Program-made: the position numbers and the translations under genes | The notes under the pieces: generated by a model | What the model was told of the DNA's origin: nothing | Databases searched by the model: none | Seen by the model: the letters and a program-made list of their open reading frames with translations, nothing else | NCBI GenBank assembly: GCA_022840695.1 | Contig: JALHDC010000001.1 | Location: 2,516 to 66,515, forward strand | Direction: 5' to 3' | Length of the DNA stretch: 64,000 nucleotides | DNA from: a bacterium | GTDB taxonomy: Bacteria; Patescibacteriota; Dojkabacteria; SC72 | Part shown: piece by piece, positions 1 through 64,000 of the stretch | How positions within the stretch are numbered: position 1 is the stretch's first letter | How the letters are laid out: the number at the start of each line of letters is the position of its first letter

Positions 1-1924
1 GGTCTATGTTATGTTCTCTTAGGTTATCATTACATCCTTGGTCAAATGCTGTTAAGTACATTATTACGGATCCTCCTTCGTTTCCATTTATGGATACTCT
101 TGTATTATTCGTATTTATGTACGGGGTTGTATTGATATTTGATATCTTCCAGCTATTACTATCATTCATTAGGCCTATTTGGTCTTCTGGGGGGATGTTA
201 TCCAAGGTTATATCGCTGTAACCAACTAAGCTTATGGTGTCATTTATTAGGAAACCTTCTCTGTAGGCATTGATTACGGTATCAGTTATATTACTTGATG
301 TACCCTCTACATTCCAGTTAAGGTATAGTTCTTGGGGTCCCAGGACAACTTGGGACAGGTCAATCATGGTAGGGATTACAAGATCTATACCCCAGTTAAA
401 ATATCTTTGCATACGGCTTATATCCACTCTTCCGTCACTTAGTAGCATATATTGGTCAAGGGTTATACTTTTGAAGTTATACATTCCTTCTAGGTTATCT
501 GTGAGGTTGGGGATTAGTTCTAGGTTAAATTCGAAGGTTACTATTTGGCTTCCTTGGGTTATTTCTATATCAGAGACTCGGGCTATATTATTTCCGCTAC
601 TATTTTTTAATGTTTTATCTGATATTACTGCCCATGTATTATTACTGTTAATTCCATACACAAGTGGGGGATTATTCCAGGAGTTATTATCTTGGAGAAT
701 CATTATTCCCAGTTCATCTGTACTGCTTGAGGTGTAGTTACTTACTATGTTTGGAAGTTGTGGAGTATTATTTGATTTACTAAACCACACTACAGTTCCT
801 TTTATTTCGTTATTACCATCAATATCCTTGGATCCCACCCTTATTTTAAGGGGGTTGTTTACCTGGGTTCCTGTATATTCTTCTGTTTTGCATCCTTTAG
901 GGGAGGTTGAGTCTTCTTCCCCTACTTCTGGAAGGAATTCCTCCTTAGTACACTGTTGGTCAGGGAGCATTAAGCAGGGCTCTTCAGGATCTCCGGTATT
1001 TGGGTCTATACAGTTAGGGTCAGTAGCAAGGAGTGAGGGGTCCCAATCGCACACATCTATATCTACAATTGGTAAATTGTCTACCTTGTAGTAGGTTTCC
1101 AAAGGAAGGGAATATTCTTTGTTTGTATTACAGAGATTTTCTGTGTAATACATTCCACTTACTTGTCCTTTAGCATTTTCTTTGAGTACTTGGGGTATGG
1201 TTAAGGAGGTTGGAGTAAAGTTTTGGGTATTATTTATTGATTCAACACAGTAGTCTTCTCCTCTAGAGCAATCAAAGGGAAGCCATTCATTGTCTATTCC
1301 GTAGTTATTGGCTCTAAAGGCATATCCCAGTCCATTTGAGGTTGGAGGGGTTGGTCTTGTTGGTATGGATGTTTGTACATTGTTTGCGGGTGAGGGATAT
1401 TTTACTGTGGTTGGGGTTGAGGAATTTAATGACAAAGAATAATTCTCACCATCCACTATCATGTTTAATGAGGTCGGAATTGATTGAGCTACATTACTCT
1501 CTGTTTTATAGCATGTAGTTCTTTGTGTGCATGTATTATTACAACCGTTTAGATATGTACAGCTTACTTCCTGAGTATCTGTACTACACAAATTATTTGG
1601 GTTAGTTGTTGTATATCCTGCTGGACAGGATGGTGCAGTACAAGATCCACTACAAGAATTATTACATGGAGGGGGAGGGCAAGGACAAGAGTAATCATCA
1701 CAACCAGAAGTTGCTTTTTCACAGACATATTCTCTGTAAAGAAACCTTCCCATTTCATCACGAACGGTTCTCCAATAACAATAATCACAACTATACATAC
1801 CTCCACTGTGTCCACAAGAATACCACCGACAACAACATTGAGCAGACACAAATTGTCTGGAAGAAACAAACAACAATATTACAAAAAATAATATTGTTAA
1901 AAATATTTTAATTAACTTCTTCAT
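1..1924 (-). CDS. Large secreted Cys/Pro-rich surface protein; start at 1924, 3' end beyond the window start. At least 641 codons in window; absent from the ORF track because there is no in-window stop.
   Basis: Manual minus-strand translation gives an uninterrupted frame from ATG at 1924-1922 to position 1. N-terminus MKKLIKIFLTILFFVILLFVSSRQFVSAQ is signal-peptide-like. It is followed by a Cys-rich block (CCCRWYSCGH...CPCPPPPCNNSCSGSCTAPSCPAGY), then a Thr/Asn/Ser-rich region. The plus-strand track ORFs 270..737, 747..1091, 1336..1518 are antisense shadows. Confidence 0.6.
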   Translation of the reverse strand, partial: MKKLIKIFLTILFFVILLFVSSRQFVSAQCCCRWYSCGHSGGMYSCDYCYWRTVRDEMGRFLYREYVCEKATSGCDDYSCPCPPPPCNNSCSGSCTAPSCPAGYTTTNPNNLCSTDTQEVSCTYLNGCNNTCTQRTTCYKTESNVAQSIPTSLNMIVDGENYSLSLNSSTPTTVKYPSPANNVQTSIPTRPTPPTSNGLGYAFRANNYGIDNEWLPFDCSRGEDYCVESINNTQNFTPTSLTIPQVLKENAKGQVSGMYYTENLCNTNKEYSLPLETYYKVDNLPIVDIDVCDWDPSLLATDPNCIDPNTGDPEEPCLMLPDQQCTKEEFLPEVGEEDSTSPKGCKTEEYTGTQVNNPLKIRVGSKDIDGNNEIKGTVVWFSKSNNTPQLPNIVSNYTSSSTDELGIMILQDNNSWNNPPLVYGINSNNTWAVISDKTLKNSSGNNIARVSDIEITQGSQIVTFEFNLELIPNLTDNLEGMYNFKSITLDQYMLLSDGRVDISRMQRYFNWGIDLVIPTMIDLSQVVLGPQELYLNWNVEGTSSNITDTVINAYREGFLINDTISLVGYSDITLDNIPPEDQIGLMNDSNSWKISNINTTPYINTNNTRVSINGNEGGSVIMYLTAFDQGCNDNLREHNID

Positions 1925-3449
1925 AATTTTCTAATAATATCTTTAATAACCTCGCATTTGTCCTTATGTTATAATAGTTATCATTTTCCCATATACCTTT
2001 CTTATTATCATCATTATACAAATTAACATATACAGATTTGAAAACCCTTGAAAGAAAAAGGTCTCTTAGCTCCATATCCTCCTGATAGGCCTCAATACAT
2101 AAAAATGAAGCATAAGAACTTGTATCCAATAAAGATAATGTCTTATTTATATCCTCCAAGAACATCAATTTTATATTATTTAATATTTCTAAAAAGAAAG
2201 GGTCGTCACTGTATTGAGAGGCTACTTTTGAGGCATAAGCCAAACTACACACATCTCTCACCCCTATCTCTCCTCTATATATATATTCGTATATCAAAGA
2301 ATCTTTAGCCATTTCTAAAGCGAAGGTCTCAAAAGATCCAATTCCCATATCTTTTACAATAAGAATATCTGGAAGAAAATTTATACTATTCTCCAATGGT
2401 AACATCTCTTCTGTGACCTCATAATTGCTCTTCTCAACAATTCTACTCAAACTTAAACTTTGTAATAAATCCTCCTCCCTAACAAAGACCTCTTGTTTTT
2501 TATTTTGTAAATTTTCTATATCCTTTTTAATTCCGTTAATATTGCAAAATTCCTTAGATAGAAGATTAAAAAATCTTCTATCTCCAATATTATTATCTAT
2601 TTCCTTAATCATATTACAACCAAAAGAGCTATTTTGAATGTGCGATATTTCCTCATTAACAGTTATAAAATCTTTCGATTCACATTCTTTATCATCACAG
2701 GATCCTCCTTCGGAAGTAGCTTCCATTTCTCTTCTATCTTCCCTGTTTTTTAGGAAATTCGCAGTCATAGATTCAAAATTAGCTATAGAGGAGACATCAA
2801 AAAAATTCGAATTTTCTTTCCCAGCATTTTTAAATAAATATGAGTCGATCCAAAGTTGATAGAGGGTTAAGTTATAAAAACCATCTGTATTATGATAAAA
2901 AGTTTCTGTATCTCCACTTTCAGACTTAATATCATATACTTCCGTAGTCACAGATTCTAAATTATCTTTTTCAAGTTTATTAAAATTCTTAATACTATCA
3001 TACAAAATTCCTTGACTATCAAGATATATTTCTTCTCCTAGCTTTAGATCTTCCAATTTAAACGTTATGAGACTATCTTCACTCAAGTTGACTGTTAAGA
3101 GAATGTTTCTTGGGATAGACCCTAAGTCCTGAATGTCCTTATCCGCGGACCAATCAAGATTTAATGAAATATCTTTATAATACAAACTCTCTCCCTTCTC
3201 TGTATCCCAGGCATTTAAATCAAATATAAAATTACTACCCTCTTCCCTTATGTTATACATTATACCCCTTACCTTGTATTCCTTCTCCCCACACTTATTC
3301 TCTACTACAAACCTCTCTAGAAATTCATACCCCCTTGGCAATATTCCGCACCTATACATGAAGAAATACCAATATCCTAGTCCTAAAATACATAATACAA
3401 AAAGGATACTTAATATCGTTAACTTCTTATTTTGGGCAGACCTATTCAT
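1908..3449 (-). CDS. Membrane-anchored acidic protein, paralog B (513 aa), unknown function
   Basis: N-terminus MNRSAQNKKLTILSILFVLCILGLGYWYFF (signal anchor) is nearly identical to the upstream paralog; the C-terminal domain is diverged. No recognisable catalytic motif. Confidence 0.6.
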   Translation of the reverse strand: MNRSAQNKKLTILSILFVLCILGLGYWYFFMYRCGILPRGYEFLERFVVENKCGEKEYKVRGIMYNIREEGSNFIFDLNAWDTEKGESLYYKDISLNLDWSADKDIQDLGSIPRNILLTVNLSEDSLITFKLEDLKLGEEIYLDSQGILYDSIKNFNKLEKDNLESVTTEVYDIKSESGDTETFYHNTDGFYNLTLYQLWIDSYLFKNAGKENSNFFDVSSIANFESMTANFLKNREDRREMEATSEGGSCDDKECESKDFITVNEEISHIQNSSFGCNMIKEIDNNIGDRRFFNLLSKEFCNINGIKKDIENLQNKKQEVFVREEDLLQSLSLSRIVEKSNYEVTEEMLPLENSINFLPDILIVKDMGIGSFETFALEMAKDSLIYEYIYRGEIGVRDVCSLAYASKVASQYSDDPFFLEILNNIKLMFLEDINKTLSLLDTSSYASFLCIEAYQEDMELRDLFLSRVFKSVYVNLYNDDNKKGIWENDNYYNIRTNARLLKILLENYEEVN

Positions 3450-3451
3450 TT

Positions 3452-4669
3452 CTACTCTGTAATTATAGATAATATAACAATTGCAACAGAATCATTAAAT
3501 ACTGATCTCCACGTATCAAATTCTCTTTTTACAAAAGGGAAAAAATTATTTAAATTATATTCCTCATACGAGGAACACATATTAGACAAGAAACAAAATT
3601 TTGCATTATAATCATTGTATGTATAGTTGCTTATCCTTACCTCGGATCCTTCAAGATTAAGATTCCTCCTTATCCCATTTAACCAGAATACTGTTTCTTC
3701 ATTAATATTATGAAAATTATACAAATAATTAATACTAGCTCCATACAATCTCAAATACTTATCAGAACTCATAGAACTACAATATTTAATATCATCCGCA
3801 AACAATCTTAAACTATCATTATATTCAGGAGGTAAAGAACCCTCTAAATAAAGAGATCCTATTAAATTACTCATATCTCCATCATTAACAATATTGTTTG
3901 TTCCATCCGGAGATTCTAAAATAGAAGTATATTCCAAACCTAATTCCTTAGCCGCATAACAAGGAAGATATGAATTCTCTAGACTGAAATATTCCATATT
4001 CTCATCTATGAAATTTTGAATCTCTTCCCTTTGTCCTTCACTCAACCAATCTTCTTCTAAAAGTTTTTTAGCTGCTAGAAGCTCTAACACATCCCTCTTA
4101 TACTGAACATTTTCATCTGTACCTTCTAATTCAGAGGTTTCCTCCTCTCCCTCTAACAACATCTCAGAATTTTCAAGACCTTTTCCCCCAAAACCATTCC
4201 TAATGATTTCAAAAATTCTAAAGAGATATTCATTCCTTTTCTCATCCATTAAAATTTTATTGCCTGATATGTTTATAATATCTGAGACATCTCTACTAAA
4301 CTCAACATCATAGTTATATCCAATCTCAAAAATATCTCCAATATAGTTACAAATTGATATCTCTTTTTCTAGGTTGTCAGATATATTCATATTGTAGACA
4401 ATGGCATCTACCAGAACGCACTCATTACTATCTTTAGGTTGTACATCTTTAATATATATATTTACATTAAAAGATCTCTCTGTAATCTTTTTACTTTCCT
4501 TTGTCTTGTATTCATACAACTCATTGTAATCACCCCAATCATTACTAACAATGGATATTGATATACCATCCTTCTTTACAAAGAAATACCAATATCCTAG
4601 TCCTAAAATACATAATACAAAAAGGATACTTAAAACTATCAACACCTTATTTTGGGCAGACCTATTCAT
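3452..4669 (-). CDS. Membrane-anchored acidic protein, paralog A (405 aa), unknown function
   Basis: N-terminus MNRSAQNKVLIVLSILFVLCILGLGYWYFF. The 5' ~90 nt of this gene (4579..4670) is ~90% identical to 3361..3450 of paralog B. Confidence 0.6.
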   Translation of the reverse strand: MNRSAQNKVLIVLSILFVLCILGLGYWYFFVKKDGISISIVSNDWGDYNELYEYKTKESKKITERSFNVNIYIKDVQPKDSNECVLVDAIVYNMNISDNLEKEISICNYIGDIFEIGYNYDVEFSRDVSDIINISGNKILMDEKRNEYLFRIFEIIRNGFGGKGLENSEMLLEGEEETSELEGTDENVQYKRDVLELLAAKKLLEEDWLSEGQREEIQNFIDENMEYFSLENSYLPCYAAKELGLEYTSILESPDGTNNIVNDGDMSNLIGSLYLEGSLPPEYNDSLRLFADDIKYCSSMSSDKYLRLYGASINYLYNFHNINEETVFWLNGIRRNLNLEGSEVRISNYTYNDYNAKFCFLSNMCSSYEEYNLNNFFPFVKREFDTWRSVFNDSVAIVILSIITE

Positions 4670-4688
4670 TAGATATATACTAGGTTAT

Positions 4689-6524
4689 TTATTTACTCTT
4701 TTCAACCTTTTTCTGCTTCTCATACATACTCTCTAATTCTTTTACAGAAGTAGCCTCTGTAATACCCTTATCTCTACCCCATTCTATTAACCTTGGAAAC
4801 CTTAAAGAAAGACTCCTCTTCCCCTTCTTCATACTTATCTCATCAGCCTCTACCGTAAAAACAATCCTAGGTTCTACCCAAACATCTGGTATTAAACTCT
4901 TCTCTACCTCAACATTATTCGGTTTCTTCTTTACAATATCCCCCTCAAAAGACTTAAAGGTATTCTTCAATTGATCATCACTAAAACCAGTACCAACATT
5001 ACATATTGCTTCAAATGTATTATTATCCTCGTTATACAAAGCTCCTAGTATAGCTCCAACACCCAAACTACTCCTTCTACCAGAACCAAAACTATATCCT
5101 ACTGCAACCAAATCTATACTATCAACCAACTTACTTTCCATTGATTTTTTCAACTTAATCCACTCATAATTCCTAACCCCTGGTAAATATGTACCAATTT
5201 TTTGCTTAACTATGACCCCCTCATGACCCTTTGCTACAGTTCTATTAAAAACCTCATACAACTCCTCTACACTCTTAACCTCCACTGTTTTATCCTTATC
5301 AATAGCACCACCAACACTCAAGGTATTCAATATCTCAACCCTTTCCTCGGTATCTTTCTCGGATATATCAACACTATCCAAATACAAAATATCAAAAGCC
5401 ATAGCCTTAACAGGTATACTCTCTCTCATATTTTTTACATCATACTTTCTTCTCCTTTGCATAGTTTCTTGAAATGTGAGGAATTTCTCAATCTTTGAAT
5501 TCCACCCTAAAACCTCGGAATCAAGAATAAAGGAATCTCTATCTATAGCCATAGCACTTTCTACTACCTCTGGAAACATTTCGGTCACATCTTCAAGGTT
5601 CCTTGTAAAAAGCTTCACTTCATACTTGTTTTCTACACTACTAAAAAGAGAGCTATTATCCTCACTCTCTAAATATTTCAACCATACAGACTCCTTGTGC
5701 CTTAACTCTCCCTTTTCATACTTATGAATCTGGCATCTTAAACCGTCATACTTACTCTGTACAAGAACAGAATCTCCCAACCTTTCGAACACCTCTTCAA
5801 AGGTAGCTACCCTTTCAACTAATCTAGACAAAACAGGAACTCCAGGCTCTATCCTAACACCCTTCAAATTCTTCTCAACCTCTTCTTTTGTATTTTCTAC
5901 TACTAACGAACATATATATCCAATATCTGCATATGCCCCATATGCCCTATCCAACTCTTCCCTTATACCTTTGTCTCCCTGTACTACAAAAGAAAAGACG
6001 TCTAAAAGGGTCTTTGAATTAACTCCAAACCTTAAAGACCCGCAAACTATCCTAGCAAAATATTTAGCTTCTAATGGAGATAGTTTTTTTAATGTATCAG
6101 CAATTATTCCATTCTTTTTCTCTACAGAACCTGTACCATATGTCTTAACTATTTTCCAAAGTATTTCATATATTTCTTCTAAAAAAAGCCCTCCTGACTT
6201 GTATTTTAATTCTTTAACAAAATATTCCAATGTGTCTCCAATATCTCCCAATTCATTCCTTTTCTTCCCAATATTCTCTTTTCTTCCCCCTACTTTCAAA
6301 ATATCTCCTAACAAAGAAACAAAACTTTTTTCAGAATAGTTAAATTCTTTATTTACAAAAAAAGGCACAACCCTTCCAAGTATTAAGTAGGAAAGAATTT
6401 GAGAATCCTCCTTGTTCAGATCTTTGTAAAAGGAAGATAAAATACTAGTCATCTCATTTCGAGAGGCTGTACTCTCTAAATTATTGAAGATTTCACATAC
6501 ACGACTGAATGTTACGTTTTTCAT
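4689..6524 (-). CDS. lig: ATP-dependent DNA ligase (three-domain Lig1/archaeal LigB type)
   Basis: Adenylation motif I SKYDGLRCQIHK (KxDGxR), motif IV EGVIVK, motif V WIKLKK, and a long N-terminal DNA-binding-domain-like region; 611 aa. Confidence 0.9.
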   Translation of the reverse strand: MKNVTFSRVCEIFNNLESTASRNEMTSILSSFYKDLNKEDSQILSYLILGRVVPFFVNKEFNYSEKSFVSLLGDILKVGGRKENIGKKRNELGDIGDTLEYFVKELKYKSGGLFLEEIYEILWKIVKTYGTGSVEKKNGIIADTLKKLSPLEAKYFARIVCGSLRFGVNSKTLLDVFSFVVQGDKGIREELDRAYGAYADIGYICSLVVENTKEEVEKNLKGVRIEPGVPVLSRLVERVATFEEVFERLGDSVLVQSKYDGLRCQIHKYEKGELRHKESVWLKYLESEDNSSLFSSVENKYEVKLFTRNLEDVTEMFPEVVESAMAIDRDSFILDSEVLGWNSKIEKFLTFQETMQRRRKYDVKNMRESIPVKAMAFDILYLDSVDISEKDTEERVEILNTLSVGGAIDKDKTVEVKSVEELYEVFNRTVAKGHEGVIVKQKIGTYLPGVRNYEWIKLKKSMESKLVDSIDLVAVGYSFGSGRRSSLGVGAILGALYNEDNNTFEAICNVGTGFSDDQLKNTFKSFEGDIVKKKPNNVEVEKSLIPDVWVEPRIVFTVEADEISMKKGKRSLSLRFPRLIEWGRDKGITEATSVKELESMYEKQKKVEKSK

Positions 6525-6525
6525 A

Positions 6526-6924
6526 CTAAGAAGGAGTATAGATATATGAGGTAGATTTTGTTAACCCCTCTTGAGACACTATCCCTTTAGCAACTAACAC
6601 ATCCATATCTCGTCTAATTGTCCTTGTTGAAACATTTGGAATTAGGCTATATATCTCACTTGGATCCATTCTACCCTCTTGTCTAATTCTTTCTAAAATT
6701 TTCATCTGCCTTTCATTAAGGCTTAAATCCAATGAAATTTTATTGGACGATATTTTTACTCTACCCTCTTCCTCATTTTCATCAAGAAATACATGATCAG
6801 TTTCTTTACTCTTCTTCTGTTTTAAAAATATAATCAAAAAAAGGGTTAAACCAAAAGTCAGAAGAGTTATTAAATTGAACAGAAAGGAGCTGCTATTTTC
6901 TTCAGAGGTTTTCATAACATACAT
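6526..6924 (-). CDS. Membrane-anchored winged-helix (DeoR-like HTH) transcriptional regulator
   Basis: N-terminal TM segment (FLFNLITLLTFGLTLFLIIFL) plus a C-terminal HTH-like segment (PSEIYSLIPNVSTRTIRRDMDVLVAKGIV). Confidence 0.5.
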   Translation of the reverse strand: MYVMKTSEENSSSFLFNLITLLTFGLTLFLIIFLKQKKSKETDHVFLDENEEEGRVKISSNKISLDLSLNERQMKILERIRQEGRMDPSEIYSLIPNVSTRTIRRDMDVLVAKGIVSQEGLTKSTSYIYTPS

Positions 6925-6995
6925 TATATATTTTAAATCAGAACTTGTTAAATCCTATTTAAAGTTTCAGGAGGTACTAGATTTAATTCAAACTA

Positions 6996-9668
6996 CTATT
7001 TCAATTCGGACATGTTATCGCCAACTGAAGCGTGGACTAGTAAAGGAACTTCAAAAGAAATAGCTTCTTCCATAATCTTTTGAGAAATCTCTACGAAGTC
7101 GTCCATCCTATTCTCCTTAACCTCAAATACTAATTCATCATGTATTTGAAGAAGAATATATGCTTCATCTTTAAAGTTTTTTTGTATTTCTTCATCTAAT
7201 TTAATCATTGCCAATTTCATAATATCTGCTTCACTTCCCTGTATAGGCATATTAACAGCTTCCCTTTGAGCTGCCTTCATCATCCTTATATTCTTAGACC
7301 TAAGTCCCCTAATATTCCTTGTAGTTCCAAACATACTCTGAACATATCCTCTCTTGTAAGCCTCCTTCTCTAGATTTCTAATATATTCTTCTACTCCTTT
7401 GTAGTGACCAAAATAGCTTTGAATGTATTCGGATGCCAAACTACTATCTATACCTAGCATACTGGCTAAACCGTAAGCTGTTTGCCCAAAAAGAATTCCA
7501 AAATTTACTGTTTTACCAATACTTCTCTCCTGCTTAGTAACATCTTCCATCTCTTTGTTTAACAACCTTGACGCTGTCGCTTTATGTATATCCAAATTAT
7601 CCCTAAAGTCCGCTATTAACAGATCATCCTTAGATATATCAGCCATTATTCTTAACTCCATTTGAGAATAGTCCATAGCTACTAGTTTAAATCCTTTCCT
7701 AGCAACAAACGATTTTCTTAATTTCTCAGCCCATTCTCCCTGTAAAGGAAGATTTTGCATATTTGGATTAACAGAGGAAAACCTTCCAGATGTCGTTCCT
7801 GTTTGTTTAAAATCTGTATGTATGGAGTGTTCTTCATTCTCTTTTGCCATTTCTAAAAGAGGAATGGTATATGTGGTATACACCTTGTTTAACTCTCTGT
7901 ATTCAAGTATCTTTGCAACACAGGGATGTGCATCTTTCAGTTCACTTAAGACCGATTCTTTTGTAGATGCCTTTTTGTTAGACGGGAGACCAAGTTCTTT
8001 GAAAAGTATATCTGAAAGCTGTTTTGGTGAATTAATATTAAATTCATGTCCCACAGTATCGTATATTTCTTTTGAGATGCTACTTATACTCTTAGATAGC
8101 TCCTCATTTATCTTTTCTAAATGTTGTATATCGACTGCTATTCCCCTACTTTCCATTCCATAGAGAATCATTGCAATTGGAATCTCTATCTTTCTTAATA
8201 CATTTAAAAAATAATCCTCTTTTACCCCAAGAAATGATTCTATACTACCCCTTGTGTAGTCATATAGCTCAATTTGATTTGCCTTTTCAATTTGACAGGC
8301 TTTTATTTCCTCTACAGTATCTAGCACTTTTCCTAATTCATTAGGAAAGATTTTTTCTCCCAATGTTTGATTAGAGTAGTCAAATGCTAGATCTTTTAGG
8401 GTATACTTACTTCTTTCGGAATTGATTAAATGGGCAAGAAGTCCGATATCGTATGAATTCTCTATTGAAATTTCTTTGAATTGTGAAACTGTGTCTTCTA
8501 GGTAATAAAATGTGGTTTCACAAACCAAAGGCTCTGTGCAACTGAAATTTTTAACTAAATAATCCCCTTTTTCACCCTTCTTGTCCACAATTCTAATCAT
8601 AAAGTAAGAGTCTCCGGTTGCGGACTCAGAGCTACTAATATAGACAACTGTTACCTTCGAGGCGCTAGTAATCATTTTATTAACATCCACATTTTCACTC
8701 CACACTATATTTTCAGTATCTGTAGAGAAAATATCTAACTGATTTGAAGTAACAACCTTTTCGTCCTCCTTTACATCATCTAACCTACTTATTAGCGATT
8801 TAAAAGAATACTTCTTAAATATTTCAACAACCCTTGCTTTATCAAAATCTTTTAACAAAGCCTCTTCTAAACGGACGTCTACGCCAACCTCCTGCTCTAT
8901 CTTAGCCAATTTTCTACTTAATTCAGCCTGCTCTACCCCCTCTAGGAGTAAATTGGCATACCTTGGCTTAATATCCTTTAAATTCTTGTATATACCATCC
9001 ATATCACCGTATTTTTTAAGCAAATCTAGTGCCGTTTTACTACCTACACCCTTGATTCCTGGAATATTATCCGAGGAGTCCCCTGCAATTCCCTTGTAAT
9101 CAACTAATTGTTCAGGATACAGACCTAAGTACTTAAATGTCCCTTCCCTATCATATGCTACCAAATCTTTAAAACTACCAGCTGGAAGGCACACCTTAAT
9201 ATTCTCATCCACTAATTGCAAAAGGTCCCTATCCCCACTAAGGATATATAGTTCTAGGTTTTCATTACTCCATTTACTGCTTCTTACATACTTAGCAATC
9301 GTACCTAATACATCGTCTCCTTCGAATCCATCCTTTTTAACAATTGGTATATTGAAAGCCTTGATAATCTCTTCTACCAATGGAAACTGATCTATCAAAG
9401 ATTGATCTGTAGGTTTTCGTGTTGCTTTGTAATCAACATACTCTAAATGCCTAAACGTTGGCTTATGAGTATCGAATGCACACAACACATATTTAGGATC
9501 AAATGTCTTCAAGGCAGAAAGTAACATAACTGTAAAACCGTATACAGCATTAACCTGAAGGCCGTCCTCCGTTTGTAAAGTTGGTGGATATGCATGAAAT
9601 GCCCTATGAATTATTGCATTAGCATCTATTGCTAGGAATCTATCCTTGTGTGTTTTAACTAAGTTCAT
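6996..9668 (-). CDS. polA: DNA polymerase I
   Basis: N-terminal 5'-3' exonuclease (FLAIDANAIIHRAFHAY...GIPGIKGVGSKTA). Polymerase motifs A (DYSQMELRIMA), B (RSIGKTVNFGILFGQTAYGL) and C (QIHDELVFEV); 890 aa. Confidence 0.93.
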   Translation of the reverse strand: MNLVKTHKDRFLAIDANAIIHRAFHAYPPTLQTEDGLQVNAVYGFTVMLLSALKTFDPKYVLCAFDTHKPTFRHLEYVDYKATRKPTDQSLIDQFPLVEEIIKAFNIPIVKKDGFEGDDVLGTIAKYVRSSKWSNENLELYILSGDRDLLQLVDENIKVCLPAGSFKDLVAYDREGTFKYLGLYPEQLVDYKGIAGDSSDNIPGIKGVGSKTALDLLKKYGDMDGIYKNLKDIKPRYANLLLEGVEQAELSRKLAKIEQEVGVDVRLEEALLKDFDKARVVEIFKKYSFKSLISRLDDVKEDEKVVTSNQLDIFSTDTENIVWSENVDVNKMITSASKVTVVYISSSESATGDSYFMIRIVDKKGEKGDYLVKNFSCTEPLVCETTFYYLEDTVSQFKEISIENSYDIGLLAHLINSERSKYTLKDLAFDYSNQTLGEKIFPNELGKVLDTVEEIKACQIEKANQIELYDYTRGSIESFLGVKEDYFLNVLRKIEIPIAMILYGMESRGIAVDIQHLEKINEELSKSISSISKEIYDTVGHEFNINSPKQLSDILFKELGLPSNKKASTKESVLSELKDAHPCVAKILEYRELNKVYTTYTIPLLEMAKENEEHSIHTDFKQTGTTSGRFSSVNPNMQNLPLQGEWAEKLRKSFVARKGFKLVAMDYSQMELRIMADISKDDLLIADFRDNLDIHKATASRLLNKEMEDVTKQERSIGKTVNFGILFGQTAYGLASMLGIDSSLASEYIQSYFGHYKGVEEYIRNLEKEAYKRGYVQSMFGTTRNIRGLRSKNIRMMKAAQREAVNMPIQGSEADIMKLAMIKLDEEIQKNFKDEAYILLQIHDELVFEVKENRMDDFVEISQKIMEEAISFEVPLLVHASVGDNMSELK

Positions 9669-9683
9669 ATTTCAATTCTACAT

Positions 9684-11558
9684 CTACTTAAACAATGTCT
9701 CAAACTCATCTCCAGTCACAACTTCTTTCTCAAGAAGGATATCTACTAATTTTTTAACATATTCCTTCTTTTCATTTAACAAATTTTTTGCATCTACATA
9801 TGCCTCGTCAATTAATCTTTTAACCTCAAAATCTATCATTCTTGCAGTATCTTCACTATATTCTTTCCCTCCACCATATGAATATCCCAAATGCTTTGTT
9901 TCTTCTAAATCCCCGTACTTAACCATACCTAACTTCTCACTCATTCCGTAATCCATTATCATTTCTCTAGCAATATTAGTGATTTGTTGAATATCGTTAG
10001 AAGCACCTGTAGATATATCTCCTAGGAAAATCTCCTCAGCTACCCTACCACCAATCCCCGTTCTTAACCAAGCCAACATTTGCTTTCTGTAAAGGAACTT
10101 TCTATCTTTCTCTGGTAAATATACGGTAACTCCACCACTTGCACCCCTGGATATTACAGATATCTGTTCAACAGGATCCGCTCCAGCGGTAAATTTTGCA
10201 ACTATTGCATGCCCTGCCTCATGATATGCTGTTTTTTCAATATCCTCTAATTCTTTGTCACCCTTTTTCTTCCTTCCTAATTTAACCTTAAGGTATGATT
10301 CCATTAGGTCTTCTTGAGATATTTTCTTCCTTCCCTCTTTCACTGCCATTATTGCAGCCTCATTTAAAAGATTCTCTAAATCTGCACCCGAATATCCGAC
10401 TGTTTTCTTAGCTAAAGTATTTAAATCTGCACTCTCTTCAAATTTCTTGTTCCTTGCATGAACATCCAGTATGGCTCTCCTACCGGTAAAATCAGGCATT
10501 GGAACAACCACAGTTCTATCAAATCTTCCTGGTCTTAAAATTGCTGGATCCAAAACATCCGGTCTATTTGTAGCAGCAAGAATTATGACGTTTTCTCTCT
10601 CTTCTAAACCATCCATCTCTACCAAGATCTGATTCAATGTTTGCTCTCCAGCTCCTGAATGGAGTACTGTTCCTCTCTTCTTAGCGACTGCATCTATTTC
10701 ATCTATGAAAACTATACATGGAGATGTTCTTCTTGCTTTTTTGAAAAGATCTCTAACCCTAGAAGCACCTGCACCAACAAGCATTTCTTCAAATTCTGAA
10801 CCAGAAGTATGGAAAAATGGAACTCCTGCTTCACCAGCTACTGCCTTAGCTAAAAGAGTCTTACCAGTTCCTGGATCTCCCGCTAAAAGTACACCTCTTG
10901 GTATTCTGGCTCCCATATCTCTATATTTTTTTGGACTTTTAAGAAAATCTATTATCTCCGTTAACTCTTCTTTTACTTCCTCTATTCCTGCAACATCATC
11001 AAATGTTATCCCAGTTCTCTTTCCCATTAACAACCTGGCCTTACTCTCTCCAAAATCCAGAATTTTACCTCCAGAAGCTTGCATGTTCTTTACCATAACA
11101 TACACTAAGATTAAGGCGGCACCTAGAAATATGAATGTAAGGACATCTCCAAATGTAATACCTAATTTAGGCTCGTAAAAATCATTTTCCAAATCCTTAA
11201 CATTTATTTCAGCATTTGTAAGGACTTGATAGAAATCGGTATCTGATGGTAACAGAGCATACCTTCTAGACAAAACCTCTACCCCATCAACTTCTTTCTT
11301 GTTCTCCAAAAGCACCATATCATCTTTCAAAATGATTTTCTCATATTTTTTCTCTGAAATTTCGGTTACTATCTGACTCACAGAGACCTCTTCCCCTTTG
11401 TAATTGATTACCTTGATTAAATATATTCCTGCAGTTAAAAGTACAGAGAGGATTACAGTAGCAACCAAACTTGGTACTCCCATCTTCCTTTTAGGAATAC
11501 TTCTTATATCTATCTTAACAACTTTGCTCTCAGCATTATCTTTTTTAGATTTATCCAT
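9684..11558 (-). CDS. ftsH: ATP-dependent zinc metalloprotease FtsH
   Basis: N-terminal TM, AAA Walker A GDPGTGKTLLAKAVAGEAGVPF, second region of homology, HEXXH zinc motif HEAGHAIVA; 624 aa. Confidence 0.95.
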   Translation of the reverse strand: MDKSKKDNAESKVVKIDIRSIPKRKMGVPSLVATVILSVLLTAGIYLIKVINYKGEEVSVSQIVTEISEKKYEKIILKDDMVLLENKKEVDGVEVLSRRYALLPSDTDFYQVLTNAEINVKDLENDFYEPKLGITFGDVLTFIFLGAALILVYVMVKNMQASGGKILDFGESKARLLMGKRTGITFDDVAGIEEVKEELTEIIDFLKSPKKYRDMGARIPRGVLLAGDPGTGKTLLAKAVAGEAGVPFFHTSGSEFEEMLVGAGASRVRDLFKKARRTSPCIVFIDEIDAVAKKRGTVLHSGAGEQTLNQILVEMDGLEERENVIILAATNRPDVLDPAILRPGRFDRTVVVPMPDFTGRRAILDVHARNKKFEESADLNTLAKKTVGYSGADLENLLNEAAIMAVKEGRKKISQEDLMESYLKVKLGRKKKGDKELEDIEKTAYHEAGHAIVAKFTAGADPVEQISVISRGASGGVTVYLPEKDRKFLYRKQMLAWLRTGIGGRVAEEIFLGDISTGASNDIQQITNIAREMIMDYGMSEKLGMVKYGDLEETKHLGYSYGGGKEYSEDTARMIDFEVKRLIDEAYVDAKNLLNEKKEYVKKLVDILLEKEVVTGDEFETLFK

Positions 11559-11587
11559 CTTGAGGAAACATAATTTAATATTTTTAA

Positions 11588-11661
11588 TAGTGGGAACTGG
11601 GATCGAACCAGTGACCTTGGGTTTATGAATCCCATGCTCTAACCAACTGAGCTATCCCACC
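11588..11661 (-). tRNA. tRNA-Met (anticodon CAT); elongator-like, Ile2/lysidine type not excluded
   Basis: Revcomp folds as a cloverleaf: acceptor GGTGGGA/TCCCACT (G1-U72), D arm GCTC-AGTTGGTTA-GAGC, anticodon loop TTCATAA, T arm ACTGG-TTCGATC-CCAGT. No encoded CCA. Confidence 0.75.
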
Positions 11662-11704
11662 AGAGATTCTTCCTATTATATCAAAGGAGATGGTAAAAAT
11701 ATAT

Positions 11705-12265
11705 TTAATTAGCTTTTCCTGAATACTCTCCTGTAGATGTATTTATCTTTAAAACATCACCTCTTTTTATGAACATTGGAACTTGAAGTCTGTATCCTGT
11801 TTCCACAGTTACTTCCTTGGTTGCAGAGTTTGATGTATTACCCTTAACTGTATCTTCGGCTTGAGTAACCTCTAATTCCATGCTTGGATTCTCTTTAACT
11901 GTTAATACTTTTTCTTCGTACATCATAATCAAGTGTGTAGATCCTTCTTTGAGAAAATTAGCATACTCACCTATTACATCTTTTGATATTGGTAATGTCT
12001 CATATGTTTGATTATCCATGAAGTAGCAATTTTCATTATCCATATACAAAAATTGCATTTCCTTTGTTTCGGGATTAATATATTCAACCTTGGTTCCTGC
12101 CTTTACCGTTTCTGTTAGAACCTGACCATTATCTAAAGCTTTTTTCTTCATTATCACCAACCCCCCCTGTCTTCCCTGGGTTTTAAGCTTTCTATCTATG
12201 AGATGAAATACTCTTCCGCTCTCTAGTATATACATTCCTTTTACCGGTTGATCTGTTAATGGCAT
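11705..12265 (-). CDS. efp: Elongation factor P
   Basis: KTQGRQGG loop (EF-P KPGKG region) and C-terminal homology (YMDNENCYFMDNQTYETL, VPMFIKRGDVLKINTSTGEYSGKA). Start placed at the internal ATG (MPLTDQPVKGMYIL); the track ORF extends to a GTG at 12307. Confidence 0.88.
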   Translation of the reverse strand: MPLTDQPVKGMYILESGRVFHLIDRKLKTQGRQGGLVIMKKKALDNGQVLTETVKAGTKVEYINPETKEMQFLYMDNENCYFMDNQTYETLPISKDVIGEYANFLKEGSTHLIMMYEEKVLTVKENPSMELEVTQAEDTVKGNTSNSATKEVTVETGYRLQVPMFIKRGDVLKINTSTGEYSGKAN

Positions 12266-12332
12266 ATATTGTTGTTGAAAAGTTAATGACAGAGATGATT
12301 TTAGCACAAGAGAAGTACATTTCCAAGAGAAA

Positions 12333-12407
12333 TGGTTGCGGGGGTCGGACTCGAACCGACGACCTCCAGGTTATGAGCCTGACGAGCTTCCACTGCTCTA
12401 CCCCGCG
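12333..12407 (-). tRNA. Initiator tRNA-fMet (CAT), CCA encoded
   Basis: Revcomp CGCGGGGTAGAGCAGTGGAAGCTCGTCAGGCTCATAACCTGGAGGTCGTCGGTTCGAGTCCGACCCCCGCAACCA. C1xA72 mismatch, anticodon loop CTCATAA and strong similarity to the bacterial initiator consensus. Confidence 0.8.
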
Positions 12408-12446
12408 TTAAGAATAGTCTGATTATACTAGCAAAAACCCTTTTAT

Positions 12447-12893
12447 TCAAATACCGGTTAGGAGGAAATCTTTCCAAATATGATATCCCCCCTCCTCATT
12501 GTTTTCTTGATTCGTACCCAATATCATTTCCATATCCTTTTCTGACTCGTCTAAGACTGCTTCAGGAATTACAAATATATACTCTCTCTCTCCAGCAAAG
12601 TTCAGTCTATCTCTTGCTTGGATCTCCAAATATTCCTTACTTTGCATGGTATCTAACAGAAGTGCCAATTCTAAATTCTTTAATCTTAATTCATCTACCT
12701 CAGAACGGGCATTTTTTAATATATCTAATTTTTGAACAGTAATGTCCGCTGAGTGAATAACATTGTAGAGGAGAAAGGCTGATACAGAGAGAAGAATGAT
12801 TTTAGTTAAAAGATTGTCGAACAATTTCTTAAATGATGGACCCTGATCTTCCTGTTTTACTCTTGTCCCTTCTTTGTAAATAAATCTATCCAT
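12447..12893 (-). CDS. FtsB/DivIC-like septum formation initiator (TM plus coiled coil)
   Basis: Single TM (IILLSVSAFLLYNVI) followed by a coiled-coil region (LKNLELALLLDTMQSKEYLEIQARDRLNFAGEREYIFVIP) typical of the FtsB family. Confidence 0.5.
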   Translation of the reverse strand: MDRFIYKEGTRVKQEDQGPSFKKLFDNLLTKIILLSVSAFLLYNVIHSADITVQKLDILKNARSEVDELRLKNLELALLLDTMQSKEYLEIQARDRLNFAGEREYIFVIPEAVLDESEKDMEMILGTNQENNEEGGYHIWKDFLLTGI

Positions 12894-13024
12894 GTATAGA
12901 TATTAACAGTATGCAGATTTTAATTCAAAAGTCCTATATATTTTTATTATTGCTCTCTACCCCTCGTGGTGATATAATTTTTTCTATATACAGTAAAACT
13001 ATATAAAATTAGGAATATAGAAAA

Positions 13025-13912
13025 GTGAGCGGAATAAATAACCCAAATTTTGAGAAAAAAGCCCATGCATTTATAGAAGATTTAAAGTCAAAAGGTCGCT
13101 CTGAATCAACAGTTATTGCATACTCCAAAGATATAGAACAGTTAGTAAACTTTTTCTCCAAAGAGGGACTCGCTTCTATGGATGATGTTGCGATTGAACA
13201 TTTAGAAAAATATAAACAAAATCTACAGGATAATAACTACACCCCAAAGAGTATTTCAAGAAAAATAAATAGTACAAGAACATTCTTTAGATTTCTTTTA
13301 GAAAATTCATTAATTAAAGATAATCCTTCAGAAAAGTTGGCTCATCCTAAGTTTGAAACAAAACCTCCAAGAATCTTAACAGAGATGGAGTACAGGGCAT
13401 TGAGAGATGTTAGTAGGGTCGATGTTAGGCTTTACTCTATTGTAGAAATTTTGTTACAAACAGGGATTAGGATTGGTGAATTAGCAGGGCTTTCTTTAGA
13501 CGATGTAAGGCAATCAAAAGATGGGAAAATTGATTTTCTATATATCAAGGCTGCAGGCAGTCATCCTGCAAGGAAGGTTCCTTTGAATAAATCAGCAAAA
13601 AAAGCTATAGATGATTATATAGAGGTAAGGCCAGAAACAGAGGACGAGACATTATTTGTAACTAAGAATGGTAGACCATTATTGGTTAGAAATATAAGAA
13701 CAGCTATAGATAAGGCATTTGAGAAGGCACAGATTAAGAATGCAAAGGTTAATGATTTAAGAAATACCTTCATCGCTCATCACCTATCAAATGGTGTAAG
13801 TTTGGTTACAGTTTCAAAACTTGTTGGACATAAAAGATTATCTACTACAGAGAAATATTTAAATCTTGTTAAGATTCAAGCTGAAGATCAGAAGAGCTTA
13901 GGAGAGCTGTAA
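13025..13912 (+). CDS. Tyrosine site-specific recombinase, XerC/XerD family
   Basis: 295 aa; C-terminal catalytic region with H-x-x-R and Tyr (VGHKRLSTTEKYLNL); N-terminal core-binding domain. Probably the housekeeping chromosome-dimer resolvase, but it ends 98 nt from the 3' end of tRNA-Ile. Confidence 0.8.
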   Translation: MSGINNPNFEKKAHAFIEDLKSKGRSESTVIAYSKDIEQLVNFFSKEGLASMDDVAIEHLEKYKQNLQDNNYTPKSISRKINSTRTFFRFLLENSLIKDNPSEKLAHPKFETKPPRILTEMEYRALRDVSRVDVRLYSIVEILLQTGIRIGELAGLSLDDVRQSKDGKIDFLYIKAAGSHPARKVPLNKSAKKAIDDYIEVRPETEDETLFVTKNGRPLLVRNIRTAIDKAFEKAQIKNAKVNDLRNTFIAHHLSNGVSLVTVSKLVGHKRLSTTEKYLNLVKIQAEDQKSLGEL

Positions 13913-14009
13913 TTGATAAATATCCGATAGAATATTAAATTTCTTTGTAAATTTCGCTATAGTCATTGGTATACTAACATTTCTCAACTCACTAAAGGTC
14001 TGGAGGGTG

Positions 14010-14083
14010 TGGGAATAGGTGGACTCGAACCACCGACCACGGCTTTATAAGAACCGCGCTCTAACCACCTGAGCTATATTCCC
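14010..14083 (-). tRNA. tRNA-Ile (anticodon TAT/UAU)
   Basis: Revcomp GGGAATATAGCTCAGGTGGTTAGAGCGCGGTTCTTATAAAGCCGTGGTCGGTGGTTCGAGTCCACCTATTCCCA. Anticodon stem CGGTT/AGCCG, loop CTTATAA. No encoded CCA. Confidence 0.65.
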
Positions 14084-14117
14084 ATAACTAGATGATTCTA
14101 CCAAAATGTAATGAAAT

Positions 14118-16646
14118 TTAGAAGCCCATTGGAGGAAATCCTTGCGAAGGTTGTTCCACTTTCTCCTCTACCTTATCCAATTGAGATCTTACCCTTATAT
14201 CATCATTTACTACATTTAAATCTCTTCCATACTTTCTTCTTGATATTTCTTTCACTATATTTGCAACTTCTTTGTTTACAGGAAGATCAAATCCAGAATC
14301 TGGGTACTGTGGACCGTATAGAGTGTTAAGTGAGAAAGGAGAAGGATATATGCCATTGTTTAGAAGTTTAACATATGCATGTCCCATTCCTTGGTTAACG
14401 ATATCCATTGAACTGATATACGATTCAAATTGTGTCTCCAAAAATTCCGCATCTTCAGCACTGCATCTGAATATGAATAGCGATCCTACATTTCCAAATA
14501 CTGCATTTCTTATATCTTCTGGTAATTGCCCAATATATTGGTGAGCTAATGTAAGGTTTAATCTATACTTTCTTGCTTCTGAGAGTATAGAATTAAATTC
14601 TTCTGTAGCAAAGTTTTGGAATTCATCGGCATAGAAGAAGAAGTCTTTTCTTTCTTTTTCGTCCATATCTTCTCTACTTAGGGCAGCAGCTAACATTTTT
14701 TGGACCAAGAGTAGACCTAAGAACGACATATTTTCTTCCCCTAATCTACCTTTTGAAAGGTTAACTATTAAAATCTTGCCTGAGTCCATAACTTCTCTGA
14801 AATCGAAAGATGATTGTGATTGTCCAATTATATTTCTAATGGCTAAGTTTGTAGTGAATTTGTCAAACTTAGATATAAAATATGTAAGAGCTTCTGATTT
14901 TGTCTTTTTGTCTGTTTTAGCTACCTGATCTGTCCAATATCTACGAACCAGTTCATCCTGTATCAAGGGTAACCAATGACTCATAACCCAATCTTCATCC
15001 TGGAGTATTCTTACAACCTCTATTAAAGTAGAGTCCTTTTTAGACATAGCGGTAAGCATAGAGTTCCTTACAGCCTGTTGGAATGCTGGTCCTGCATATC
15101 CTTGGTTATGTGGATCAAAGAGACGGATGAGGAGAGCTATGAAGCTGTTCACTATTTGATGCTTATGCTGTTCATTGTAATACTCCATGATATTGATACC
15201 AAATGGTCTTTCAAAATCTCCAGCATCAAAATATATTACATCTTCTGCCCTATCCGCAGGAATTCTCTCTAATATCATTTCTGCAGCTTGTCCGTGTGGA
15301 TCTATGAAGCAGACACCATCTCCATTATGAATATCCTGAAGTATCATTCTAACCATGAGCCATGATTTACCTGTACCTGTTTGTCCAAGTATATATGAAT
15401 GTCTTCTTCTGTCATCCCTCTTAAAACAGATAGCTTTCTTTTTTCCCCTAAAGTAGTTATTCCCTACCCATATTGTATCTTTCGAATTTATATCCGAGCT
15501 TATCTCGTTACTTGCAATCAGTTCTTTTGAGAGTAACCAGTTAACATTGGGAGTAGAGATATCTTTATTTGGGAAGTGATACAGAGCTGCTAGCTCCTCA
15601 AGGTTTAAAACTGTTTTTTCATCTTCGGGTGTTCTTCTGTATATTACATCATATACAAATTTCTTTTCTTCATTTTTGGAAATTTTTCTTTTTTTCAACC
15701 TATTAACACCTGGATTACTGTATTGGTCAAAAGCCCCGATAATATTGTCTAAATGCATTTTTGCAATTCCTTTATCTGGAGCACTAGTGATTATACGAAT
15801 TTCAGCCATAAGACCCGGTTTGGAAACCTTTTTACTAATTGCCTGCAACTTCTCTTGAGAGACATTTATTCTCTTCTTTTCAGGATCTGAATTATTACTT
15901 TCAACTTTCTGCACAAACTTTTCACCATTTTTCTGCCAACTTGAATCTGTAGGAGCAATGACTATCTGTACCAAAGCTCCTTCGTCTTCAGACATTTTAC
16001 TCAAGGTACTAAGTACATTTGCCATTGGGTCTCCAGTGAAATTTTCAGCCACCCTTATTGGACAGTACGAATCTTCATCTAGACCTAATTTTGCATAAGC
16101 AATTTCAGATTTAGGTGCGAATATATTGTACTGTTTGACTATTGCTACATCAGCATCTTGGTATGATCCTAATATTTGTTTTTCAACCAAATCAGCAAGT
16201 TTTCTAGGACAATGAACAAAGAATCTGATTTCTCCAGGAAGTCCTACTATTTCAAAACTAACACTATTGTTTACACTGAATTTCTCTGCAAGACCTTCCC
16301 CTTTTCCTCCTATTCCATAGAGATTGGCAAACATTTTCTCAGCAACTCCCAACTCTACTTCATTATTTCTCGGGACTCTAACTTCCATTAATACCCCATC
16401 CATAGCTTTTTCATCTCTATCCTTCTTTTTTAATTTTTTCTGTATATACAGAAATCCAACGACTAAACCTCCTACCAAGAGAAGAAAAAATATTATCCAG
16501 CCGTATGGAATATTACGAGTTGCTTGATTGTATAAATCACCGTATGTATCTTTAGGATATTCAACATTAGAACCAGTCTCTATTTCTGGTATTTCTTTTG
16601 GTACAGGACCAATTAATTGTGAATATGTAAATTCCCCCGGATTCAT
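14118..16646 (-). CDS. Type IV secretion-type ATPase, VirB4/VirD4 (TraC/TrwB) superfamily, with N-terminal TM anchor
   Basis: 842 aa. TM IPYGWIIFFLLLVGGLVVGFLYI. Walker A ILGQTGTGKS followed by CFIDPHGQ (compare TrwB GATGTGKS...IVDPNGD). Walker B FFFYADEFQNF. Arginine finger/Q motif EARKYRLNLTLAHQ (compare VirB4 RKxN...ATQ). Walker A lies near residue 430 of 842, proportions like VirB4. Confidence 0.65.
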   Translation of the reverse strand: MNPGEFTYSQLIGPVPKEIPEIETGSNVEYPKDTYGDLYNQATRNIPYGWIIFFLLLVGGLVVGFLYIQKKLKKKDRDEKAMDGVLMEVRVPRNNEVELGVAEKMFANLYGIGGKGEGLAEKFSVNNSVSFEIVGLPGEIRFFVHCPRKLADLVEKQILGSYQDADVAIVKQYNIFAPKSEIAYAKLGLDEDSYCPIRVAENFTGDPMANVLSTLSKMSEDEGALVQIVIAPTDSSWQKNGEKFVQKVESNNSDPEKKRINVSQEKLQAISKKVSKPGLMAEIRIITSAPDKGIAKMHLDNIIGAFDQYSNPGVNRLKKRKISKNEEKKFVYDVIYRRTPEDEKTVLNLEELAALYHFPNKDISTPNVNWLLSKELIASNEISSDINSKDTIWVGNNYFRGKKKAICFKRDDRRRHSYILGQTGTGKSWLMVRMILQDIHNGDGVCFIDPHGQAAEMILERIPADRAEDVIYFDAGDFERPFGINIMEYYNEQHKHQIVNSFIALLIRLFDPHNQGYAGPAFQQAVRNSMLTAMSKKDSTLIEVVRILQDEDWVMSHWLPLIQDELVRRYWTDQVAKTDKKTKSEALTYFISKFDKFTTNLAIRNIIGQSQSSFDFREVMDSGKILIVNLSKGRLGEENMSFLGLLLVQKMLAAALSREDMDEKERKDFFFYADEFQNFATEEFNSILSEARKYRLNLTLAHQYIGQLPEDIRNAVFGNVGSLFIFRCSAEDAEFLETQFESYISSMDIVNQGMGHAYVKLLNNGIYPSPFSLNTLYGPQYPDSGFDLPVNKEVANIVKEISRRKYGRDLNVVNDDIRVRSQLDKVEEKVEQPSQGFPPMGF

Positions 16647-16708
16647 AGTAGGACAGTAGAATCTTATGATTAAAGAATATCACACAGGGATATATATATC
16701 AAAGAAAA

Positions 16709-16999
16709 CTAGAGTGGCTCGTTACCATTCATATAGTCAACAAGTGCCTCCAAAGCAACATTGTATTTTGTTTCATCGGTGGCATCTATTACAGGAAATC
16801 CTACACCCAAATCTAGGTATTTAACTTTGTCAGTATTTGGTAAAGCTTTTTCTACAAGCTCTACTCTTTCCGGTGTGATTGGAGATGTGTCGTTTGAAGG
16901 AATTTCTACTACCGGGCTTTCGACAACAGGAGTAACTCCTACTGGCAATATCTCAGGAGTAATATTTGATTGTTCTATACTAGGTGTCATATTATTCAT
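16709..16999 (-). CDS. Hypothetical Pro/Val-rich small protein upstream of the T4SS-type ATPase
   Basis: 96-aa ORF co-oriented with and immediately upstream of the ATPase gene; low-complexity N-terminus; no recognisable motif. Confidence 0.3.
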   Translation of the reverse strand: MNNMTPSIEQSNITPEILPVGVTPVVESPVVEIPSNDTSPITPERVELVEKALPNTDKVKYLDLGVGFPVIDATDETKYNVALEALVDYMNGNEPL

Positions 17000-17027
17000 A
17001 ACCTATAATATTATATCATAAACACCT

Positions 17028-17471
17028 TTATCTTTCATACTTTCTCTTCTCGTACAGCAGTTCTCTTTCCAAATCTCTCTCCTTCTCAACTCTCTTCTTT
17101 TCATAGTTCTTCTTCCCCTTACCAAACCCAACCTCTACCTTAACCTTGCCTCTTGTAGTATACACACTGACAGGAATTAATGTAAGATTTTTCTGTTTTA
17201 ATTTTGCATCTATCTGTACAAGCTCTTTTCCTGTTACTAACAATTTTCTAGATTTTTTAGAATCATAATTCATGCTGCCATCAAATTGATATTTAGGGAT
17301 ATCTCCATTTACAAGCCATAACTCTCCCCCAACTATCTTTACATATGCATCAGACAGATTAATTCTTCCAGATTTTATTGATTTAACCTCAGCTCCTGTT
17401 AATATGATACCGGCTTCAAATGTATCTAAAATTTCGTAATTGAAAAGTGCTTTTTTATTCTTTATTTTCAT
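17028..17471 (-). CDS. smpB: SsrA-binding protein SmpB
   Basis: ALFNYEILDTFEAGIILTGAEVKSIK...GRVKVEVGFGKGKKNYEKKRVEKERDLERE matches the SmpB family throughout, including the basic C-terminal tail. Confidence 0.9.
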   Translation of the reverse strand: MKIKNKKALFNYEILDTFEAGIILTGAEVKSIKSGRINLSDAYVKIVGGELWLVNGDIPKYQFDGSMNYDSKKSRKLLVTGKELVQIDAKLKQKNLTLIPVSVYTTRGKVKVEVGFGKGKKNYEKKRVEKERDLERELLYEKRKYER

Positions 17472-17483
17472 GCGAGTATTATA

Positions 17484-19760
17484 CTACAAACCAAGCTTCC
17501 AGATTACTGAACCATCAAGTATATATATATTCTTTTCAGAGAAATCCACAACAAAATTTCTTACATCAGAAAGAACCGAATCCTTCTCTCCTCTGTAGAC
17601 ATACTGGAAAAGAAGAAGTATTTGGTTAGGATGCCTACTATCTACCCCTGATTCTATTGGTTTTTCAAATCTAAGAAATCTTCTCCCTTCAGAATCAAAC
17701 AGATACAAACCAGAATCTAATGTATCTCCTGTAAAAGCCTTACTCAAGTTTCCATAATTTCCATCAAATCCTAAAACACTCAAAGGAGCTTCGTTATACT
17801 GATTTTCATAGAAACTGTAGTTAAATCTCAAAAGGTGTGGCTCTTCAGAAATTGTTACATAGATACTAAGATCGGCTATTAAATCCGTTGATTTTTCAAA
17901 TCTATCATCAACAATATATGCATAGGTCAGACCATATCTATCACCATATGCCGAGGTTGATTTTAACAAAGCCTTTCTATCTTTAGACATGAAATAGATA
18001 TTGTCACTCGTAGTCCAAGCAACCATCTCTGTAATTTCTGCTGACTTAATATCATTAACACCCAAACCAGATAGCTGAATAAATGGGGAAAACCATCCTT
18101 CCTCGTTAAAGGCTGCTTTCAACATCCCCTGCTTTTCATCATATACATACACTCCGTTAACACCAACATATACCTGTGAAGGAGAAGTAACTAAGCCATC
18201 ATTATCTGGAAGAGTCTTAACACTTTTATCATACAAAGAAACTCTATGCACAGCTTTTCTCCCTTTATCTGCAACAAACAAATATTCATTACCATAACTA
18301 TCTAAGGATATAGCTAAATCAACAATATCGGAGCCCTCTCCAAATGATAATCTACTATCAAGATAGTTAACCATTGTTCCTCCCTCTACAAACCCTACTC
18401 TCTTGTAAAGAGAATCACCCACCTCCAAAACCCTCTCTCTTAAGGTGTGAAATTTCTCAGTATCCTCATCATTCAATTCCCCAGTTATTTCTGACAATTT
18501 CTTCTCTGCTTGGAATAGGTATGTCTCAGCAGAAGAGCTATCCGTTACAAAACTATTTTCACTTTTACTCAGTAATTCTTCAATTTGAACAAACGATTCA
18601 TTAGCTAATTTACTAATTTCTTTCGATTTCTTAGCTTTAACTGTGAAATTAATACCAAGAAGAATCAATGTCAAAATAATTAAAAACATGAAGAGAAGTT
18701 TAAATCTCTTTCCACGAAGATCCCTGACTTTGTAATCATCTATTCGCATTCCTGCTACACCAACTGGTTTTCTTCTTCCAACCCTAACCTCCGAGAATTT
18801 AGAAGCAACTCTTTTGTACCATCTCTTCTTGCCTAAGTTCTCTACAATATTTTCCGAAAGGGAGTTCCAAATATTTTTGAAGGAAGCCACAACTTTGCCC
18901 CAAAATGGTTCCACCTTCCCCCATATTCTATTGAAAATTTTTTTAACCTTAGAGAATTTTGAACTCAAATCTAATTTTTCCTTAAAATCAACAAGAACTC
19001 TTTGCTCCTGAGGTTTCTTAATCTTCTCTACTCTAGCAATAGGTTTTAACAAATTTTGAGCACTTTCTTTAACAGCATTAACTGAATCCTTGATAGTAGT
19101 TCTTTCACTTACAATCTTCTTCTGTCGCTCTTCTTTACTAAAATACAATAAAGCTTTTGTACCTTCTAAAGAACTACCAATAGCATTTAACATCTTTACG
19201 AAATCTTCTTTCTTCTTTAACACTTCCAATCTAGAGACATAGTTATTCAATATATCTGAAGAAGAAACCATTAGTAGGTCCCCTTCCTCAAGAACAACTC
19301 CTGCTGTATTTGCTTTTTTCTCTTCAAGAACTTTACCAATATCTACAAAAGAACCTTTCTTAAATGTAAATATGTCGTTCTCTCCAAAGATTCCAACATA
19401 TACTCCCTCCTCCTTTACCAAAACAATTGTAAAACTGATATCTACCCCAATCTCTTCTAATTCAATATCGTTAGCAATTAGGTCTTTTACCTTTTTGACA
19501 CCAGAGGATATTGAATCTTTCAAAGATTCGTTTGTTGTAGATGCATTGGAATACAGATATCCATCAATAATACTGTCCCAGACAAATTTTGATATTCTTT
19601 CGGATTTTACACTTTTCTCCGAAGATATTTTTAATAATGCATATATATCACCCTTTTTATCTACCTTTTTTTCTGTACTATTAAAAAAATGCCTGAATAC
19701 CTTTATAAAGGAATTACTATCCTTACTATTGGATACATATTGTTGAGCAGTTATTTCCAT
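17484..19760 (-). CDS. Bitopic membrane protein: cytoplasmic degenerate PP2C-like domain, one TM, large extracytoplasmic beta-rich domain
   Basis: 758 aa. Central TM FKLLFMFLIILTLILLGINF. The N-terminal region resembles PP2C/SpoIIE folds (GVYVGIFGENDIFTF...VVLEEGDLLMVSSSDIL) but lacks the metal-binding Asp residues. The C-terminal ~390 aa is Gly/Tyr/Asp-rich and repeat-like (possible propeller). Domain calls are tentative. Confidence 0.55.
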   Translation of the reverse strand: MEITAQQYVSNSKDSNSFIKVFRHFFNSTEKKVDKKGDIYALLKISSEKSVKSERISKFVWDSIIDGYLYSNASTTNESLKDSISSGVKKVKDLIANDIELEEIGVDISFTIVLVKEEGVYVGIFGENDIFTFKKGSFVDIGKVLEEKKANTAGVVLEEGDLLMVSSSDILNNYVSRLEVLKKKEDFVKMLNAIGSSLEGTKALLYFSKEERQKKIVSERTTIKDSVNAVKESAQNLLKPIARVEKIKKPQEQRVLVDFKEKLDLSSKFSKVKKIFNRIWGKVEPFWGKVVASFKNIWNSLSENIVENLGKKRWYKRVASKFSEVRVGRRKPVGVAGMRIDDYKVRDLRGKRFKLLFMFLIILTLILLGINFTVKAKKSKEISKLANESFVQIEELLSKSENSFVTDSSSAETYLFQAEKKLSEITGELNDEDTEKFHTLRERVLEVGDSLYKRVGFVEGGTMVNYLDSRLSFGEGSDIVDLAISLDSYGNEYLFVADKGRKAVHRVSLYDKSVKTLPDNDGLVTSPSQVYVGVNGVYVYDEKQGMLKAAFNEEGWFSPFIQLSGLGVNDIKSAEITEMVAWTTSDNIYFMSKDRKALLKSTSAYGDRYGLTYAYIVDDRFEKSTDLIADLSIYVTISEEPHLLRFNYSFYENQYNEAPLSVLGFDGNYGNLSKAFTGDTLDSGLYLFDSEGRRFLRFEKPIESGVDSRHPNQILLLFQYVYRGEKDSVLSDVRNFVVDFSEKNIYILDGSVIWKLGL

Positions 19761-19762
19761 AA

Positions 19763-20026
19763 TTATGTAAGAATTACAAACAACAAAGAAAGTAAAGTTC
19801 CTACTAGTACTATTATGGTGTACAAGAGTATGACTATGTTTACTATTTTGTTTTGTGGGGTCTTGAAGGTGTCTGCCAAAATTCTAACTCTCAAAAAGAG
19901 TAACAGAGAAAAGAATATATTCCCTACCAGTATGAGAATTATTGGTAATTTAAGAAGCGAAAGGAAGTTGAATGAAAGAATGGTATTGCTTCCTCCTAAG
20001 TTGTTTAAAAAATCATTTATATCCAC
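19763..20026 (-). CDS. Small hydrophobic membrane protein (87 aa)
   Basis: The ORF exactly fills the gap between two minus-strand genes; two predicted TM helices; no homology recognised. Confidence 0.35.
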   Translation of the reverse strand: MDINDFLNNLGGSNTILSFNFLSLLKLPIILILVGNIFFSLLLFLRVRILADTFKTPQNKIVNIVILLYTIIVLVGTLLSLLFVILT

Positions 20027-20646
20027 TATATTTCTCCTTTCTGCTTAGATTCCAAAAGATCGTACAAAATATCCTGTACTTCCCTCGGTCTCGGTATATT
20101 ATCAAATTCAATTTCTGCAGTAGCTCCTGCAGTCTGGATGTATACCGTACCGATATCAAATATACTACCAAGAGCACCTAACTGTTTATGTGATACATCC
20201 TCTATCTTGTCCAATCTTGCTTCTGCCATAGAGTGAGATACTATGCTTGTAAAATCTATATCTATAACCCTTCTGTCCGTTATGATATTCACATTGTAAA
20301 ACCATCTTGCAAATGCATATACAACTATAGAAAAAGAAATAGTTAGACATGAAAGAAAAAGTGCCAAGAAGAAAGATGTACTTTCAGCAAGACCAGATAT
20401 AACTATCTGTATTAATACTGGAATAAGCAATACAGTAAGGGCTATACCTGCATATGGGATATATATAATCCAGTGTGATCGAACAATTAAAACTACATTT
20501 TCATCTTTCTCTTTTCCATAGAATGTTAAATCCTTAGGAAATGACATAAAAGAACCGTTGTTATTCTGTTGCAAATTATCCAAGAAGGATTTTCTCAATT
20601 TCCTGAATTTCTTGGGTACTAGATTGGGATTTTCTCTTTTAGCCAT
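20026..20646 (-). CDS. Membrane protein with bacterial PH (bPH_2/YdbS-like) domain
   Basis: Two TM helices (WIIYIPYAGIALTVLLIPVLIQIVI; FFLALFLSCLTISFSIVVYAF) followed by a soluble domain typical of DUF304/bPH_2. Confidence 0.55.
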   Translation of the reverse strand: MAKRENPNLVPKKFRKLRKSFLDNLQQNNNGSFMSFPKDLTFYGKEKDENVVLIVRSHWIIYIPYAGIALTVLLIPVLIQIVISGLAESTSFFLALFLSCLTISFSIVVYAFARWFYNVNIITDRRVIDIDFTSIVSHSMAEARLDKIEDVSHKQLGALGSIFDIGTVYIQTAGATAEIEFDNIPRPREVQDILYDLLESKQKGEI

Positions 20647-20820
20647 ATATGTAAAGATATCATAGAAAAGGGAAAAGTTAAAGGGTCTGGCACTGGTCTA
20701 TCCCCCAGATATCTTTACCCAGTACAACCTTTTTGCAAAATCAGGAGGTTCTTTGGGATGTTGCAACAACAAAAATATGTACAAAAAGAGAACGATTTCC
20801 TCTTGTACAAAGGTTTTTAT

Positions 20821-20843
20821 GGGGACAGAGGAGGGTCTGACCC
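20821..20843. repeat. 23-nt GC-rich motif GGGGACAGAGGAGGGTCTGACCC (copy 1), palindromic core GGGTCnGACCC
   Basis: Identical except for the central nucleotide to 57652..57674. Both copies sit in GC-rich intergenic DNA and are each preceded 75-145 nt upstream by a degenerate AGGGTCnG...GGTC element. Copy 1 abuts the stop codon of the SpoIID-domain gene. Confidence 0.6.
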
Positions 20844-22714
20844 TACTTCTTCTCTACGTTGAAATACCAATAGTGTGATTGTTGTTGTATACGCATGTGG
20901 CCGGGAGCCATTTGATTGTATATATCCTTAAATTCATTACCGGGAATGCTAATTGTCCCCCGCTCCGTGCCATAAAAATGAACATATGTGGTTTTCCCTT
21001 CGGACAGATCTGTCTTAACAAAAGATATTGATTTTACAGGGTTATACAAAAAACTCTCCAATTCGGAAGATGAATAAGGAGATTTCGTTATGTTGCCATA
21101 ATCTACCCTATATGGACACTTCCCAAAATCACTTGGTAGTAATCTTGATAAATCGGGATTTCCTTTTACTCCTTTACCATATTTTATTAAGTATGCATTT
21201 AAAATATCTATCATTTCTTGTGGAGATAGCCAGGGAGAATGACCGCATGTTATCCCATCAGGCTTATCACCATAGCGATACCAAGATTTATAAAACCATG
21301 TCACTCCAGAAACTTTTTCCCAAGCATCGTAAAACCAGTTACTTCCACCTCCACTCTGTGTATCCCACCCTCCAATACTATCAATCCACCCACCATGCAC
21401 AGCAGCATACTGTGTGATTGCAAGATCTGCCCCACGGAACAAAACCTGACTTCGTGTACTATCAACTGCTTGTTTCCAAGTCCCTGTTTTAACACCTGCC
21501 ACATACTGATGACATGTATCACCTCTTATCGCGGAGGCTCCGTATCCTGTAACTCGCAAAGCAAATGTTCTTGCTGCAATAGCCTGTGCTTTCAATGCTT
21601 CTATATGGAAGTATTCTGGCATTTCCCCAAGACGATATAGATATTCCGTTTCGAAATCGTATGTTGCATAGGTGGGATTTACACAACCATCCTCCACAGG
21701 ATACCCACTTCTGGGACATCTTGAATTTGCACCACAATAGACAACTGTTATAGATCCCATGGTTCCACTACCAAAAGTAGGATTAGAATAGTAAAAATTC
21801 AAAATATCTCTATAACTTTGACCCGCATCAGCTCTAGCTCTAGCACCCCACTGACTCATACCGTTTCTATGTGTATATGCCCCAATAGAAAATACTCCGA
21901 AATAACCTGCTGGCGCCTGAGCTATAGAAGTACCATCCCCAGAGGTTGTATCTCCGCCACTCGATATAAACCCTGAACTTCTTGCAGCTATCAATGCAGC
22001 TTGAAGCTGTGATACCTTTTTTGTCAGATCTGTTATCTCAGAACTCAACCCACTCTTACTAGCTACCTGCTTACTCAACTCTGCCTGTAACCTAACCTTC
22101 TCTGAAGCTAACAACTCATGAGCATCATCCAAACCCTTTCTCTGACTATTCAAATCCTCCATCTGATTATCCAAATCAGCCTTACTCTCTGCTAACGAAC
22201 TAAACTCCCCCCCTATCTTCTCTACCTCTCCCCTTAACATAGATATAGTACTCTGCTTTATGAAAATACTCTCCACCAAACTCTTCCACCCCTCTTTACT
22301 TAAAAAGAAATTAGATACCTTAGACCTACTCTGTATATACAAATCACCAGAAACCTCATCAATTAATACTTTCATTTTCTCCAACTGTCCCTGCTTTTCA
22401 TTAATAGCTAAACTCTTCTCCTCTATCTCCTTCTCTGTTCTTTCAATATTTTCTTCTAACTCTGTAATCTCTTTGTTTATCAAAACAATCTTTTGGGATA
22501 TTGAATAATTACTATTACTTATCTCTTTTATTCTGCTTTCAACACTCTTTAAAACACCCTCCTTCTCTTTTAACTCTTTCTCTGTTTCAGCTATTTTATT
22601 CTCTAAATCCACTATTTCATTAGAATATATTGGGAAGTTGAAAAGAGTGAATGAATACAAAACAAAAAGAAATACGGCAAATATATTTGTGATTATTCGG
22701 GGCACTTTAGACAT
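20843..22714 (-). CDS. SpoIID/LytB-domain protein with N-terminal TM and long coiled coil
   Basis: C-terminal SpoIID signature ALKAQAIAARTFALRVTGYGASAIRGDTCHQYVAG. The N-terminal ~300 aa is a K/E-rich coiled coil after a TM anchor. The 3' third of the gene is markedly GC-richer than the surroundings. Confidence 0.75.
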   Translation of the reverse strand: MSKVPRIITNIFAVFLFVLYSFTLFNFPIYSNEIVDLENKIAETEKELKEKEGVLKSVESRIKEISNSNYSISQKIVLINKEITELEENIERTEKEIEEKSLAINEKQGQLEKMKVLIDEVSGDLYIQSRSKVSNFFLSKEGWKSLVESIFIKQSTISMLRGEVEKIGGEFSSLAESKADLDNQMEDLNSQRKGLDDAHELLASEKVRLQAELSKQVASKSGLSSEITDLTKKVSQLQAALIAARSSGFISSGGDTTSGDGTSIAQAPAGYFGVFSIGAYTHRNGMSQWGARARADAGQSYRDILNFYYSNPTFGSGTMGSITVVYCGANSRCPRSGYPVEDGCVNPTYATYDFETEYLYRLGEMPEYFHIEALKAQAIAARTFALRVTGYGASAIRGDTCHQYVAGVKTGTWKQAVDSTRSQVLFRGADLAITQYAAVHGGWIDSIGGWDTQSGGGSNWFYDAWEKVSGVTWFYKSWYRYGDKPDGITCGHSPWLSPQEMIDILNAYLIKYGKGVKGNPDLSRLLPSDFGKCPYRVDYGNITKSPYSSSELESFLYNPVKSISFVKTDLSEGKTTYVHFYGTERGTISIPGNEFKDIYNQMAPGHMRIQQQSHYWYFNVEKK

Positions 22715-22729
22715 AACAGCATTATACCA

Positions 22730-23122
22730 TTAGCTGATAATGTTTTTTACAAATTCTATTATATATGGAAGAAACACTATTAATCCTGTTGTTACAGAAA
22801 CAAAAGCACTCACTAAAACAGCTCCAGCACTAACATCTTTGGCATATTTAATATTTACCTTATACTCCAAAGAAACAGTATCACACAATGCCTCTATTGC
22901 ACTATTAACTGTTTCAGATATAAAGACCATGGATATTACTAAGCTTAATGCTATCCAATCTGTATGAGAAATTTGGAAAAAGAACCCAGCAAAGACAACC
23001 AAGAGTGCAAAGATGAGATCTATTCTAAAATTTCTTTCGTTCTTAAATATCAGCTTAATACCATTCCTAGCATGCCCTTGGCTTTTAAAAAAATTTTCTG
23101 CCTGATATTTATGATTTTTCAT
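22730..23122 (-). CDS. dgkA: Diacylglycerol/undecaprenol kinase (DgkA family)
   Basis: Three TM helices and the conserved SETVNSAIEALCD motif of prokaryotic DAGK. Confidence 0.8.
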   Translation of the reverse strand: MKNHKYQAENFFKSQGHARNGIKLIFKNERNFRIDLIFALLVVFAGFFFQISHTDWIALSLVISMVFISETVNSAIEALCDTVSLEYKVNIKYAKDVSAGAVLVSAFVSVTTGLIVFLPYIIEFVKNIIS

Positions 23123-23442
23123 TATTGGGCAATGAAGTCTAAAACTGCATTAAGTACTGTAAATATAACCATTACAAAGATAAAGCCAATAACAGCCCAT
23201 GTTAATGTCCCTTGAGCTTGCTTCACCCTAGCAGGATCCCCTGCAGATATCATCCACATATATCCTCCCTGTATTATGAATATTACACAGATCAAACCTG
23301 CCAATGGAAAAAGGTAACTTAAAAGTTTATCTACCAATGTAGCCAATGTCCCATCTGTTAACCTAGGTGGTTCCTGGGCAAACACCGGAGAAACTAGAAG
23401 AAGTCCGGAGAAAAAATATATATATTTAAATATACTTTTCAT
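23122..23442 (-). CDS. VirB2/TrbC-like small membrane pilin-type protein, paralog 1
   Basis: Signal peptide (…LLLVSPVFAQ), then two hydrophobic helices separated by the conserved loop GGYMWMISAGDPARVKQAQGTL. Confidence 0.55.
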   Translation of the reverse strand: MKSIFKYIYFFSGLLLVSPVFAQEPPRLTDGTLATLVDKLLSYLFPLAGLICVIFIIQGGYMWMISAGDPARVKQAQGTLTWAVIGFIFVMVIFTVLNAVLDFIAQ

Positions 23443-23717
23443 TATTTAGTAGTTAAAACTTCATTTATTACAAATTCTATAATTGTTGGGGATATAAATA
23501 CAAGTATTAAACCTAAAAGAGAGAATGCCATTGATCTTGTAGCATCTTTTATCTTATCCTCATCACCAAAAGAAAGTATGAACTTAAAGCCAGAAATGAC
23601 TAATGATATAACCACTATTACTACGGAGAATGAGATGGCAAAGTTTATTATAAAGAATACAAATTCTGTTAAATTCTCATACCCCGTGTTGTTAAGAATA
23701 CTTAAATCCACCAACAT
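23442..23717 (-). CDS. VirB2/TrbC-like small membrane protein, paralog 2
   Basis: Two hydrophobic helices with loop SFGDEDKIKDATRSM; start overlaps the stop of paralog 1 (translational coupling). Confidence 0.5.
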   Translation of the reverse strand: MLVDLSILNNTGYENLTEFVFFIINFAISFSVVIVVISLVISGFKFILSFGDEDKIKDATRSMAFSLLGLILVFISPTIIEFVINEVLTTK

Positions 23718-23741
23718 ACGGGTATTAATTAAAAATATCTA

Positions 23742-24086
23742 TTACTTAAGAACGTTTGTTAATACAAACTGTACTAAGATTACGGAGATAAAACAGATAA
23801 CCAAACCAACGATTGCATATGTCAATGATTTTGTTGCTTTTTCTATCTTTGATTCATCTCCAGCTGCTGTGATATATGTATATCCACTAGCTATCAATAT
23901 TGCAACACATACTAAAGCTGCTAAACCAATTACTAAGTTCAAAACATCTTTAACCCATGGTAAAAAATCTTTACTTAATGGACCTTCTGGTAAATACTCT
24001 GTACCTGTTTGTGCTAAGACTGCAGAAGCTAAGTAGAGATTAGAAGCAACTCCTGAAACTACTGCTAATATCTTGGTCATTTTCAT
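23742..24086 (-). CDS. VirB2/TrbC-like small membrane protein, paralog 3
   Basis: Signal peptide (…ASAVLAQ) plus two helices and loop ASGYTYITAAGDESKIEKATKSL. Confidence 0.55.
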   Translation of the reverse strand: MKMTKILAVVSGVASNLYLASAVLAQTGTEYLPEGPLSKDFLPWVKDVLNLVIGLAALVCVAILIASGYTYITAAGDESKIEKATKSLTYAIVGLVICFISVILVQFVLTNVLK

Positions 24087-24161
24087 ATATTCTGTTTATT
24101 AAATATTATATTAATTGTGATAATTATATATAAAGGATTAGTTTTATGCAATACTAATTCT

Positions 24162-24458
24162 TTATAACCCCAATATCTTTCCAATAACAAAATCTATTAT
24201 TGTTCTAGCTAAAAATACAATAACCAAACCTATGATTGCAGCTGTTATACCCTTTTGACCTTTTTCGATCTTTTCAGGATCTCCTGCAGCAGTTATGAAC
24301 ATATACCCTGAAGCTACTAAGATAATTACAGCAACTAAAGCTGAAAATCCTACAAAGAAATCAATTGCAGTACCCACTTTTGAATTCAAAACGGAATCAA
24401 GAGTAGGATCTCCCCAATTTATTAATTTATCTCCAATAAACTGAGTTATATTTGTCAT
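24162..24458 (-). CDS. VirB2/TrbC-like small membrane protein, paralog 4
   Basis: Loop ASGYMFITAAGDPEKIEKGQKGI between two hydrophobic helices. Confidence 0.55.
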   Translation of the reverse strand: MTNITQFIGDKLINWGDPTLDSVLNSKVGTAIDFFVGFSALVAVIILVASGYMFITAAGDPEKIEKGQKGITAAIIGLVIVFLARTIIDFVIGKILGL

Positions 24459-24474
24459 ATTCGTATATTAATAA

Positions 24475-24825
24475 TTAATTATAAATATCCAAACCCAATG
24501 TATTACTGATTATCAATAGTATTGCAACAGAAAGTAATACTACTAAAAAACCAATAATTGCATTAGTTAAAATTTCCTTCCCTTCTTTTAATTTGTCCGG
24601 ATTTCCTTGACTAGACATAAGCATATATCCAGCATATACCACTAAAACAACCACACATATCACAGCCAAAGGAACAGCGATATCTACGATGGCATCTATA
24701 AGTTGATTCTCATCGGCAATCCCACCACTCTCCAATTTACCTAAACTTTCACTTAGTTTTGAACCCAAATCCTGAGCATATGCTTTTTGCACTATTAAAT
24801 CATGAATTTTACTAATAATTTCCAT
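24475..24825 (-). CDS. VirB2/TrbC-like small membrane protein, paralog 5
   Basis: Loop AGYMLMSSQGNPDKLKEGKEIL between two hydrophobic helices; most divergent copy. Confidence 0.5.
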   Translation of the reverse strand: MEIISKIHDLIVQKAYAQDLGSKLSESLGKLESGGIADENQLIDAIVDIAVPLAVICVVVLVVYAGYMLMSSQGNPDKLKEGKEILTNAIIGFLVVLLSVAILLIISNTLGLDIYN

Positions 24826-24847
24826 AAGCCAAATTATACTATATCAA

Positions 24848-27800
24848 TTACAAATCTGCATATTCACATATTGAATTATAATCACAGAACCTACAAAGAT
24901 ATCCAGGAGTGGCAGTAAAATCTCCTCTCTTTACAGATTCTAATGTTGCAAGTAATTTTTCTTTTGATAACTCCCTTCTCTCTTCCGAGACATTAACCTC
25001 CAATTCCTTCCCTGTTTCTACATAAATATATTTAGCCTTACAAACTTTATATCCCAGTTTCTCCTCTGCGAATAATGCATACAAAGGTAATTGTAAATCA
25101 TCCTTCACGTCCTTCTCCTCTTTTTCCTTACCGGTTTTATAATCCACAATACATACCTCTGTAACACCATTGCTTTCTCCTACATAATCTATTCTGTCTA
25201 TCTTCCCTACAAAAACAGTATCCCCCAAATGAACATTAAAACCCTCCTCTAATCTAAGAGGTTTATCCTTTTCATCAAAAACTTTCTCATAATAATTTTT
25301 TAACATTTCAACACCTTCCTCTTTTCTTTCCTTTTCATGCTTACTACTTTCATAACCAGAAGAAACCCAATTCTTTTCATACAATCTGAGTAACTCCCCT
25401 ACCGTTGGCACATCAGTTATACCTTCCAATCCAGATTGAGAATGTTTTAATAGTGAATAGAAGTCCTTCATTGTATTATGAATAGTAGTTCCAAAAGAGA
25501 GGGCAGCACTTGGTCTTTGGGGAACCTTCAATATATATGCATATTCATATTTTCTAGGACATGCCTCATAGACATTAAGTTGAGAATAACTAAATCTTTT
25601 AACTAAATTCCGTTTTAAATCAGACCCCAATAAAACACCTACATCCTCATCATTTATAATATTAATTCCAACACTCTTTTCTGCCAGATTTTTAACTTCA
25701 ATATTTTTAAATTCTTCCTCCACATTCCTATCAAGTATTTCATTCAGAAATATACTTGGTTTTTTCTTTCTCTTTCCATCACCATAGAAATATGCAGCTG
25801 TGAGGAATAATTTTTCCATTGCTCTAGTTGCACCGACATAAAACAACCTTCTTTCTTCCTGGATATTAGATTCTTTTTCACTAATCTCTTCAGGCAAGGT
25901 TTCTTTTATTAAAGCCTCTGGTATTGGAATACTATCTGATCTCCCATATGCAGGAAATCTCTGTGCAACAAGATTTACTAAAAAGACAATTGGAAACTCC
26001 AAACCTTTTGAACCATGTACTGTCATAATATTTACTCCATTAAAATCTTCTAATTCTGTCTGATCTACCAAAGGTGATTCTCCAACCTCTATGCAGTAAT
26101 TGAGATAATCTACATACTCATAGATATTAGATAATGGATTATCCTTCTCATACTGCTTAACTAATTCCAAAAATTTGTTTATATTTGAAACCGCAAAAAG
26201 ATTCTCCGGATCTTCATTCTCCATAAAGGAGTCTAAATACAGGCTCTTTATCACAAACTCATACACTATTTCTAAAACTGGTCTATTATCCTTAACTCTT
26301 ACAATTGAAGAATTTAATAGATCAAGAAGCCTACTAATACCAGCAATAGCTTTAGGGGAAAGAATTTTTGCAACTTCCTCATTCTCAATATCTTCGATTT
26401 CATCACTACTTACATCCCCTAATTTCACATTCCATAGTTCCTCCAATTGCTCAAAGAGAGTTATCTTCTTCTCTCTCGCCCGTTTACTAATTTCTACATA
26501 CTCCCTTGCAGATAAATCCCATATGGACATAGAAAGTAATCGGTACATAGATATTTCATCGGAATAATCTGTCAAGACTTTAAGAAACGATACTATATTT
26601 CTAACTTCTTCTCTGAAATATAATCCTCTTGAACCACCTAGTTTATATGGAATCCCTTTATTACGAAGAGCTTGTATAAAACTCTCTGCATGAGAATTAG
26701 CTCTTACAAATATTGCAATATCAGAAAATTTATAATCTCTTTCCTTCTCATCGACAAAAGATGCCTGCCCTTTCTCATCAAAGACCTGCCCTTCACTATC
26801 TTCAACAACATATTCATCATATCCTGTTAATTTTAATATCTCCTCAGCAACCTTCTCAGCTTCTGCACTCTCATTATTTGCCACTACTAAATTAACAGGA
26901 TTATCATCTTTTTTAAAAACAGCCTTAGCCAAAAGCTTTTTCTCAATATTCTCAGTAATCTCCAACCTGTTGGGATTATTATGCTTAATTAACTGGTATG
27001 AAGCATCTAAAATCTCCTGTCTTGAACGATAGTTTTCTGTTAGAACAATTTCTTCTGCCTCTGGATATGTTTGTTTAAATTGGAGAATATTTGATATTGC
27101 AGCACCTCTAAATTTGTAAATGGCTTGATCATCATCACCAACTACAGTTAGGTGTGATGGCCCTTCTCCCAGAAGATTTACTAATACATTCTGTGCATAG
27201 TTAGTATCCTGAAATTCATCTACTAGTATATATTTAAACTGTTTCTGATATTTCTTCCTCTCTCTTAACAACCTCAGCGTAAGGGTTATTAAATCACCAA
27301 AATCTAGCTTTGAATTTTCAATCTTCAAATCCGAATACATCTTATATGTATTAGCAAGCTCATTAGTCTTTGCATACTCCTCTTTCTCCTCTTCACTGTT
27401 TTTAGGTAAACTACTCGCATATTCTAAGTATTCTTGGGGAGAGACATCCTCATCTTGAAGTCTTGAAAAGTGCCCAATCAAGTCATTTATAAATTTTGTA
27501 GAATTACCCCTTGGTCTTAAAGTTTTAAGAGGTAGATCATACAAATACCTTCTTAAAAAGATATATGCTTGAGATGTACTCATTAAAGAATATCCCCCAT
27601 CGAGACCAATATTGTAACCATCTTCTCGTAGAATTTTGTCACAAAAAGAATGAAATGTTGATATTAATGGCTCTTCATACCCATACTCCATTTCCAGATC
27701 TACTCTCTCCTGCATTTCTTGGGCAGCTTTTTCTGTAAATGTTAATGCCAATATCTCGGAAGGCTTAGCATATCCCTTCTTTATTATATGTATTATCCTT

Positions 27801-27910
27801 TGTGTTAAAACAGCCGTTTTACCAGTACCAGCTCCTGCAATTATTAATAGATCCCCTCCATTATATTCAACAGCCTTTTTTTGATTTTCGTTTAATCTGA
27901 TTTGGCTCAC
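24848..27910 (-). CDS. UvrD/PcrA-family SF1 helicase fused to a C-terminal PD-(D/E)xK nuclease with Cas4/AddB-like Fe-S cysteines
   Basis: Helicase motifs: motif I IIAGAGTGKTAVLTQRI, motif Ia ALTFTEKAAQEM, motif III VDEFQDTN, ENYRSRQEIL, motif V VHGSKGLEFPIVFLVNL. C-terminal nuclease motifs IDRIDY...VDYKTGKEK and cysteines CPRKYEY...CRFCDYNSICEY. 1020 aa; GTG start. Confidence 0.85.
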   Translation of the reverse strand: MSQIRLNENQKKAVEYNGGDLLIIAGAGTGKTAVLTQRIIHIIKKGYAKPSEILALTFTEKAAQEMQERVDLEMEYGYEEPLISTFHSFCDKILREDGYNIGLDGGYSLMSTSQAYIFLRRYLYDLPLKTLRPRGNSTKFINDLIGHFSRLQDEDVSPQEYLEYASSLPKNSEEEKEEYAKTNELANTYKMYSDLKIENSKLDFGDLITLTLRLLRERKKYQKQFKYILVDEFQDTNYAQNVLVNLLGEGPSHLTVVGDDDQAIYKFRGAAISNILQFKQTYPEAEEIVLTENYRSRQEILDASYQLIKHNNPNRLEITENIEKKLLAKAVFKKDDNPVNLVVANNESAEAEKVAEEILKLTGYDEYVVEDSEGQVFDEKGQASFVDEKERDYKFSDIAIFVRANSHAESFIQALRNKGIPYKLGGSRGLYFREEVRNIVSFLKVLTDYSDEISMYRLLSMSIWDLSAREYVEISKRAREKKITLFEQLEELWNVKLGDVSSDEIEDIENEEVAKILSPKAIAGISRLLDLLNSSIVRVKDNRPVLEIVYEFVIKSLYLDSFMENEDPENLFAVSNINKFLELVKQYEKDNPLSNIYEYVDYLNYCIEVGESPLVDQTELEDFNGVNIMTVHGSKGLEFPIVFLVNLVAQRFPAYGRSDSIPIPEALIKETLPEEISEKESNIQEERRLFYVGATRAMEKLFLTAAYFYGDGKRKKKPSIFLNEILDRNVEEEFKNIEVKNLAEKSVGINIINDEDVGVLLGSDLKRNLVKRFSYSQLNVYEACPRKYEYAYILKVPQRPSAALSFGTTIHNTMKDFYSLLKHSQSGLEGITDVPTVGELLRLYEKNWVSSGYESSKHEKERKEEGVEMLKNYYEKVFDEKDKPLRLEEGFNVHLGDTVFVGKIDRIDYVGESNGVTEVCIVDYKTGKEKEEKDVKDDLQLPLYALFAEEKLGYKVCKAKYIYVETGKELEVNVSEERRELSKEKLLATLESVKRGDFTATPGYLCRFCDYNSICEYADL

Positions 27911-28047
27911 TATTTAGAGAGTATAAATAATAAAGAGAGATATATTGTTATTCCAAGAACTATAGCAACTATTAATGCGAAAAGGAGTTTAGGGCTTGGT
28001 AATTTATTAAGTAATTTTTCTAAGCTTTTTCTTAAATCTTTTTCCAT
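27910..28047 (-). CDS. Possible 45-aa small membrane protein (not in track, below the 60-aa cut-off)
   Basis: ATG at 28047; MEKDLRKSLEKLLNKLPSPKLLFALIVAIVLGITIYLSLLFILSK; stop overlaps the helicase start codon. A short hydrophobic ORF, weak evidence. Confidence 0.25.
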   Translation of the reverse strand: MEKDLRKSLEKLLNKLPSPKLLFALIVAIVLGITIYLSLLFILSK

Positions 28048-28064
28048 ATTTTTATTCTAAAATA

Positions 28065-28949
28065 TTAATTAGCTAACTGTTTTAAAACTTTGACTTCTTT
28101 CATAATTGTCTCCTTGCTCTTTAGAGCTGGTGTTTCTAGGATGAAAGGAATGTTTTTAAATTTAGGATATTGAAGAAATTTCTTAATTGTTTCTTTACCT
28201 AATTTCCCCTCCCCTAAATTAGAGTGCCTATCCTTATTCGAGCCACACTCTGTCATCGAGTCATTTAAGTGAATACTTTTAATATTCTCTATTTTCAATT
28301 CTCTATCTAAATCTTCAACAACCCCTTCAAAATTATTCACCCAATCATATCCAGAAGCATGAGTATGTTGAGTATCTAGTACATACCCCACCCTATCTTT
28401 TTCCTTAACTCCTTCTCTCATCAATCTTAATTCTGTGAAATTCCTTCCCAAATTACTACCTGTACCTGCAGTTGTCTCTATTAGCAATTTTTGTTTCCCC
28501 TTTACCTCATCAAATACCCATTGAATACCGTAGGAGATTCTTTCTAAGCTATCTTCGTAAGATAATTCTTGTTGAGATCCAGGATGAAAACATACTCCTA
28601 ATATCTCAGCATCAATCTTTCTCTTCGTTATTAAATCAACTACTCTTTCTGCGAAATCTAGGTACACAACTAGACCCATTTTGCCTAAATGGAATAGCTG
28701 TTTATCCTTTCTAGCTAGATTAGTTAGATATATTCCATGTATTAGGATCTTTTTAATACTAGACTTTTCTAATTCATTAACAAATTTTTCAATATCTTCA
28801 TCAGGTATTGGCTTAGTCGCCCATCTCATGGGGGCAGTTGGCATAATTTGAATGGTATTTACTTCATACTTTTCTCCATTTTTTATTGAATTTTCTATAC
28901 CACCGGATGATGATACATGAATACCTAGATACATAGCATATTCTAGCAT
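28065..28949 (-). CDS. nfo: Endonuclease IV (AP endonuclease)
   Basis: LIETTAGTGSNLG, LDTQHTHASGYD, HLNDS...DRHSNLGEGKLG and FILETP match Nfo metal-binding motifs. Confidence 0.9.
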   Translation of the reverse strand: MLEYAMYLGIHVSSSGGIENSIKNGEKYEVNTIQIMPTAPMRWATKPIPDEDIEKFVNELEKSSIKKILIHGIYLTNLARKDKQLFHLGKMGLVVYLDFAERVVDLITKRKIDAEILGVCFHPGSQQELSYEDSLERISYGIQWVFDEVKGKQKLLIETTAGTGSNLGRNFTELRLMREGVKEKDRVGYVLDTQHTHASGYDWVNNFEGVVEDLDRELKIENIKSIHLNDSMTECGSNKDRHSNLGEGKLGKETIKKFLQYPKFKNIPFILETPALKSKETIMKEVKVLKQLAN

Positions 28950-28983
28950 AGATATAGATAATGAAGTATAATTATGGCTGTTT

Positions 28984-29072
28984 GGAGAGGTGCCTGAGTG
29001 GTCGAAAGGAACTCACTGCTAACGAGTCATAGGCCCAAAAGCCTATCGCGGGTTCGAATCCCGCCCTCTCCG
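28984..29072 (+). tRNA. tRNA-Ser (GCT), class II long variable arm
   Basis: Acceptor GGAGAGG/CCTCTCC, 3-bp D stem, anticodon loop CTGCTAA, variable arm ATAGGC-CCAAAA-GCCTAT, T arm GCGGG-TTCGAAT-CCCGC. Confidence 0.85.
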
Positions 29073-29083
29073 TATACAAGAAC

Positions 29084-30067
29084 CTAATCCCTTACTGCAA
29101 CACAGTACCTTTTAAGAATAGACTCCTCCTTCGCGATCTTCCCCCAGTCTTTATATATTTCAGAGACTTTTTTCATTTTATCCCCTACCAAACAATACGG
29201 ATCTACCACTCTAGATTTACAATCAATTATCTCTTCGTAATTAACACTATCTTCGTAGAATAATTCACTACTATTCATACGTTCCCAATATTTTTTCAAT
29301 AACTTATCTTTTTCTACATACTTCAAACATTTATCTAAGACATATTGATCATACTTTTCTAAATCTTTTGTGGAAATATACTCTTTCTCTAAAGCATGTT
29401 TCATAAAATCTTTTATACTCTTGAACATAATTGCACTTTTAAAACCTGCATAAAACTTATCATTTAACTCCTTAAAACATTTAGCATACTCATACCCAGC
29501 ATCAGCATTGTCGAAATACCAGGAATTTTTACCCTTGGTTTTTAGATGATTTAGAATCTTTTTTACTTTAGATTTACCATTATCAAGAAAAAGTATAATA
29601 TCCCTCGTTGAATACTCAATCCTATCCGCACATATATCTGGAAGAGAATTTTCTAAGAGAGGGAAGTTTTCCTCATTTGCAATATATTCAATATTGTATC
29701 CGTATTTCTCTAATATCTCTGGAATATTTGATCTTTCCAAAAACCTCTGTTTACTTCTGTCTTGTAAATCCTGCTTACTAATATCTCCTTCTTTTAACAC
29801 ATAATCTATGGCATGAGAAAATGCATAATGGGAAATATCATGTATTAGACCAGATATTTGTTCTTCCAGGGATGCTTTGTAGTTTCTAAGAAGTAAAAAT
29901 ACTCCAACTGAATGATCATATCTATTTCTGGAATGATTAAAGAAACCCTTAGAGTATCCAGCCTGATCAATATTTTTAAGCCTTTGAATAGCTTTTGAAT
30001 TTAACAACTCTACTATCACTTCATCTTCTATAGAAGAATCTCCCCAAACTTGGTCTTGTAAAATCAT
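29084..30067 (-). CDS. HD-domain phosphohydrolase
   Basis: RYDHSVGV ... HDISHYAFSH (H..HD..H metal-binding pattern); 327 aa. Confidence 0.7.
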   Translation of the reverse strand: MILQDQVWGDSSIEDEVIVELLNSKAIQRLKNIDQAGYSKGFFNHSRNRYDHSVGVFLLLRNYKASLEEQISGLIHDISHYAFSHAIDYVLKEGDISKQDLQDRSKQRFLERSNIPEILEKYGYNIEYIANEENFPLLENSLPDICADRIEYSTRDIILFLDNGKSKVKKILNHLKTKGKNSWYFDNADAGYEYAKCFKELNDKFYAGFKSAIMFKSIKDFMKHALEKEYISTKDLEKYDQYVLDKCLKYVEKDKLLKKYWERMNSSELFYEDSVNYEEIIDCKSRVVDPYCLVGDKMKKVSEIYKDWGKIAKEESILKRYCVAVRD

Positions 30068-30109
30068 TCTTTATTCTAACAAAAATATCTTAGAAATTTT
30101 TCATCACTT

Positions 30110-31009
30110 TTAATTCAAAGTAATACTACTCATCACTTCATCTAAAAGTGGTAAAACCTCCTCATCAGGATTTCCTATGATCTTTACACCATAACTACTC
30201 CCTGTTTCTGTTCCCATACCACTATCATACTCAAACGAAAGAGTATCGAATGATAAGACACCTGCAGACAATCCACATAATGGATGGAATTCATCAACAT
30301 TCGCATTATCCAAATCATTCCAATATAGGCTAGATTCAACTCTTCTCCCTCTAAAATCTATGAAAGAAAATTCTGTATAATCTCCATCCGCAATTACGGT
30401 AACTGTAGGCATAGCCTCATCAGGATCACTACTAAGATTATAATCTGTAGTTAAGCCATTAATCACATCTATATATGACTGAGGAGTATCCGAGAATCTT
30501 CCAACAGAAGAACAAATATCAATACCTCCTATACCCATTACAGCATATACTTGAAGAACTTCCTCATCCTCATCTGTCAGAATAGAAAGACCTGTTAAAC
30601 CTTGATACTCAGCATCCATTAACATATCTGTTCCGTCTCCATCCACATACTCTACAATACTCCACCCTTCAGGAAGTTGAGCAGTTATGTAATCTCCCAC
30701 GAAATCAGAAGAAAGAGCAACAGCATCTTCCTCTTTTTCATCTTGATCCTCCTCTTCCCCATCAGGATCTGGAGTATCAGAACTGGAACCTTCTTCACCT
30801 GCAGGTTCATAATTAGCAAAATAGTAGCCTGCATATGCAGCTGCACCCAAAAGCAACATTACTCCCAATACTATTAAAACTGTTTTTAGTCCTTTTCCCT
30901 TTGGTTTACTCGCAGTAGCAACAGTAGGTGTAGCTACACCCTCTTTAGGAGCCTCTGTCTTCACAGCATTCTCCATCGAAGGTGCTCCTTGATTTAAATC
31001 TGATTCCAT
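30110..31009 (-). CDS. Membrane-anchored acidic protein, family with conserved EGWSIxEYxDGDGTDMLMD motif (paralog 1)
   Basis: TM LKTVLIVLGVMLLLGAAAYAGYYF, then a D/E-rich linker and the block LPEGWSIVEYVDGDGTDMLMDAEYQGLTGL, shared with 32628..33458. Confidence 0.55.
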   Translation of the reverse strand: MESDLNQGAPSMENAVKTEAPKEGVATPTVATASKPKGKGLKTVLIVLGVMLLLGAAAYAGYYFANYEPAGEEGSSSDTPDPDGEEEDQDEKEEDAVALSSDFVGDYITAQLPEGWSIVEYVDGDGTDMLMDAEYQGLTGLSILTDEDEEVLQVYAVMGIGGIDICSSVGRFSDTPQSYIDVINGLTTDYNLSSDPDEAMPTVTVIADGDYTEFSFIDFRGRRVESSLYWNDLDNANVDEFHPLCGLSAGVLSFDTLSFEYDSGMGTETGSSYGVKIIGNPDEEVLPLLDEVMSSITLN

Positions 31010-31116
31010 AGAAATAATGGATAAAATTATTTAATCCATTGTAGCACAATCCCTTACTTTGAAAAGATATCTCACCATTATGCTAAAATATATTATTAAA
31101 TTATTTTGTTAAAACA

Positions 31117-31518
31117 ATGAAATATATATATCTATATCTACTCACATTCTTAGTTTTTCTTGTAATAGATTTTGTGTGGTTAAATTGGATAGCAAAAAAT
31201 CTATATGCTGAAAAAATTGGTCACCTACTCGCAGAAAATGCAAATCTCGTTCCCGCTCTGATTTTCTACCTACTCTTTGTCGTAGGAGCTATTATATTTG
31301 CAGTACTACCAGGATATGAAGCAAAATCCATAGGAAAAACAATTTTCTTAGGAGCACTCTTTGGAATGATGACATATGCAACATATGACTTAACAAACTT
31401 AGCAACACTAAAAAATTGGCCTATCTCTGTAACCATAATAGACATAATATGGGGGACATCTCTTTCTACAGTAACTGCAGTAGCAGGATACTACATCGCT
31501 AATTTTTTAAATGTTTAA
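31117..31518 (+). CDS. Small polytopic membrane protein (DUF2177-like)
   Basis: Four predicted TM helices; 133 aa; family assignment from memory only. Confidence 0.45.
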   Translation: MKYIYLYLLTFLVFLVIDFVWLNWIAKNLYAEKIGHLLAENANLVPALIFYLLFVVGAIIFAVLPGYEAKSIGKTIFLGALFGMMTYATYDLTNLATLKNWPISVTIIDIIWGTSLSTVTAVAGYYIANFLNV

Positions 31519-31520
31519 AT

Positions 31521-32309
31521 ATGTTAGAAATATTACCATTACTTCTAAAAGTTGCACTTTCAATATTTATATATATGACCCTCTTCTACTCTCTTTCCTT
31601 AATTATAAAGAGAAGTGACATTGTAGACATTGGGTGGGGATTAGGATTCATACTCGTTGCCCTTGTGTCTCTTTTTTCCCAATCATATTTAACAGATCGA
31701 GCTATTCTTGTTTTCTTCCTAGTCTTGTTTTGGGGATTAAGGTTAGCATCACATATATATTTTAGAAACAAAGGCAAGGAGGAAGATTATAGATATCAGC
31801 AGTTTAAAAAAGATTGGGGAGATACTTTTTACATTCGTTCATACTTCCAAATATTCCTCCTACAAGGCTTCTTTATGCTAATTGTATCACTACCAATAAT
31901 ATTCATAGCTAAGTTCTCTGATTCGCCACTTGGTTATACAGACATCATTGGTCTCTCAATCTGGATCCTAGGATTCCTTCTAGAATCTAATGCTGATTCT
32001 CAACTCAAAAGATTTATAACAAAGAAAAAGGAAGGAAAAACAGAAACCAGATTTGCTAATATTGGTCTTTGGAAATACTCTAGACATCCCAACTACTTTG
32101 GAGAAATACTACAATGGTGGGGTATTGGGGTTGTTGCTCTTTCTGTATCATTAGGATATGTATCCTTAATAGGGCCACTTTTCATTTCATATTTAATAAT
32201 TTTTGTTTCTGGAATACCACTTCTAGAGAAGAAATTTAAAAATGATCCAGAGTGGAATGAATATGTAAGAAGGACACGACTACTACTCCCATTTCCAAAG
32301 AAGATCTAA
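31521..32309 (+). CDS. DUF1295/steroid-5-alpha-reductase-like membrane methyltransferase-fold protein
   Basis: Polytopic; conserved WKYSRHPNYFGE motif near the C-terminus. Confidence 0.6.
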   Translation: MLEILPLLLKVALSIFIYMTLFYSLSLIIKRSDIVDIGWGLGFILVALVSLFSQSYLTDRAILVFFLVLFWGLRLASHIYFRNKGKEEDYRYQQFKKDWGDTFYIRSYFQIFLLQGFFMLIVSLPIIFIAKFSDSPLGYTDIIGLSIWILGFLLESNADSQLKRFITKKKEGKTETRFANIGLWKYSRHPNYFGEILQWWGIGVVALSVSLGYVSLIGPLFISYLIIFVSGIPLLEKKFKNDPEWNEYVRRTRLLLPFPKKI

Positions 32310-32329
32310 GTATTACCATTTAAGAATAA

Positions 32330-32614
32330 ATGATATATACTAGGGCTATGGAAGAATCAAAAAATAAAGATAATTCCTTCCTAACTGGTTTAAGCATTAC
32401 TCTTGGAACCATAGTAATCGGATTAATCAGCTACATAGTATATACAACAGATTTTCAAACAGAGAAATTAAGATGTGAATACAATGGATGGGCATATGCT
32501 CATGGGGAAACCTTTGATGCTTCAGATGGGTGTAATATGTGTTCTTGTAATAATGGAGAGGTTGTATGTACTTTAATGGGTTGCGACCAACAACCCACTG
32601 TCGATTTAAATTAA
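32330..32614 (+). CDS. Small membrane-anchored Cys-rich protein
   Basis: TM LTGLSITLGTIVIGLISYIVY, then a 6-Cys segment (CEYNGWAYAHGETFDASDGCNMCSCNNGEVVCTLMGC). Confidence 0.4.
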   Translation: MIYTRAMEESKNKDNSFLTGLSITLGTIVIGLISYIVYTTDFQTEKLRCEYNGWAYAHGETFDASDGCNMCSCNNGEVVCTLMGCDQQPTVDLN

Positions 32615-32627
32615 ATATATTATAACT

Positions 32628-33458
32628 ATGGAAGTAGAACAGAATATTGATACAACTATTCAAAAGGACGATGGTGTTAATACAAAAAATCCTTCTGATG
32701 GGAATAAGGATATCTGGGTTATTCTTTTAAATGTGTTTCTTGCCTTGGTAACAATCCTCCTCCTTGGATATGTAGCATATAGGAATGGATATATTGATTT
32801 AGATAATGTATTTAAACCTAAAGAACAAACAGAGGAAGAATCAAATGAGGAGAATGATGCTTCCAATGATTTAGTTATACAGGAGAATGGGGAAACAACA
32901 TTAAATACATACGAGGGAGAAGTTCTCTCTGCAATACTTCCTAGTGGTTGGAGCATAACGGAGTATATGGATGGAGATGGAACAGATATGTTAATGGATA
33001 CTGTTGAATATACTGGTTTGACAGGCCTCACTGTATCATACAATAATGTACCAATACTTGAATTAATAGCTGTTTCAGGTATCGGTTTCATTGGATGTCC
33101 TGAATTACCTATATTTACAGATAGTAGTGAAGCCTACCTACAGGAACAGGTAGAGATGAATGAAGAAATCCAGGAAAATATGGTTACTTATGATTATACC
33201 AATACCCCATATTCTGATTTTCAATGGTTTGGAAAAGATTTTAGGAGGGTTGGAACAACACTATACTTTGATACAGTAGCAGGTAATGAATATTTTGAAC
33301 CACAGTGTGAGGGAGGCTTAGTGACTGTACCAGGACTTAGATTTGAGGATTCGGATGGATATGAGGGAGTAGCATATTTCTATAATATAAACGAAGAAGC
33401 ATCTGCAGAACAATTGGAAACATTAGATAATATATTGGCTAGTATGATGGAGATATAG
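32628..33458 (+). CDS. Membrane-anchored acidic protein, EGWSIxEYxDGDGTDMLMD family (paralog 2)
   Basis: TM IWVILLNVFLALVTILLLGYVAY; LPSGWSITEYMDGDGTDMLMDTVEYTGLTGL, homologous to 30110..31009. Confidence 0.55.
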   Translation: MEVEQNIDTTIQKDDGVNTKNPSDGNKDIWVILLNVFLALVTILLLGYVAYRNGYIDLDNVFKPKEQTEEESNEENDASNDLVIQENGETTLNTYEGEVLSAILPSGWSITEYMDGDGTDMLMDTVEYTGLTGLTVSYNNVPILELIAVSGIGFIGCPELPIFTDSSEAYLQEQVEMNEEIQENMVTYDYTNTPYSDFQWFGKDFRRVGTTLYFDTVAGNEYFEPQCEGGLVTVPGLRFEDSDGYEGVAYFYNINEEASAEQLETLDNILASMMEI

Positions 33459-33468
33459 AATCTTTATC

Positions 33469-33888
33469 TGGTGGAGACGACGGGAATTGAACCCATGTCC
33501 AAAAGCATTGTTTAGCACCATGTACAAACATAGTTAACCTTGTATAGTAAGATATTTCTAGAAAGGTTAACAAAAAGAAATATCCCCTCGATTATGTTTC
33601 TAAGTTAGTTACCCTATCGATCAAATAACCAACCGTACCCTGATAACGACTATCTATAATCCCTCATCAGGGAAAAGGATAATAGACACTAACTAAAATA
33701 TTTAGTTAGACCTTATGCAAAGTTAAATGCATAAGCTGGAGCAGCAAAAGCAGCTCTTAACTTAGCAGTAAACTCATTAGCAAAGGCGACAATCTTATTT
33801 TCTACACTTAAGCTGTGTGTTGAATAACGACTCAACGAACGGTTTGTGATAACTAAACGCAAACTTCTGTCGAAAGCCTTACGTCCCC
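33469..33888 (-). ncRNA. ssrA: tmRNA (ssrA)
   Basis: 5' GGGGACGUAAGGCUUUCGAC (conserved UUCGAC). 3' tRNA-like end GGACAUGGGUUCAAUUCCCGUCGUCUCCACCA with CCA encoded. Acceptor pairing includes G3-U70 (Ala identity). Internal open frame ...AFANEFTAKLRAAFAAPAYAFNFA-UAA is a candidate tag. smpB is present at 17 kb. Confidence 0.8.
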
Positions 33889-33919
33889 ATATTGATAAAG
33901 AACATTGGTATTATACCAT

Positions 33920-34216
33920 TTATTTATATACTTTTCTACTTCCAGAATGCCCCCCTATGGTTAATAAAAGAATAATATTCCCATCCTCAAACCTCCAAAG
34001 TATTCTAATATCTCCACTAACCCTAGAAGTGTACGTCCGGGCACCATAGGAACTATACACGATATGCGTTCTTAATCCTGGATTTGAAGGATCCTTTCTT
34101 AATTTTTTCAATACAGAAACTATCCTAAAAGCTAACTCCCTATTTTTCTTAGTTAACCTTTTAAACTCCTTTTTATATTTTGCTGTTAAATGTATTACAA
34201 AATTATTCTTCTCCAT
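33920..34216 (-). CDS. RelE/ParE-family type II toxin
   Basis: 98 aa; YGARTYTSRVSGDIRILWRFEDGNIILLLTIGGHS is a typical RelE/ParE C-terminal region; overlaps the upstream small ORF by 14 nt. Confidence 0.65.
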   Translation of the reverse strand: MEKNNFVIHLTAKYKKEFKRLTKKNRELAFRIVSVLKKLRKDPSNPGLRTHIVYSSYGARTYTSRVSGDIRILWRFEDGNIILLLTIGGHSGSRKVYK

Positions 34217-34508
34217 TTATCAAGGATGAGAAATAATCATCTATTTCTTTTGAGTTTCTTAAAGCAATCGTTTTCCCCTCCTTGTACTCCTTTATTCCAT
34301 CTTCTATATCCTTTGCCAATTGGGGATCATCTATATACTCCTCAGAACCAAGATGAAAACCTTCAACATCCTTGGTAAGAACATATCTCACATACTCAGG
34401 AAAGGAATATCCATATATTCTCGCCTTAGATTCAGCAATATCCATCAATCGACTTGGAAATGTTATCTGTCTTGTAACACTTTTTTTATAGTCTATACTC
34501 TTAGTCAT
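34203..34508 (-). CDS. Putative cognate antitoxin (101 aa)
   Basis: Immediately upstream of and overlapping the toxin; acidic C-terminus; N-terminal region could form an RHH/DNA-binding fold (inference). Confidence 0.45.
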   Translation of the reverse strand: MTKSIDYKKSVTRQITFPSRLMDIAESKARIYGYSFPEYVRYVLTKDVEGFHLGSEEYIDDPQLAKDIEDGIKEYKEGKTIALRNSKEIDDYFSSLINGEE

Positions 34509-34570
34509 TCGTATATAAATTGTATAGTTTAATATACAATCTTAACACAAAAACAACACAATAGGAATAG

Positions 34571-35341
34571 TTATTTTCTAAATTCCCACATTGCCAAACT
34601 AACAGCAACGGAAAGATTCAATGATTCTAATTCCTTACTATGTGGAATATATACACTCTCCCCTACCTTCTCATCATTAGGTGACAACCCTTTACTCTCA
34701 TTCCCAAATATTAAAGATACTGGTTCTTTAAATTCAACCTCTGAAATACTTCTATTTCCACCCAATACAAAAGAGTACCTATTATGATTCCCAAACCTCT
34801 CAACATATTCCCCGATACTTGAAAAATATTCGAAGTTAATCTTAAAAAGATTTCCCATCGTCGAACTTATTACCTTAGGGGAAAATACATCCACACCAGA
34901 TCCCACTATTGCTAAATTCTTAAATTCAAAACCAACCATACTTCGTATAATGGTACCAACATTGCCCATATTCCTTGGTTCAACAAGAACAATATGATTT
35001 TCATTCACAACTAATTCAGAGCTATACTTTCTAAAAACACCTACAGCATATGTATTCTCCTTGAAAGCTATTTTCCCTATCAATCTATCGTTATATTCCA
35101 AAGGAATATCTCTTTGTTTACAAAGATCAACTATTTCCTTAACTCCGTCAAACCTTTCAGAGTCTTTCCTTAGGAGAACTTTAATCACACTCTCAGATCT
35201 TCCTTTTAAAAGATCTAAAGTTGGATAGATACCAAATGCATATGAGTGATCGAACTTCTTCTGATATTTCTTCAATTTACCAATACCCTCATTCATATCC
35301 CTATTTCCTCTTTGATGTCTTAGAAATCTTCTTTTTCCCAC
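34571..35341 (-). CDS. SpoU/TrmH-family RNA 2'-O-methyltransferase
   Basis: SPOUT motifs LVEPRNMGNVGTIIRS, LIFGNESKGL, IPHS...LNLSVAVSL; N-terminal L30e-like substrate-binding region. Confidence 0.85.
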   Translation of the reverse strand: MGKRRFLRHQRGNRDMNEGIGKLKKYQKKFDHSYAFGIYPTLDLLKGRSESVIKVLLRKDSERFDGVKEIVDLCKQRDIPLEYNDRLIGKIAFKENTYAVGVFRKYSSELVVNENHIVLVEPRNMGNVGTIIRSMVGFEFKNLAIVGSGVDVFSPKVISSTMGNLFKINFEYFSSIGEYVERFGNHNRYSFVLGGNRSISEVEFKEPVSLIFGNESKGLSPNDEKVGESVYIPHSKELESLNLSVAVSLAMWEFRK

Positions 35342-36371
35342 TTACCAGATCCCATTTTTCTTTCCTAATAACCAAATATGCCTCCTCTACTTTCTTTTTA
35401 GTTTCATCCAAAAGCTTGTTCTTCCTTTCTAACTCCTGCTGTATGAGAACTTCTTTTTGATATAGTTCATATATACTATTCAAAAATCCAACCAACAAAG
35501 CAACATATGCAAAGAATTTAGCCCATATTGATAGATTCATCATGTTGTAGTATTCAAGGTTTAGAAATGGAAGGAAGAATATTTGAGAAAGAAGTAAAAA
35601 GGAAATTGCAAATATTAACCAAAATTGGAAATTATCATATTGCCACTCTTTTTGGAACATATATCCAATAAAGGAAAGAAGAAGAAACATTAAAGTAATT
35701 ATTCCTGCAAATACCACCCACAATGAATCCTCTATGACATTTGAGAGTACAAATGACGCTACTACTCCAGAAAAAAGAACAAACATACCGACTACAAACA
35801 ACATAATCCTCTTCTCATTCCATTTAGAATTCTTTTCTCTTAGCTCTCTCTTCCCAAAGATCCAGCTAAAAAAGAGAATTAAGGAAAGAAAAGCTCTAGA
35901 CAGTATTGATGAGAAAGGATATATTTCTCCTGGAGTATATGTAAAGAGATTTCTAAAATCCCCAATATCTATAACTAACTGTACAACATCTAATACTCCA
36001 ACAGCCAAAAACCCTATCCCTAAAAGAAGGAAAGTTAAACTTTCTTTCTGTGTATAGTACCTAAGCATAGCTATTAAACCTGCAAATATCGCAAATACTC
36101 CAGAAAGTAGTACTGCGAAGTATTGAAAATCCTTTATCCAAACTATCTCCCCAACAAAACAAGCCAATATTAAGAAAGATAGAAGGGAAATTAACATCAT
36201 AAGAAATTGTAACCCTACATGAGTTCTATCTAATTTTACTCTTTCCATAGTCATTAATTTAAAATTAAAATACAAACTTAGAAAACGATATATCCACATT
36301 TCTCTCAGCATATGGGGCGCATATCGTAATATTTCCTTGACCATCTTGGGAAATGTAATAACCAGATCCAT
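35301..36371 (-). CDS. Polytopic membrane protein with C-terminal coiled-coil tail; true start probably near 36254
   Basis: 7-8 predicted TM helices. The track ORF overlaps the upstream pilin-like gene by ~100 nt, so the internal ATG MTMERVKLD is the likelier start. Confidence 0.5.
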   Translation of the reverse strand: MDLVITFPKMVKEILRYAPHMLREMWIYRFLSLYFNFKLMTMERVKLDRTHVGLQFLMMLISLLSFLILACFVGEIVWIKDFQYFAVLLSGVFAIFAGLIAMLRYYTQKESLTFLLLGIGFLAVGVLDVVQLVIDIGDFRNLFTYTPGEIYPFSSILSRAFLSLILFFSWIFGKRELREKNSKWNEKRIMLFVVGMFVLFSGVVASFVLSNVIEDSLWVVFAGIITLMFLLLSFIGYMFQKEWQYDNFQFWLIFAISFLLLSQIFFLPFLNLEYYNMMNLSIWAKFFAYVALLVGFLNSIYELYQKEVLIQQELERKNKLLDETKKKVEEAYLVIRKEKWDLVSGKKKISKTSKRK

Positions 36372-36885
36372 TTACAGACTTACTTGAAGGGTCTGTGGGC
36401 AGAGAAATAACTCCACCATCTGAACTACCATTAGATGTTAAGAAGGATAGGTCTACAAGCCCCTTACAATCGTACGGACCTATTTTACATATCTCGTTAC
36501 CAACAGCAATGCATTCACTGTTTATTGGTATATTAGAAGGAATCTCTCCTTTAGAATCGATATAGTTGCTTACGGCTGTAAGTATGGATGCAACATCAGC
36601 ACTTCTATGAACATTTCTTTCATCAGCACCCTGTTTTTCTGGATTTAATACTAGATATCCAAGAAACCCTATTACGAAAAATGCAGATATTATTACTAGA
36701 AAATCCAGTATGGAAAATCCTTTATTAAGAGGCTTTCCCTCTACTTTTTGCTGTAATTGCTCCTTATAGAGCAAATCAATACCAGAATTTGGAGCAGTTT
36801 TACCTTCTTGCATATCTATATAATACATAAGAGTGAGAAAAGTTCCAACTACATTCGCATATCCTTTGAGATAATAATTTATCAT
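36265..36885 (-). CDS. Type IV pilin-like protein (class III signal peptide)
   Basis: KGFSILDFLVIISAFFVIGFLGYLVL resembles the prepilin G/FxxxE leader and N-terminal hydrophobic helix (Asp instead of Glu at +5); C-terminal region with Cys pairs. Confidence 0.5.
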   Translation of the reverse strand: MINYYLKGYANVVGTFLTLMYYIDMQEGKTAPNSGIDLLYKEQLQQKVEGKPLNKGFSILDFLVIISAFFVIGFLGYLVLNPEKQGADERNVHRSADVASILTAVSNYIDSKGEIPSNIPINSECIAVGNEICKIGPYDCKGLVDLSFLTSNGSSDGGVISLPTDPSSKSVNGSGYYISQDGQGNITICAPYAERNVDISFSKFVF

Positions 36886-37088
36886 TATCCCAGATTTTAT
36901 TATTACCTATAGTTTAATAACTAGTGAATATAGTATTTCACATTAATCGAGAATACTGTTATAACAAGCTTCTCGGCCTCTTAGATCTAATTATCCACAA
37001 TTGAAATATTTATGTGATTAACTGCTCAAAGAAAAAAGTGCCTGTATTAAAAATGCTATAATTTTTCAATAAATTAAGGCTAGAAAAT

Positions 37089-37433
37089 ATGGAATTCTCT
37101 TTAAATGATGATCCTATGATATTAGTGTATGTAACATGCAATAGTATTGAACAAGCTGAAAGCATTGGAGAGCAGATTATGCAGAAGAAGCTTTGTGCAT
37201 GTGTAAATATATTTAAAGAAATGCAACCAATGTTCTTTTGGCCACCTAAAACAGGAAAAATAGATAAAAGTAAAGAAGTCGTATTAATATTGAAAAGTGT
37301 TAAGACTAAATATAGTGATATAGAAAAGGAGGTTACGAAACTTCATACCTACGAAGTGCCTTGTATATTTGCAATACCTGTTACTTTTGTAGCAGATTCT
37401 TACTGGGAATGGTTAAAAGGTGAAATGGAATAG
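37089..37433 (+). CDS. cutA: Divalent-cation tolerance protein CutA
   Basis: VYVTCNSIEQAESIGEQIMQKKLCACVNI ... EVVLILKS ... LHTYEVPCIFAIPV matches the CutA1 family across its length. Confidence 0.85.
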   Translation: MEFSLNDDPMILVYVTCNSIEQAESIGEQIMQKKLCACVNIFKEMQPMFFWPPKTGKIDKSKEVVLILKSVKTKYSDIEKEVTKLHTYEVPCIFAIPVTFVADSYWEWLKGEME

Positions 37434-37441
37434 AGTTTTAA

Positions 37442-37530
37442 CGGAGGGAGAGGGATTCGAACCCCCGGTCCTACGATTGTAAGACAGAGCTTTTCGAGAG
37501 CTCCCCTTTCGACCACTCAGGCATCCCTCC
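37442..37530 (-). tRNA. tRNA-Ser (CGA), class II
   Basis: Revcomp GGAGGGATGCCTGAGTGGTCGAAAGGGGAGCTCTCGAAAAGCTC...GGGGGTTCGAATCCCTCTCCCTCCG. Anticodon stem GAGCT/AGCTC, loop CTCGAAA. Confidence 0.85.
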
Positions 37531-37573
37531 TAACAATGCAGTATTATACAATGAATATTGATCAAAAGAATGC

Positions 37574-38254
37574 TTAAACCTCCTCTAAAGGAATGTATTC
37601 ACCATAACTCATCTTGTCTAACCAACCCCACTTCTTTATATCCTCATACAAAATCTTTTCTTGAAGCAATACAAATATTGGATCCTTATCTTTTGAATTT
37701 ACCAAAAGAATTAATGCTTTGGGAAAATTAAGCTTTGTTCTTACAATTAAAAGTATGGTTTCTTCTCTTTTTGTAAAGAAAAAACTATCTAACATATACC
37801 ACTCATACAACTTATCCCCTGTTTCTATTCCCCTAGCAGTTATTCGATGCTTAACCTTCAAAGGTTTAGTTGTACCAGCGACATACAGAAGAAAAAGCAT
37901 AGAAAGGATTGCTGCCATTAATAGGTAGTTACCTAAGATTGCTAGTAACAAAGAAAATAGAAGAGAGAGAACAACTACTATTAAAAATCCCTTATTATCA
38001 AACTTAAATTGATACCTATCAAATGCACTCCATTCAAAAAGCTTAATATTCTGAACAACCTTATCTGTTTGTACAGGATCCTCCTCTAATTTAACTTCCT
38101 TTCGTACAATTTCCCTCCTCCTATTATCTTTCTCCTCCTCTACTGCCTTTTTCTTTGCATCCATTATCTTCTTCTCTCTTTCTCGGAGGCTCTTTTCTCC
38201 AGAAATTATTTCAAGTAGTTTTTCAAAATCCTTTTTCTCTTCATTATTTTTCAT
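37574..38254 (-). CDS. Membrane protein with Lys/Glu-rich N-terminal region, unknown function
   Basis: 226 aa; charged N-terminal ~80 aa, two TM helices, C-terminal soluble domain. Confidence 0.45.
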   Translation of the reverse strand: MKNNEEKKDFEKLLEIISGEKSLREREKKIMDAKKKAVEEEKDNRRREIVRKEVKLEEDPVQTDKVVQNIKLFEWSAFDRYQFKFDNKGFLIVVVLSLLFSLLLAILGNYLLMAAILSMLFLLYVAGTTKPLKVKHRITARGIETGDKLYEWYMLDSFFFTKREETILLIVRTKLNFPKALILLVNSKDKDPIFVLLQEKILYEDIKKWGWLDKMSYGEYIPLEEV

Positions 38255-38261
38255 ATTTTAA

Positions 38262-38630
38262 TCATATAATAAATGAGAATATTAATACAACAACAAGAAT
38301 AGATATCCCCCAGGTAATTGTTAATATATGGAAGAAATTTAAAAGTAATACTGTTAATAATCCAATTGTTAAAATTGCAGAATATTTTACAGAATACACT
38401 ATTATATTTCTCCTACTATCCCCTCTTCTGAATATTTTTAAAAGAATATAAAATATCGAAGTAAGGATAGATATACAAGATATAGCAATCAAAGATAATA
38501 GTGTAAATATATTTATCCAGTTATATTCTCCTAAATGATTTGTAGGTAGAAAATTCTGATTATTTAACAAATAGTACAAAAGAGTTACAGGTGTAATAGA
38601 GAGAATTATTAATGATAGTACAAATTTCAT
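38262..38630 (-). CDS. Small polytopic membrane protein, unknown function
   Basis: 122 aa, four hydrophobic helices; co-oriented with and immediately upstream of the previous gene. Confidence 0.4.
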   Translation of the reverse strand: MKFVLSLIILSITPVTLLYYLLNNQNFLPTNHLGEYNWINIFTLLSLIAISCISILTSIFYILLKIFRRGDSRRNIIVYSVKYSAILTIGLLTVLLLNFFHILTITWGISILVVVLIFSFII

Positions 38631-38706
38631 AATTTTTTATTATCTAGGTTTTAACTTCTTAATTATACCCAATTATTATTTATTAATAATTTTTAATTAT
38701 ACTTCT

Positions 38707-39378
38707 ATGAATATACTAATTATAGAGAATTCAAAGACTCTTTCCCAACTTCTTTTTAAAACTCTTAACTCCTACGGATATTCTGTATCTGTTGATGATA
38801 AAAATTTTTCAAGTCAAAACCTAATTAAAAGTAAAATATTTGATGTATGCATAATGAATACTAATTTAGGTGATACTTTAAGCAAGAAGATATTGAAATA
38901 TATAGTAGATAAATCAACAAATACTAAAATATTAGGGATCTGTAATAGAGGTAGTTGGGTAGAAAAGGTTGAATTTTTAAAAAGAGGTGGAGATGATGTC
39001 CTTACCTACCCTTTTCCAATACAAGAGTTACTAGCTAGAATTCAATCTTTAATGAGAAGACCTAAGAATTATGTAGATAAAAACCTATATATTGGAGACT
39101 TTATGTTGGATTTAGATAATAAGTCTGTATATAAAGACAATGCGGATATGGATATTAGAAAAAAAGAGTATGATCTTTTTGAATATTTAGTCAGGAATAA
39201 AGACAGGGTTATATCAAGATGTGAACTCCTCGATCATGTATGGGATTATAGAGAGTACATAGGGTCTAATACGATAGATGTACATATAAAAAGGTTAAGA
39301 GATAAACTTCAAGATAAGACTTTAATAGAAACTGTCCATGGAGTTGGATACCAAGTAAAAGAGCCTAAAGCATCATAG
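38707..39378 (+). CDS. OmpR/PhoB-family winged-helix response regulator (orphan, atypical receiver)
   Basis: C-terminal trans_reg_C-like region (KKEYDLFEYLVRNKDRVISRCELLDHVW...IDVHIKRLRDKL...VHGVGYQV). The N-terminal receiver-like domain does not show a clear acid pocket; no kinase gene adjacent. Confidence 0.65.
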   Translation: MNILIIENSKTLSQLLFKTLNSYGYSVSVDDKNFSSQNLIKSKIFDVCIMNTNLGDTLSKKILKYIVDKSTNTKILGICNRGSWVEKVEFLKRGGDDVLTYPFPIQELLARIQSLMRRPKNYVDKNLYIGDFMLDLDNKSVYKDNADMDIRKKEYDLFEYLVRNKDRVISRCELLDHVWDYREYIGSNTIDVHIKRLRDKLQDKTLIETVHGVGYQVKEPKAS

Positions 39379-40492
39379 GCATGACTAGATGGACAAAACT
39401 ATCATCCCCGTCTATCTTAAATACTCCTGGTTTAACTGCTTCTGAACACTCAAAAAGTATATTTTCGGAATCTAAGTGATTAAGTATGTCAGAAAGAAGT
39501 TTTGCACTAAAAGCTATCTTTAGATCCTCTCCCTCTACTTTACAACCAAAGTTACTCTCATTTTTACCTAAATCAGCTTGAGTAGCGGAAAGAGATATTT
39601 GATCTGATTTAGAAGATATATCTAATATCATCTTATTTCCTAAAACAGATCTAGCAATAATATTGACTATCTTTAAAGAATTTAGAAATACTTCTCTCTC
39701 TATACTACATTTAGTTTTAAATCCTGTAGGTATAATCTGTTTATATTCAGGAAATTCACCATCTATTAACCTAGATATTAAATCTATATCTCCAACTCTA
39801 AACATAACTTGATTCTTATCCTCTATTAAATAGATTGATAATAGTTCATCAGAATCATTACTTGTCTCAGAGATTATATATGAAAGCTCTATTAAAGCTC
39901 TTACAGGAATTAAGAAACTCCTATTCTTAGATGTTTTTCCAACCTTAATAACCTGTCTAGATAATCTCAAACCATCAGTTGCTATTAAAGCCACCTGATC
40001 ATCCTCTATTTCAAATTTGACACCTGTTAATACCGGTTTAATATCATCAGTAGCAGCAGCAAAAGCAACTCTATTAATGGCCATAACTAAATCTGCTTTA
40101 TTAATCTGAATAAACGGATCTTCCTTCTTTTCTACAGATGGAATTGTAGGAAAATCATCAGAAGGCATAGTATTAAAACTTGCAGTATTGTTAGATGTTG
40201 ATATATTGAAATTTTGTTTTTCAACTTCTACCTGAACAACCTCTTCTGGAATTGAATTTACAAAATCTGTTAATTGTTTAGCAGGTATAGTTACTTTTCC
40301 CTCATCTGTAATATCAGCACCTATCCAGGTATTGATACTTAGTTCTAAATCAGTTGCCTTGATAATCAATTTATTCTTTTCACTTTCGAATAGTACATTG
40401 TTTAATATTGGAAGACCAGGTTTATTACTAACTACCCTACTTACAATATTCAAATATTTTGAGAATGTATCTTGATTACAAGAAAACTTCAT
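39365..40492 (-). CDS. dnaN: DNA polymerase III beta sliding clamp
   Basis: MKFSCNQDTFSKYLNIVSRVVSNKPGLPILNNVLFE is typical of the DnaN N-terminus; 375 aa; located downstream of dnaA. Confidence 0.9.
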   Translation of the reverse strand: MKFSCNQDTFSKYLNIVSRVVSNKPGLPILNNVLFESEKNKLIIKATDLELSINTWIGADITDEGKVTIPAKQLTDFVNSIPEEVVQVEVEKQNFNISTSNNTASFNTMPSDDFPTIPSVEKKEDPFIQINKADLVMAINRVAFAAATDDIKPVLTGVKFEIEDDQVALIATDGLRLSRQVIKVGKTSKNRSFLIPVRALIELSYIISETSNDSDELLSIYLIEDKNQVMFRVGDIDLISRLIDGEFPEYKQIIPTGFKTKCSIEREVFLNSLKIVNIIARSVLGNKMILDISSKSDQISLSATQADLGKNESNFGCKVEGEDLKIAFSAKLLSDILNHLDSENILFECSEAVKPGVFKIDGDDSFVHLVMPMML

Positions 40493-40935
40493 ATATGTAT
40501 TTTAATATTTTAATTGAGGCAGTTATGTTATTCATTTTAACATTTTTTTATACCAAAAAGAATGAATCTGTCTAATTCTTAATTAATATATATAAATAGT
40601 AATAGTTATAGTAGTAAGTGTGTATATGTAGATAATTATAGAAAGTACTGAAAGAAACATTTCCAGAACAGACTTTTCTTTCATTTTTCTCCTGTGAATA
40701 ATTTAAGTATTAAATTTTCCTTTAACTATGTTAAAAATCTTTTATTAAAAAGATTTCTTACTGTGGATTACTTTGTGGTATATGTGTTGGATAATTACTT
40801 ATATCTTGTGGGTATCGATATTTGCGTAAATCTTTATATACCAATGTTTCTACGAAATTAAAAGATCTTTAGAGTGTGGGTAATATGATAACTTATCAGT
40901 AGATATACAGTACTTATCCACATACTTATCCTCAC
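40493..40935. promoter_or_regulatory. Candidate oriC: AT-rich dnaA-dnaN intergenic region with DnaA boxes
   Basis: Perfect TTATCCACA at 40914..40922; one-mismatch boxes at 40763..40771 (TGTGGATTA), 40875..40883 (TGTGGGTAA) and 40926..40934 (TTATCCTCA); very AT-rich stretch 40500..40740. Further boxes lie upstream of dnaA at 42491..42499 and 42550..42558. Confidence 0.55.
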
Positions 40936-42405
40936 CTAACTTCTTAATATCTTAATACACTTATCGATCTTTTCATCTGTTCTACGGTCATTCCCTCTTA
41001 AGGCTTCTATTTTTTCGTATGCATGTATAACTGTTGTATGGTCCTTTCTATTTACTTCTTTTGCTACCCTTTCAAGTGGCATATCCAACTCCTTTCGAAG
41101 TATATACATTACAATCTGTCTGCACTTTGCTACATATGCTGTTCTTCTATTTCCCTTTATTTCATTTGGTTTTACATCAAACACCTCTGATACTGTTTTT
41201 ATGACCTTGGTAGGTGTAATTCTTTTTCTCTTTGTATCAATATCTATTTGCAGTATTTTTGCTACATCCTCTTCTGTTGGATTAATACCTAACTTGAAAA
41301 GAGATACAACTTTAGTTAGTGCTCCCTCTAGCTCCCTTATATTGCTTTCTACATTTTTGGCTATCAATTCTATATATTCATCAGGTATTGAGTAGTTCCT
41401 ATCTGTTAAACACTGTCTTAGTATGGCTATTCTTGTTTCGTAATCTGGTGCTTGGATATCCGCAACCATCCCTCCTTCAAATCTAGATCTTAGTCTATCA
41501 GTGATATTCTTTATTTCCTTAGGAGGTCTATCTGATGCTAGTATTATCTGTTTATTAGCTTGGTATAGGGTATTAAAGGTATGAAATAGCTCCTCTTGTG
41601 TTCTAGGGTATGTTTCCACGAACTGGACATCGTCTATGATTAAAAGGTCCACTGCCCTGTATTTATTCCTAAAATCCTCATTTCTTTTTGTCCTAATAGC
41701 CTCAACCATTTCATTTAGGAATTGTTCTATTGATATGTAAACAACCTTTTTATTTGAATCTTTTCTCAATATCTCATTTCCAATAGCTTGCATAAGGTGT
41801 GTTTTTCCTACACCTGTCTCTCCGTAGTAGAAAACAGGATTATATGCATTTCCAAGATCTTCTAAAACTGCCTGTGCTACAGCCTCTGCTAATCTATTAT
41901 TGGAACCAACTATGAAGTTAGAAAAAAGATACTTAGGGTTTAGGTGTGACTCTTCTAATGACTTTTTATACAAGTGTTCCTCTTTCTCAGCTGAGGAAAA
42001 AAGATCTAGGACCTCTTCTTCCTTTTCCGAACCTGGATTATGATACTCATATCTTGGTTTACTACTTTCTTTAGATTTTTCCCTTAAGTTTATTTCCAAT
42101 TCAAAATTCCTATCACAAGTTTTTTGAAGAGCATTTTTAATTGCATACTGATAATCTTTTAAAATCTTCTCTCTTTTATATGCAGCATCACAAGACATCT
42201 GCACTACTCCATTATTTATTGACTCTATATATACATTCCCAAAGAGACCACCAAATTCTCTCACCCCGATTGCTTGTTTCAAATACTCTTGAGCTACTTT
42301 CCATACTTCATCTGGATCCCATTCATTATCGTTATTACTCACAACAGTAGTGTTACTTGGTATCTTTTCAAAATGATTTTTAAAGTCTGCTTTGTTCATT
42401 AGCAT
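40936..42405 (-). CDS. dnaA: Chromosomal replication initiator DnaA
   Basis: Walker A GETGVGKTHLMQAIGNEI, Walker B LLIIDDVQFV, sensor/arginine regions, C-terminal DNA-binding helix VAMYILRKELDMPLERVAKEV...HTTVIHAYEKI. Confidence 0.95.
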   Translation of the reverse strand: MLMNKADFKNHFEKIPSNTTVVSNNDNEWDPDEVWKVAQEYLKQAIGVREFGGLFGNVYIESINNGVVQMSCDAAYKREKILKDYQYAIKNALQKTCDRNFELEINLREKSKESSKPRYEYHNPGSEKEEEVLDLFSSAEKEEHLYKKSLEESHLNPKYLFSNFIVGSNNRLAEAVAQAVLEDLGNAYNPVFYYGETGVGKTHLMQAIGNEILRKDSNKKVVYISIEQFLNEMVEAIRTKRNEDFRNKYRAVDLLIIDDVQFVETYPRTQEELFHTFNTLYQANKQIILASDRPPKEIKNITDRLRSRFEGGMVADIQAPDYETRIAILRQCLTDRNYSIPDEYIELIAKNVESNIRELEGALTKVVSLFKLGINPTEEDVAKILQIDIDTKRKRITPTKVIKTVSEVFDVKPNEIKGNRRTAYVAKCRQIVMYILRKELDMPLERVAKEVNRKDHTTVIHAYEKIEALRGNDRRTDEKIDKCIKILRS

Positions 42406-42658
42406 AAATAAAAAATAATAAGGCAGTTTAAAGGGGGGCAGTCACATGGCCGATTGGGACTTTTATCCATTATAATGATTTCGAAAGAAATGTGGATATG
42501 TTTCTAAATAGAATATTAAAATCTCCTAATAAAGGCACTTTTTAACAATGGTGGATAACTCTAGTAATTTTAGAGTCTTTTTATACAATTCTTTTAAATT
42601 TTTAAATATCCCTTATTATACTTGGCATTTTACAATATCAACTGTATAATAACGCTGT

Positions 42659-42841
42659 ATGAAAAGAACATATCAACCAAAAAATGTAAAAAGAATCAAA
42701 AAACTTGGGTTTAGAGCTAGATCTAAAACCGTTGGTGGTCGAAAGGTACTTAAAAGAAAAAGAGCGAAGGGAAAGAAAATCCTTTCTGTGAGTGAGGAGT
42801 ACAAGCTTTTAAGAAAAAAGCATACAAAAAGTATAAGATAG
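42659..42841 (+). CDS. rpmH: 50S ribosomal protein L34 (with C-terminal extension)
   Basis: [40 protein letters not shown] matches the L34 consensus; canonical position upstream of rnpA. Confidence 0.88.
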
Positions 42842-42847
42842 ATATAT

Positions 42848-43183
42848 ATGCTTCCTAAAAAATTTCGTTTACCGGTAGAAAATTTCGAAAATGTATATCG
42901 TACTGGTAAAAAAGTGCGGGGGAAGTACGGAATGTTAGTTTTTTCTGAGAATAATGTAGATAATCCAAGGATAGGTTTTGTTGTTAGTAAAAAGATAGGT
43001 AATGCTGTCATGCGACATAGAATGACAAGATTACTAAGAAACTCTTTTTTAGATTCGGTTAATGAATTAAATATCTCAGAGGCAAGTTTTGATTTTCAGT
43101 ATGTGGCATTTGTGTATTGTGATAAATATTCCCTACTTAAGGAGGAAGTAAAGAATCAATTAATACAGATAAAGAATGATTAA
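42848..43183 (+). CDS. rnpA: RNase P protein component
   Basis: KKFRLPVENFENVY...GFVVSKKIGNAVMRHRMTRLLR (RNR motif region). Confidence 0.85.
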   Translation: MLPKKFRLPVENFENVYRTGKKVRGKYGMLVFSENNVDNPRIGFVVSKKIGNAVMRHRMTRLLRNSFLDSVNELNISEASFDFQYVAFVYCDKYSLLKEEVKNQLIQIKND

Positions 43184-43418
43184 ATATATTCTGTTAAAGA
43201 TTATAAAGGGATATCAGAAAGTTTTTTCCTTTGACCATGGTTTTATAGGAAAAGTATTCCCCAACACAAGATATTGCAGATTTGTACCTACTTGCTCGGA
43301 GTATAGTTATGAAGCAATTAATAGATATGGTGTTTTAAAAGGTATTCAAATATCATTTAAAAGATTTGTAAGATGTAATCCATGGAATAGGTCTGAAAGA
43401 TATGATCCTGTTCCTTAA
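43176..43418 (+). CDS. yidD: Membrane protein insertion efficiency factor YidD
   Basis: CRFVPTCSEYSYEAINRYG conserved cysteine motif; 80 aa; overlaps the rnpA stop. Confidence 0.85.
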   Translation: MIKYILLKIIKGYQKVFSFDHGFIGKVFPNTRYCRFVPTCSEYSYEAINRYGVLKGIQISFKRFVRCNPWNRSERYDPVP

Positions 43419-43470
43419 GCTCGATTTATGATATATTCGCTATCATTGTATTATTTTTATTATTAAAAAT

Positions 43471-44322
43471 ATGTTTTCAGCAATTTGGAACAATATATTC
43501 TACTTTCCAGTTCTAAATCTTTTAGTTATTTTTCATAATATTCTTTTTGATAATTTAGGGTTGGCGATAATCGCCGTTGCTATTATCTTCAGATTTCTAC
43601 TTCTTCCTTTGATGAAGAATCAAACAGAGATGACGAAAAAAATGGCATCTCTTAAACCCCAAATAGATGCATTACAGAAGAAGTATAAGAATAATCCTGA
43701 GAAACTATCTCAAGAACAAATAAAGCTTTATAAAAAAGTAGGCTACAATCCTTTAGGTTGTTTAGTTACTTTTATTCCTCAGTTGTTAGTACTTTCTGTT
43801 TTGATTCAAGTTATTCGAAATGTCACAAATAATGATTTAGATGGCATATATCCTTTTCTTCAAAATTGGTTGAGCGATGGTGGTTCGTTGAGTATTAATA
43901 CAAAGTTTTTATTTTGGGATTTAACAAAATCATACAATGATGTCTCTGCAGAGGTTGGGAAATTTGCAGTAGAATCCTTACTCTACCTTTTCTTAGCTGT
44001 ATTAGTAGGTTTTTCTCAGTACTTAATGTCTAAATTTACACAGAATATACAGGGAACTGAAAAGAAGGAAGAGAAGAAAAAGAAAGAGGCTGATATGTCT
44101 GCTGATGAAATGCAAAAGCAAATGTCTAAATCTTTTATGTATATTCTTCCATTTACAACTGTATTTATTGCTGTAAGTGCTCCTGCTGCATTAAGTCTCT
44201 ACTGGGTAATTCAATCCTTTATGTTAGTAATTCAGTATATGGTATTAGATTGGGATAAGACGAAAAAGGGTGTCCAGAATCTTTTGACAATGAATAGAGA
44301 TAAAAAGGATTTGAAAAAATAA
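43471..44322 (+). CDS. yidC: Membrane protein insertase YidC/Oxa1 (short form)
   Basis: Five TM core, conserved position after yidD, K-rich C-terminal tail (KKEEKKKKEADMSADEMQKQM). Confidence 0.8.
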   Translation: MFSAIWNNIFYFPVLNLLVIFHNILFDNLGLAIIAVAIIFRFLLLPLMKNQTEMTKKMASLKPQIDALQKKYKNNPEKLSQEQIKLYKKVGYNPLGCLVTFIPQLLVLSVLIQVIRNVTNNDLDGIYPFLQNWLSDGGSLSINTKFLFWDLTKSYNDVSAEVGKFAVESLLYLFLAVLVGFSQYLMSKFTQNIQGTEKKEEKKKKEADMSADEMQKQMSKSFMYILPFTTVFIAVSAPAALSLYWVIQSFMLVIQYMVLDWDKTKKGVQNLLTMNRDKKDLKK

Positions 44323-44361
44323 TGTCCTAATTGTTTGAAGCTAAATTTTTAATATTATCTT

Positions 44362-44841
44362 ATGAAAGATAAAGAAATAATTAAGTTCATGAAAAAAGAG
44401 GTTGATGAATTATGTTCTCTTTTGAATGTTGATTGTGAGAACAGATGTGAAATGGAGGAAGGTGAGGAGGGAGTTAAGTATATAAAAGTGTATTTTGATG
44501 GTGAAGATCTAGGATATATGATTGGAAGTCATGGTAGACATCTTGATTCTATACAGTACATATTGCAATTAATAATGGGAAAAGAGCTGGAACAGGATCC
44601 TAATTATAGAGTTCTTGTGGATGTTAGTGGATATCGAGAGGAAAAAAATAGTAAGTTAGAGGAGATGGCTATGCAAAAAGCAGATGATGTTCGAATTCTT
44701 GGAGAAGAAATAGAATTGCCCCCTATGAAGCCTTCTGATAGAAGAGTAATACATGTTGTTTTGTCTAAATTTGAAGATATAGAAACTGAAAGTATAGGAG
44801 AGGGAAGAGACAGGAGGATTGTCATAAAGCCTATTAAGTAG
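44362..44841 (+). CDS. jag: Jag/KhpB RNA-binding protein (KH plus R3H)
   Basis: KH-like GYMIGSHGRHLDSIQYIL and R3H-like PSDRRVIHVVL; canonical position after yidC. Confidence 0.8.
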   Translation: MKDKEIIKFMKKEVDELCSLLNVDCENRCEMEEGEEGVKYIKVYFDGEDLGYMIGSHGRHLDSIQYILQLIMGKELEQDPNYRVLVDVSGYREEKNSKLEEMAMQKADDVRILGEEIELPPMKPSDRRVIHVVLSKFEDIETESIGEGRDRRIVIKPIK

Positions 44842-44866
44842 ACTTAGTAAGTGATAAAATTGCTTA

Positions 44867-46303
44867 ATGCAAAGAAAATTTATCAATAAAGAAAGAGTAT
44901 TTATTATTACTGTTTTCTTTCTTTCTTCCATATGTCTTTCTATTCTATTTCAAGAATCTTTGTATAAATCATTGTTCCTCCTGCTAACTATTTTAATCTG
45001 GGGAGTATCCACTTTTTATACAAAAAGTATTTCTCTTTCCTCTTTTCTGTATATATTATTTGTTCTTCCATTCAATGTTACCTTACAACTCCCCCACTCT
45101 GTTCATATCGTTGGTACAGAGGTTTTGTTATCTACTCCATTCGTCTCAGGAATTTATGTTAATTACTTAGTCCCTACGGTTTCAATCCTAGATATTGCGG
45201 TTTTGCTTTTTCTGGCTTCTGCTATAGTGGAAAATGGTATTTCTGTTTATTGGAGACTATTAAAAAATTGGAAAAATGGAGTTTTAATTTTTTTAATTAT
45301 ATTAATTGCCCAAGCTTTAATGCTTAGTAGTTTCCTCTCGCTGTTTAACTCTATCCGATTATTTTTATATATCCTTTTTGTCATAACGATAGTAGTAGAG
45401 TTTAAAAAGAAATTTTCTCCTAAAACATATTCCTCTGTTCTTTTAATCTTCCTTTCTAATACTATTGTTCAAGGAGTAAGTAGTATGATTCAATTTACCA
45501 GAGGATCTTCATTGGGTATGAATTTTATCGGAGAATCACAGGTTGTAACTGGTATGCAGGGATCTAGTTTTTTAGAGTTGGGAGGACAATTATTTCTAAG
45601 GGGGTATGGCACATTCCCTCACCCTAATTTATTAGCCGGATACGTTCTTTTAAGTATACTTGTTGGAATTCTATTCTTTGAGAGACAGAAAATATTATCA
45701 ACTATTTTAATTATATTTTCCTTTATTGTTCTACTTTTTACCTTTTCAAGGGTATCAATACTTCTTGCTGGAATATTTTTCTTAGCTATTTTTATGAAAA
45801 AGATTATAAGTAAAAAATATATACTTAGTTCTTTCGTTCCCACTCTGCTATTTGAAAGATTTATGAATCTGTTCAATAACGGAGATAGTGGTTTGAATGA
45901 CAGGATATTACTTCTAAAGAAGAGTTTTGAATCATTGAAAGATAATTGGTTCTTAGGAGTGGGAGTTGGGAACTTTGTTAAATCTATGGAAAAGATGATT
46001 CCTAGGACTGCAAGGGGAATACCATTATTACAACCAGTTCACAACATTTTTATTCTTGCTATTTCTGAATTAGGATCAATTGGTTTCCTATCTTTTGTAT
46101 ATGTACTCTTTTACTTTTGTATATCTAGTATTAAGAGATGGAATTTAATAAAGAGTCTAGTAGTTCTCTATATTTTAATCATAGGAAGTTTTGATCACTA
46201 TCTTTTCTCTCTTCCTCAAGGATTAATGATATTCTCACTTCTTTTGATAATTCTCTGTTTAGATCATCTGTACGATGATAAAGAGGATATAAAGAAGAAT
46301 TAA
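44867..46303 (+). CDS. O-antigen ligase/Wzy_C-family polytopic membrane protein (possible O-oligosaccharyltransferase)
   Basis: About 12 TM helices. Loop with FTFSRVSILLAGIF...NDRILLLKKSFESLKDNWFLGVGVGNF...PVHNIFILAISELGSIGFL resembles the Wzy_C/WaaL/PglL signature (R...G.G.G.F...H.N...E.G). Confidence 0.45.
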   Translation: MQRKFINKERVFIITVFFLSSICLSILFQESLYKSLFLLLTILIWGVSTFYTKSISLSSFLYILFVLPFNVTLQLPHSVHIVGTEVLLSTPFVSGIYVNYLVPTVSILDIAVLLFLASAIVENGISVYWRLLKNWKNGVLIFLIILIAQALMLSSFLSLFNSIRLFLYILFVITIVVEFKKKFSPKTYSSVLLIFLSNTIVQGVSSMIQFTRGSSLGMNFIGESQVVTGMQGSSFLELGGQLFLRGYGTFPHPNLLAGYVLLSILVGILFFERQKILSTILIIFSFIVLLFTFSRVSILLAGIFFLAIFMKKIISKKYILSSFVPTLLFERFMNLFNNGDSGLNDRILLLKKSFESLKDNWFLGVGVGNFVKSMEKMIPRTARGIPLLQPVHNIFILAISELGSIGFLSFVYVLFYFCISSIKRWNLIKSLVVLYILIIGSFDHYLFSLPQGLMIFSLLLIILCLDHLYDDKEDIKKN

Positions 46304-47167
46304 GCCTATCCCCTCCTTTTTACTTATATAATACTTCTTTCCTAGTATCGCAAAAAGTATAAATATAACAGTTGCAAAGATGAGGAAAAGGAATTCCTCC
46401 ATGAAAGGCTTGAAATCAAGAGTTGTTATAAAAGAGGAGATACTTGTAACAAGAAGAATATCAAATATTGTAGAACCTAATATATTCCCCAACCCTATTT
46501 GTAGATTTCCCTTCTTTATTATTGCCAGTGAGGTTATTAACTCTGGTATAGATGTCCCTATAGCTAATATGAAGTATCCCACGGTTGTTTTTGCTAATCC
46601 ATAGCTTTCTGCAAAAAGTACAATATTATCTACACAAATCTTTCCAGAAAATATTAATAACCCAAAGGAAACCAAAAGGATTAATACATTAAATCTCGTC
46701 TTACTTGCTATTGTAATAGTATGGTTGTTATGTTTGGCAAGGTATATAGCAATGATTAATAAAATTACTGCTACTATTCCAATAATCCAATTCATTTTAA
46801 ATCCGAAGAGTAGGATAATGAGGAAGAATGATGAAAACATTATTAAGTTTGTGGGAATATTTCTCTTTATATCTATTTCGGATAGTTTATAGTTAGAAAA
46901 TAGTGCTAATATTCCTAATATCAATGATGATTTAACTATTGCGCTTCCTAATATTGTAGATATTGCAATTTCTGGGTGTCCAGTCATGGTTGAATATGTA
47001 CTTATCACCAGATCAGGCAGAGAAGTCCCTAGTGCTATGAGAGTAAAACCTATTAAAAAGCTACTAATCCTTATTTTTTTAGCTAATGCTATAGATTGCT
47101 CTATGAAGATCTCTGCAGACTTAATAAGAAAGAGTAACGAGAGTATTGCGAGTAAAATTTGAGGCAT
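46259..47167 (-). CDS. CaCA-family cation/Ca2+ antiporter (YrbG-like)
   Basis: Two alpha-repeat motifs GTSLPDLVISTYS and GTSIPELITSLAI; ~10 TM helices. Confidence 0.75.
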   Translation of the reverse strand: MPQILLAILSLLFLIKSAEIFIEQSIALAKKIRISSFLIGFTLIALGTSLPDLVISTYSTMTGHPEIAISTILGSAIVKSSLILGILALFSNYKLSEIDIKRNIPTNLIMFSSFFLIILLFGFKMNWIIGIVAVILLIIAIYLAKHNNHTITIASKTRFNVLILLVSFGLLIFSGKICVDNIVLFAESYGLAKTTVGYFILAIGTSIPELITSLAIIKKGNLQIGLGNILGSTIFDILLVTSISSFITTLDFKPFMEEFLFLIFATVIFILFAILGKKYYISKKEGIGLILLYILFIIVQMI

Positions 47168-47236
47168 ACTATTTTAAGAATGAATTATCCTTATGAATAG
47201 TACCATATATTAGGTATTTGTAGAAGTTTTTATGGG

Positions 47237-47254
47237 AACGGAGAGAGAGGGATT
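47237..47254. repeat. 18-nt exact direct repeat of the 3' end of tRNA-Ser(GGA) (AACGGAGAGAGAGGGATT), att-like
   Basis: Identical to 48031..48048 (discriminator, acceptor 3' strand and part of the T stem of the tRNA at 48033..48119). The two copies bracket only the ClpP-like gene. Confidence 0.5.
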
Positions 47255-47271
47255 TCTCAAAATGATTCTTT

Positions 47272-47955
47272 TTATATAACTTCATCAATAAATCCCATTT
47301 GAAGTGCTTGTTCAGATGTTAGATATGTTCCAACACCCATGTTTGCTTTCATTAAATCTTGAACACTTTCAGGAGTCATATCCTTTCCTGCTTTATTAAC
47401 CCTGTCCGCAACTATTTCCGAATATAATGTATATAGGGCTCGAGATTCTGCAATTTGGTGTTCTATTCTGTCGACTTCTCCCTCAACATATGTACTTATA
47501 GGATGGAAAAGCATTCTTGAATTTTCTGGCATCTGTCTAATATCGCCTGCCTGTATAATAAGAGCTCCCATCGACATTATCGGTCCATATCCTGTGATTG
47601 TTATTGGAACATTATGCTTTCGGGAGAACACTCTTAAAAGATCGTGAACTCCAAAGCCTGAATTCACAGAACCTCCAAAAGAGGAGAAATTAACCTGAAG
47701 GTGACTGAGGTCATTCTCATCATTTTCTATCTTGTATAAATCTGTGCTTACCTGTTTAAACATCTCTTGGTCTACTCTTCCATTGACAGTAATCTGGGGT
47801 TCTTGCCTGCGTAACCTTTCTGGAGAAATAATCCCATCGTATCTTTCATAAAATCCTTTTGGAACTTCTTGGCTCTTTCCAATCTCCTTTATTGCATCAC
47901 CGGATAAAGATGTTTGTCTATCTATGTACTTTGGGTAATCTTCTTGTCCTGTCAT
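47272..47955 (-). CDS. ClpP-family (S14) serine protease-like protein with N-terminal extension
   Basis: NFSSFGGSVNSGFGVHDLL...ITGYGPIMSMGALII...SRMLFHPIS aligns to the ClpP active-site regions (Ser in MSMG, His in FHP). No clpX adjacent. Lies inside the tRNA-Ser direct repeats, so a phage prohead-protease-type origin is possible. Confidence 0.7.
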   Translation of the reverse strand: MTGQEDYPKYIDRQTSLSGDAIKEIGKSQEVPKGFYERYDGIISPERLRRQEPQITVNGRVDQEMFKQVSTDLYKIENDENDLSHLQVNFSSFGGSVNSGFGVHDLLRVFSRKHNVPITITGYGPIMSMGALIIQAGDIRQMPENSRMLFHPISTYVEGEVDRIEHQIAESRALYTLYSEIVADRVNKAGKDMTPESVQDLMKANMGVGTYLTSEQALQMGFIDEVI

Positions 47956-48032
47956 AAAAGAATATTAACAGTAATATAAATAAATAACAAGATAATCAGA
48001 TAGTAGTTGTTTTTCAAGAAATTAGGCCGAAA

Positions 48033-48119
48033 CGGAGAGAGAGGGATTCGAACCCTCGGTATGATTTCTCATACGCACGCTCTCCAAGCGTGTCCTTTCG
48101 ACCACTCAGGCATCTCTCC
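48033..48119 (-). tRNA. tRNA-Ser (GGA), class II
   Basis: Revcomp GGAGAGATGCCTGAGTGGTCGAAAGGACACGCTTGGAGAGCGTG...CGAGGGTTCGAATCCCTCTCTCTCCG. Anticodon stem CACGC/GCGTG, loop TTGGAGA. Confidence 0.85.
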
Positions 48120-48183
48120 CTATATTTAGGCTATTCTATCAAATGTTGTTGATATTAACTAGATTAGAAGATAATATTAATTA

Positions 48184-48906
48184 ATGAAAGATTTTCCTAA
48201 AAAAATCTGGTTAATAGTCCTCTTCTTTTTATTACTATCCCTTTCGATCAATCTACTAAAAGAAAATCATGAAAAAGAGGAAGTACTCGGAATAAATAAT
48301 AAAAATATTGAGGAGGTAGTAATAGAAGAAAGCCTTAATATTGCAAAAGCACAGCTAGATATATCTAATAAAAGTGTAGAAAAGAATGAAGTCTATGTCC
48401 CCTACTATTGGAAGAATGGTTTAAATGTTGATTCTAAAGATTATTTATTAGGATATATTCCTTCTATTAATAGTTTTTATGAGTATTATGTATCTAAAAA
48501 TAAGATACTATTAGGAGTTAATCCTCGAAAATATGATTATGATATGGAAGAGGTAATGAATGTCGTAGATAATCGAGAGATGATATTTTCAAATGGTATT
48601 TTGAATGAAAGTCAGTATTTTCAGTGGGAAGAAAATTTATGTGATTCTTTCAGGTTGGATTCTGTAGGGAAGAAAATTTTTACCTGTTTAAACTGGTTGA
48701 ATTGGAGTGGAATTGAATTATCTAAGAAAAGTTTTGTATTAACAGATTGTAGTATAGAAGATACTGATGGATATTGCTTATTTGAGGAGTATAGTGAGAT
48801 ATACTATGATAGTAAGAAGTTAGGAGAAAAAAGGTGTTTCCAGAATGAGAATGAAGAATATCTTTGTGATTATGATGAGTATGTTAAACAAATAGAATAT
48901 AATTAA
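48184..48906 (+). CDS. Secreted/membrane-anchored Cys-containing protein, unknown function (240 aa)
   Basis: N-terminal hydrophobic segment IWLIVLFFLLLSLSINLL; eight Cys in the C-terminal half; first gene of a three-gene plus-strand block between two minus-strand tRNAs. Confidence 0.5.
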   Translation: MKDFPKKIWLIVLFFLLLSLSINLLKENHEKEEVLGINNKNIEEVVIEESLNIAKAQLDISNKSVEKNEVYVPYYWKNGLNVDSKDYLLGYIPSINSFYEYYVSKNKILLGVNPRKYDYDMEEVMNVVDNREMIFSNGILNESQYFQWEENLCDSFRLDSVGKKIFTCLNWLNWSGIELSKKSFVLTDCSIEDTDGYCLFEEYSEIYYDSKKLGEKRCFQNENEEYLCDYDEYVKQIEYN

Positions 48907-48923
48907 ATTTATTTACTGCCTTA

Positions 48924-50678
48924 ATGAGATTTATTAAATCATTTATATTTTCACTCTTTCTCATAATACTTCTCCCCTCCACCATTCTTGCCAGAGAGAT
49001 TATTAGAGAGGAAGACGGAGAAAGATGCATAGATTTGGAAGCTGCTTATGCAGATATTAATGATTCGAGTAAGGCATTGACAGGGCAGGATAATAGTGTT
49101 GATGCGGTTAAGAGAGTAAATACCGTAGCTTCTCTGACTAATATTATGTCAATCTTAATAGGAGATAGTATTTACTGTGTGAACGATGAAGCTTCTGTAT
49201 CGAATATCGGGGGATCAGATGACAATGGGCTTATTGGACAGTTATTAAATGCAAATTCACAAATGATTGCTTCGTTCCCGACAGTCAATGTCGGGCAACA
49301 CCTTGCCGAGGAGTTTATCCCTGGTTATCGCGACAATGTAGGAATTTTTGCATTGGGGATAGGAGATTATGAAGAAGATGATCTTGATAAAGAGGAAAGG
49401 AAGGGACAAAAAAGAATAAAGCAAATACAAGAGAAGGTGACAGATCCCTTACAAGAGCAATTTTTAGAAGATGCTAACCAAATTATTGAAGAGAGTGAAA
49501 ATTTGGAAAGTGTAGATACTTCAAACCCTGTTACAAATTCTGGTTATAACTATTTAAAGGATAATTTACATCTTGATGAGATTTGGGGTACTTTTAGAAA
49601 TATTGCCTACCTGGGATATGTAATTATTATTATTATTGTTGGTTTCATGATCATGTTCCGGAAGAATCTTCCTGGGCAAATCGTTGTATCGTTGGGAAAT
49701 ACAATCCCCCAGATTATATTCGGGCTCATTTTAGTAACATTTAGTTTCGCCATTGTTGGAATAGTTATGGATGTAGGTAAAACATCAATGAAAGTGATAG
49801 GTTCTATGTTTGTATCTGTGTATAAAGAGGAAGATCCTACTGTAACGGAGGAAGATTTGGTAGGAGTTGAAGATATTGGTTCCTTAACCGATGAAGCCTT
49901 AATAACTGCTAAACAGGACGGTTTTATAGTCTCTAATCTAAGAAAGCTGCCATTGATAGGCGAGAATTTAGCTGATTCATATTCTGGAACTGCCGGAACA
50001 GTTAAGAAAATTGTTGGACAATCAGTTGGTATATTTACATTAACTGCATTAGCAGATGTGATGACTAAGAATATTCAAAATATGCATTTTGATGTAAATA
50101 TTTTGGGGGTTGATTTGGTTTTGGATATCGCTGCGGAGACAATAAAGAGCATTATAACCCTTCCTCTGAATGCGATAAAAGTTGGTTTAACAACCTTTCT
50201 TATTAGAAACATATTACTTCTCCTAGTTTGTCTATATGCTTCTTTTAAATTGTTCATTACGATGTTAATGACATATCTTAAATTATTCATCAATGTCATA
50301 TTTGGCCCTATTCAGATAATGTTAGGTTCTCTTCCTGGAAATTTCTCTTCAACAACAAAATGGTTTAAATCCGTTATTGCAAATGTATTCACATTTGTAG
50401 GAATATACTTAGTTATAAATGTATTTGCATTCATATCTTCTGCAGTTGATCCTGCTCAATTCAATTTTTTTGGAAATAAAGGAGTATTTTGGCCAGATTG
50501 GATAGTCTCTTTAGAGGGAGTTATTTTAATAGCAGGCTATCTATTTGCAGCTAATATGCCAACAATAATTAATGGTGCACTAAAGATAGAGCAAAGTAAG
50601 GAGATGTCTATGGTTGGCCAATCAGTACAGAAGGCTGCAGGAAAAATACCTTTTATAGGTGGAATGTTTAATGGTTAG
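48924..50678 (+). CDS. Large polytopic membrane protein with signal peptide and ~200-aa extracytoplasmic domain (possible VirB6/TrbL-like)
   Basis: 584 aa. Cleavable-looking signal (FIFSLFLIILLPSTILA), then an acidic ectodomain, then at least 6 TM helices (IAYLGYVIIIIIVGFMIMF; IIFGLILVTFSFAIVGIVM; LLLLVCLYASFKLFITMLMTYL; VFTFVGIYLVINVFAFI; VILIAGYLFAANMP). Architecture, not sequence identity, suggests VirB6/TrbL. Confidence 0.55.
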   Translation: MRFIKSFIFSLFLIILLPSTILAREIIREEDGERCIDLEAAYADINDSSKALTGQDNSVDAVKRVNTVASLTNIMSILIGDSIYCVNDEASVSNIGGSDDNGLIGQLLNANSQMIASFPTVNVGQHLAEEFIPGYRDNVGIFALGIGDYEEDDLDKEERKGQKRIKQIQEKVTDPLQEQFLEDANQIIEESENLESVDTSNPVTNSGYNYLKDNLHLDEIWGTFRNIAYLGYVIIIIIVGFMIMFRKNLPGQIVVSLGNTIPQIIFGLILVTFSFAIVGIVMDVGKTSMKVIGSMFVSVYKEEDPTVTEEDLVGVEDIGSLTDEALITAKQDGFIVSNLRKLPLIGENLADSYSGTAGTVKKIVGQSVGIFTLTALADVMTKNIQNMHFDVNILGVDLVLDIAAETIKSIITLPLNAIKVGLTTFLIRNILLLLVCLYASFKLFITMLMTYLKLFINVIFGPIQIMLGSLPGNFSSTTKWFKSVIANVFTFVGIYLVINVFAFISSAVDPAQFNFFGNKGVFWPDWIVSLEGVILIAGYLFAANMPTIINGALKIEQSKEMSMVGQSVQKAAGKIPFIGGMFNG

Positions 50679-50689
50679 AGGTAAATGCA

Positions 50690-52630
50690 ATGGATAAAAA
50701 AAACGATTTAAACATATATGATTCGATTTTTAGTTTCATATTTGATGCTCAAGAAAAGAAAAGAAATAAACCGTTTCCTAAAAATATTGATGGAATGTCC
50801 GATTATGCTTCTGCTTTAGTTGAAATAGGTACTCAACCACTACTCTATCCCTTAGAATCAGCATTTAAATCCATTAATAGTAGTGTTGCAAAAGCAACCT
50901 CCATAGATTTAGGTGGAGGTATTTCAGCTGGATTGGGATCTGGAGCCTTTATGAATCCATCAAAATATTCCAAATCAGAAGTATCTAAAAATAGGGCAAG
51001 AGCTAAGTGGGCTTCTATAGGGGGATCCCTACATTATGCAATCGATGGGGCATTAATATCTTTGTATGCGAAATCAAATGGAGCTTCTTCGAGAACGGCA
51101 TATGAGGCAGGTGATCTCTTCAAGGAACTTTTGAAAGAAGAAATATATTCAGGATATAAATACTCAAATCACCATATATTTGGATCCGATTCTTTATCAA
51201 AAAAGGAAATAGAGGAAAAATCTAAGTCGAAGAGAAATGATCAAATATTCGGATATCGTTCTAAGGAGGAAATATTAGGATCAGAAGAAGAATTTTTTAA
51301 TAGGGCTGTTCAATTAAGAGCCTCTACCCTATCAGGATTGAATCCAAAACTTTCGAAATCTTGGTTAATTGCAAATGTTAAGGATTTACAAAAGGAACCT
51401 TCTAAAAATGAAAGAATAAAAAAGACTGCACAATTACTTTCCTTGCAAGGTTTAGATATGAAAGAAGGTCTTAATGTCGGATATTCTCTTTGGGGAAGTG
51501 CTAAGACATCCGATTTAGGATTATTCAGAGTTGGAGATGAAGTATGGAAATCAAAAAAAGAAGAAATAAGTAGAAATTATAATTTAGATAGGCAAGATAT
51601 TGGGAAGATTGAATATTATAGAGAAATAGAAGATATTAAAGAGAGGGAGAAAGCAGTATATACTTTTTTGAAGAATGATAAAAATTTGGATCCCAAAATT
51701 GCTTTTAATATTGCAAAGGAAATATCCAATATTCAGGTAAATGATGGGAATACCATTGCAAAGAATTCTATATATTGGTCATTAGCAGCTGATATTACAG
51801 AAAAACTAAAAAAAGATGGTAATTATGTAGAAATACCAGAAGTTAAAAAAAGGGTAGAGTCAATCCTACAACCATCTTCTAAATCAACTTTGGGAATGAA
51901 ATTTGAGAGGGGAATACTTATAGGAAATTGGTTAGCAAATAGTGGTTCTTGGGGATCTATATTAGTTGATGGAAATTGGGAGAAATTTGGAGTTGAGGAT
52001 ATTAACTTTACTAAAATAGTTGAGCCTGTATCTGTTAAGAAAGATGGTGAAGAGATAGGAACTTATTACAAAGGGGCTAATTCTGTTATTGGTAGATTAT
52101 TAGGTGATTTTTATTATTTTCATCCCAATAATTTAATAAAGGGATTATTTATTGATGGGAGTCTTTGGCTTAAGTGGGCCTGTGATAAGCAAGGGAATCT
52201 AAATACTAAAAGTTTCGCATATTTGATGAGTCAATTGAGTCTTAATAATTCACTGTCTTTCTTAATGAAACCTTTTAGGGGACTGACAAACAATGTTATT
52301 AAGATAATCAATCCTTTTTTTGAAGGGACAAAGAGATTTTTGAAAGGATTTTTTACCAAAATGTTAGGAGCTACTGGAATTGGTGGAATTTTGGTTAATC
52401 TTTTGATGAATGCAATCTCTGATAAATTTGCATATGTAATTAATCAAATTGTTATGGTTGTAGTATTAGGAGCAATAGGGATAGTATTTGTGATATTTGA
52501 TGCCTCTGGAGTAATGTATTCAGATGAGCCAATTAATACAGTAAAAGGGAAGGAGGATACCCAAGAGAATATTAATAACGAGAAGATATTTACTGATGAT
52601 GATTTTTTTGTAGATACTAGTGATAATTAA
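50690..52630 (+). CDS. Large protein with C-terminal TM helices, unknown function (646 aa)
   Basis: Soluble Lys/Ser/Gly-rich N-terminal 540 aa, then two or three TM helices (MLGATGIGGILVNLLMNAI; VINQIVMVVVLGAIGIVFVIF) and an acidic tail. Confidence 0.5.
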   Translation: MDKKNDLNIYDSIFSFIFDAQEKKRNKPFPKNIDGMSDYASALVEIGTQPLLYPLESAFKSINSSVAKATSIDLGGGISAGLGSGAFMNPSKYSKSEVSKNRARAKWASIGGSLHYAIDGALISLYAKSNGASSRTAYEAGDLFKELLKEEIYSGYKYSNHHIFGSDSLSKKEIEEKSKSKRNDQIFGYRSKEEILGSEEEFFNRAVQLRASTLSGLNPKLSKSWLIANVKDLQKEPSKNERIKKTAQLLSLQGLDMKEGLNVGYSLWGSAKTSDLGLFRVGDEVWKSKKEEISRNYNLDRQDIGKIEYYREIEDIKEREKAVYTFLKNDKNLDPKIAFNIAKEISNIQVNDGNTIAKNSIYWSLAADITEKLKKDGNYVEIPEVKKRVESILQPSSKSTLGMKFERGILIGNWLANSGSWGSILVDGNWEKFGVEDINFTKIVEPVSVKKDGEEIGTYYKGANSVIGRLLGDFYYFHPNNLIKGLFIDGSLWLKWACDKQGNLNTKSFAYLMSQLSLNNSLSFLMKPFRGLTNNVIKIINPFFEGTKRFLKGFFTKMLGATGIGGILVNLLMNAISDKFAYVINQIVMVVVLGAIGIVFVIFDASGVMYSDEPINTVKGKEDTQENINNEKIFTDDDFFVDTSDN

Positions 52631-52724
52631 AACTCCCCGATAGTATATTAAATTTGCTTAATATAAGGGCTATAGTTGTTATTGTAGTACGATGTTACAT
52701 CTACCTTAAAGGAAAGAATGTTTA

Positions 52725-52801
52725 TGGCGTACCTGGCCGGAATCGAACCGACAACCTACTGCTTAGAAGGCAGTTGCTCTATCCGATTGAGCTACAGGTA
52801 C
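52725..52801 (-). tRNA. tRNA-Arg (TCT), CCA encoded
   Basis: Revcomp GTACCTGTAGCTCAATCGGATAGAGCAACTGCCTTCTAAGCAGTAGGTTGTCGGTTCGATTCCGGCCAGGTACGCCA; anticodon loop CTTCTAA. Confidence 0.85.
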
Positions 52802-52845
52802 ATGACAAGAGCCATTTTATCAATAAATGAGGTTAAAATAAAGGA

Positions 52846-53139
52846 TTAGTTAACATTTAGAACAGATATCATAACTCCACCCTGTCTTTTTGGGAATCTT
52901 TTTAGAAATTCTGGGAACTTCTCTGGAAGGAATTCGATCTTTGTTTCTTTCTCAGAAAATTCATAATTCTTCAAATATTCTTGCCCTTCTTCCCAATTCA
53001 TACTTTTTAGATCATCTATTATTTTATTTTTATCAACCTTTGGTTTTACAGAACTTTTTGCAATAAGTTTAATCTTTACTCCTTGTTCATTACTTTCTAT
53101 TACAGAGATCTCTTTTTCTATTTCTTTATCTAATTCCAA
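52846..53139 (-). CDS. Hypothetical 97-aa protein
   Basis: Lys/Glu-rich ORF; no motif recognised. Confidence 0.35.
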   Translation of the reverse strand: MELDKEIEKEISVIESNEQGVKIKLIAKSSVKPKVDKNKIIDDLKSMNWEEGQEYLKNYEFSEKETKIEFLPEKFPEFLKRFPKRQGGVMISVLNVN

Positions 53140-53189
53140 ATCCCAATCTTTGTCTGTTTCAAATAAGTTCTTATCCTTTGCTTCCTTAG

Positions 53190-53992
53190 TTAGTAGCTCT
53201 TGATGCTATCAGATATAACTTCGCTTTTTAGAGAATCTTCTATAATCAGCCATTTATCAGATAGTCCTCTTAGTTCACTTTCTCCCTCCTCTATACCTAT
53301 TTTCTTCAGATCTTCCACACCAGCATCCACATCAGCCTTAGAAAGGACGGTATATTCCTCTTTAGATCCCCCTGTTATTGCTCCACTATTATTAAGTGCC
53401 AATAGTTCTGTGCTAGAGTATCCTTGGAATGTAAAAAGTTGACCAGAAGGTAGATTATATTCTTCTCCAACTTCTATAGCTGTAATTCCAGCTACCGTTA
53501 AAGTGGTACATTTAACAGATGTATCTGAATCTAATGTATAGACTTTTCCTTTTGTAGAAAGTGTGCTTCCTGCAGGAAGGTTAAGTGCTGCTGTCCCATC
53601 ATTACAATCCTCTTTTATTTGGTAGATCTGGATTTCTCCACACTTTCACTTTTTACAGGTATCTTAAGATTTTCAAAGTCTATCTCTTTTATATTCTCAT
53701 CTCCTTGAAATTCCCTCTCTATACTTACCTCTTTCGCTTCTACATATATTTTAACTTTAACGAGTAATGCTGTATTTAAATATATAAAGCCAACTAAAAG
53801 AATTAAAAGGACAACGGATATAGCTACTAAAGGTGCCAATTTCTTAAGTTTTATTGGTATTGGAATATTATTAAAAAAGTTTTTAATCTTTTCCCCAATT
53901 GCTCCTACATTAGGTTTAAAGTTCCTTCTTTCCTTTATCCTTTTTTCTGGTTGTATCTTTTTGGGATCCTGTGTTTTCTGGCTAAAATCCAC
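53190..53992 (-). pseudogene. Frameshifted gene: N-terminal TM-anchored part (53615..53992, GTG start) and C-terminal beta-rich part continuing to 53190 in another frame
   Basis: The frame that ends at TTA 53615..53617 is followed in the +1/-1 frame by an uninterrupted, protein-like frame from 53645 to the stop at 53190 (…TLTVAGITAIEVGEEYNLPSGQLFTFQGYSS…). That frame has no canonical start before the TTG at 53402. The junction lies in an A-rich stretch (ccaaataaaagagg). Confidence 0.4.
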
Positions 53993-54072
53993 CTTAGAAA
54001 GATCAGGATCAATAACAATGGGGAAATCTTCGTTATTGTTATTAGCAGAAGGTAAATCCTCATCTAGAGAAA

Positions 54073-54510
54073 TTAACAGACAATTGCACTATCTATTCTT
54101 TTTTGAAAATCAGATATGTTGGGAGTATCTTCTTGTTTCTCTACAACAGCTTCTACCTTTGGTGTTGTTTTCTGCTTTGGAGGATTTATTCTATTGGCAT
54201 AGTTAATCTCTTCCTTCTCCCAAATGTCCTCTGTTGGGAAGGATGGAACATCTATTGTTGAAATCCCCGCTAGTTTTGCGTTCCTTAATCCAGTTGGATT
54301 TTTTATAATCTGAGCTACTAATAATTTCTCACTTTCATCTGCTGTTTCTAATAGGACTTTTAGATTAATTGGGCTAATCAAAAGATCTGTTTCTTCTGCA
54401 AAAGTGAGTACGATCCTTTCATTTTGAGAATCTAATATCGCAGTAACAATATCTGTTAATTCGTCATCCTTATTTATTACTATTTTTGTAATTTTCTTTT
54501 CTTCTTCCAT
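54073..54510 (-). CDS. Hypothetical 145-aa protein downstream of the FtsA/PilM-like gene
   Basis: Start overlaps the stop of the upstream actin-like ATPase gene (coupled); no TM helix; no motif recognised. Confidence 0.45.
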   Translation of the reverse strand: MEEEKKITKIVINKDDELTDIVTAILDSQNERIVLTFAEETDLLISPINLKVLLETADESEKLLVAQIIKNPTGLRNAKLAGISTIDVPSFPTEDIWEKEEINYANRINPPKQKTTPKVEAVVEKQEDTPNISDFQKRIDSAIVC

Positions 54511-55742
54511 TACAATTCTTTCTCTTTCATATCATATACAAATTTAGTTAATGCTGCAGGTGTAATATCAAATATGTTTCTCAAATTCCCACTATTATCC
54601 TTTATGCAATCTAGTTTCTCAGGTGTAAAAAAATCGATTTTAGGTACTACTGGAAAAGGTAGAAACTTTTTCCAAGGAAATTCTAACATAACTTCTTTCA
54701 TCTCCGGTAATAAGGATCCTCCACCACATAAATATATTTGTGTGGGAAAGGAACTAATGTCATCACAGTATGAAAGAGCGGATTTTAGTGTTTTCATCCA
54801 TAATTTAGCTACTGGATACACAATTTTCTGAACATCCCTTGAGAGTTCCCTGTTTAAAGTCTTTTGTGAATATTTAATTTTTCTTTGTTCTGCATATCTA
54901 TATTCTAAATCAAGCATTTTTGCTATTTCTTTAGTAAAAGTTCTTCCTCCAAATGCAAACATTTTAGTTTCTACAACATTTCCCTTCTCCACTACGGCAA
55001 TATCTGTTGTCCCTCCTCCGATATCTATGAAGATTGCAGAAAAATCTCTGTTTGATGATCCAGAGTATGCCCTGGCTACAGCAAAAGGTTGAGAAACTAT
55101 TCCTAATACATTTAATTGAATCTCTGAAGCCACCTTTTTTAATGCTTCTGTGTATGTTTTTGGAGCAAATGATGCATAAAAGTGTAATCGAACATCCCTC
55201 CCTTTATACCCAACTAAAGAATCAACTGGCATTCCCCCTATTTCCAATCCTGTTTGTGTAATATGTAATATCTCAATATCATCGTTAGTTAACCCAATTC
55301 TTTGGCTTAAATCTTCCTTTCCGCTTGCCTCTATCTTATGTCTAATTTGAGAAAGTATCCTTCCTTCCTCCTTTTCTGTGACTTCTTTTTCATAATTTTC
55401 TTCTCTTTGATAATTAACTACTATGGATACTCCTTGTATATATTCTCCAGCTATACCCATAACAACATTTTTAGGAAATTGTTCTTCTGGTAGGCGATCA
55501 GTTAATTCGGAAATGGCAAGTCTGCAATTCTCTAAAACAGTATCTAAATTTTTGATAATGCCACTCTTCATCGCATGTTGTTGTTGCTCTACCCTTGAAA
55601 TTTTCTTTACTTCAATACCTAAATCATTAATTGAAAAAAGTATACTCTTGAGTTGTTCTGTCCCAATATCCAAAGCCACTATGTTATCTCCCGCTCTCAG
55701 AGAACTTTTGGGAGATGTTTTCAAAAAAGGCAGATTTAGCAT
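54510..55742 (-). CDS. Actin-like ATPase of the FtsA/PilM family
   Basis: Phosphate-1 ALDIGTEQLK, phosphate-2/adenosine motifs FIDIGGGTTDIAVV and YLCGGGSLLPEM; 410 aa. No ftsZ adjacent. The downstream small TM protein could be PilN-like, so FtsA versus PilM is unresolved. Confidence 0.75.
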   Translation of the reverse strand: MLNLPFLKTSPKSSLRAGDNIVALDIGTEQLKSILFSINDLGIEVKKISRVEQQQHAMKSGIIKNLDTVLENCRLAISELTDRLPEEQFPKNVVMGIAGEYIQGVSIVVNYQREENYEKEVTEKEEGRILSQIRHKIEASGKEDLSQRIGLTNDDIEILHITQTGLEIGGMPVDSLVGYKGRDVRLHFYASFAPKTYTEALKKVASEIQLNVLGIVSQPFAVARAYSGSSNRDFSAIFIDIGGGTTDIAVVEKGNVVETKMFAFGGRTFTKEIAKMLDLEYRYAEQRKIKYSQKTLNRELSRDVQKIVYPVAKLWMKTLKSALSYCDDISSFPTQIYLCGGGSLLPEMKEVMLEFPWKKFLPFPVVPKIDFFTPEKLDCIKDNSGNLRNIFDITPAALTKFVYDMKEKEL

Positions 55743-55780
55743 ACAAAAAGTATATCATATTTGTATCTTTTAGAAAGCTT

Positions 55781-57463
55781 TTAGATTACTGCAACAAGGA
55801 TGATTGGTTCTCTTTCTGTTTTTTTGAATATCAACTTGCTTAACTGCTTCTCGATATTTTGAACGAGGATCTTTTCTTCGAATTTACCTTCTTTTAGTGA
55901 CTTTTTCTCCCAATCCCTATGTATATCGAAGATGAGATTTTGTATTTCTTTTAGTAATGATTGAGAGCTTTTTAGATATACGAAACCTCTTGAGATAAAT
56001 CTTGGTTTTCCAATAATCTTTTTATTTTTTGAACTCAAATTTAATACTACAGAAAACATCCCGTATTCTGAAAGTTGTTTTCTATCTTTTAATACAACAT
56101 CTCCTATATCTCCTACTCCTAAACCATCTATTAAGATTGGTTTTGATTCAACCTTCTTACCTTTATTCCAATAATAGCCGTCATAATTCCAAATTTGACC
56201 ATCTTCTGTTAAAAAAACCCTATTTTTATCAAAACCCCATTTAATTAAATTCTTTTTATGGAAATATCTGAATGTTAATGAACCGTGTACGGGCATGATG
56301 TATTTAGGTTGAACCATCTCTAGCATCATTTTTAAATCTTCCTGATTTCCATGTCCTGTTGAATGGACCTTAGTGTCTACATCATCCTTTATTAGATCCA
56401 CTCCGAAATCCAATATTCTATCAGTCATCCTTTCTATGGTCGTGATGTTCTCTGGAATTTCCGAAGAAGAAAGGATAACTAAATCACCTCTCTTTAATTT
56501 TATGTATTTATGTTCATTGAGAGAAATTCTATTTAATACTGCAAATCTTTCTCCTTGGCTTCCAGTACATAGTATCAAAAGCTCGTTGTCTGAATATTTG
56601 TTTATATCTCTCTCTTTTATTAAGAATTTGTCTTCTATGGTTATATATCTTTTTTCTCTAGCAATAGCTATTGCTTGATCAAGGCTTCTTCCGGATATTA
56701 ATATCTTTCTATTAGTTTTTTTTGCAATTTCTATAAGAGAATATAGTCTGGTAATCAAAGAAGAAAAAGCAGAAACAATTACTCTACCATTATGTTTAGA
56801 TATTATTTCCTCTAAATTCTTTGATATTTCAGTCTCAGATGGAGCTTTTCCAGGTGTTGATACATTAGTACTTTCCATTAGTGCTAAATCTATCTTTCCT
56901 CGTAGACCTCTAAGTTTTTCATAATCACTTTGTGGCTCATTTGCTGGTTCCTTGTCTATTTTAAAATCTCCTGAAAAGAAGATATTTCCTTTTGGAGTTT
57001 CTAAAAATATTGAAAAAGCATCTGGAATACTATGATTAATTCCTATAAAGGTTGCCTTGAAATTTCTTCCTATATTAATTCGTGATTTTCTATCTACCTC
57101 ATATATCTTAACCTTGTTTTCCATTTTATATTCTTTCATTTTTGCCTCAATTAAGGCTTTTGCAAAACCTCCCGCATATATTGGGGGATAGTTCAATTCA
57201 GGCAGTATCCACTTTAAAGCTCCAGTATGATCTAAATGACCATGTGTTATTAATATGGCCTTTACCTTCTGTTTATTTTGTCTGAGATATTTTATATTTG
57301 GTATTAAATAATCAATACCGTACATCTCGTGTCCAGGGAATGAGTACCCTGCATCTATCATAACTATTTCATCACCGTACTGAACAAAATTTGAATTTCT
57401 TCCAATCTCTGACGTTCCGGAAAGTGTACATAGTTGTAACATTTCTTTTCTATTATCTTTCAT
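55781..57463 (-). CDS. rnj: Ribonuclease J (metallo-beta-lactamase/beta-CASP)
   Basis: ITHGHLDHTGAL (HxHxDH), beta-CASP motifs and a C-terminal domain; 560 aa. Confidence 0.9.
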   Translation of the reverse strand: MKDNRKEMLQLCTLSGTSEIGRNSNFVQYGDEIVMIDAGYSFPGHEMYGIDYLIPNIKYLRQNKQKVKAILITHGHLDHTGALKWILPELNYPPIYAGGFAKALIEAKMKEYKMENKVKIYEVDRKSRINIGRNFKATFIGINHSIPDAFSIFLETPKGNIFFSGDFKIDKEPANEPQSDYEKLRGLRGKIDLALMESTNVSTPGKAPSETEISKNLEEIISKHNGRVIVSAFSSLITRLYSLIEIAKKTNRKILISGRSLDQAIAIAREKRYITIEDKFLIKERDINKYSDNELLILCTGSQGERFAVLNRISLNEHKYIKLKRGDLVILSSSEIPENITTIERMTDRILDFGVDLIKDDVDTKVHSTGHGNQEDLKMMLEMVQPKYIMPVHGSLTFRYFHKKNLIKWGFDKNRVFLTEDGQIWNYDGYYWNKGKKVESKPILIDGLGVGDIGDVVLKDRKQLSEYGMFSVVLNLSSKNKKIIGKPRFISRGFVYLKSSQSLLKEIQNLIFDIHRDWEKKSLKEGKFEEKILVQNIEKQLSKLIFKKTEREPIILVAVI

Positions 57464-57651
57464 CTTTTATCTAATTATATTATCTATACCCTCTTCAAAC
57501 CATTATACAGGTTTCGAAGAAGATCTGTTTTGGGAAGGGGAAATCTTTAAGATATGTATATTCTATCACAGAGATCGTTATATGACCAGGGTCGGACGAG
57601 GGTCAGGCCTCCTCCTTCCGTAGGGTTGTGCTACCAAAGCTTTTGGAAAAG

Positions 57652-57674
57652 GGGGACAGAGGAGGGTCAGACCC
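57652..57674. repeat. 23-nt GC-rich motif GGGGACAGAGGAGGGTCAGACCC (copy 2)
   Basis: Matches 20821..20843 except for the central nucleotide; lies in the rnj/valS divergent intergenic region; preceded by CAGGGTCGGACGAGGGTCAGGCC and followed by CCCCAAAGGGG. Confidence 0.6.
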
Positions 57675-57710
57675 CAAAGGGGATTGTGATATAATTGGGA
57701 TTATTGATAT

Positions 57711-59963
57711 ATGAAGGAAGAATTACCAAAATCATACAATTCGGATGTGGAAGTTGAGATATATTCTCTTTGGGAGGGTTCTGGCCTTTCAAATCCAGAT
57801 AATATGGCAAAATATCTTAAAGAAGCTGGATATGATGTTAAAAAACCCTTTACCATAACTCTTCCTCCTCCTAATGCTAATGGGAATCTTCATTTGGGAC
57901 ATGTATGTGGGTATTCTTTTCATGATGTGATGGGTCGATATATGAGAATGACTGGACATCCCACCCTACTTCTTCCTGGAAAAGATCATGCTGGGATACA
58001 AACAGAGAGTGTTTTTACAAAGATTCTGGAAAAGGAAGGAAAAAGTAAAAGTGAAATGGGAAGAGAGGAATTTTTTAGAAGAAGTTATGAATTTTGTACA
58101 GAGAATGCAAAAAATGCAAGAGAACAAGAGAAGAGGATTGGTCTCTCAGCAGATTATAGTAGAGAGTTTTTCACTTTAGATCCTAGATTGACGAAAATTG
58201 TTTATGAAACATTTTATAAAATGTTTGAAGAAGGGTTGGTATATAGGGATAAAAGGATAATTAATCAATGTCCGAATTGCCATACTGCATTGGCAGATGT
58301 TGATACTGAGCATGAAGAAAGAAGGGGAATATTCGCATATATTAAATATCCAATTGTTGGGAAAGATAAAGAATATATTACTGTTGCAACCACTAGACCG
58401 GAAACTATGCTTGGAGATACTGCAGTTGCAGTTAATCCAAACGATGAGAGGTATAAGGATTTGGTTGGGAAAAAGGTAATATTGCCAATAGCTAATAGAG
58501 AAATTCCAGTAATAGCAGATGAAAGTATTGATATGGAGTTAGGGACAGGGGCTCTTAAGGTAACACCAGCTCATTCTCCAATAGATTTCGAGTTAGGTAA
58601 AAGGTATGGTCTTGAGGTTCGTAATGTTATTAATGAAAATGCCAAGATGGAGGGAGATATTCCTGAACGATTTAAAGGTATGGGTACAATAGAATGTTCC
58701 AAAGCCTTATGCGAAGAATTAGAAAAAGAAGGATTATTGGAAAAAATAGAGAATATTAAGCATGATGTCATGATTTGTGAGAGGTGTAAAACTCTTATAG
58801 AGCCAATAATTTCTAATCAATGGTATTTAGATGTAAAACCTCTTGCTGATAAAGCTTTGGAAGAGATAAGGAAGGGCAATATTAAGGTTATTCCAATTGG
58901 ACAACAGAAAGCTTTAGAACATTTTTATGAAAATATTGAACCTTGGTGTATATCTAGACAATTATGGTGGGGCCAAAGAATTCCTGTTTGGTACAGTGGA
59001 GGAAAGAAATTATATGATTGGTTACAGGAAAATGAAGGAAAAGGTGTGGATGATTATGAAAATGAGACTGGAGAAGAAGCTACAGGTACAGGAAAGATTC
59101 ATTTAGGAGAGGAACAACCAAATGTAGAGAATAATGAAATATGGGAACAGGATGAGGATGTTTTTGATACATGGTTTAGTTCGGGACAGTGGCCTTTCTC
59201 AACCTTAGGTGGGCCAGAGGGAGAGGATTTTAAAAAATACTACCCTACTCAAGTAATGACTCATGCTAGAGACATTCTTTTCTGGTGGTCAGCAAGAATG
59301 ATAATGATGGGAATATATAAAACTGGAGAAGTTCCGTATAACACGGTATTTCTTACCGGTATGATCTTGGCTGCAGATGGCTCTAAGATGTCAAAGAGCA
59401 AAGGGAATGGTGTTGAGCCAAAGGAAATCTTTGAAAAGTATGGAGCAGATTCTTTAAGAATGTGGTATTACTCGGATGCTCTACCCGGATCTAATGCACC
59501 ATTGAGGGAGGAAAAGATAAAGGGGAATAGAAATTTTGTTAATAAAATATGGAATGCCAGTAGATTTATAGTAATGAATATAGATGATAAAGAAATGGGG
59601 GAAATTTCAAATTTTAAGATTACCGAAAGTGAAAGAATTAACATAACAAAAGATCATATAGGTAAGGTGAGTAGGTATATGGAGAAGTATCAATTTAACT
59701 TAGGGGCGGAGGCCATTAGGGAGTTCTTCTGGCATCAGTTATGTGATGTATGGATAGAGGAAATAAAGAATGATATTAAGGATGAAGGGATAGGTAGTGA
59801 AAAGAGAATAAAATCGTTATCAGAATTGTTGTATATATTGAAAGAAAATCTAAAGATAATGCATCCATTTGTACCTTTTGTTACCGAAGCTGTATGGCAA
59901 GAGCTAGTAAAGTTAGGTTTGGCTGATGGTATATTAATGTCTCAGCAAATGATGTCCCATTAG
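57711..59963 (+). CDS. valS: Valyl-tRNA synthetase (compact, without C-terminal coiled coil)
   Basis: HIGH region PPPNANGNLHLGH, KMSKS (SKMSKSKGN), and the ValRS-type block DVFDTWFSSGQWPFSTLGGPE...DILFWWSARMIMMG; 750 aa. Confidence 0.9.
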   Translation: MKEELPKSYNSDVEVEIYSLWEGSGLSNPDNMAKYLKEAGYDVKKPFTITLPPPNANGNLHLGHVCGYSFHDVMGRYMRMTGHPTLLLPGKDHAGIQTESVFTKILEKEGKSKSEMGREEFFRRSYEFCTENAKNAREQEKRIGLSADYSREFFTLDPRLTKIVYETFYKMFEEGLVYRDKRIINQCPNCHTALADVDTEHEERRGIFAYIKYPIVGKDKEYITVATTRPETMLGDTAVAVNPNDERYKDLVGKKVILPIANREIPVIADESIDMELGTGALKVTPAHSPIDFELGKRYGLEVRNVINENAKMEGDIPERFKGMGTIECSKALCEELEKEGLLEKIENIKHDVMICERCKTLIEPIISNQWYLDVKPLADKALEEIRKGNIKVIPIGQQKALEHFYENIEPWCISRQLWWGQRIPVWYSGGKKLYDWLQENEGKGVDDYENETGEEATGTGKIHLGEEQPNVENNEIWEQDEDVFDTWFSSGQWPFSTLGGPEGEDFKKYYPTQVMTHARDILFWWSARMIMMGIYKTGEVPYNTVFLTGMILAADGSKMSKSKGNGVEPKEIFEKYGADSLRMWYYSDALPGSNAPLREEKIKGNRNFVNKIWNASRFIVMNIDDKEMGEISNFKITESERINITKDHIGKVSRYMEKYQFNLGAEAIREFFWHQLCDVWIEEIKNDIKDEGIGSEKRIKSLSELLYILKENLKIMHPFVPFVTEAVWQELVKLGLADGILMSQQMMSH

Positions 59964-60049
59964 GGACATATATTTCTCACTATAACGAAATAAGTATATA
60001 ATCTAAGCATAGATTATATTTTTAATCTAATTTTGAAACTGAACTATTA

Positions 60050-61495
60050 ATGAATAATAAAAAACTATACATAACAACTACTCTCCCCTATGTTAATGCT
60101 GAACCACACATCGGTCATGCCTTAGAATTTGTACAGGCAGATGCAATATCTAGATATTTTAAACAAAAATTGGGTAGGGATAATGTTTTTTTTAATGTTG
60201 GAACAGATGAACATGGACAAAAGATGCTAGAACATGCAAAAAAAGAGGGATTAGATGTTAAAGATTTTGTAGATAAGTACTCTCAAAGATTCAAAGACTA
60301 CTGTAAACTATTTTTTGTTGAATATGACAGTTTTTATAGAACTTCTAACAAAGAACATCATAAAGCTGCTCAGGAATTTTGGAAAAGATGTGAAGAGAAT
60401 GGAGATATATACAAGAAAAAATACAGTGGGTGGTATTGTGTAGGGTGTGAGAGATTTATTACAGAAAAGGAATTGGTTGATGGCAAATGCCCTGACCATG
60501 CCAAAGTTCCCGAGCTTAAGGAGGAGGAAAACTACTTTTTTAAGTTATCTAAATATAAAGATTCATTACTGAATTGGTTAGATGAAAATCCTGATGTATT
60601 AAAGCCTAAGAGTAAATTGCAGGAGTTAAAGGGGATAATTGCAGATATAGAAGATATTAGTATTTCTAGATTAAGAGAGAATCTTCCATGGGGAATAGAG
60701 GTTCCAAACGATCCAGAACAGGTTCTTTATGTTTGGTTTGATGCATTAACCAATTATGTAAATGTATTAGGTTTTGGCAGTGATGAAAAGAGATTAAATG
60801 AATGGTGGCCAGGAATTCAACTATTTGGTCCTGATAATTTAAGATTTCAAGGTTGTATCTGGCAAGGAATGTTGGCATCCATTGGATTACCACATACTCA
60901 AAAGCTTTTAGAACACGGAATGATTTTAGGACCAGATGGAAGAAAAATGGCTAAAACATTAGGTAATGTAATATCTCCATTTGATCAAGAAGAAAAGTAT
61001 GGAGCTGAAATAGTTAGATTCTACCTTCTAACAGGTATAGTTACCTATGGGGACAGCCCCTACAAGGAGGATGATTTAGTTAATATGTATAATTCAAGAT
61101 TAGCTAATAATTTTGGAAACCTACTTAACAGAGTAATACATCTTTCAAATAGTAGAGAGGTAGAAATTAATGACGAATCTAAGATTGAGAAAGATTTTAA
61201 GGATAAGGTTGATCAGTATGAGGGTGAGATACAAAAACTGTATGAAGATTATGAAATAGCTCTTGCAGGAGAGAAAATAGATTCTTTAGCAGATTGGGGG
61301 AATAAATATATTACCGAAAAGGAGCCTTGGAGTAAGGATATGGACAAGGAGAATGTTCAGAATATCTTAAATAACCTTAGTTATCTACTAAGTATAGTCA
61401 TTAAGTACTACATTCCCATAATTCCTGTCAGTTGTGAAAAAGCCAAGGAGGCATTAGAGAAAAAAGAGACAATAATACTGTTTAATAAGATTTAG
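60050..61495 (+). CDS. metG: Methionyl-tRNA synthetase (core, no C-terminal tRNA-binding domain)
   Basis: TTTLPYVNAEPHIGHA (HIGH), zinc-knuckle cysteines CVGCERF...CPDH, KMSKS-like KMAKTLGN; 481 aa. Confidence 0.9.
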   Translation: MNNKKLYITTTLPYVNAEPHIGHALEFVQADAISRYFKQKLGRDNVFFNVGTDEHGQKMLEHAKKEGLDVKDFVDKYSQRFKDYCKLFFVEYDSFYRTSNKEHHKAAQEFWKRCEENGDIYKKKYSGWYCVGCERFITEKELVDGKCPDHAKVPELKEEENYFFKLSKYKDSLLNWLDENPDVLKPKSKLQELKGIIADIEDISISRLRENLPWGIEVPNDPEQVLYVWFDALTNYVNVLGFGSDEKRLNEWWPGIQLFGPDNLRFQGCIWQGMLASIGLPHTQKLLEHGMILGPDGRKMAKTLGNVISPFDQEEKYGAEIVRFYLLTGIVTYGDSPYKEDDLVNMYNSRLANNFGNLLNRVIHLSNSREVEINDESKIEKDFKDKVDQYEGEIQKLYEDYEIALAGEKIDSLADWGNKYITEKEPWSKDMDKENVQNILNNLSYLLSIVIKYYIPIIPVSCEKAKEALEKKETIILFNKI

Positions 61496-61546
61496 TATAT
61501 TTAAATATATGCTATACTAAAATTATTAAAAAGATAAAACTGCCTA

Positions 61547-62104
61547 ATGTTTAAAACGGATAAACAACCAAAATCCATTAATTTCTTAGATGCACTATAT
61601 TCTCCTAATGATCTTTGGGCAAATGCATATGTTTGGCTTGTTAATATAGGAAAATATCTTCTGATATTTGTTCAAGTTGTGGTTTTGATTGTTTTTTTCT
61701 CTAGGTTTGTACTAGATAGAAAAAATAATGACCTTACAGAGGAGATTAATAATAAGGTTGTATTGTTATCCAATGAAAATTGGAAGAAGAATTCTGCTCT
61801 TTTTGAAAACTACCAATCTCTTTTACTAGACAGTAAAAAAGTTAGAGAAGGTCAGCAAATTAACTCCACAGTAGTTAGTGAGTTAATAAATGGTGTCCCC
61901 TCTTCGCTTAAGTTAGAAAATTTTACCTTTAATGAGGGAAAGGTTTCTTTTCATTTAACAACATCAAATTTAGATGCTGTTAATAATTATGAATCTGCTT
62001 TGAAAAATAACCCTAACTATTACGATGTTAGATTTTCTATTAGTAAAGATAGGACAGAGGTTAGTGTAAGAGTTACCTTTAATCTTTATCCTGCAACAAA
62101 ATAA
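61547..62104 (+). CDS. PilN-like bitopic membrane protein (tentative)
   Basis: Short cytoplasmic N-terminus, one TM (YLLIFVQVVVLIVFF), periplasmic-type C-terminal domain; architecture only. Confidence 0.35.
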   Translation: MFKTDKQPKSINFLDALYSPNDLWANAYVWLVNIGKYLLIFVQVVVLIVFFSRFVLDRKNNDLTEEINNKVVLLSNENWKKNSALFENYQSLLLDSKKVREGQQINSTVVSELINGVPSSLKLENFTFNEGKVSFHLTTSNLDAVNNYESALKNNPNYYDVRFSISKDRTEVSVRVTFNLYPATK

Positions 62105-62718
62105 TGAAGGAAAAGAATATTAATACAACAGAATATATCAAAATTATTAAAGAATCTCCTGAAAAGAAGAAGTCATATATATTTTTTGGATTTTCGGTAT
62201 TTGTAATGATAATTTTAATCGCATTTGCAATTAGACCAACGATTTTGACTATAACGAGGATAAATAAAGAAATAAAAGAGAAGAGTACAGTTAATTCTCT
62301 CTTAAAAAAGAAGATAGAAACTTTGAGTGAATTAGATAAACAGTATGCTACAGAAAGAAAGAATTTTGATAATTTAGAATTAATATTTCCAGCAGATGGG
62401 AATTTCAGTCTATTTATGTCAAATATAGATGCAGTAGCTGCTAGAAATGGTTTTGCTTTAATGGCTGTTAATTTTGATAATTACAAAGGAGATAGTTTTA
62501 ATGTTGCTACAAAGGTCTTGGTCCCAAAGGCAGTGAGATTAAGTATCAAGGGGAAGGATTCTAATCTGATCAACCTACTCCGAGATTTAGAGGCATTACC
62601 AATGTATCCCGTGGTTGAGTCAGTATCATTCTCTACCCAAAGGGATAAGGATAATTTGAATTCATTTAGTTTGAATTTAAGAATATACAATATAGAGAAT
62701 AATAATTTTTACAAATAG
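62104..62718 (+). CDS. PilO-like bitopic membrane protein (tentative)
   Basis: TM FFGFSVFVMIILIAFAI followed by a coiled coil and an alpha/beta domain; start overlaps the previous stop. Confidence 0.35.
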   Translation: MKEKNINTTEYIKIIKESPEKKKSYIFFGFSVFVMIILIAFAIRPTILTITRINKEIKEKSTVNSLLKKKIETLSELDKQYATERKNFDNLELIFPADGNFSLFMSNIDAVAARNGFALMAVNFDNYKGDSFNVATKVLVPKAVRLSIKGKDSNLINLLRDLEALPMYPVVESVSFSTQRDKDNLNSFSLNLRIYNIENNNFYK

Positions 62719-62722
62719 AGGT

Positions 62723-62965
62723 ATGGATATAATTAAAAAATCTATGTTTGTTTTAATACTCCTTTTGGTAGTTGTTTTAGCCTGGATAGGTTCTTCTATA
62801 TATTTTCAAAATAGTAATATAGATATAAATCCTAATGCTAATTCATACACAAGTCAGATTAAAAACCAATTTGATTTAGCAGAATTAGAAATGATAACAG
62901 AGAGAACAGGTAAAAGTTTTCCTGTTTCTCCTGAAGAATTTCTTTCTTTAATAGGTAGAGATTAG
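62723..62965 (+). CDS. Small bitopic membrane protein (80 aa)
   Basis: [23 protein letters not shown]; third gene of the PilN/PilO-like cluster. Confidence 0.3.
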
Positions 62966-64000
62966 TCTATATAGTCGTCTAACTTCTGTTGTGCAGACTT
63001 TTCCTTTAGCTTCTTTAATGCTTTTGCTTCTATCTGTCTTATTCTTTCTCTAGTTACTCCGAATTCTTTCCCAACTTCCTCCAATGTTCTAGATACACCA
63101 TCATCTAAACCAAATCTTAATGAAAGCACTCGTCTTTCTCTGTCTTGTAGACTATCAAGAATCTCATGTAACTGATTCTTTAAATATTCTCCTGTTGCAT
63201 AATCTTCTGGAGACTGTGACCAATCATCTGGGATAATATCTTGTAATTTACTATCTTTCTCCTCTCCTATTGGAGTTGCGAGTGATGTAGGATTCTGTTT
63301 AATTTTTCTTATCTCAGCAATCTTTTCTATCTCTATATCCATCTCTTTTGCAATTTCCTCATCTGTAGCAGGTCTTCCCAGTTTTGTAGCCAATGTATTA
63401 CTGACTTTATTAAACTTGTTTATTGTTTCGATCATATGTACAGGGACTCTGATAGTTCTTGCTTGATCAGCAATAGCTCTTGTAATAGCTTGTCTAATCC
63501 ACCATGTAGCATATGTAGAAAACTTAAAACCTTTTTTATAATCAAACTTCTCTACTGCTCTCATTAAACCTATATTTCCCTCCTGTATGAGGTCTAAGAG
63601 TTCTAAATTACTCTTACTGTATTTCTTTGCTATACTTACAACCAATCTTAGGTTTGCAGTAATTAATAGTTGTGATGCTTCGTTATCTCCTTTTTCTATT
63701 CTTTTTGCTAATATTACTTCTTCCTCACCTGTGAGTAATGGAATTCTCCCTATTTCATAAAGATATGATCGTATTGCATCTGTTGATATATTGGTCTGTA
63801 TATTTTTTAGGATTCGGATTTTTCCTTCAAGTGTTAGTTCCTCTTTTGCATTAGTCTCGATATCATCCTCTGGTTCTAAAACCTCTATCTCATTTTCTTG
63901 TAACTTTTCAAAAATTTCATCCAGAAGTTCGATATCTTCCTCTATTGTAGGAAAAACATCTAAAAGATCCTCTTGTGTAAGGAAACCTCTTTCTTTTCCC
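62962..64000 (-). CDS. rpoD: RNA polymerase sigma-70 factor (RpoD/SigA), 5' end beyond the window
   Basis: Region 2 [11 protein letters not shown]...[60 protein letters not shown] and region 4 [27 protein letters not shown]. The frame continues open upstream of the track's internal start at 63645 to the window end. Confidence 0.9.

What the first reader, a model, noticed from the sequence alone, without database searches (positions are those of the whole stretch)
23122..24825. Array of five tandem VirB2/TrbC-like small membrane protein paralogs
Five co-oriented genes of 91-116 aa encode proteins with two hydrophobic helices separated by a conserved loop [AS][AS]GD[PE]xK[IL]xx[AG] (AAGDPEKIEKGQ, SAGDPARVKQAQ, AAGDESKIEKAT, SQGNPDKLKEGK, SFGDEDKIKDAT). 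Two carry cleavable signal peptides ending AQ. This is the topology of T4SS pilins (VirB2/TrbC), not of type IV pilins; no G/FxxxE leader is present. A five-fold tandem array of VirB2-like subunits in a housekeeping neighbourhood, with the matching ATPase 6.5 kb away, suggests a filament or conduit with interchangeable or variant major subunits. It could be an undescribed surface appendage used for host attachment or DNA exchange.
Basis: partly seen in the sequence, partly recalled or inferred. Interest (0 to 1): 0.7.

Follow-up and report, generated by a model that had tools for sequence, protein, structure and literature searches.

The report
Five-gene VirB2-like pilin array, Dojkabacteria
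Five small adjacent genes in this ultra-small (candidate phyla radiation, Dojkabacteria) bacterium encode divergent copies of the two-helix "pilin" of type IV secretion systems; such arrays are already described across this group and are essential in one cultured relative, but what they build is still unknown.

Summary
Five co-oriented minus-strand genes (24825..23122; 116, 98, 114, 91 and 106 aa) all pass Pfam PF18895 (T4SS_pilin). They score just under the TrbC/VirB2 cut-off.

The array is not undescribed. Tandem arrays of 2-11 VirB2-like pilin genes, about 25% identical, were reported in 383 Patescibacteria assemblies (PMC12102498). A comparable series is essential in Southlakia epibionticum (PMC10633639).

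The window comes from a Dojkabacteria (WS6) chromosome, and the array lies about 17 kb from dnaA.

New here:
- The five genes are five ancient orthogroups in a fixed order, 1-2-3-4-5, found in 37 of 51 species-level loci.
- Each is under purifying selection (dN/dS 0.10-0.26).
- Type 3 is the type that is amplified (12 of 51 loci; one shows an extra type-5-like gene), and it follows a conserved sigma-70-type promoter.
- These points argue against interchangeable variants and for one heteromeric assembly with type 3 as the major subunit.

The "matching ATPase" is a VirD4/coupling-protein-like enzyme, not VirB4. No VirB4 lies in the window or within 10 kb of the array in 79 relatives.

Whether the product is an extracellular tube or a membrane-embedded structure remains open.

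Verdict: a new member of a known kind, of moderate interest.

The parts
24475..24825 (-). Pilin type 1 (116 aa). It has a short conserved leader ending K-A-Y-A-Q, then a two-helix hairpin with loop SQGNPDKLKEGK.
   Evidence: ORF. PF18895 37.7 bits. Orthogroup at position 1 in 29/29 genomes. The leader motif is conserved class-wide.
24162..24458 (-). Pilin type 2 (98 aa). It has no signal peptide and is the fastest-evolving type.
   Evidence: PF18895 43.0 bits. Mean pairwise identity 40% over 61 loci. Position 2 in 29/29 genomes.
24123..24151 (-). Conserved sigma-70-type promoter in the type 2-type 3 spacer: -35 TTGCAT (24151..24146), a 17-nt spacer, then -10 TATAAT (24128..24123), about 34 nt upstream of the type 3 start codon.
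   Evidence: Spacer alignment. The TTGNNN-16..19-TAnAAT pattern occurs in 47 of 65 orthologous spacers, against 1.2 expected in shuffles. The type 2-type 3 gap has a median of 68 nt, against 0-28 nt for the other gaps.
23742..24086 (-). Pilin type 3 (114 aa), the inferred major subunit. It has a Sec signal peptide ending ...AVLAQ, two conserved Cys in the helices, and the loop AAGDESKIEKAT.
   Evidence: PF18895 45.1 bits. NF045849 45.8 bits, above the cut-off of 40. It is the most conserved type, at 51% mean pairwise identity. It is the type that is amplified, up to 4 copies; one bounded locus instead shows an extra type-5-like gene. The AlphaFold2 model has helices 3-28, 41-73 and 78-112.
23442..23717 (-). 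Pilin type 4 (91 aa). It has no signal peptide and is lost in 4 of 51 bounded loci.
   Evidence: PF18895 27.3 bits, just above the gathering score. Type strings 1-2-3-5 and 1-2-3-3-3-5.
23122..23442 (-). Pilin type 5 (106 aa). It has a Sec signal peptide ending ...PVFAQ, is the most TrbC-like of the five, and its start overlaps the type 4 stop.
   Evidence: PF18895 50.3 bits and TrbC 27.7 bits against a cut-off of 27.9. Motif GGYMWMxSxGDPxRVKQAQGTLTW.
22730..23122 (-). Diacylglycerol/undecaprenol kinase family gene (DAGK_prokar). Its ATG overlaps the type 5 stop codon, implying translational coupling. It is an optional neighbour.
   Evidence: Pfam 112.9 bits. One shared base, 23122. It lies directly downstream of the array in 19 of 51 bounded loci and is absent from that position in the rest.
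20843..22714 (-). Signal-anchored coiled-coil protein with a SpoIID/LytB (lytic transglycosylase family) domain. It is the constant downstream neighbour of the array and a candidate wall-opening enzyme (VirB1-like role, inferred).
   Evidence: Pfam SpoIID. TIGR02669 81.4 bits. It follows the array, directly or after DAGK, in all 51 bounded loci.
20778..20809 (-). Terminator-like hairpin followed by a T-run after the SpoIID-like gene. It is the probable end of the transcription unit.
   Evidence: 12-bp stem followed by TATTTTTGTT.
24848..27910 (-). AddA-like UvrD helicase with a PD-(D/E)XK nuclease domain. It lies 22 nt upstream of type 1 on the same strand, so types 1-2 are probably co-transcribed with it. 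This is context, not shown to be functionally linked.
   Evidence: Pfam. It is the upstream neighbour in 49 of 51 bounded loci.
14118..16646 (-). VirD4/T4CP-like ATPase (842 aa): one TM helix, a DUF8128 domain, then a P-loop domain with GQTGTGKS. It sits in a conserved position 6-8 kb from the array, but partnership is unproven.
   Evidence: Pfam T4SS-DNA_transf, TrwB_AAD_bind and DUF87. DUF8128. NCBIfam CD1115 VirD4-like, 2e-12. Against PDB sequences, DotL 2.9e-6 and TrwB 0.005 match but no VirB4 does. Present in synteny in 33 loci, with 77% mean column identity.

Best explanation
The five genes are the Dojkabacteria version of the Patescibacteria VirB2-like pilin array. They are five ancient, non-redundant paralogues of the two-helix T4SS pilin hairpin.

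Shown:
- Family membership, hairpin topology and signal peptides on types 3 and 5.
- Fixed gene order, one-to-one orthology and purifying selection.
- A conserved internal promoter in front of type 3.
- Chromosomal location about 17 kb from dnaA.

Inferred mechanism:
- The subunits insert into the cytoplasmic membrane as hairpins, through Sec for types 3 and 5 and probably through YidC or N-tail insertion for types 1, 2 and 4.
- They are then extracted and co-assembled into one envelope-crossing tube or short filament by the chromosomal, monoderm-type (MPF-FATA-derived) T4SS, which is encoded elsewhere in the genome.
- Type 3 is the bulk subunit. Types 1, 2, 4 and 5 are single-copy accessory subunits for initiation, tip or base.
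- The SpoIID-like enzyme encoded just downstream opens the wall.
- By analogy with Saccharibacteria, the structure serves contact with, or exchange with, a host cell.
For: Family:
- All five pass the PF18895 gathering score.
- All 145 pilins from 29 genomes hit PF18895, and 57 also hit TrbC at E <= 1e-3.
- NF045849, the Mycoplasma ICE pilin-like conjugal transfer protein, gives E = 7e-7 to 4e-12, and type 3 exceeds its cut-off.

Fold:
- AlphaFold2 gives a signal helix plus a 33+35-residue helical hairpin at pLDDT 73.7.
- Two hydrophobic stretches flank a K/R-containing loop.

Non-redundancy:
- For every one of the 145 proteins, the best hit in another genome sits at the same array position.
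- The order 1-2-3-4-5 occurs in 37 of 51 bounded loci. Copy number rises through type 3 in 12 loci, and one locus shows an extra type-5-like gene.
- dN/dS is 0.10-0.26 for each type.
- Single polypeptides carrying 2-17 fused hairpin units exist in other lineages, which implies that units sit together in one assembly.

Type 3 as major subunit:
- It is the most conserved type.
- It is the amplified type.
- It is the first gene after a promoter conserved in 47 of 65 spacers, against 1.2 expected.

T4SS context from the literature:
- Pilin arrays of 2-11 genes occur in 383 Patescibacteria assemblies, and T4SS genes lie near dnaA (PMC12102498).
- The pilin series is essential in S. epibionticum (PMC10633639; PMC12857230).
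- VirB4 is reported in Dojkabacteria assemblies.
- dnaA and dnaN lie at 39.4-42.4 kb in the window.
- A 9-nm tube or lance of unknown composition was seen by cryo-ET in a Saccharibacterium (PMC11880426).
Against: - No VirB4, VirB3, VirB6 or VirB8 is recognisable in the 64-kb window.
- No unassigned large Walker-A ORF looked VirB4-like within 10 kb of the array in any of 79 loci: the 11 found were judged ABC-transporter- or PilB-like from length and motif position alone. Linkage to a T4SS therefore rests on family membership and on the literature.
- A type 3 profile finds nothing among PDB sequences. hhalign against a genuine Agrobacterium VirB2 gives 0.2% probability.
- TrbC PF04956 is below its curated cut-off for all five.
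- Three of the five lack a signal peptide.
- No T4SS pilus has been seen in any Patescibacterium.
- The fused multi-unit proteins show no internal cleavage motifs in the one sequence inspected (P0241). That fits a membrane-embedded structure better than free polymerising subunits.
Confidence: 0.55

Rival explanations
1. The family is the same, but no filament forms. The hairpins stay in the membrane and form a hetero-oligomeric ring or channel element of a monoderm T4SS translocon, as presumed for the pilin-like proteins of Mycoplasma ICEs. They are not an extracellular appendage.
For: - The best curated match is the Mycoplasma ICE family NF045849, ahead of proteobacterial TrbC.
- Weak matches place the same hairpin inside larger Gram-positive conjugation membrane proteins: pLS20_p028 at 2.7e-4 and MMCAP2_0566 at 0.02.
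- Fused proteins with 2-17 hairpin units are common among the top-scoring relatives; in P0241 only the first unit has a signal peptide.
- Gram-positive T4SSs generally lack pili, and no T4SS pilus has been observed in Patescibacteria.
Against: - N-terminal segments, predicted to face outward, are markedly more variable than the hairpins (column identity 0.37-0.47 against 0.59-0.73). This is expected for exposed surfaces.
- A 9-nm tube of unknown composition exists in a Saccharibacterium.
- Type 3 amplification and its own promoter suggest a need for bulk subunit supply.
Confidence: 0.25
2. The paralogues are interchangeable alternative major subunits used for antigenic variation or host-range variation. 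This is the first reader's idea, and the analogy drawn with Bartonella and Anaplasma VirB2 paralogues.
For: - Paralogues are only 23-44% identical.
- The 2025 survey speculated that such versatility might aid adaptation to different host strains.
- N-terminal regions are variable.
- Type 3 copy number varies from 1 to 4 between species.
Against: - Gene order is fixed, and orthology is strictly position-specific in 145 of 145 proteins.
- Every type has dN/dS of 0.10-0.26.
- Types 1, 2 and 4 are never duplicated, and type 5 only once, as an extended form.
- Each type has its own conserved signature and its own N-terminal architecture: signal peptide, short leader or none.
- No shuffling or gene conversion is possible at this level of divergence.
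Confidence: 0.08
3. The genes encode small membrane proteins that work independently of any T4SS. Examples would be partners of the neighbouring conserved block (SpoIID-like, bPH, DUF5657, 758-aa protein, T4CP-like ATPase) in cell-envelope or division biology, or holin-like proteins.
For: - The array is never next to VirB4 in Dojkabacteria.
- It is embedded in a class-wide conserved block of envelope genes of unknown function.
- The relationship to genuine VirB2 is undetectable by hhalign and by fold search.
Against: - PF18895 is met by all members.
- TrbC E-values reach 6.5e-9 among relatives.
- The NCBIfam matches are to a conjugation family.
- No holin family appears even at E <= 1.
- In other Patescibacteria classes, 1,135 assemblies have the pilin gene near virB4.
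Confidence: 0.07

Closest known systems
VirB2-like pilin arrays of Patescibacteria (Ca. Southlakia epibionticum ML1 T4SS cluster SEML1_0006-0019; the 'Sec-secreted array' of Ca. Nanosynbacter lyticus TM7x; 441 arrays in 383 assemblies, PMC12102498)
   Same: The Pfam families are the same (PF18895 and PF04956). The genes are tandem and co-oriented, 2-11 per array, with about 25% identity between copies. The location is chromosomal and near the origin, in a monoderm ultra-small bacterium.
   Different: In Dojkabacteria the array is not inside a virB4 cluster. It lies between an AddA-like helicase and a SpoIID-like gene. The fixed five-type architecture, the mainly type-3 amplification and the internal promoter were not reported in the papers I read.
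Mbov_0395 / MMCAP2_0565 pilin-like conjugal transfer protein of Mycoplasma ICEs (NCBIfam NF045849)
   Same: It is a small two-helix membrane protein of a monoderm (MPF-FATA lineage) T4SS. Type 3 scores 45.8 bits against a cut-off of 40, and the other four give E = 7e-7 to 2e-10.
   Different: It is a single gene on a mobile element next to VirB4. Here there are five chromosomal paralogues, and four of the five fall below the equivalog cut-off.
TrbC / VirB2 / TraA conjugative pilins of Gram-negative T4SSs (Pfam PF04956)
   Same: The topology is the same: signal peptide, two hydrophobic helices and a short basic loop. The size is similar. The profile match is statistically significant for types 5, 3 and 2 (E = 3e-6 to 1e-4).
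   Different: The scores are below the curated cut-off. No similarity to Agrobacterium VirB2 is detectable by hhalign. No VirB5, VirB7, VirB9 or VirB10 is present, the envelope is monoderm, three types lack a leader, and cyclisation or acetylation is unknown.
Tandem VirB2 paralogues of Bartonella and Anaplasma phagocytophilum T4SSs
   Same: Several divergent VirB2 genes lie in a row (cited).
   Different: Those are interpreted as antigenic or host-interaction variants. Here strict orthology and purifying selection argue for distinct fixed roles.
Major plus minor pilin sets of type IV pili and type II secretion pseudopili (analogy only)
   Same: One abundant subunit plus several conserved single-copy paralogues are encoded together. 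This is the architecture inferred here.
   Different: The fold and the machinery are unrelated. No class III (G|FxxxE) leader is present, and no prepilin peptidase is involved.

Membership tests
Pfam PF18895 T4SS_pilin | Whole-protein score at or above the curated gathering score (26.6 bits). | tested here: met
   The scores are 37.7, 43.0, 45.1, 27.3 and 50.3 bits for types 1-5. All 145 orthologues from 29 genomes match at E <= 1e-3.
Pfam PF04956 TrbC/VirB2 pilin | Whole-protein score at or above the gathering score (27.9 bits). | tested here: not met
   The best is type 5 at 27.7 bits (E = 3.3e-6). Types 3, 2 and 1 score 24.1, 22.5 and 14.5 bits, and type 4 has no hit. Among relatives, 57 of 145 reach E <= 1e-3, with a best of 6.5e-9. 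The similarity is significant, but curated membership is not met in the window.
TrbC/VirB2 conjugative pilins | Two hydrophobic helices joined by a short loop carrying basic residues. | tested here: met
   Hydropathy analysis and the loop with 2-3 K/R. AlphaFold2 helices 41-73 and 78-112 in type 3.
TrbC/VirB2 conjugative pilins | N-terminal leader removed by signal peptidase. | tested here: inconclusive
   Types 3 and 5 have n-h-c signal peptides with V-L-A|Q and V-F-A|Q. Type 1 has only a short K-A-Y-A|Q leader. Types 2 and 4 have none. Cleavage itself is not testable here.
TrbC/VirB2 conjugative pilins | Detectable homology to a genuine VirB2 or solved pilin structure. | tested here: not met
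TrbC/VirB2 conjugative pilins | Encoded with VirB4 and other mating-pair-formation genes. | tested here: not met
   No VirB4, VirB3, VirB6 or VirB8 family hit was found among the 47 window ORFs scanned; the unscanned ORFs are all under 300 aa. No candidate lies within 10 kb of the array in 79 loci. The rest of the genome could not be reached.
TrbC/VirB2 conjugative pilins | Polymerises with phospholipid into an extracellular pilus. | not testable with these tools
   This needs EM or biochemistry. No T4SS pilus has yet been reported for Patescibacteria.
Patescibacteria VirB2-like pilin array (as defined in PMC12102498) | Two or more PF18895/PF04956 genes in tandem, or separated by one gene, in a Patescibacteria genome, with low identity between copies. 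| tested here: met
   Five tandem genes at 23-44% identity. Relatives are titled Candidatus Dojkabacteria or WS6.
Patescibacteria VirB2-like pilin array (as defined in PMC12102498) | The genome also encodes the Patescibacteria-clade VirB4. | not testable with these tools
   Only 64 kb are available. The literature lists VirB4 as present in the two Dojkabacteria assemblies shown (GCA_003452355.1 and GCA_003453845.1) and names Dojkabacteria among lineages with a T4SS.
NCBIfam NF045849 Mbov_0395 family pilin-like conjugal transfer protein | Score at or above the equivalog cut-off (40 bits). | tested here: inconclusive
   Type 3 scores 45.8 bits (met). Type 5 scores 39.9, type 2 32.7, type 4 31.5 and type 1 28.9 bits, all below the cut-off.
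Type IV pilins (T4P/T2SS) | Class III signal peptide G|[FM]xxxE followed by a single hydrophobic N-terminal helix. | tested here: not met
   No such leader occurs in any of the five sequences, which instead have two hydrophobic helices. No Pfam pilin (N_methyl) hit appears.
Holins and other small phage membrane proteins | Profile match to a holin family, or a phage context. | tested here: not met
   No holin family appears at E <= 1 in Pfam or NCBIfam. tblastn of type 3 against 50,697 phage records finds no match. The context is chromosomal and syntenic.

The most novel reading that the evidence does not exclude
The five fixed types build a heteromeric T4SS tube. Type 3 polymerises as the shaft. 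The four single-copy VirB2-like paralogues replace the missing VirB5-type tip or initiator and the base. Some species carry a type-5-like pilin with a 160-260-aa ectodomain, which could be an adhesin tip. This would be a multi-pilin T4SS filament in a monoderm, a design without precedent among characterised T4SSs. It would also be a candidate identity for the roughly 9-nm 'lance with barbed tip' or inter-cell conduit seen by cryo-ET in a Saccharibacterium. The co-transcribed AddA-like helicase-nuclease and endonuclease IV leave open a role in DNA or nucleotide acquisition.
Probability: 0.25. Interest if true: 0.75.

Novelty: new member of a known kind. Interest (0 to 1): 0.35.

Why it matters
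The role of the T4SS in Patescibacteria is an acknowledged open question. It is essential in the one species tested, its function is described as 'completely unknown' (PMC11665869), and it is the first monoderm T4SS with pilin genes (PMC12857230).

This locus adds no new kind of system. It does give a very clean natural experiment across the Dojkabacteria class:
- five paralogues with one-to-one orthology;
- amplification almost confined to one type;
- a conserved internal promoter.

Together these turn 'why so many pilins?' into a testable proposal of one major plus four accessory subunits. The proposal argues against the antigenic-variation reading offered so far. If the pilins do form the host-contact tube, they are the structural core of the epibiotic lifestyle of a large part of bacterial diversity.

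Tried and rejected

2. Sequence and profile comparison with solved or genuine pilins. The type 3 profile found nothing among PDB sequences. hhalign against A. fabrum VirB2 gave 0.2% probability. My recalled VirB2 sequence was only about 85% correct, so a database copy was used instead.

3. Looking for VirB4.
- Pfam and NCBIfam scans of 47 window ORFs, including every ORF of 300 aa or more, found none.
- A Walker-A scan of all unassigned ORFs of 400 aa or more in 79 loci left 11 ORFs. I judged them ABC-transporter- or PilB-like from length and motif position only, without a profile search.
- Walking beyond the window ends failed: two look-ups were not on record, and one returned only short contigs.

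4. The 584-aa polytopic protein (48924-50678) as a divergent VirB6.
- It has no Pfam or NCBIfam family and no PDB sequence hit.
- The top Foldseek hits are R388 stalk-complex (TrwJ/VirB5-TrwI/VirB6) chains that I take to be VirB6 by modelled length, and DotA-IcmX, but at E = 0.12-0.7 and TM 0.16-0.32. This is a lead only.
- Its paralogue in a 760-kb relative is also not next to an ATPase.

5. DAGK as an obligate partner, on the idea of a lipid supply for a lipid-containing pilus. Rejected: it is directly downstream in only 19 of 51 bounded loci.

6. The generic promoter/terminator scan found no more sites than shuffles did (31 against 31.6). The promoter emerged only from cross-species comparison.

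7. Mobile-element origin. There is no tblastn match for type 5 in 72,556 plasmids or for type 3 in 50,697 phages.

8. Rfam found no RNA family in or near the array.


Full report
**Observation**

I call them types 1-5 in transcription order.
- The quoted loop sequences are present.
- Each protein has two hydrophobic stretches around a G[YF]xx[IML]x[SA]xG[DN] motif and a loop with 2-3 basic residues.
- Types 3 and 5 start with classical signal peptides ending LAQ and FAQ.
- Type 1 has a short leader ending K-A-Y-A-Q that is conserved across the class.
- Types 2 and 4 have no leader.
- Pairwise identity is 23-44%.

**Family**

- All five pass the curated threshold of Pfam PF18895 (T4SS_pilin), at 27.3-50.3 bits against 26.6.
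- Four of them match TrbC/VirB2 (PF04956) at E = 3e-6 to 0.04 (significant for types 5, 3 and 2), but below its cut-off. The best is 27.7 bits against 27.9.
- NCBIfam places them nearest the Mbov_0395/MMCAP2_0565 'pilin-like conjugal transfer protein' of Mycoplasma ICEs. Type 3 scores 45.8 bits, above the cut-off of 40.
- Across 29 genomes, all 145 orthologues hit PF18895 and 57 also hit TrbC.
- An AlphaFold2 model of type 3 (71-sequence alignment, pLDDT 73.7) shows a signal helix and a long helical hairpin.
- Fold searches and direct comparison with a genuine Agrobacterium VirB2 were uninformative or negative. The assignment therefore rests on sequence profiles and not on structure.
- The family is very large: 76,908 clusters at 50% identity match the five-sequence profile.

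**Organism and context**

- Homologues and 79 species-level related loci are titled Candidatus Dojkabacteria or candidate division WS6. Some carry automatic 'uncultured Saccharibacteria' labels.
- Two window proteins are 100% identical to proteins on a 239.6-kb NCBI contig.
- dnaA (40936-42405) and dnaN (39365-40492) lie in the window, and GC skew changes sign near 42-44 kb. The array therefore sits about 17 kb from the origin.
- The neighbourhood is housekeeping. In order it contains endonuclease IV, an AddA-like helicase-nuclease, the five pilins, DAGK, a SpoIID-like protein, a bPH membrane protein, DUF5657, a 758-aa single-pass protein, SmpB, a 96-aa protein, an ATPase and XerC.
- The ATPase is VirD4/coupling-protein-like. 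It matches Pfam T4SS-DNA_transf, TrwB_AAD_bind and TraG-D_C, NCBIfam CD1115, and PDB DotL and TrwB. No VirB4 match appears.
- No VirB4-sized ATPase is present elsewhere in the window. I judged none of the unassigned Walker-A ORFs within 10 kb of the array in the 79 loci to be VirB4-like.

**What is already known**

- Wang et al. 2023 (PMC10633639) found a series of predicted pilin genes inside the essential T4SS cluster of Southlakia epibionticum.
- Quinonero-Coronel et al. 2025 (PMC12102498) searched 3,035 Patescibacteria genomes with PF04956 and PF18895. They reported 441 arrays of 2-11 pilin genes in 383 assemblies, with a mean identity of 25%. They also reported T4SS genes near dnaA, and about two T4CP homologues per genome, mostly far from virB4. 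They speculated on antigenic or host-range versatility.
- Their Table S1 marks the two Dojkabacteria assemblies shown as VirB4-positive, and the preprint names Dojkabacteria among T4SS-bearing lineages.
- A 2025 review calls these the first monoderm T4SSs with potential pili. No pilus has been seen.
- A 2024 perspective calls the T4SS role 'completely unknown'.

The kind is therefore known. This locus is a new member.

**What the comparison adds**

In 51 loci bounded on both sides, the array has 5 genes in 37, 6 in 10, 4 in 2, 7 in 1 and 8 in 1.
- Typing each gene gives 1-2-3-4-5 in 37 loci. Increases come almost entirely from extra type 3 copies (up to four); one locus shows an extra type-5-like gene. 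Type 4 is lost in four loci.
- Independently of my type models, the best hit of each of 145 proteins in another genome is at the same array position, 29 of 29 for every position.
- dN/dS against two relatives is 0.10-0.26 for every type.
- Type 3 is the most conserved (51% mean pairwise identity) and type 2 the least (40%).
- N-terminal parts are more variable than the hairpins (0.37-0.47 against 0.59-0.73 column identity).
- Gaps between genes are 0-28 nt, except a median of 68 nt before type 3.
- That spacer carries TTGCAt-17-TATAAT in 47 of 65 species, against 1.2 expected. In the window, -35 is at 24151..24146 and -10 at 24128..24123.
- The SpoIID-like gene follows the array in all 51 bounded loci. 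DAGK is directly downstream in 19 of them.
- A terminator-like hairpin follows the SpoIID-like gene.
- One caveat applies. The loci were fished with a type 3 alignment, so the presence of type 3 is guaranteed. Duplications of other types would still have been visible.

**Mechanism**

Shown: five distinct, conserved, co-oriented VirB2-like hairpin proteins, plus a dedicated promoter for the type 3-4-5 (+DAGK) and SpoIID-like part of the operon.

Inferred:
- The subunits co-assemble in one structure instead of substituting for each other.
- Type 3 is the bulk subunit.
- The structure is made by a T4SS encoded elsewhere in the genome.
- The SpoIID-like lytic transglycosylase homologue plays the wall-opening (VirB1-like) role.

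The co-assembly idea gains support from an unexpected result. The top relatives in the 1.84-billion-protein library are single polypeptides with 2-17 fused hairpin units.
- One is from an Altiarchaeales archaeon.
- One lies inside an array of single pilin genes.

These same fusions have a signal peptide only on the first unit and no cleavage motifs in the linkers, as read in P0241. That also feeds the main rival: the hairpins may form a membrane-embedded ring or channel instead of a free filament.

A cryo-ET study of a Saccharibacterium saw a 9-nm tube or lance of unknown composition between parasite and host (PMC11880426). Conjugative pili have a similar diameter (my own knowledge). The link is speculative.

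**Verdict**

'Undescribed', 'interchangeable subunits' and 'matching ATPase' are not supported. The locus is a new member of a known kind. Interest is moderate because the function of these arrays is a live open question, and this lineage offers an unusually orderly version of it.

Noticed in passing
P0241, P0248, P0251, P0256; L095:1777-3435: 'Polypilins': single ORFs with 2-17 tandem copies of the pilin hairpin. Examples are 552 aa with 6 units, and 1775 aa with 17 units. One of 1039 aa and 10 units is OYT27652.1 from a Candidatus Altiarchaeales archaeon. In P0241 only the first unit has a signal peptide. P0241 lies inside an array of single pilin genes. All 150 top-scoring representatives have at least 2 units. 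I found no mention of this in the papers read.
   Followed up: partly
window 48184-52630 (+); L090:8531-14892: A module of three orphan genes: 240 aa; a 584-aa signal-peptide-bearing polytopic membrane protein; and a 646-aa protein with C-terminal TM helices. A paralogous 435+849-aa pair occurs elsewhere in a 760-kb relative, and its 849-aa protein carries an HEVTH motif. The family looks Dojkabacteria-restricted and has no Pfam match. The top Foldseek hits of the 584-aa model are R388 stalk-complex (TrwJ/VirB5-TrwI/VirB6) chains, taken to be VirB6 by modelled length, and DotA-IcmX. They are non-significant (E = 0.12-0.7).
   Followed up: partly
window 24772-24825 (type 1 N-terminus); type 1 orthologues in 61 loci: Type 1 pilins start with a very short (8-18 aa), weakly hydrophobic leader. 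It ends in a class-wide conserved K-[AIV]-Y-A-[QNSG] motif. This is neither a Sec signal peptide nor a prepilin leader, and it is unexplained.
   Followed up: partly
L023:2076-3074, L024:6437-7159, L033:11394-12113: Some species carry an extra type-5-like pilin whose hairpin is preceded by a 160-260-aa N-terminal extension. PF18895 matches only the last 70 residues. This may be a pilin with an ectodomain.
   Followed up: partly
L053:8935-9927 (also L039, L064): In three species a roughly 1-kb insertion separates types 2 and 3. In L053 it encodes a 330-aa protein with no Pfam match. Its sequence (NEAF..., EGQFEPWG) looks to me like a TIM-barrel glycoside hydrolase, which is my impression only.
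   Followed up: partly
window 14118-16646 (-): The T4CP-like ATPase with an N-terminal DUF8128 domain is far more conserved than the pilins, with 77% mean column identity over 29 species. It keeps a fixed place next to SmpB and XerC. Its role is unknown.
   Followed up: partly
window 14009-14083 (-): A tRNA-Ile with anticodon UAU (tat). This is an uncommon way of reading AUA in bacteria.
   Followed up: no
window 1908-3449 and 3452-4669 (-): Two adjacent orphan genes (513 and 405 aa) have near-identical N-terminal membrane anchors (MNRSAQNK...ILGLGYWYFF). They have no family match and are probably paralogous surface proteins.
   Followed up: no
window 4689-6524 (-): An ATP-dependent (archaeal/eukaryotic-type) DNA ligase with all three domains lies near DNA polymerase I (6996-9668), separated from it by a small DeoR-type HTH gene.
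   Followed up: no
window 39365-43400: A likely replication origin. dnaN and dnaA lie on the minus strand, yidC (43471-44322) on the plus strand, and GC skew changes sign around 42-44 kb.
   Followed up: partly

Follow-up and report, generated by a model that had tools for sequence, protein, structure and literature searches.

The segment 33469-33888 on the minus strand of the window, which is the whole stretch of 64 kb analysed here, is with high confidence the ssrA gene of a standard one-piece tmRNA in an uncultured bacterium with a small genome from the Dojkabacteria (WS6) lineage of Patescibacteria/CPR, and the tag encoded by it is most likely a non-ClpXP degron. On sequence grounds the identity of the tmRNA is clear, and nothing speaks against it. 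The gene is routine and is found by the standard tools. Its sole unusual feature is the long tag ending in ...YAFNFA, which is common to the whole lineage.

ARAGORN reports a single tmRNA in the window, and a search of the whole window against Rfam places the RF00023 match at the same coordinates, where it scores 102.1 bits (gathering score 47; E 8.9e-39). This match is aligned end to end, over model positions 1-374. The sequence-only reading had proposed fixing the ends of the gene with these two programs, and both give 33469-33888. It had named no strand; the gene lies on the minus strand, so that the window position is obtained as 33889 minus the RNA position n. The 5′ end of the tmRNA is GGGGACGUAAGGCUUUCGAC and its 3′ end is ...GGGUUCAAUUCCCGUCGUCUCCACCA, with the CCA encoded in the gene. 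The earlier assignment as ssrA, made from the alanine identity pair G3-U70 and the encoded CCA, is upheld by ARAGORN, by RF00023, by the sequence and by the pair counts alike. All of the features by which a one-piece tmRNA of RF00023 can be recognised from sequence were found, namely the score, the tRNA-like domain, the tag frame, PK1-PK4 together with helix 2, and a gene for SmpB. The gene, its predicted promoter and the gene of its protein partner are located as follows:

33469-33888, minus strand: ssrA gene, mature one-piece tmRNA of 420 nt (ARAGORN and Rfam RF00023)
33910-33938, minus strand: promoter-like site, TAGAAA, 17 nt, TG-n-TATAAT (consensus scan, 10/12 matches)
17028-17471, minus strand: smpB, for the protein that tmRNA requires as its partner (Pfam PF01668, 158 bits, E 1.8e-46)

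The promoter-like site, a putative promoter, carries an extended -10 element, and 22 nt separate its end from the mature 5′ end of the tmRNA downstream. A permuted (two-piece) or intron-containing tmRNA is ruled out by the contiguous standard form given by both ARAGORN and Rfam. The insertion of a genomic island at the 3′ end of the gene was also rejected, as no second copy of the 3′ 23-mer is found in the window when up to 3 mismatches are allowed.

The minus strand immediately upstream of ssrA holds, at 33920-34508, a 98-aa ORF with weak similarity to the toxin YafQ, overlapping an ORF of 101 aa. Both of these ORFs are present in several relatives, and they may form a toxin-antitoxin pair. 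Upstream of smpB, at a distance of 12 nt and on the same strand, lies a gene for a 758-residue protein (17484-19760, minus strand) which has one central hydrophobic segment and matches none of the Pfam or NCBIfam models. The pair of smpB and this gene is also found in two Logan contigs.

The structure was examined in an alignment of 39 distinct tmRNAs, for which the full structure was written and the standard pairs were counted column by column in the acceptor stem, helix 2 (in four segments), PK1, helix 5, PK2-PK4 and the T arm. Standard pairs occupy 89.4% of the 4033 pair cells, compared with only 40-48% in a control in which the partners were slid by 1-3 columns. Changes on both sides of a pair are seen in 58 of the 104 pairs, and none of the 500 shuffles reached any of the observed pairing measures. 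The elements of the structure occupy the following positions:

33882-33888, minus strand: 5′ strand of the acceptor stem, GGGGACG, RNA 1-7, with G3 at 33886 (pairs with RNA 410-416)
33842-33869, minus strand: 5′ strand of helix 2, RNA 20-47 (pairs with RNA 360-389)
33819-33841, minus strand: PK1, RNA 48-70, hairpin 53-57/66-70 and second stem 48-51/58-61 (pair counts)
33689-33709, minus strand: helix 5, RNA 180-200, a hairpin just 3′ of the stop codon (9 pairs in the window sequence)
33638-33688, minus strand: PK2, RNA 201-251, stems 201-213/226-238 and 217-223/245-251 (pair counts)
33588-33634, minus strand: PK3, RNA 255-301, stems 255-265/276-286 and 269-273/297-301 (pair counts)
33533-33586, minus strand: PK4, RNA 303-356, stems 303-312/331-340 and 318-324/350-356 (pair counts)
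33500-33529, minus strand: 3′ strand of helix 2, RNA 360-389 (pair counts)
33480-33496, minus strand: T arm, RNA 393-409, stem AUGGG/CCCGU and loop UUCAAUU (pair counts)
33469-33479, minus strand: 3′ strand of the acceptor stem, CGUCUCC, RNA 410-416, followed by the encoded ACCA at 33469-33472 (U414 at 33475)

In the tRNA-like domain, the 5′ strand of the acceptor stem is invariant in 39 of 39 relatives, and in all of them G3 pairs as G-U with U414, the equivalent of U70. The T arm is paired in 100% of its cells, with one pair altered from A-U to G-C. Helix 2 is paired in 89-99.6% of cells and has 9 pairs changed on both sides (helices 2-4 of the pair count). The stems of PK2 are paired in 94% and 100% of cells, those of PK3 in 89% and 100%, and those of PK4 in 99.7% and 73%, with 8 and 5, 8 and 4, and 9 and 4 pairs altered on both sides, respectively. 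The hairpin of PK1 reaches 96%, and 4 of its 5 pairs are altered on both sides. The second stem of PK1 is paired in 60% of the cells of the alignment and has only about 2-3 pairs in the window sequence: C48-G61 is replaced by U-A in 3 sequences, G49-C60 is invariant, and the outer two pairs are mostly unpaired, with versions of 4 pairs visible in four divergent relatives within the alignment. Helix 5 is paired in 57.5% of cells over the alignment, with 4 pairs altered on both sides. Both helix 5 and the second stem of PK4 are perfect in the window sequence, and their low pairing in the alignment is suspected to come from differences of register between clades. The sequence-only reading had staked the assignment on the folding of PK1-PK4; all four pseudoknots are backed by covariation, the second stem of PK1 being the weak one.

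The tag frame and the sequence preceding it are placed as follows:

33713-33805, minus strand: tag frame, RNA 84-176, resume codon GUA, 30 codons and a UAA stop (ARAGORN and translation)
33806-33810, minus strand: UAAGU, the five bases before the resume codon (invariant in 39 of 39 sequences)

ARAGORN gives the encoded tag as VENKIVAFANEFTAKLRAAFAAPAYAFNFA, and the translation of 33713-33805 on the minus strand agrees with it. Since the charged alanine is counted together with the 30 coded residues, the added peptide has 31 residues. Following the established pathway of trans-translation (PMC3985003), the tmRNA would be charged with alanine, act with SmpB and enter stalled ribosomes, whereupon Ala followed by VENKIVAFANEFTAKLRAAFAAPAYAFNFA would be appended to the nascent chain. 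The tag is conserved in its protein sequence in two places: it opens with the block V[EK]NK[ILV][VN]AF and closes with A-P-x-Y-x-[FY]-N-F-A, and the linker between these blocks is variable.

ARAGORN, the Rfam alignment and the substitution patterns support GUA as the predicted resume codon. The GUA at RNA 84 is invariant in 39 of 39 sequences. The U at -5 and the A at -4 upstream of it correspond to U85 and A86 of Escherichia coli. It is the region from -6 to +1 that sets the reading frame of tmRNA (PMC3985003). The early codons of the tag vary synonymously (AAT/AAC, AAG/AAA, ATT/ATC/ATA, GCC/GCT). The entropy at the first, second and third codon positions is 0.40, 0.13 and 0.62 over codons 1-7 and 0.55, 0.40 and 0.88 over codons 8-30, so that the order of third over first over second position holds from codon 1; upstream of GUA a clear periodicity is absent. 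The difference in tag length between clades is an in-frame indel of 12 nt. Such synonymous variation at third positions, the periodicity starting at codon 1 and the in-frame indel together indicate translation from GUA.

The other start considered is the GCC (Ala) codon at RNA 102, which would leave 24 coded residues and attribute the conservation upstream of it to the RNA level only. GCN is the commonest resume codon, and the AUUGUC-GCC found here is similar to the AUAGUC-GCA of E. coli. With this start, however, position -4 would be U in place of the conserved A, and the preceding triplet is AAC, not GUC, in 8 relatives. The six codons upstream of GCC vary mainly at synonymous third positions, as coding sequence does, and both ARAGORN and the Rfam alignment place the resume codon at GUA. 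A start at GCC is therefore very improbable, and it was rejected on the upstream synonymous variation, the invariant UAAGU-GUA and the agreement of ARAGORN with Rfam. The C-terminus of the tag is identical with either start. In the sequence-only reading the peptide was given as ...AFANEFTAKLRAAFAAPAYAFNFA: its frame is retained, as is the C-terminus ...AYAFNFA ending at the same UAA in ARAGORN and in translation, and its start has to be moved, being six codons late with respect to GUA (Val). The covariance-model alignment keeps the resume codon in this frame and not in one that would give ...LAA.

The relatives of the tmRNA were collected in two ways. The first, a scan of species-representative genomes, used a pattern of the T arm and acceptor stem with the variable stem pairs left free, and was thus not selected by the tag. 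It returned 119 loci, mostly from unrelated bacteria, among which ARAGORN found 8 complete relatives with tmRNAs 74-96% identical to that of the window. All 8 of these genome-derived tags follow V[EK]NKIVA...AP.Y.[FY]NFA. The same scan provides a baseline, in which 90 of 96 unrelated tmRNAs have a tag ending in Ala-Ala and the median length is 10 codons. The second, a scan of metagenomes, used the tag end A-P-x-Y-x-[FY]-N-F-A-stop as its pattern, and its set is therefore selected by the tag. It gave 57 loci, of which 49 belong to the same tmRNA family (38 complete tmRNAs, and 11 copies truncated or missed by ARAGORN); the remaining 8 are not similar to the tmRNA family and probably match the pattern by chance. 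The further copies of the family thus number 57, made up of the 8 complete ones from genomes and the 49 from metagenomes, and their tags have the form V[EK]N...AP.Y.[FY]NFA. Distinct tags number 26 in total, each with 26 or 30 codons, to which one read-through variant of 32 codons is added. An example of stop-codon loss is seen in a Dojkabacteria MAG (L078, 3797-4218, minus strand), in which TCA replaces the TAA stop of the tag, adding Ser-Val to give ...NFASV; a near-identical metagenome copy, L133, keeps the TAA stop.

The labels of the 8 MAGs are mixed: 3 are Candidatus Dojkabacteria (UBA5232 and two SBF912 isolates), 4 are 'uncultured Candidatus Saccharibacteria' and 1 is 'uncultured bacterium', and the MAGs closest to the window carry the Saccharibacteria label. 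The Saccharibacteria-labelled L035, L070, L076 and L086 share the tmRNA family with the Dojkabacteria-labelled L053, L078 and L082, and the tag of L070 is identical to that of L053. The Saccharibacteria label is for this reason held to be unreliable, and at least one of the two sets of labels is wrong or very coarse. The gene order at ssrA, with a SpoU-type methylase, membrane proteins, a response regulator and dnaN, is conserved across the family; over 15 related contigs show ssrA, the SpoU methylase, the response regulator and dnaN in this order. DnaN is 72% identical to that of the window in UBA5232, which has the same gene order, and 96% identical in the nearest relative, L122. The tmRNA family and the gene order held in common with Dojkabacteria-labelled MAGs place the host among CPR bacteria, in the Dojkabacteria (WS6) lineage, and the CPR membership implied by the sequence-only reading is thereby supported.

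The window holds several other features. The genes dnaN and dnaA lie at 39365-42405 on the minus strand, and the cumulative GC skew has its minimum at about 40-42 kb; their position and this minimum place the replication origin about 7 kb from ssrA. A tRNA-Ile with the anticodon UAU, uncommon in bacteria, was found by ARAGORN at 14009-14083 (minus strand), with two CAU-anticodon tRNA genes near it at 11587-11662 and 12333-12407 (both minus strand). A type IV secretion pilin (TrbC/VirB2-like) is present as four paralogues in tandem at 23122-24825, and a VirD4/TraG-like coupling ATPase is encoded at 14118-16646, all on the minus strand. An ATP-dependent DNA ligase of the archaeal/eukaryotic type, with all three domains, is encoded at 4689-6524 (minus strand) beside DNA polymerase I.

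The fate of a tagged protein depends on the protease by which the tag is read. A ClpXP-type degron ends in a C-terminal Ala-Ala, typically L/V-A-A, and this terminal Ala-Ala is critical for the reading of E. coli ssrA-like degrons by ClpX (PMC10862746). The tag described here ends in N-F-A, and a Phe-Ala end where Ala-Ala is usual speaks against recognition by the classical ClpXP. According to reviews, the ALAA ending is kept by bacteria in general, with Mycoplasma as the exception, and there the change goes along with the loss of ClpXP. The tags of Mycoplasma have AFA at their end, a departure ascribed to the loss of ClpXP/ClpAP/Tsp (PMC3985003), and in cells of M. pneumoniae the tag is cleared by Lon and not by FtsH (PMC8403727). 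From the tag without terminal Ala-Ala and the analogy to Mycoplasma we infer a protease other than ClpXP. Such a tag hints at a degron for an AAA+ protease other than the classical ClpXP, Lon or FtsH, both of which are candidates by analogy. Two genes of the window are relevant here:

9684-11558, minus strand: ftsH, candidate tag protease (TIGR01241, 688 bits with a cut-off of 600; Pfam AAA and Peptidase_M41)
47272-47955, minus strand: predicted divergent ClpP-fold serine protease (weak hit to Pfam CLP_protease, 64.8 bits)

No AAA+ protease gene other than ftsH was found in the window, and ftsH itself was absent from the sequence-only reading. None of lon, clpX, clpA and sspB was found among the ORFs scanned in the 64-kb window. 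In about 525 kb of related loci, searched by phmmer with the FtsH and ClpP-like proteins of the window and by motif scans for DGPSAG, GYVG and Walker A, neither Lon nor ClpX was seen; these loci mostly cover the same neighborhood, so the result is uninformative.

The product of 47272-47955 was described in the sequence-only reading as an orphan ClpP-family protein without ClpX. The ClpP fold and the absence of clpX from the window hold; a canonical ClpP it is not. The protein scores 38.8 bits with TIGR00493, for which the cut-off is 308.6, and falls under every NCBIfam ClpP cut-off; the best NCBIfam model, that of a ClpP-related head-maturation protease, is also under its cut-off. When it is aligned with solved ClpP structures, the Ser and His match and the position of the catalytic Asp is taken by Gly. 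All of 11 homologues retain Ser128 and His151, whereas conservation is lacking at the Asp position (Gly/Asn). The protein also has an N-terminal extension of about 50 residues. In related contigs the gene lies among housekeeping genes, and neither the window nor the four related contigs L179-L182 have clpX or another Clp ATPase gene adjoining it. It is treated here as context only.

The sequence-only reading would make the tag a Lon-specific degron, the result of a Mycoplasma-like switch in a genome that had lost ClpXP. Lon-directed degradation is a reasonable hypothesis by this analogy, and we consider a Lon-specific degron a serious possibility, somewhat short of an even chance. The tag is long, with 31 residues compared with 27 in M. 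pneumoniae (PMC8403727), and its C-terminus is made of aromatic residues, Ala and Asn, with a Phe-Ala end and without terminal Ala-Ala. The absence of clpX from the window and the non-canonical nature of the sole ClpP-fold gene there point the same way. The two conserved blocks recall reports from Mollicutes, where degradation is better with the full 27-residue degron of M. florum than with only the last 10 residues of it (PMC10695633) and where multipartite interactions between tag and Lon are credited to Ge & Karzai 2009 in PMC11986505. Speaking against Lon, the lon gene was not seen in the window or in the approximately 525 kb of related loci, and the motif of the tag differs from the N[FY]AFA of Mollicutes. 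The presence of FtsH is a further objection, as FtsH of E. coli also degrades ssrA-tagged proteins (PMC3985003). FtsH could even be the main tag protease, recognising at the membrane the C-terminal tail with its non-polar, aromatic residues, a role that we consider rather doubtful. FtsH is a weak unfoldase, and this weighs against such a role. In its favour, the AAA+ protease genes seen for this organism, in the 64-kb window, come down to one, a canonical ftsH (688 bits), and the degradation of ssrA-tagged proteins by FtsH in E. coli is credited to Herman et al. 1998 in PMC3985003. In M. pneumoniae, the closest studied analogue, the depletion of Lon stabilised tagged proteins and the depletion of FtsH did not (PMC8403727).

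A Clp-type machine, with clpX or clpC encoded elsewhere and possibly with the divergent ClpP-fold protein, might instead have co-evolved to bind ...NFA-COOH. As the tag retains Ala, with its free carboxylate, in the last position, ...NFA could be read by a ClpX particular to the lineage or by some other unfoldase, and the absence of clpX covers 64 kb, a small part of the genome. The ClpP-fold protein, with its invariant Ser128 and His151, is conserved in the lineage in a housekeeping context, yet it lies far under all ClpP equivalog cut-offs, matches best a ClpP relative of the head-maturation type, lacks a conserved triad Asp and has no Clp ATPase gene adjoining its own in the window or the four related contigs. 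Given also the critical role of the terminal Ala-Ala for ClpX in E. coli (PMC10862746), a Clp-type machine of this kind is quite unlikely. A broader proposal, which we put forward tentatively as possible rather than probable, is that Dojkabacteria independently re-specified the ssrA degron, second after Mollicutes. The two-block tag, V[EK]NKIVAF, a linker and AAPxYx[FY]NFA, would then direct proteins to Lon or FtsH, perhaps with a lineage-specific adaptor acting on the N-terminal block, ClpXP having been lost.

The conserved ...YA[FY]NFA tag in a CPR lineage would provide a second natural test of the co-evolution of degron and protease in reduced genomes. It could also offer an orthogonal pair of degron and protease, like the Lon system of M. 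florum used in synthetic biology. If the degron is indeed re-specified, the protease repertoire could be read from the termini of tags throughout CPR. A literature search for tmRNA tags or protease content of Dojkabacteria or Patescibacteria found nothing.

Compared with the standard tmRNA (RF00023; SsrA of E. coli and B. subtilis), the molecule has the same tRNA-like domain with G3-U70 and CCA, helix 2, PK1, a resume-codon region, a stop-ended tag ORF, helix 5, PK2-PK4 and the SmpB partner. It differs in having a tag of 30 codons instead of about 10, GUA (Val) instead of GCN as its predicted resume codon, ...YAFNFA instead of ...[LV]AA at the C-terminus of the tag, and a very short second stem in PK1. 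A start with Val is also known from the tag of Helicobacter pylori. The tags of Campylobacterota, organisms which have ClpXP, share with the present tag a P-A-Y-A element near the C-terminus, as in ANNTDYRPAYAVA of the Sulfurovum loci, and some of them have an end other than Ala-Ala (AVA, RVA). Those tags, however, have 13-14 residues and end in small aliphatics and Ala, without NFA.

The tags of Mollicutes (Mycoplasma pneumoniae and Mesoplasma florum; about 27 residues, degraded by Lon) are likewise long and rich in Asn, Ala and aromatic residues, with a Phe-Ala end, with conservation extending beyond the last few residues and with a small, reduced genome. In Mollicutes the absence of ClpXP and the presence of Lon are documented, whereas here the search for clpX and lon covers the 64-kb window and about 525 kb of related loci only. 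The lineages are unrelated, the present one belonging to CPR. The resemblance to the Mycoplasma tag that had been noted from the sequence extends to the length, the composition and the Phe-Ala end, and it stops at the motif, which is YA[FY]NFA in the present lineage and N[FY]AFA in Mollicutes.

Follow-up and report, generated by a model that had tools for sequence, protein, structure and literature searches.

A Putative Integrase-less, Single-Gene Integrative Cassette at tRNA-Ser(GGA) in Candidatus Dojkabacteria

Genomic islands and prophages that use the att sites of tyrosine integrases leave the target tRNA intact, are bounded by a direct repeat of its 3′ end, vary in presence, and have a virgin empty site. 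The att repeats at tRNAs are typically 15–25 bp long, and an attB running from the start of the T-loop to the tRNA 3′ end is common (bioRxiv 10.1101/2020.11.02.365908). Two other types of element do without a recombinase of their own. CIMEs are cis-mobilizable, att-flanked remnants of ICEs or IMEs that have no integration and transfer genes (PMC5704250). Integron gene cassettes are about 0.8 kb long, carry one ORF, and are inserted site-specifically at attI beside intI. In bacteria of the Candidate Phyla Radiation (CPR), mobile DNA is poorly charted.

Here, we describe a tRNA-Ser(GGA) locus in Candidatus Dojkabacteria, found in a 64,000-nt stretch of contig JALHDC010000001.1 that we call the window. 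The locus resembles a tRNA-integrated island in its intact tRNA, its bounding 18-bp repeat of the tRNA 3′ end, its variable presence, and its virgin empty site, and both the repeat length and the T-loop start are typical. It differs in being only 0.8 kb long, with one gene, no integrase, and native composition. Because surveys of tRNA-integrated islands set a minimum size of 2.5–3.5 kb, elements like this one are filtered out. With CIMEs it shares attL and attR, the lack of recombination and transfer genes, and a need for a recombinase from elsewhere. However, it shows no sign of decay and no pseudogenes, its single conserved and putatively functional gene has a promoter-like site, there is no tandem helper element, and the host belongs to the CPR. 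It resembles an integron cassette in size, in its single ORF, in the lack of its own recombinase, and in site-specific insertion, which is inferred here. Unlike an integron cassette, it lacks a structured site of the attC type (fold z = −0.11), targets a tRNA rather than attI, and has its own promoter-like site. Its inverted repeats are at chance level; the best terminal pair matches at 9/11 positions (47252–47262/48012–48022) and is among 24 chance-level pairs.

The sequence-only reading had described a ClpP-family protease gene bracketed by an exact direct repeat of the tRNA-Ser(GGA) 3′ end, and both elements of that description hold. The 18-mer AACGGAGAGAGAGGGATT occurs twice with 0 mismatches; one copy comprises the last 16 nt of the tRNA plus 2 nt of trailer, and ARAGORN and Rfam agree on the tRNA. 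The two copies delimit an indel of 794 bp, consisting of 776 bp of unique DNA (47255–48030) and one 18-bp repeat, and they enclose a single ORF of 50 aa or more, the ClpP-like gene. The features and junctions are collected in the table.

Table. Features of the tRNA-Ser(GGA) locus and its junctions (positions are those of the window)
Feature	Position	Strand	Basis or sequence
tRNA-Ser(GGA), intact; attL copy in its 3′ part	48033..48119	-	ARAGORN; Rfam tRNA 56.7 bits; same in empty-site strains
Repeat copy 1 (attL core): T-loop (AATCC), acceptor 3′ strand, discriminator G, TT trailer	48031..48048	.	Exact 18-mer
Cassette leader with promoter-like site TTGAAA-17 nt-TATCTT (48017..47989)	47956..48030	-	Consensus scan; 100% identical among strains
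ClpP-fold (MEROPS S14-like) protease gene, 227 aa	47272..47955	-	Pfam CLP_protease 64.8 bits
17-nt spacer from ClpP-like stop codon to copy 2 (right cassette end)	47255..47271	-	Sequence; invariant in 12 contigs
Repeat copy 2 (attR core): displaced tRNA 3′ end, lineage-specific T-stem base (CCCTC)	47237..47254	.	Exact 18-mer; invariant in all occupied contigs
CaCA leader, the native tRNA trailer in empty-site strains; three haplotypes	47168..47236	-	Contig comparison
CaCA (Na_Ca_ex) antiporter gene, conserved downstream context outside the cassette	46259..47167	-	Pfam 170.8 bits
attL junction			CTCTCTCCGTTTCGGCC
attR junction			TTTTGAGAAATCCCTCTCTCTCCGTTCC
attB junction			tRNA then TTCCTATAG or TTCCCAT
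attP junction, predicted circular form			CATTTTGAGAAATCCCTCTCTCTCCGTTTCGGCCTAATTTC

Within the window, the 18-mer is not a dispersed repeat. Its only other near matches lie at the 3′ ends of two further tRNAs, tRNA-Ser(CGA) (1 mismatch; 37440–37457) and tRNA-Ser(GCT) (3 mismatches); in shuffled sequence, 0.09 matches are expected at up to 3 mismatches. Repeat length alone is weak evidence because two unrelated exact 17-mers arise by chance in the AT-rich window. Chance can nevertheless be set aside for the 18-mer because it coincides with the tRNA end and with independent empty-site contigs. A role for copy 2 as a terminator or as an RNA or DNA structure was rejected on the basis of its unremarkable fold score and the lack of a terminator-like site.

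The geometry of the locus had been taken as the scar of site-specific integration at a tRNA, a reading that predicts relatives in which tRNA-Ser(GGA) is followed directly by CaCA. This predicted empty site exists. Three contigs of the same species, each from its own assembly (L030, L032, and L033; CaCA proteins 99.7–100% identical), have only one 18-mer, and in them the CaCA leader comes immediately after the tRNA. Aligned to the window, these contigs match as far as 48031 and pick up again at 47254, and the two alignments share exactly the 18-mer. The tRNA itself has the same sequence in the occupied window and in the empty-site strains. In L028, which represents a different, related species, CaCA also lies directly after tRNA-Ser(GGA). 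The site is occupied in the window and 11 other contigs (12 in total), from runs that include SRR29340345, SRR27676577, and SRR18493547, and empty in three contigs plus L028. Related strains thus show a clean empty site, which argues for an integrated cassette without its own integrase rather than a decayed prophage, although recombinase-independent deletion between the 18-bp repeats could also explain the empty sites.

That the repeat arose by chance or that the arrangement is an assembly artefact is hardly credible. The unrelated 17-mers and the low coverage of the empty-site contigs (3–4×, from the record names) are compatible with such an origin, but the repeat falls on the tRNA end, the occupied state recurs in 12 independent contigs, and the empty state is found in three contigs and another species. 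In addition, an 18-nt repeat is shorter than the assembler k-mers and therefore cannot cause collapse. We also considered CaCA, rather than the ClpP-like gene, as the inserted gene, as suggested by the sister-species contigs L021/L053, in which the order is tRNA>ClpP><Wzy without CaCA. This candidate was dropped because the same-species empty sites read tRNA>CaCA.

Another explanation would make copy 2 the relic of a second, tandem-duplicated tRNA-Ser that once separated the ClpP-like gene from CaCA and lost its 5′ part. The tRNA-Ser isoacceptors do share a 3′ end (17/18 positions for tRNA-Ser(CGA)), and in L008 a ClpP-like gene adjoins tRNA-Ser(CGA). We nevertheless regard this origin as very improbable. 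No similarity is left upstream of the 18 nt (p = 0.58), and on the other side of the copies the flanks are likewise no more similar than shuffles (p = 0.78), which led us to reject a decayed duplicate tRNA or a segmental duplication. Moreover, the identity extends into 2 nt of the tRNA-Ser(GGA) trailer, the empty sites join precisely at the repeat, and a second full tRNA is present in no relative. The sharp 18-nt edges therefore fit an att core rather than a decayed duplicate tRNA.

The repeat also carries information on its age. The T-stem of tRNA-Ser(GGA) reads CCCTC in this lineage versus CCCAC with a compensating GTGGG in L021, L023, L027, and L028, and a tree places CCCTC as the derived state. 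Because copy 2 has this lineage-derived CCCTC as well, the repeat appears to have formed or been renewed recently. In three sister species (L021/L053, L023, and L027), the ClpP-like gene follows the tRNA without a second repeat, which weighs against a mobile cassette, and tRNA-derived repeats were found around the ClpP-like gene in none of nine other loci.

The cassette is nearly invariant among strains. The window and contigs L029, L043, and L051 show 0 differences over its 776 nt, and the ClpP ORF differs by 0–2 nt among the 12 contigs, which come from at least 10 sequencing runs. The flanks differ by 1–4% between strains; the rate in L029 (79 differences in 4326 nt) predicts approximately 14 differences in the cassette, where 0 are observed. 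Synonymous divergence is 0.03–0.15 in CaCA, yidC, and jag versus 0–0.007 in ClpP. Three leader haplotypes are joined to the identical cassette and repeat and diverge from the third nucleotide after the repeat, in Logan contigs (k = 31) that can be strain mosaics and in which linkage is not guaranteed beyond approximately 12 nt from the repeat. One of these three occupied leaders, H3, is also the leader of the empty sites. A near-identical cassette on differing flanks and leaders points to recent site-specific recombination at the T-loop-to-3′-end att site. Seven Logan contigs start at 48059–48061, at most 1 nt from the graph fork expected for k = 31 at the repeat edge, an observation that is suggestive only.

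These patterns bear on the possibility that the locus is an old scar shaped by passive processes. In such a scenario, a single ancestral integration left a cassette that is no longer mobile, the empty sites arose when the repeats recombined through RecA or when replication slipped from one to the other, and the low diversity reflects a gene-specific sweep through homologous recombination. An empty site just like the one observed is what deletion between direct repeats would leave, the cassette and its immediate surroundings contain no integrase, and three other species have the ClpP-like gene behind the orthologous tRNA-Ser(GGA), diverged about as much as the core genes nearby (74% aa identity between this species and L053, compared with 76% for yidC and 71% for jag). 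This divergence and the native third-position GC suggest that the gene was vertically inherited at the locus, not recently imported. However, after so long a time an 18-bp relic under no selection would be expected to show decay, and this repeat is perfect down to the lineage-derived T-stem base. The zero-diversity tract stops at most 3 nt past the repeat on all three leader haplotypes, which homologous-recombination tracts with scattered ends would not do, and 18 bp is short for RecA-mediated exchange. Overall, we consider an immobile old scar unlikely, while giving it some weight.

We found no pseudogene, remnant, or other phage gene in the 776 bp of the cassette, and no atypical base composition of the ClpP-like gene, whose third-codon-position GC of 0.281 is native-like (z = 0.64 versus 39 window ORFs). 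In both L021 and L023, a TTG-containing −35-like hexamer, read by eye, is about as far from the end of the tRNA.

The cassette encodes a member of a small, stand-alone protein family that occurs only in Candidatus Dojkabacteria. Scans of metagenomes and genomes for closer relatives returned only distant loci (at most 64% identity), and a literature search found no paper on Dojkabacteria ClpP. The N-terminal extension of approximately 50 aa had been called atypical; the N-terminal region does differ from that of housekeeping ClpP, yet within this family the extension is conserved throughout. Ser128 and His151 are invariant. An invariant Gly209 occupies the position aligned to the catalytic Asp of Staphylococcus aureus ClpP, which we take to be Asp172, leaving the Ser-His-Asp triad incomplete in the alignment. 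The extension and 46 invariant alignment columns indicate purifying selection, presumably on a cellular function.

Compared with housekeeping ClpP, the protein has the same fold (TM approximately 0.8, normalized to the ClpP target), with the Ser and His motifs at matching positions, but it scores 38.8 bits against TIGR00493, for which the cut-off is 308.6 bits, and a phmmer search with Escherichia coli ClpP did not detect it. As the sequence-only reading stated for ClpX, no Clp ATPase partner was found: ClpX, ClpA, and ClpC are absent among the window ORFs scanned, in which only FtsH was found.

The same reading had concluded that the gene is probably a retained prohead protease in a decayed prophage or phage-like element, a conclusion that the evidence does not support. 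In its favor, the best profile matches are phage head-maturation families (PHROG 94, phrog_94, 89 bits; NF045542, 64 bits), with which the protein shares the ClpP fold and the conserved Ser and His; several of the nearest outgroup proteins by profile score pass NF045542, whereas none reach the housekeeping ClpP cut-off; and the att geometry is the same as that of prophages. However, 64 bits is below the curated NF045542 cut-off of 120 bits, the scaffold or capsid fusion of these proteases is absent, and the N-terminal extension and the Gly at the Asp position set the protein apart. IMG/VR viral contigs contain no family member, and phage matches reach approximately 31% identity over half of the protein. 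No phage genes lie beside family members in the loci fetched; where loci are annotated, the homologues are single genes among cellular genes. The conserved extension and invariant columns, the native third-position GC, the lack of any other phage gene or pseudogene in the insert, and the core-like divergence behind the orthologous tRNA in three other species likewise count against a phage remnant. A prophage reduced to its protease is therefore quite improbable, although a distant origin of the protease family in phages is plausible.

We searched for the machinery that could move the cassette. The cassette contains no integrase, and we observed no helper element, tandem helper, or circular junction. 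The window yielded one recombinase only, a Xer-like tyrosine recombinase (13025–13912) at a distance of 34 kb, and nothing links it to the 18-bp site. A helper phage or attP in IMG/VR was also considered and rejected: of the 26 matches to the 18-mer, 24 fall in complete tRNA-Ser genes and 2 in partial copies of tRNA-Ser, and every contig involved looks unrelated (GC 0.35–0.57). An attP-like copy of the 18-mer was not found in any Dojkabacteria-like viral contig in IMG/VR.

With somewhat better than even confidence, we interpret the locus as a minimal, integrase-less integrative cassette in the T-loop-to-3′-end att site of tRNA-Ser(GGA). A site-specific recombinase acting in trans, probably of the tyrosine type, would recombine the 18-bp site of the cassette, presumably in a circular intermediate, with the same 18 bp at the 3′ terminus of the tRNA. 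Integration would rebuild an intact tRNA at attL and push the former 3′ end beyond the cassette, where it forms attR, and the reverse reaction would restore the exact tRNA>CaCA arrangement; which of these directions individual events took, we can only infer. The cargo would be one gene with its own promoter-like site, encoding a putative ClpP-fold serine peptidase of a Dojkabacteria-specific family long tied to the tRNA-Ser(GGA) locus. Within the species, the cassette has probably spread or reintegrated across strains recently.

A more far-reaching proposal, which we offer tentatively and consider doubtful, is that the cassette, a minimal and autonomous-looking unit of 0.8 kb (promoter, one ClpP-fold peptidase gene, and 18-bp site), cycles in and out of the T-loop att site of tRNA-Ser(GGA) with the help of a recombinase whose gene lies outside it, possibly the single Xer-like enzyme of the host, and that its cargo is a domesticated phage-type head protease lacking the catalytic Asp. 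If so, it would be the counterpart of an integron cassette at a tRNA target and, to our knowledge, smaller than the tRNA-integrated mobile elements so far described.

Island-finding pipelines drop tRNA-adjacent insertions that are shorter than approximately 2.5–3.5 kb or lack an integrase. The population evidence at this locus, namely the empty site, the zero-diversity cassette, and the site-exact junctions, suggests that a single-gene, integrase-less cassette can act like mobile DNA in a reduced genome, and the case supplies a defined 18-bp site along with a few candidate recombinases. It also draws attention to a small, uncharacterized ClpP-fold family that is present in some strains and absent from others, with an N-terminal extension, no catalytic Asp, and no Clp ATPase in view.

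The 18-mer AACGGAGAGAGAGGGATT is present in the window in two exact copies, confirming the 18-nt direct repeat of the tRNA-Ser(GGA) 3′ end that the sequence-only reading had described around a ClpP-family gene. Placement of the tRNA by ARAGORN and Rfam assigns copy 1 to its last 16 nt, extending from AATCC in the T-loop along the acceptor strand to the discriminator G, plus a TT trailer. Elsewhere in the window, near matches are confined to the 3′ ends of tRNA-Ser(CGA) (one mismatch) and tRNA-Ser(GCT) (three mismatches). A single ORF lies between the copies, and the minus strand reads tRNA-Ser(GGA), a 77-nt leader, the ClpP-like gene, 17 nt, the 18-mer, a 69-nt leader, the CaCA antiporter gene, and a convergent Wzy-like gene. 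Window GC content is ~33%, and the related genomes are MAGs of Candidatus Dojkabacteria, within the Candidate Phyla Radiation (CPR).

Similarity between the contexts of the two copies is limited to the 18 nt (60 nt left, p = 0.58; 100 nt right, p = 0.78, versus shuffles). In the common attB layout for genomic-island and prophage integrases, a repeat of 15–25 bp begins within the T-loop and extends to the end of the tRNA (bioRxiv 10.1101/2020.11.02.365908). We read the 18-mer as a putative att-type core rather than a decayed duplicate. The sharp edges of the repeat contradict an origin of copy 2 from a second tRNA, a very improbable reading. Copy 2 has neither significant secondary structure (z = −0.11) nor a terminator-like site, and inverted repeats close to the cassette ends occur at chance level only.

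Coordinates of features in the window and in related contigs
Feature	Contig	Positions	Strand	Description
18-mer copy 1 (attL core)	window	48031-48048		within tRNA-Ser(GGA) and trailer
18-mer copy 2 (attR core)	window	47237-47254
Cassette-specific DNA	window	47255-48030		776 bp
ClpP-like ORF	window	47272-47955	minus	227 aa
tRNA-Ser(GGA)	window	48033-48119	minus
Leader start	window	47230-47236		first 7 nt past copy 2
Three-gene region	window	48184-52630		240, 584 and 646 aa; between tRNA-Ser(GGA) and tRNA-Arg(TCT)
Xer-like recombinase	window	13025-13912		295 aa
VirD4/T4SS-DNA_transf-like ATPase	window	14118-16646
Region with Xer-like gene	window	12333-19760		Xer-like gene between tRNA-Met and tRNA-Ile(TAT)
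GGGGACAGAGGAGGGTCWGACCC	window	20821-20843; 57588-57610; 57652-57674		intergenic
90-nt direct repeat	window	3361-3450; 4581-4670		92% identical
Paralogous genes	window	1908-3449; 3452-4669		adjacent
ClpP-like/tRNA-Ser(CGA) locus	L008	2334-3111
Long tRNA-Ser(GGA)	L021 (also L022)	144-265		122 nt
75-nt repeat	L011 (same in L005)	5699-5773; 6566-6640		72% identical
GGTCTTGTWGCAACC-like core	L001	upstream of 6001		upstream of ClpP-like gene

Two further repeats were observed in the window. The three copies of GGGGACAGAGGAGGGTCWGACCC are GC-rich with a palindromic GGGTC.GACCC end, in an AT-rich window. The 90-nt direct repeat forms the shared 5′ ends of adjacent paralogous genes, neither of which has a Pfam match.

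Same-species contigs retrieved by CaCA protein look-up are of two kinds. The ClpP-like gene, repeat, and CaCA are present in the window, L029, and ten more Logan contigs, while in three ENA assemblies (L030, L032, and L033) tRNA-Ser(GGA) is followed directly by TTcctatagaaacttctac..., the sequence found after copy 2 in the window, and then by CaCA. In a BLAST comparison of L030 with the window, the left part aligns to 49482-48031 and the right part to 47254-44000, with an overlap of exactly the 18-mer. Judged from these alignments, occupied and empty alleles differ by a clean 794-bp indel with the 18-mer repeat as its boundary. L028, from a different species (CaCA 75.5% identical), likewise has tRNA-Ser(GGA), CaCA, and convergent Wzy; on the other side its neighbors are those of the window, encoding proteins of 241, 585, and 739 aa, followed by tRNA-Arg(TCT). 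The predicted empty site, tRNA-Ser followed by CaCA, occurs in L028 and the three assemblies and supports the proposed integration scar at a tRNA. Chance or artefact has a negligible probability, being excluded by 15 independent contigs.

The three genes between tRNA-Ser(GGA) and tRNA-Arg(TCT) have no Pfam or NCBIfam match; L028 has them in syntenic order, but they evolve quickly (u240 41% identical, u584 62%). The adjacent Wzy-like gene shows just 91% identity within the species, and together these genes look like a rapidly diversifying surface locus.

L029, L043, and L051 match the window at every position of the cassette-specific DNA (100% identity), and across 12 contigs, representing at least 10 sequencing runs, the ClpP-like ORF varies by 0–2 nt. 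The flanks of L029 differ from the window at 79 of 4326 positions (rnpA 4, yidD 3, yidC 16, jag 8, Wzy 38, CaCA 7, leader 3), a rate that predicts ~14 differences in the cassette, where 0 were observed. Synonymous divergence from the window is 0–0.007 in the ClpP-like gene (144 synonymous sites), 0.03–0.09 for the flanks of L029, and 0.12–0.18 for those of the empty-site lineage and for the CaCA genes of L020 and L049, with the caveat for these two that linkage beyond the first 12 nt of the leader could be a strain mosaic. Over those 12 nt, the cassette flank is linked to the leader by single k-mers in the k=31 assemblies. One identical cassette and repeat is joined to three leader haplotypes that split from the third nucleotide past the repeat: cccataaaaac (H1; window, L043, and L046), cccattgaaac (H2; eight contigs), and cctatagaaac (H3; L049 and also all three empty sites). 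The first 7 nt of the leader are unusually polymorphic, varying at positions 3, 6, and 7, next to the fully invariant cassette.

On several backgrounds the zero-diversity tract stops at the repeat, as expected under site-specific recombination; homologous-recombination tracts would stop at scattered positions. We regard this pattern as population evidence for a probably recent movement of the cassette. Seven occupied Logan contigs start at window 48059-48061, within 1 nt of the cut that a fork in a k=31 graph would make where copy 1 ends distally; this may mean that occupied and empty alleles are present together in those samples.

The repeat itself also bears on timing. The T-stem of tRNA-Ser(GGA) is GAGGG/CCCTC in the window species and GTGGG/CCCAC in the orthologous tRNAs beside the ClpP-like gene or CaCA in L021/L022, L023/L024, L027, and L028. 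Since the ClpP-like tree has the order (window,(P0002,(P0003,P0004))), followed by P0007 from L027, CCCTC is the derived state, and copy 2 carries the derived T. The 18-bp repeat is therefore young, because a neutral relic predating the species split would be neither perfect nor tracking a compensatory tRNA change. An old scar combined with repeat-mediated deletion and a homologous-recombination sweep accounts for the empty site but for neither the perfect, derived-state repeat nor the site-exact diversity boundary, and we consider it rather unlikely compared with recent site-specific movement.

The cassette contains no integrase or other gene besides the protease, its only ORF. Among 37 of the larger ORFs of the window scanned with Pfam, the sole recombinase is a Xer-like tyrosine recombinase 34 kb off; its best matches are XerC/XerD/XerA at 150–165 bits, under curated cut-offs, and no link to the 18-mer site was found. 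The 18-mer is present in 26 IMG/VR contigs, within a full tRNA-Ser gene in 24 and a partial tRNA-Ser copy in 2. All look unrelated (GC 0.35–0.57), and none is a Dojkabacteria-like contig with an attP. The recombinase and any circular form are therefore inferred. After the Xer-like gene come those for the VirD4-like ATPase and for a 758-aa protein without Pfam matches. This region could be a conjugative or integrative module; a search of its surroundings gave no tRNA-derived direct repeat.

The ClpP-like protein matches Pfam CLP_protease (64.8 bits) and falls far under the cut-off of all NCBIfam ClpP models (TIGR00493, 38.8 versus 308.6 bits). It scores 64 bits against the ClpP-related head-maturation protease model NF045542 (cut-off 120 bits), and its best PHROG is phrog_94 (89 bits). 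A phmmer search with E. coli ClpP, its Ser/His/Asp positions checked, does not detect it. An AlphaFold model (pLDDT 81) has a ClpP fold and is equally near solved ClpPs (TM ~0.8, normalised to target) and viral ClpP-like proteins. The family is small, with 13 members among 1.84 billion cluster representatives at E ≤ 1e-30; beyond these lie a gap and a broad cloud matching the protease core alone. Five of the ten nearest outgroup proteins pass NF045542, four with protease-scaffold fusion lengths (295–395 aa) and one a 438-aa two-domain protein; none of the ten reaches the housekeeping ClpP cut-off. Family-wide conservation includes an N-terminal extension of ~50 residues (PKGFY..DG..PERLR), Ser128, and His151. 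The invariant Gly209 aligns with the catalytic Asp172 of S. aureus ClpP. Asn205 and Asp138 are among further invariant or nearly invariant residues.

The family may have a remote origin in phage head proteases. No family member was found in IMG/VR, and the best phage tblastn matches have ~31% identity over half of the protein. In annotated loci, homologues are single genes amid cellular genes (methyltransferases and KsgA; a restriction-modification locus; SpoU), and third-position GC in the window gene is native (z = 0.64). The gene's behavior here is that of a cellular gene maintained by purifying selection rather than that of the final survivor of a prophage that decayed recently. The phage remnant of the sequence-only reading is accordingly not supported: a decayed prophage fits the remote protein affinity and nothing beyond it, and is distinctly improbable.

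The orthologous locus has the layout u240<, tRNA-Ser(GGA)>, X, <Wzy, <jag, <yidC, where X is CaCA in L028 and the empty-site strains; ClpP-like, repeat, and CaCA in the window lineage; and ClpP-like only in L021/L053 and probably L023. In L027, too, the ClpP-like gene is preceded by a tRNA 3′ end. Three species, those of the window, L028, and L053, are about equidistant (yidC 76–78%, jag 71–77%, Wzy 47–50%), and since the ClpP-like proteins of the window and L053 are 74% identical, the gene's link to this tRNA locus probably predates the split of these species. By eye, the spacing between the tRNA end and a −35-like TTG hexamer in the leader is similar in the window, L021, and L023. The orthologous tRNA-Ser(GGA) of the sister species L021/L022 carries an extra ~35-nt hairpin in the variable arm (cgtcccgctatat...atatagcgggacc; Rfam 52 bits, missed by ARAGORN), and that of the next species, L023/L024, has the normal 87 nt.

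In L008 the family adjoins a tRNA-Ser gene for a second time, in a different orientation. Here tRNA-Ser(CGA) converges on the ClpP-like gene, with 2 nt between the 3′ end of the tRNA and the stop codon, and no flanking repeat was found. The region is otherwise syntenic with window 37.4–43.4 kb, where CutA1 holds the ClpP-like position. In more distant genomes the gene adjoins no tRNA, except in L034 (a 74-nt tRNA of non-Ser length ~190 nt downstream). In L011, from another Dojkabacteria species, a 75-nt repeat surrounds the gene downstream of the ClpP-like gene, and its core is also found in L001. A small RNA or a regulatory element may account for this repeat.

Most simply, these observations are reconciled by an old, lineage-restricted cassette that would still be, or very recently have been, recombinationally active at the att site in the window species, and that would have become fixed in the sister species after loss of the distal repeat. 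The best description of the element is a minimal att-flanked cassette in a CPR genome, with a single gene and no integrase, like a CIME in anatomy and of integron-cassette-like size.
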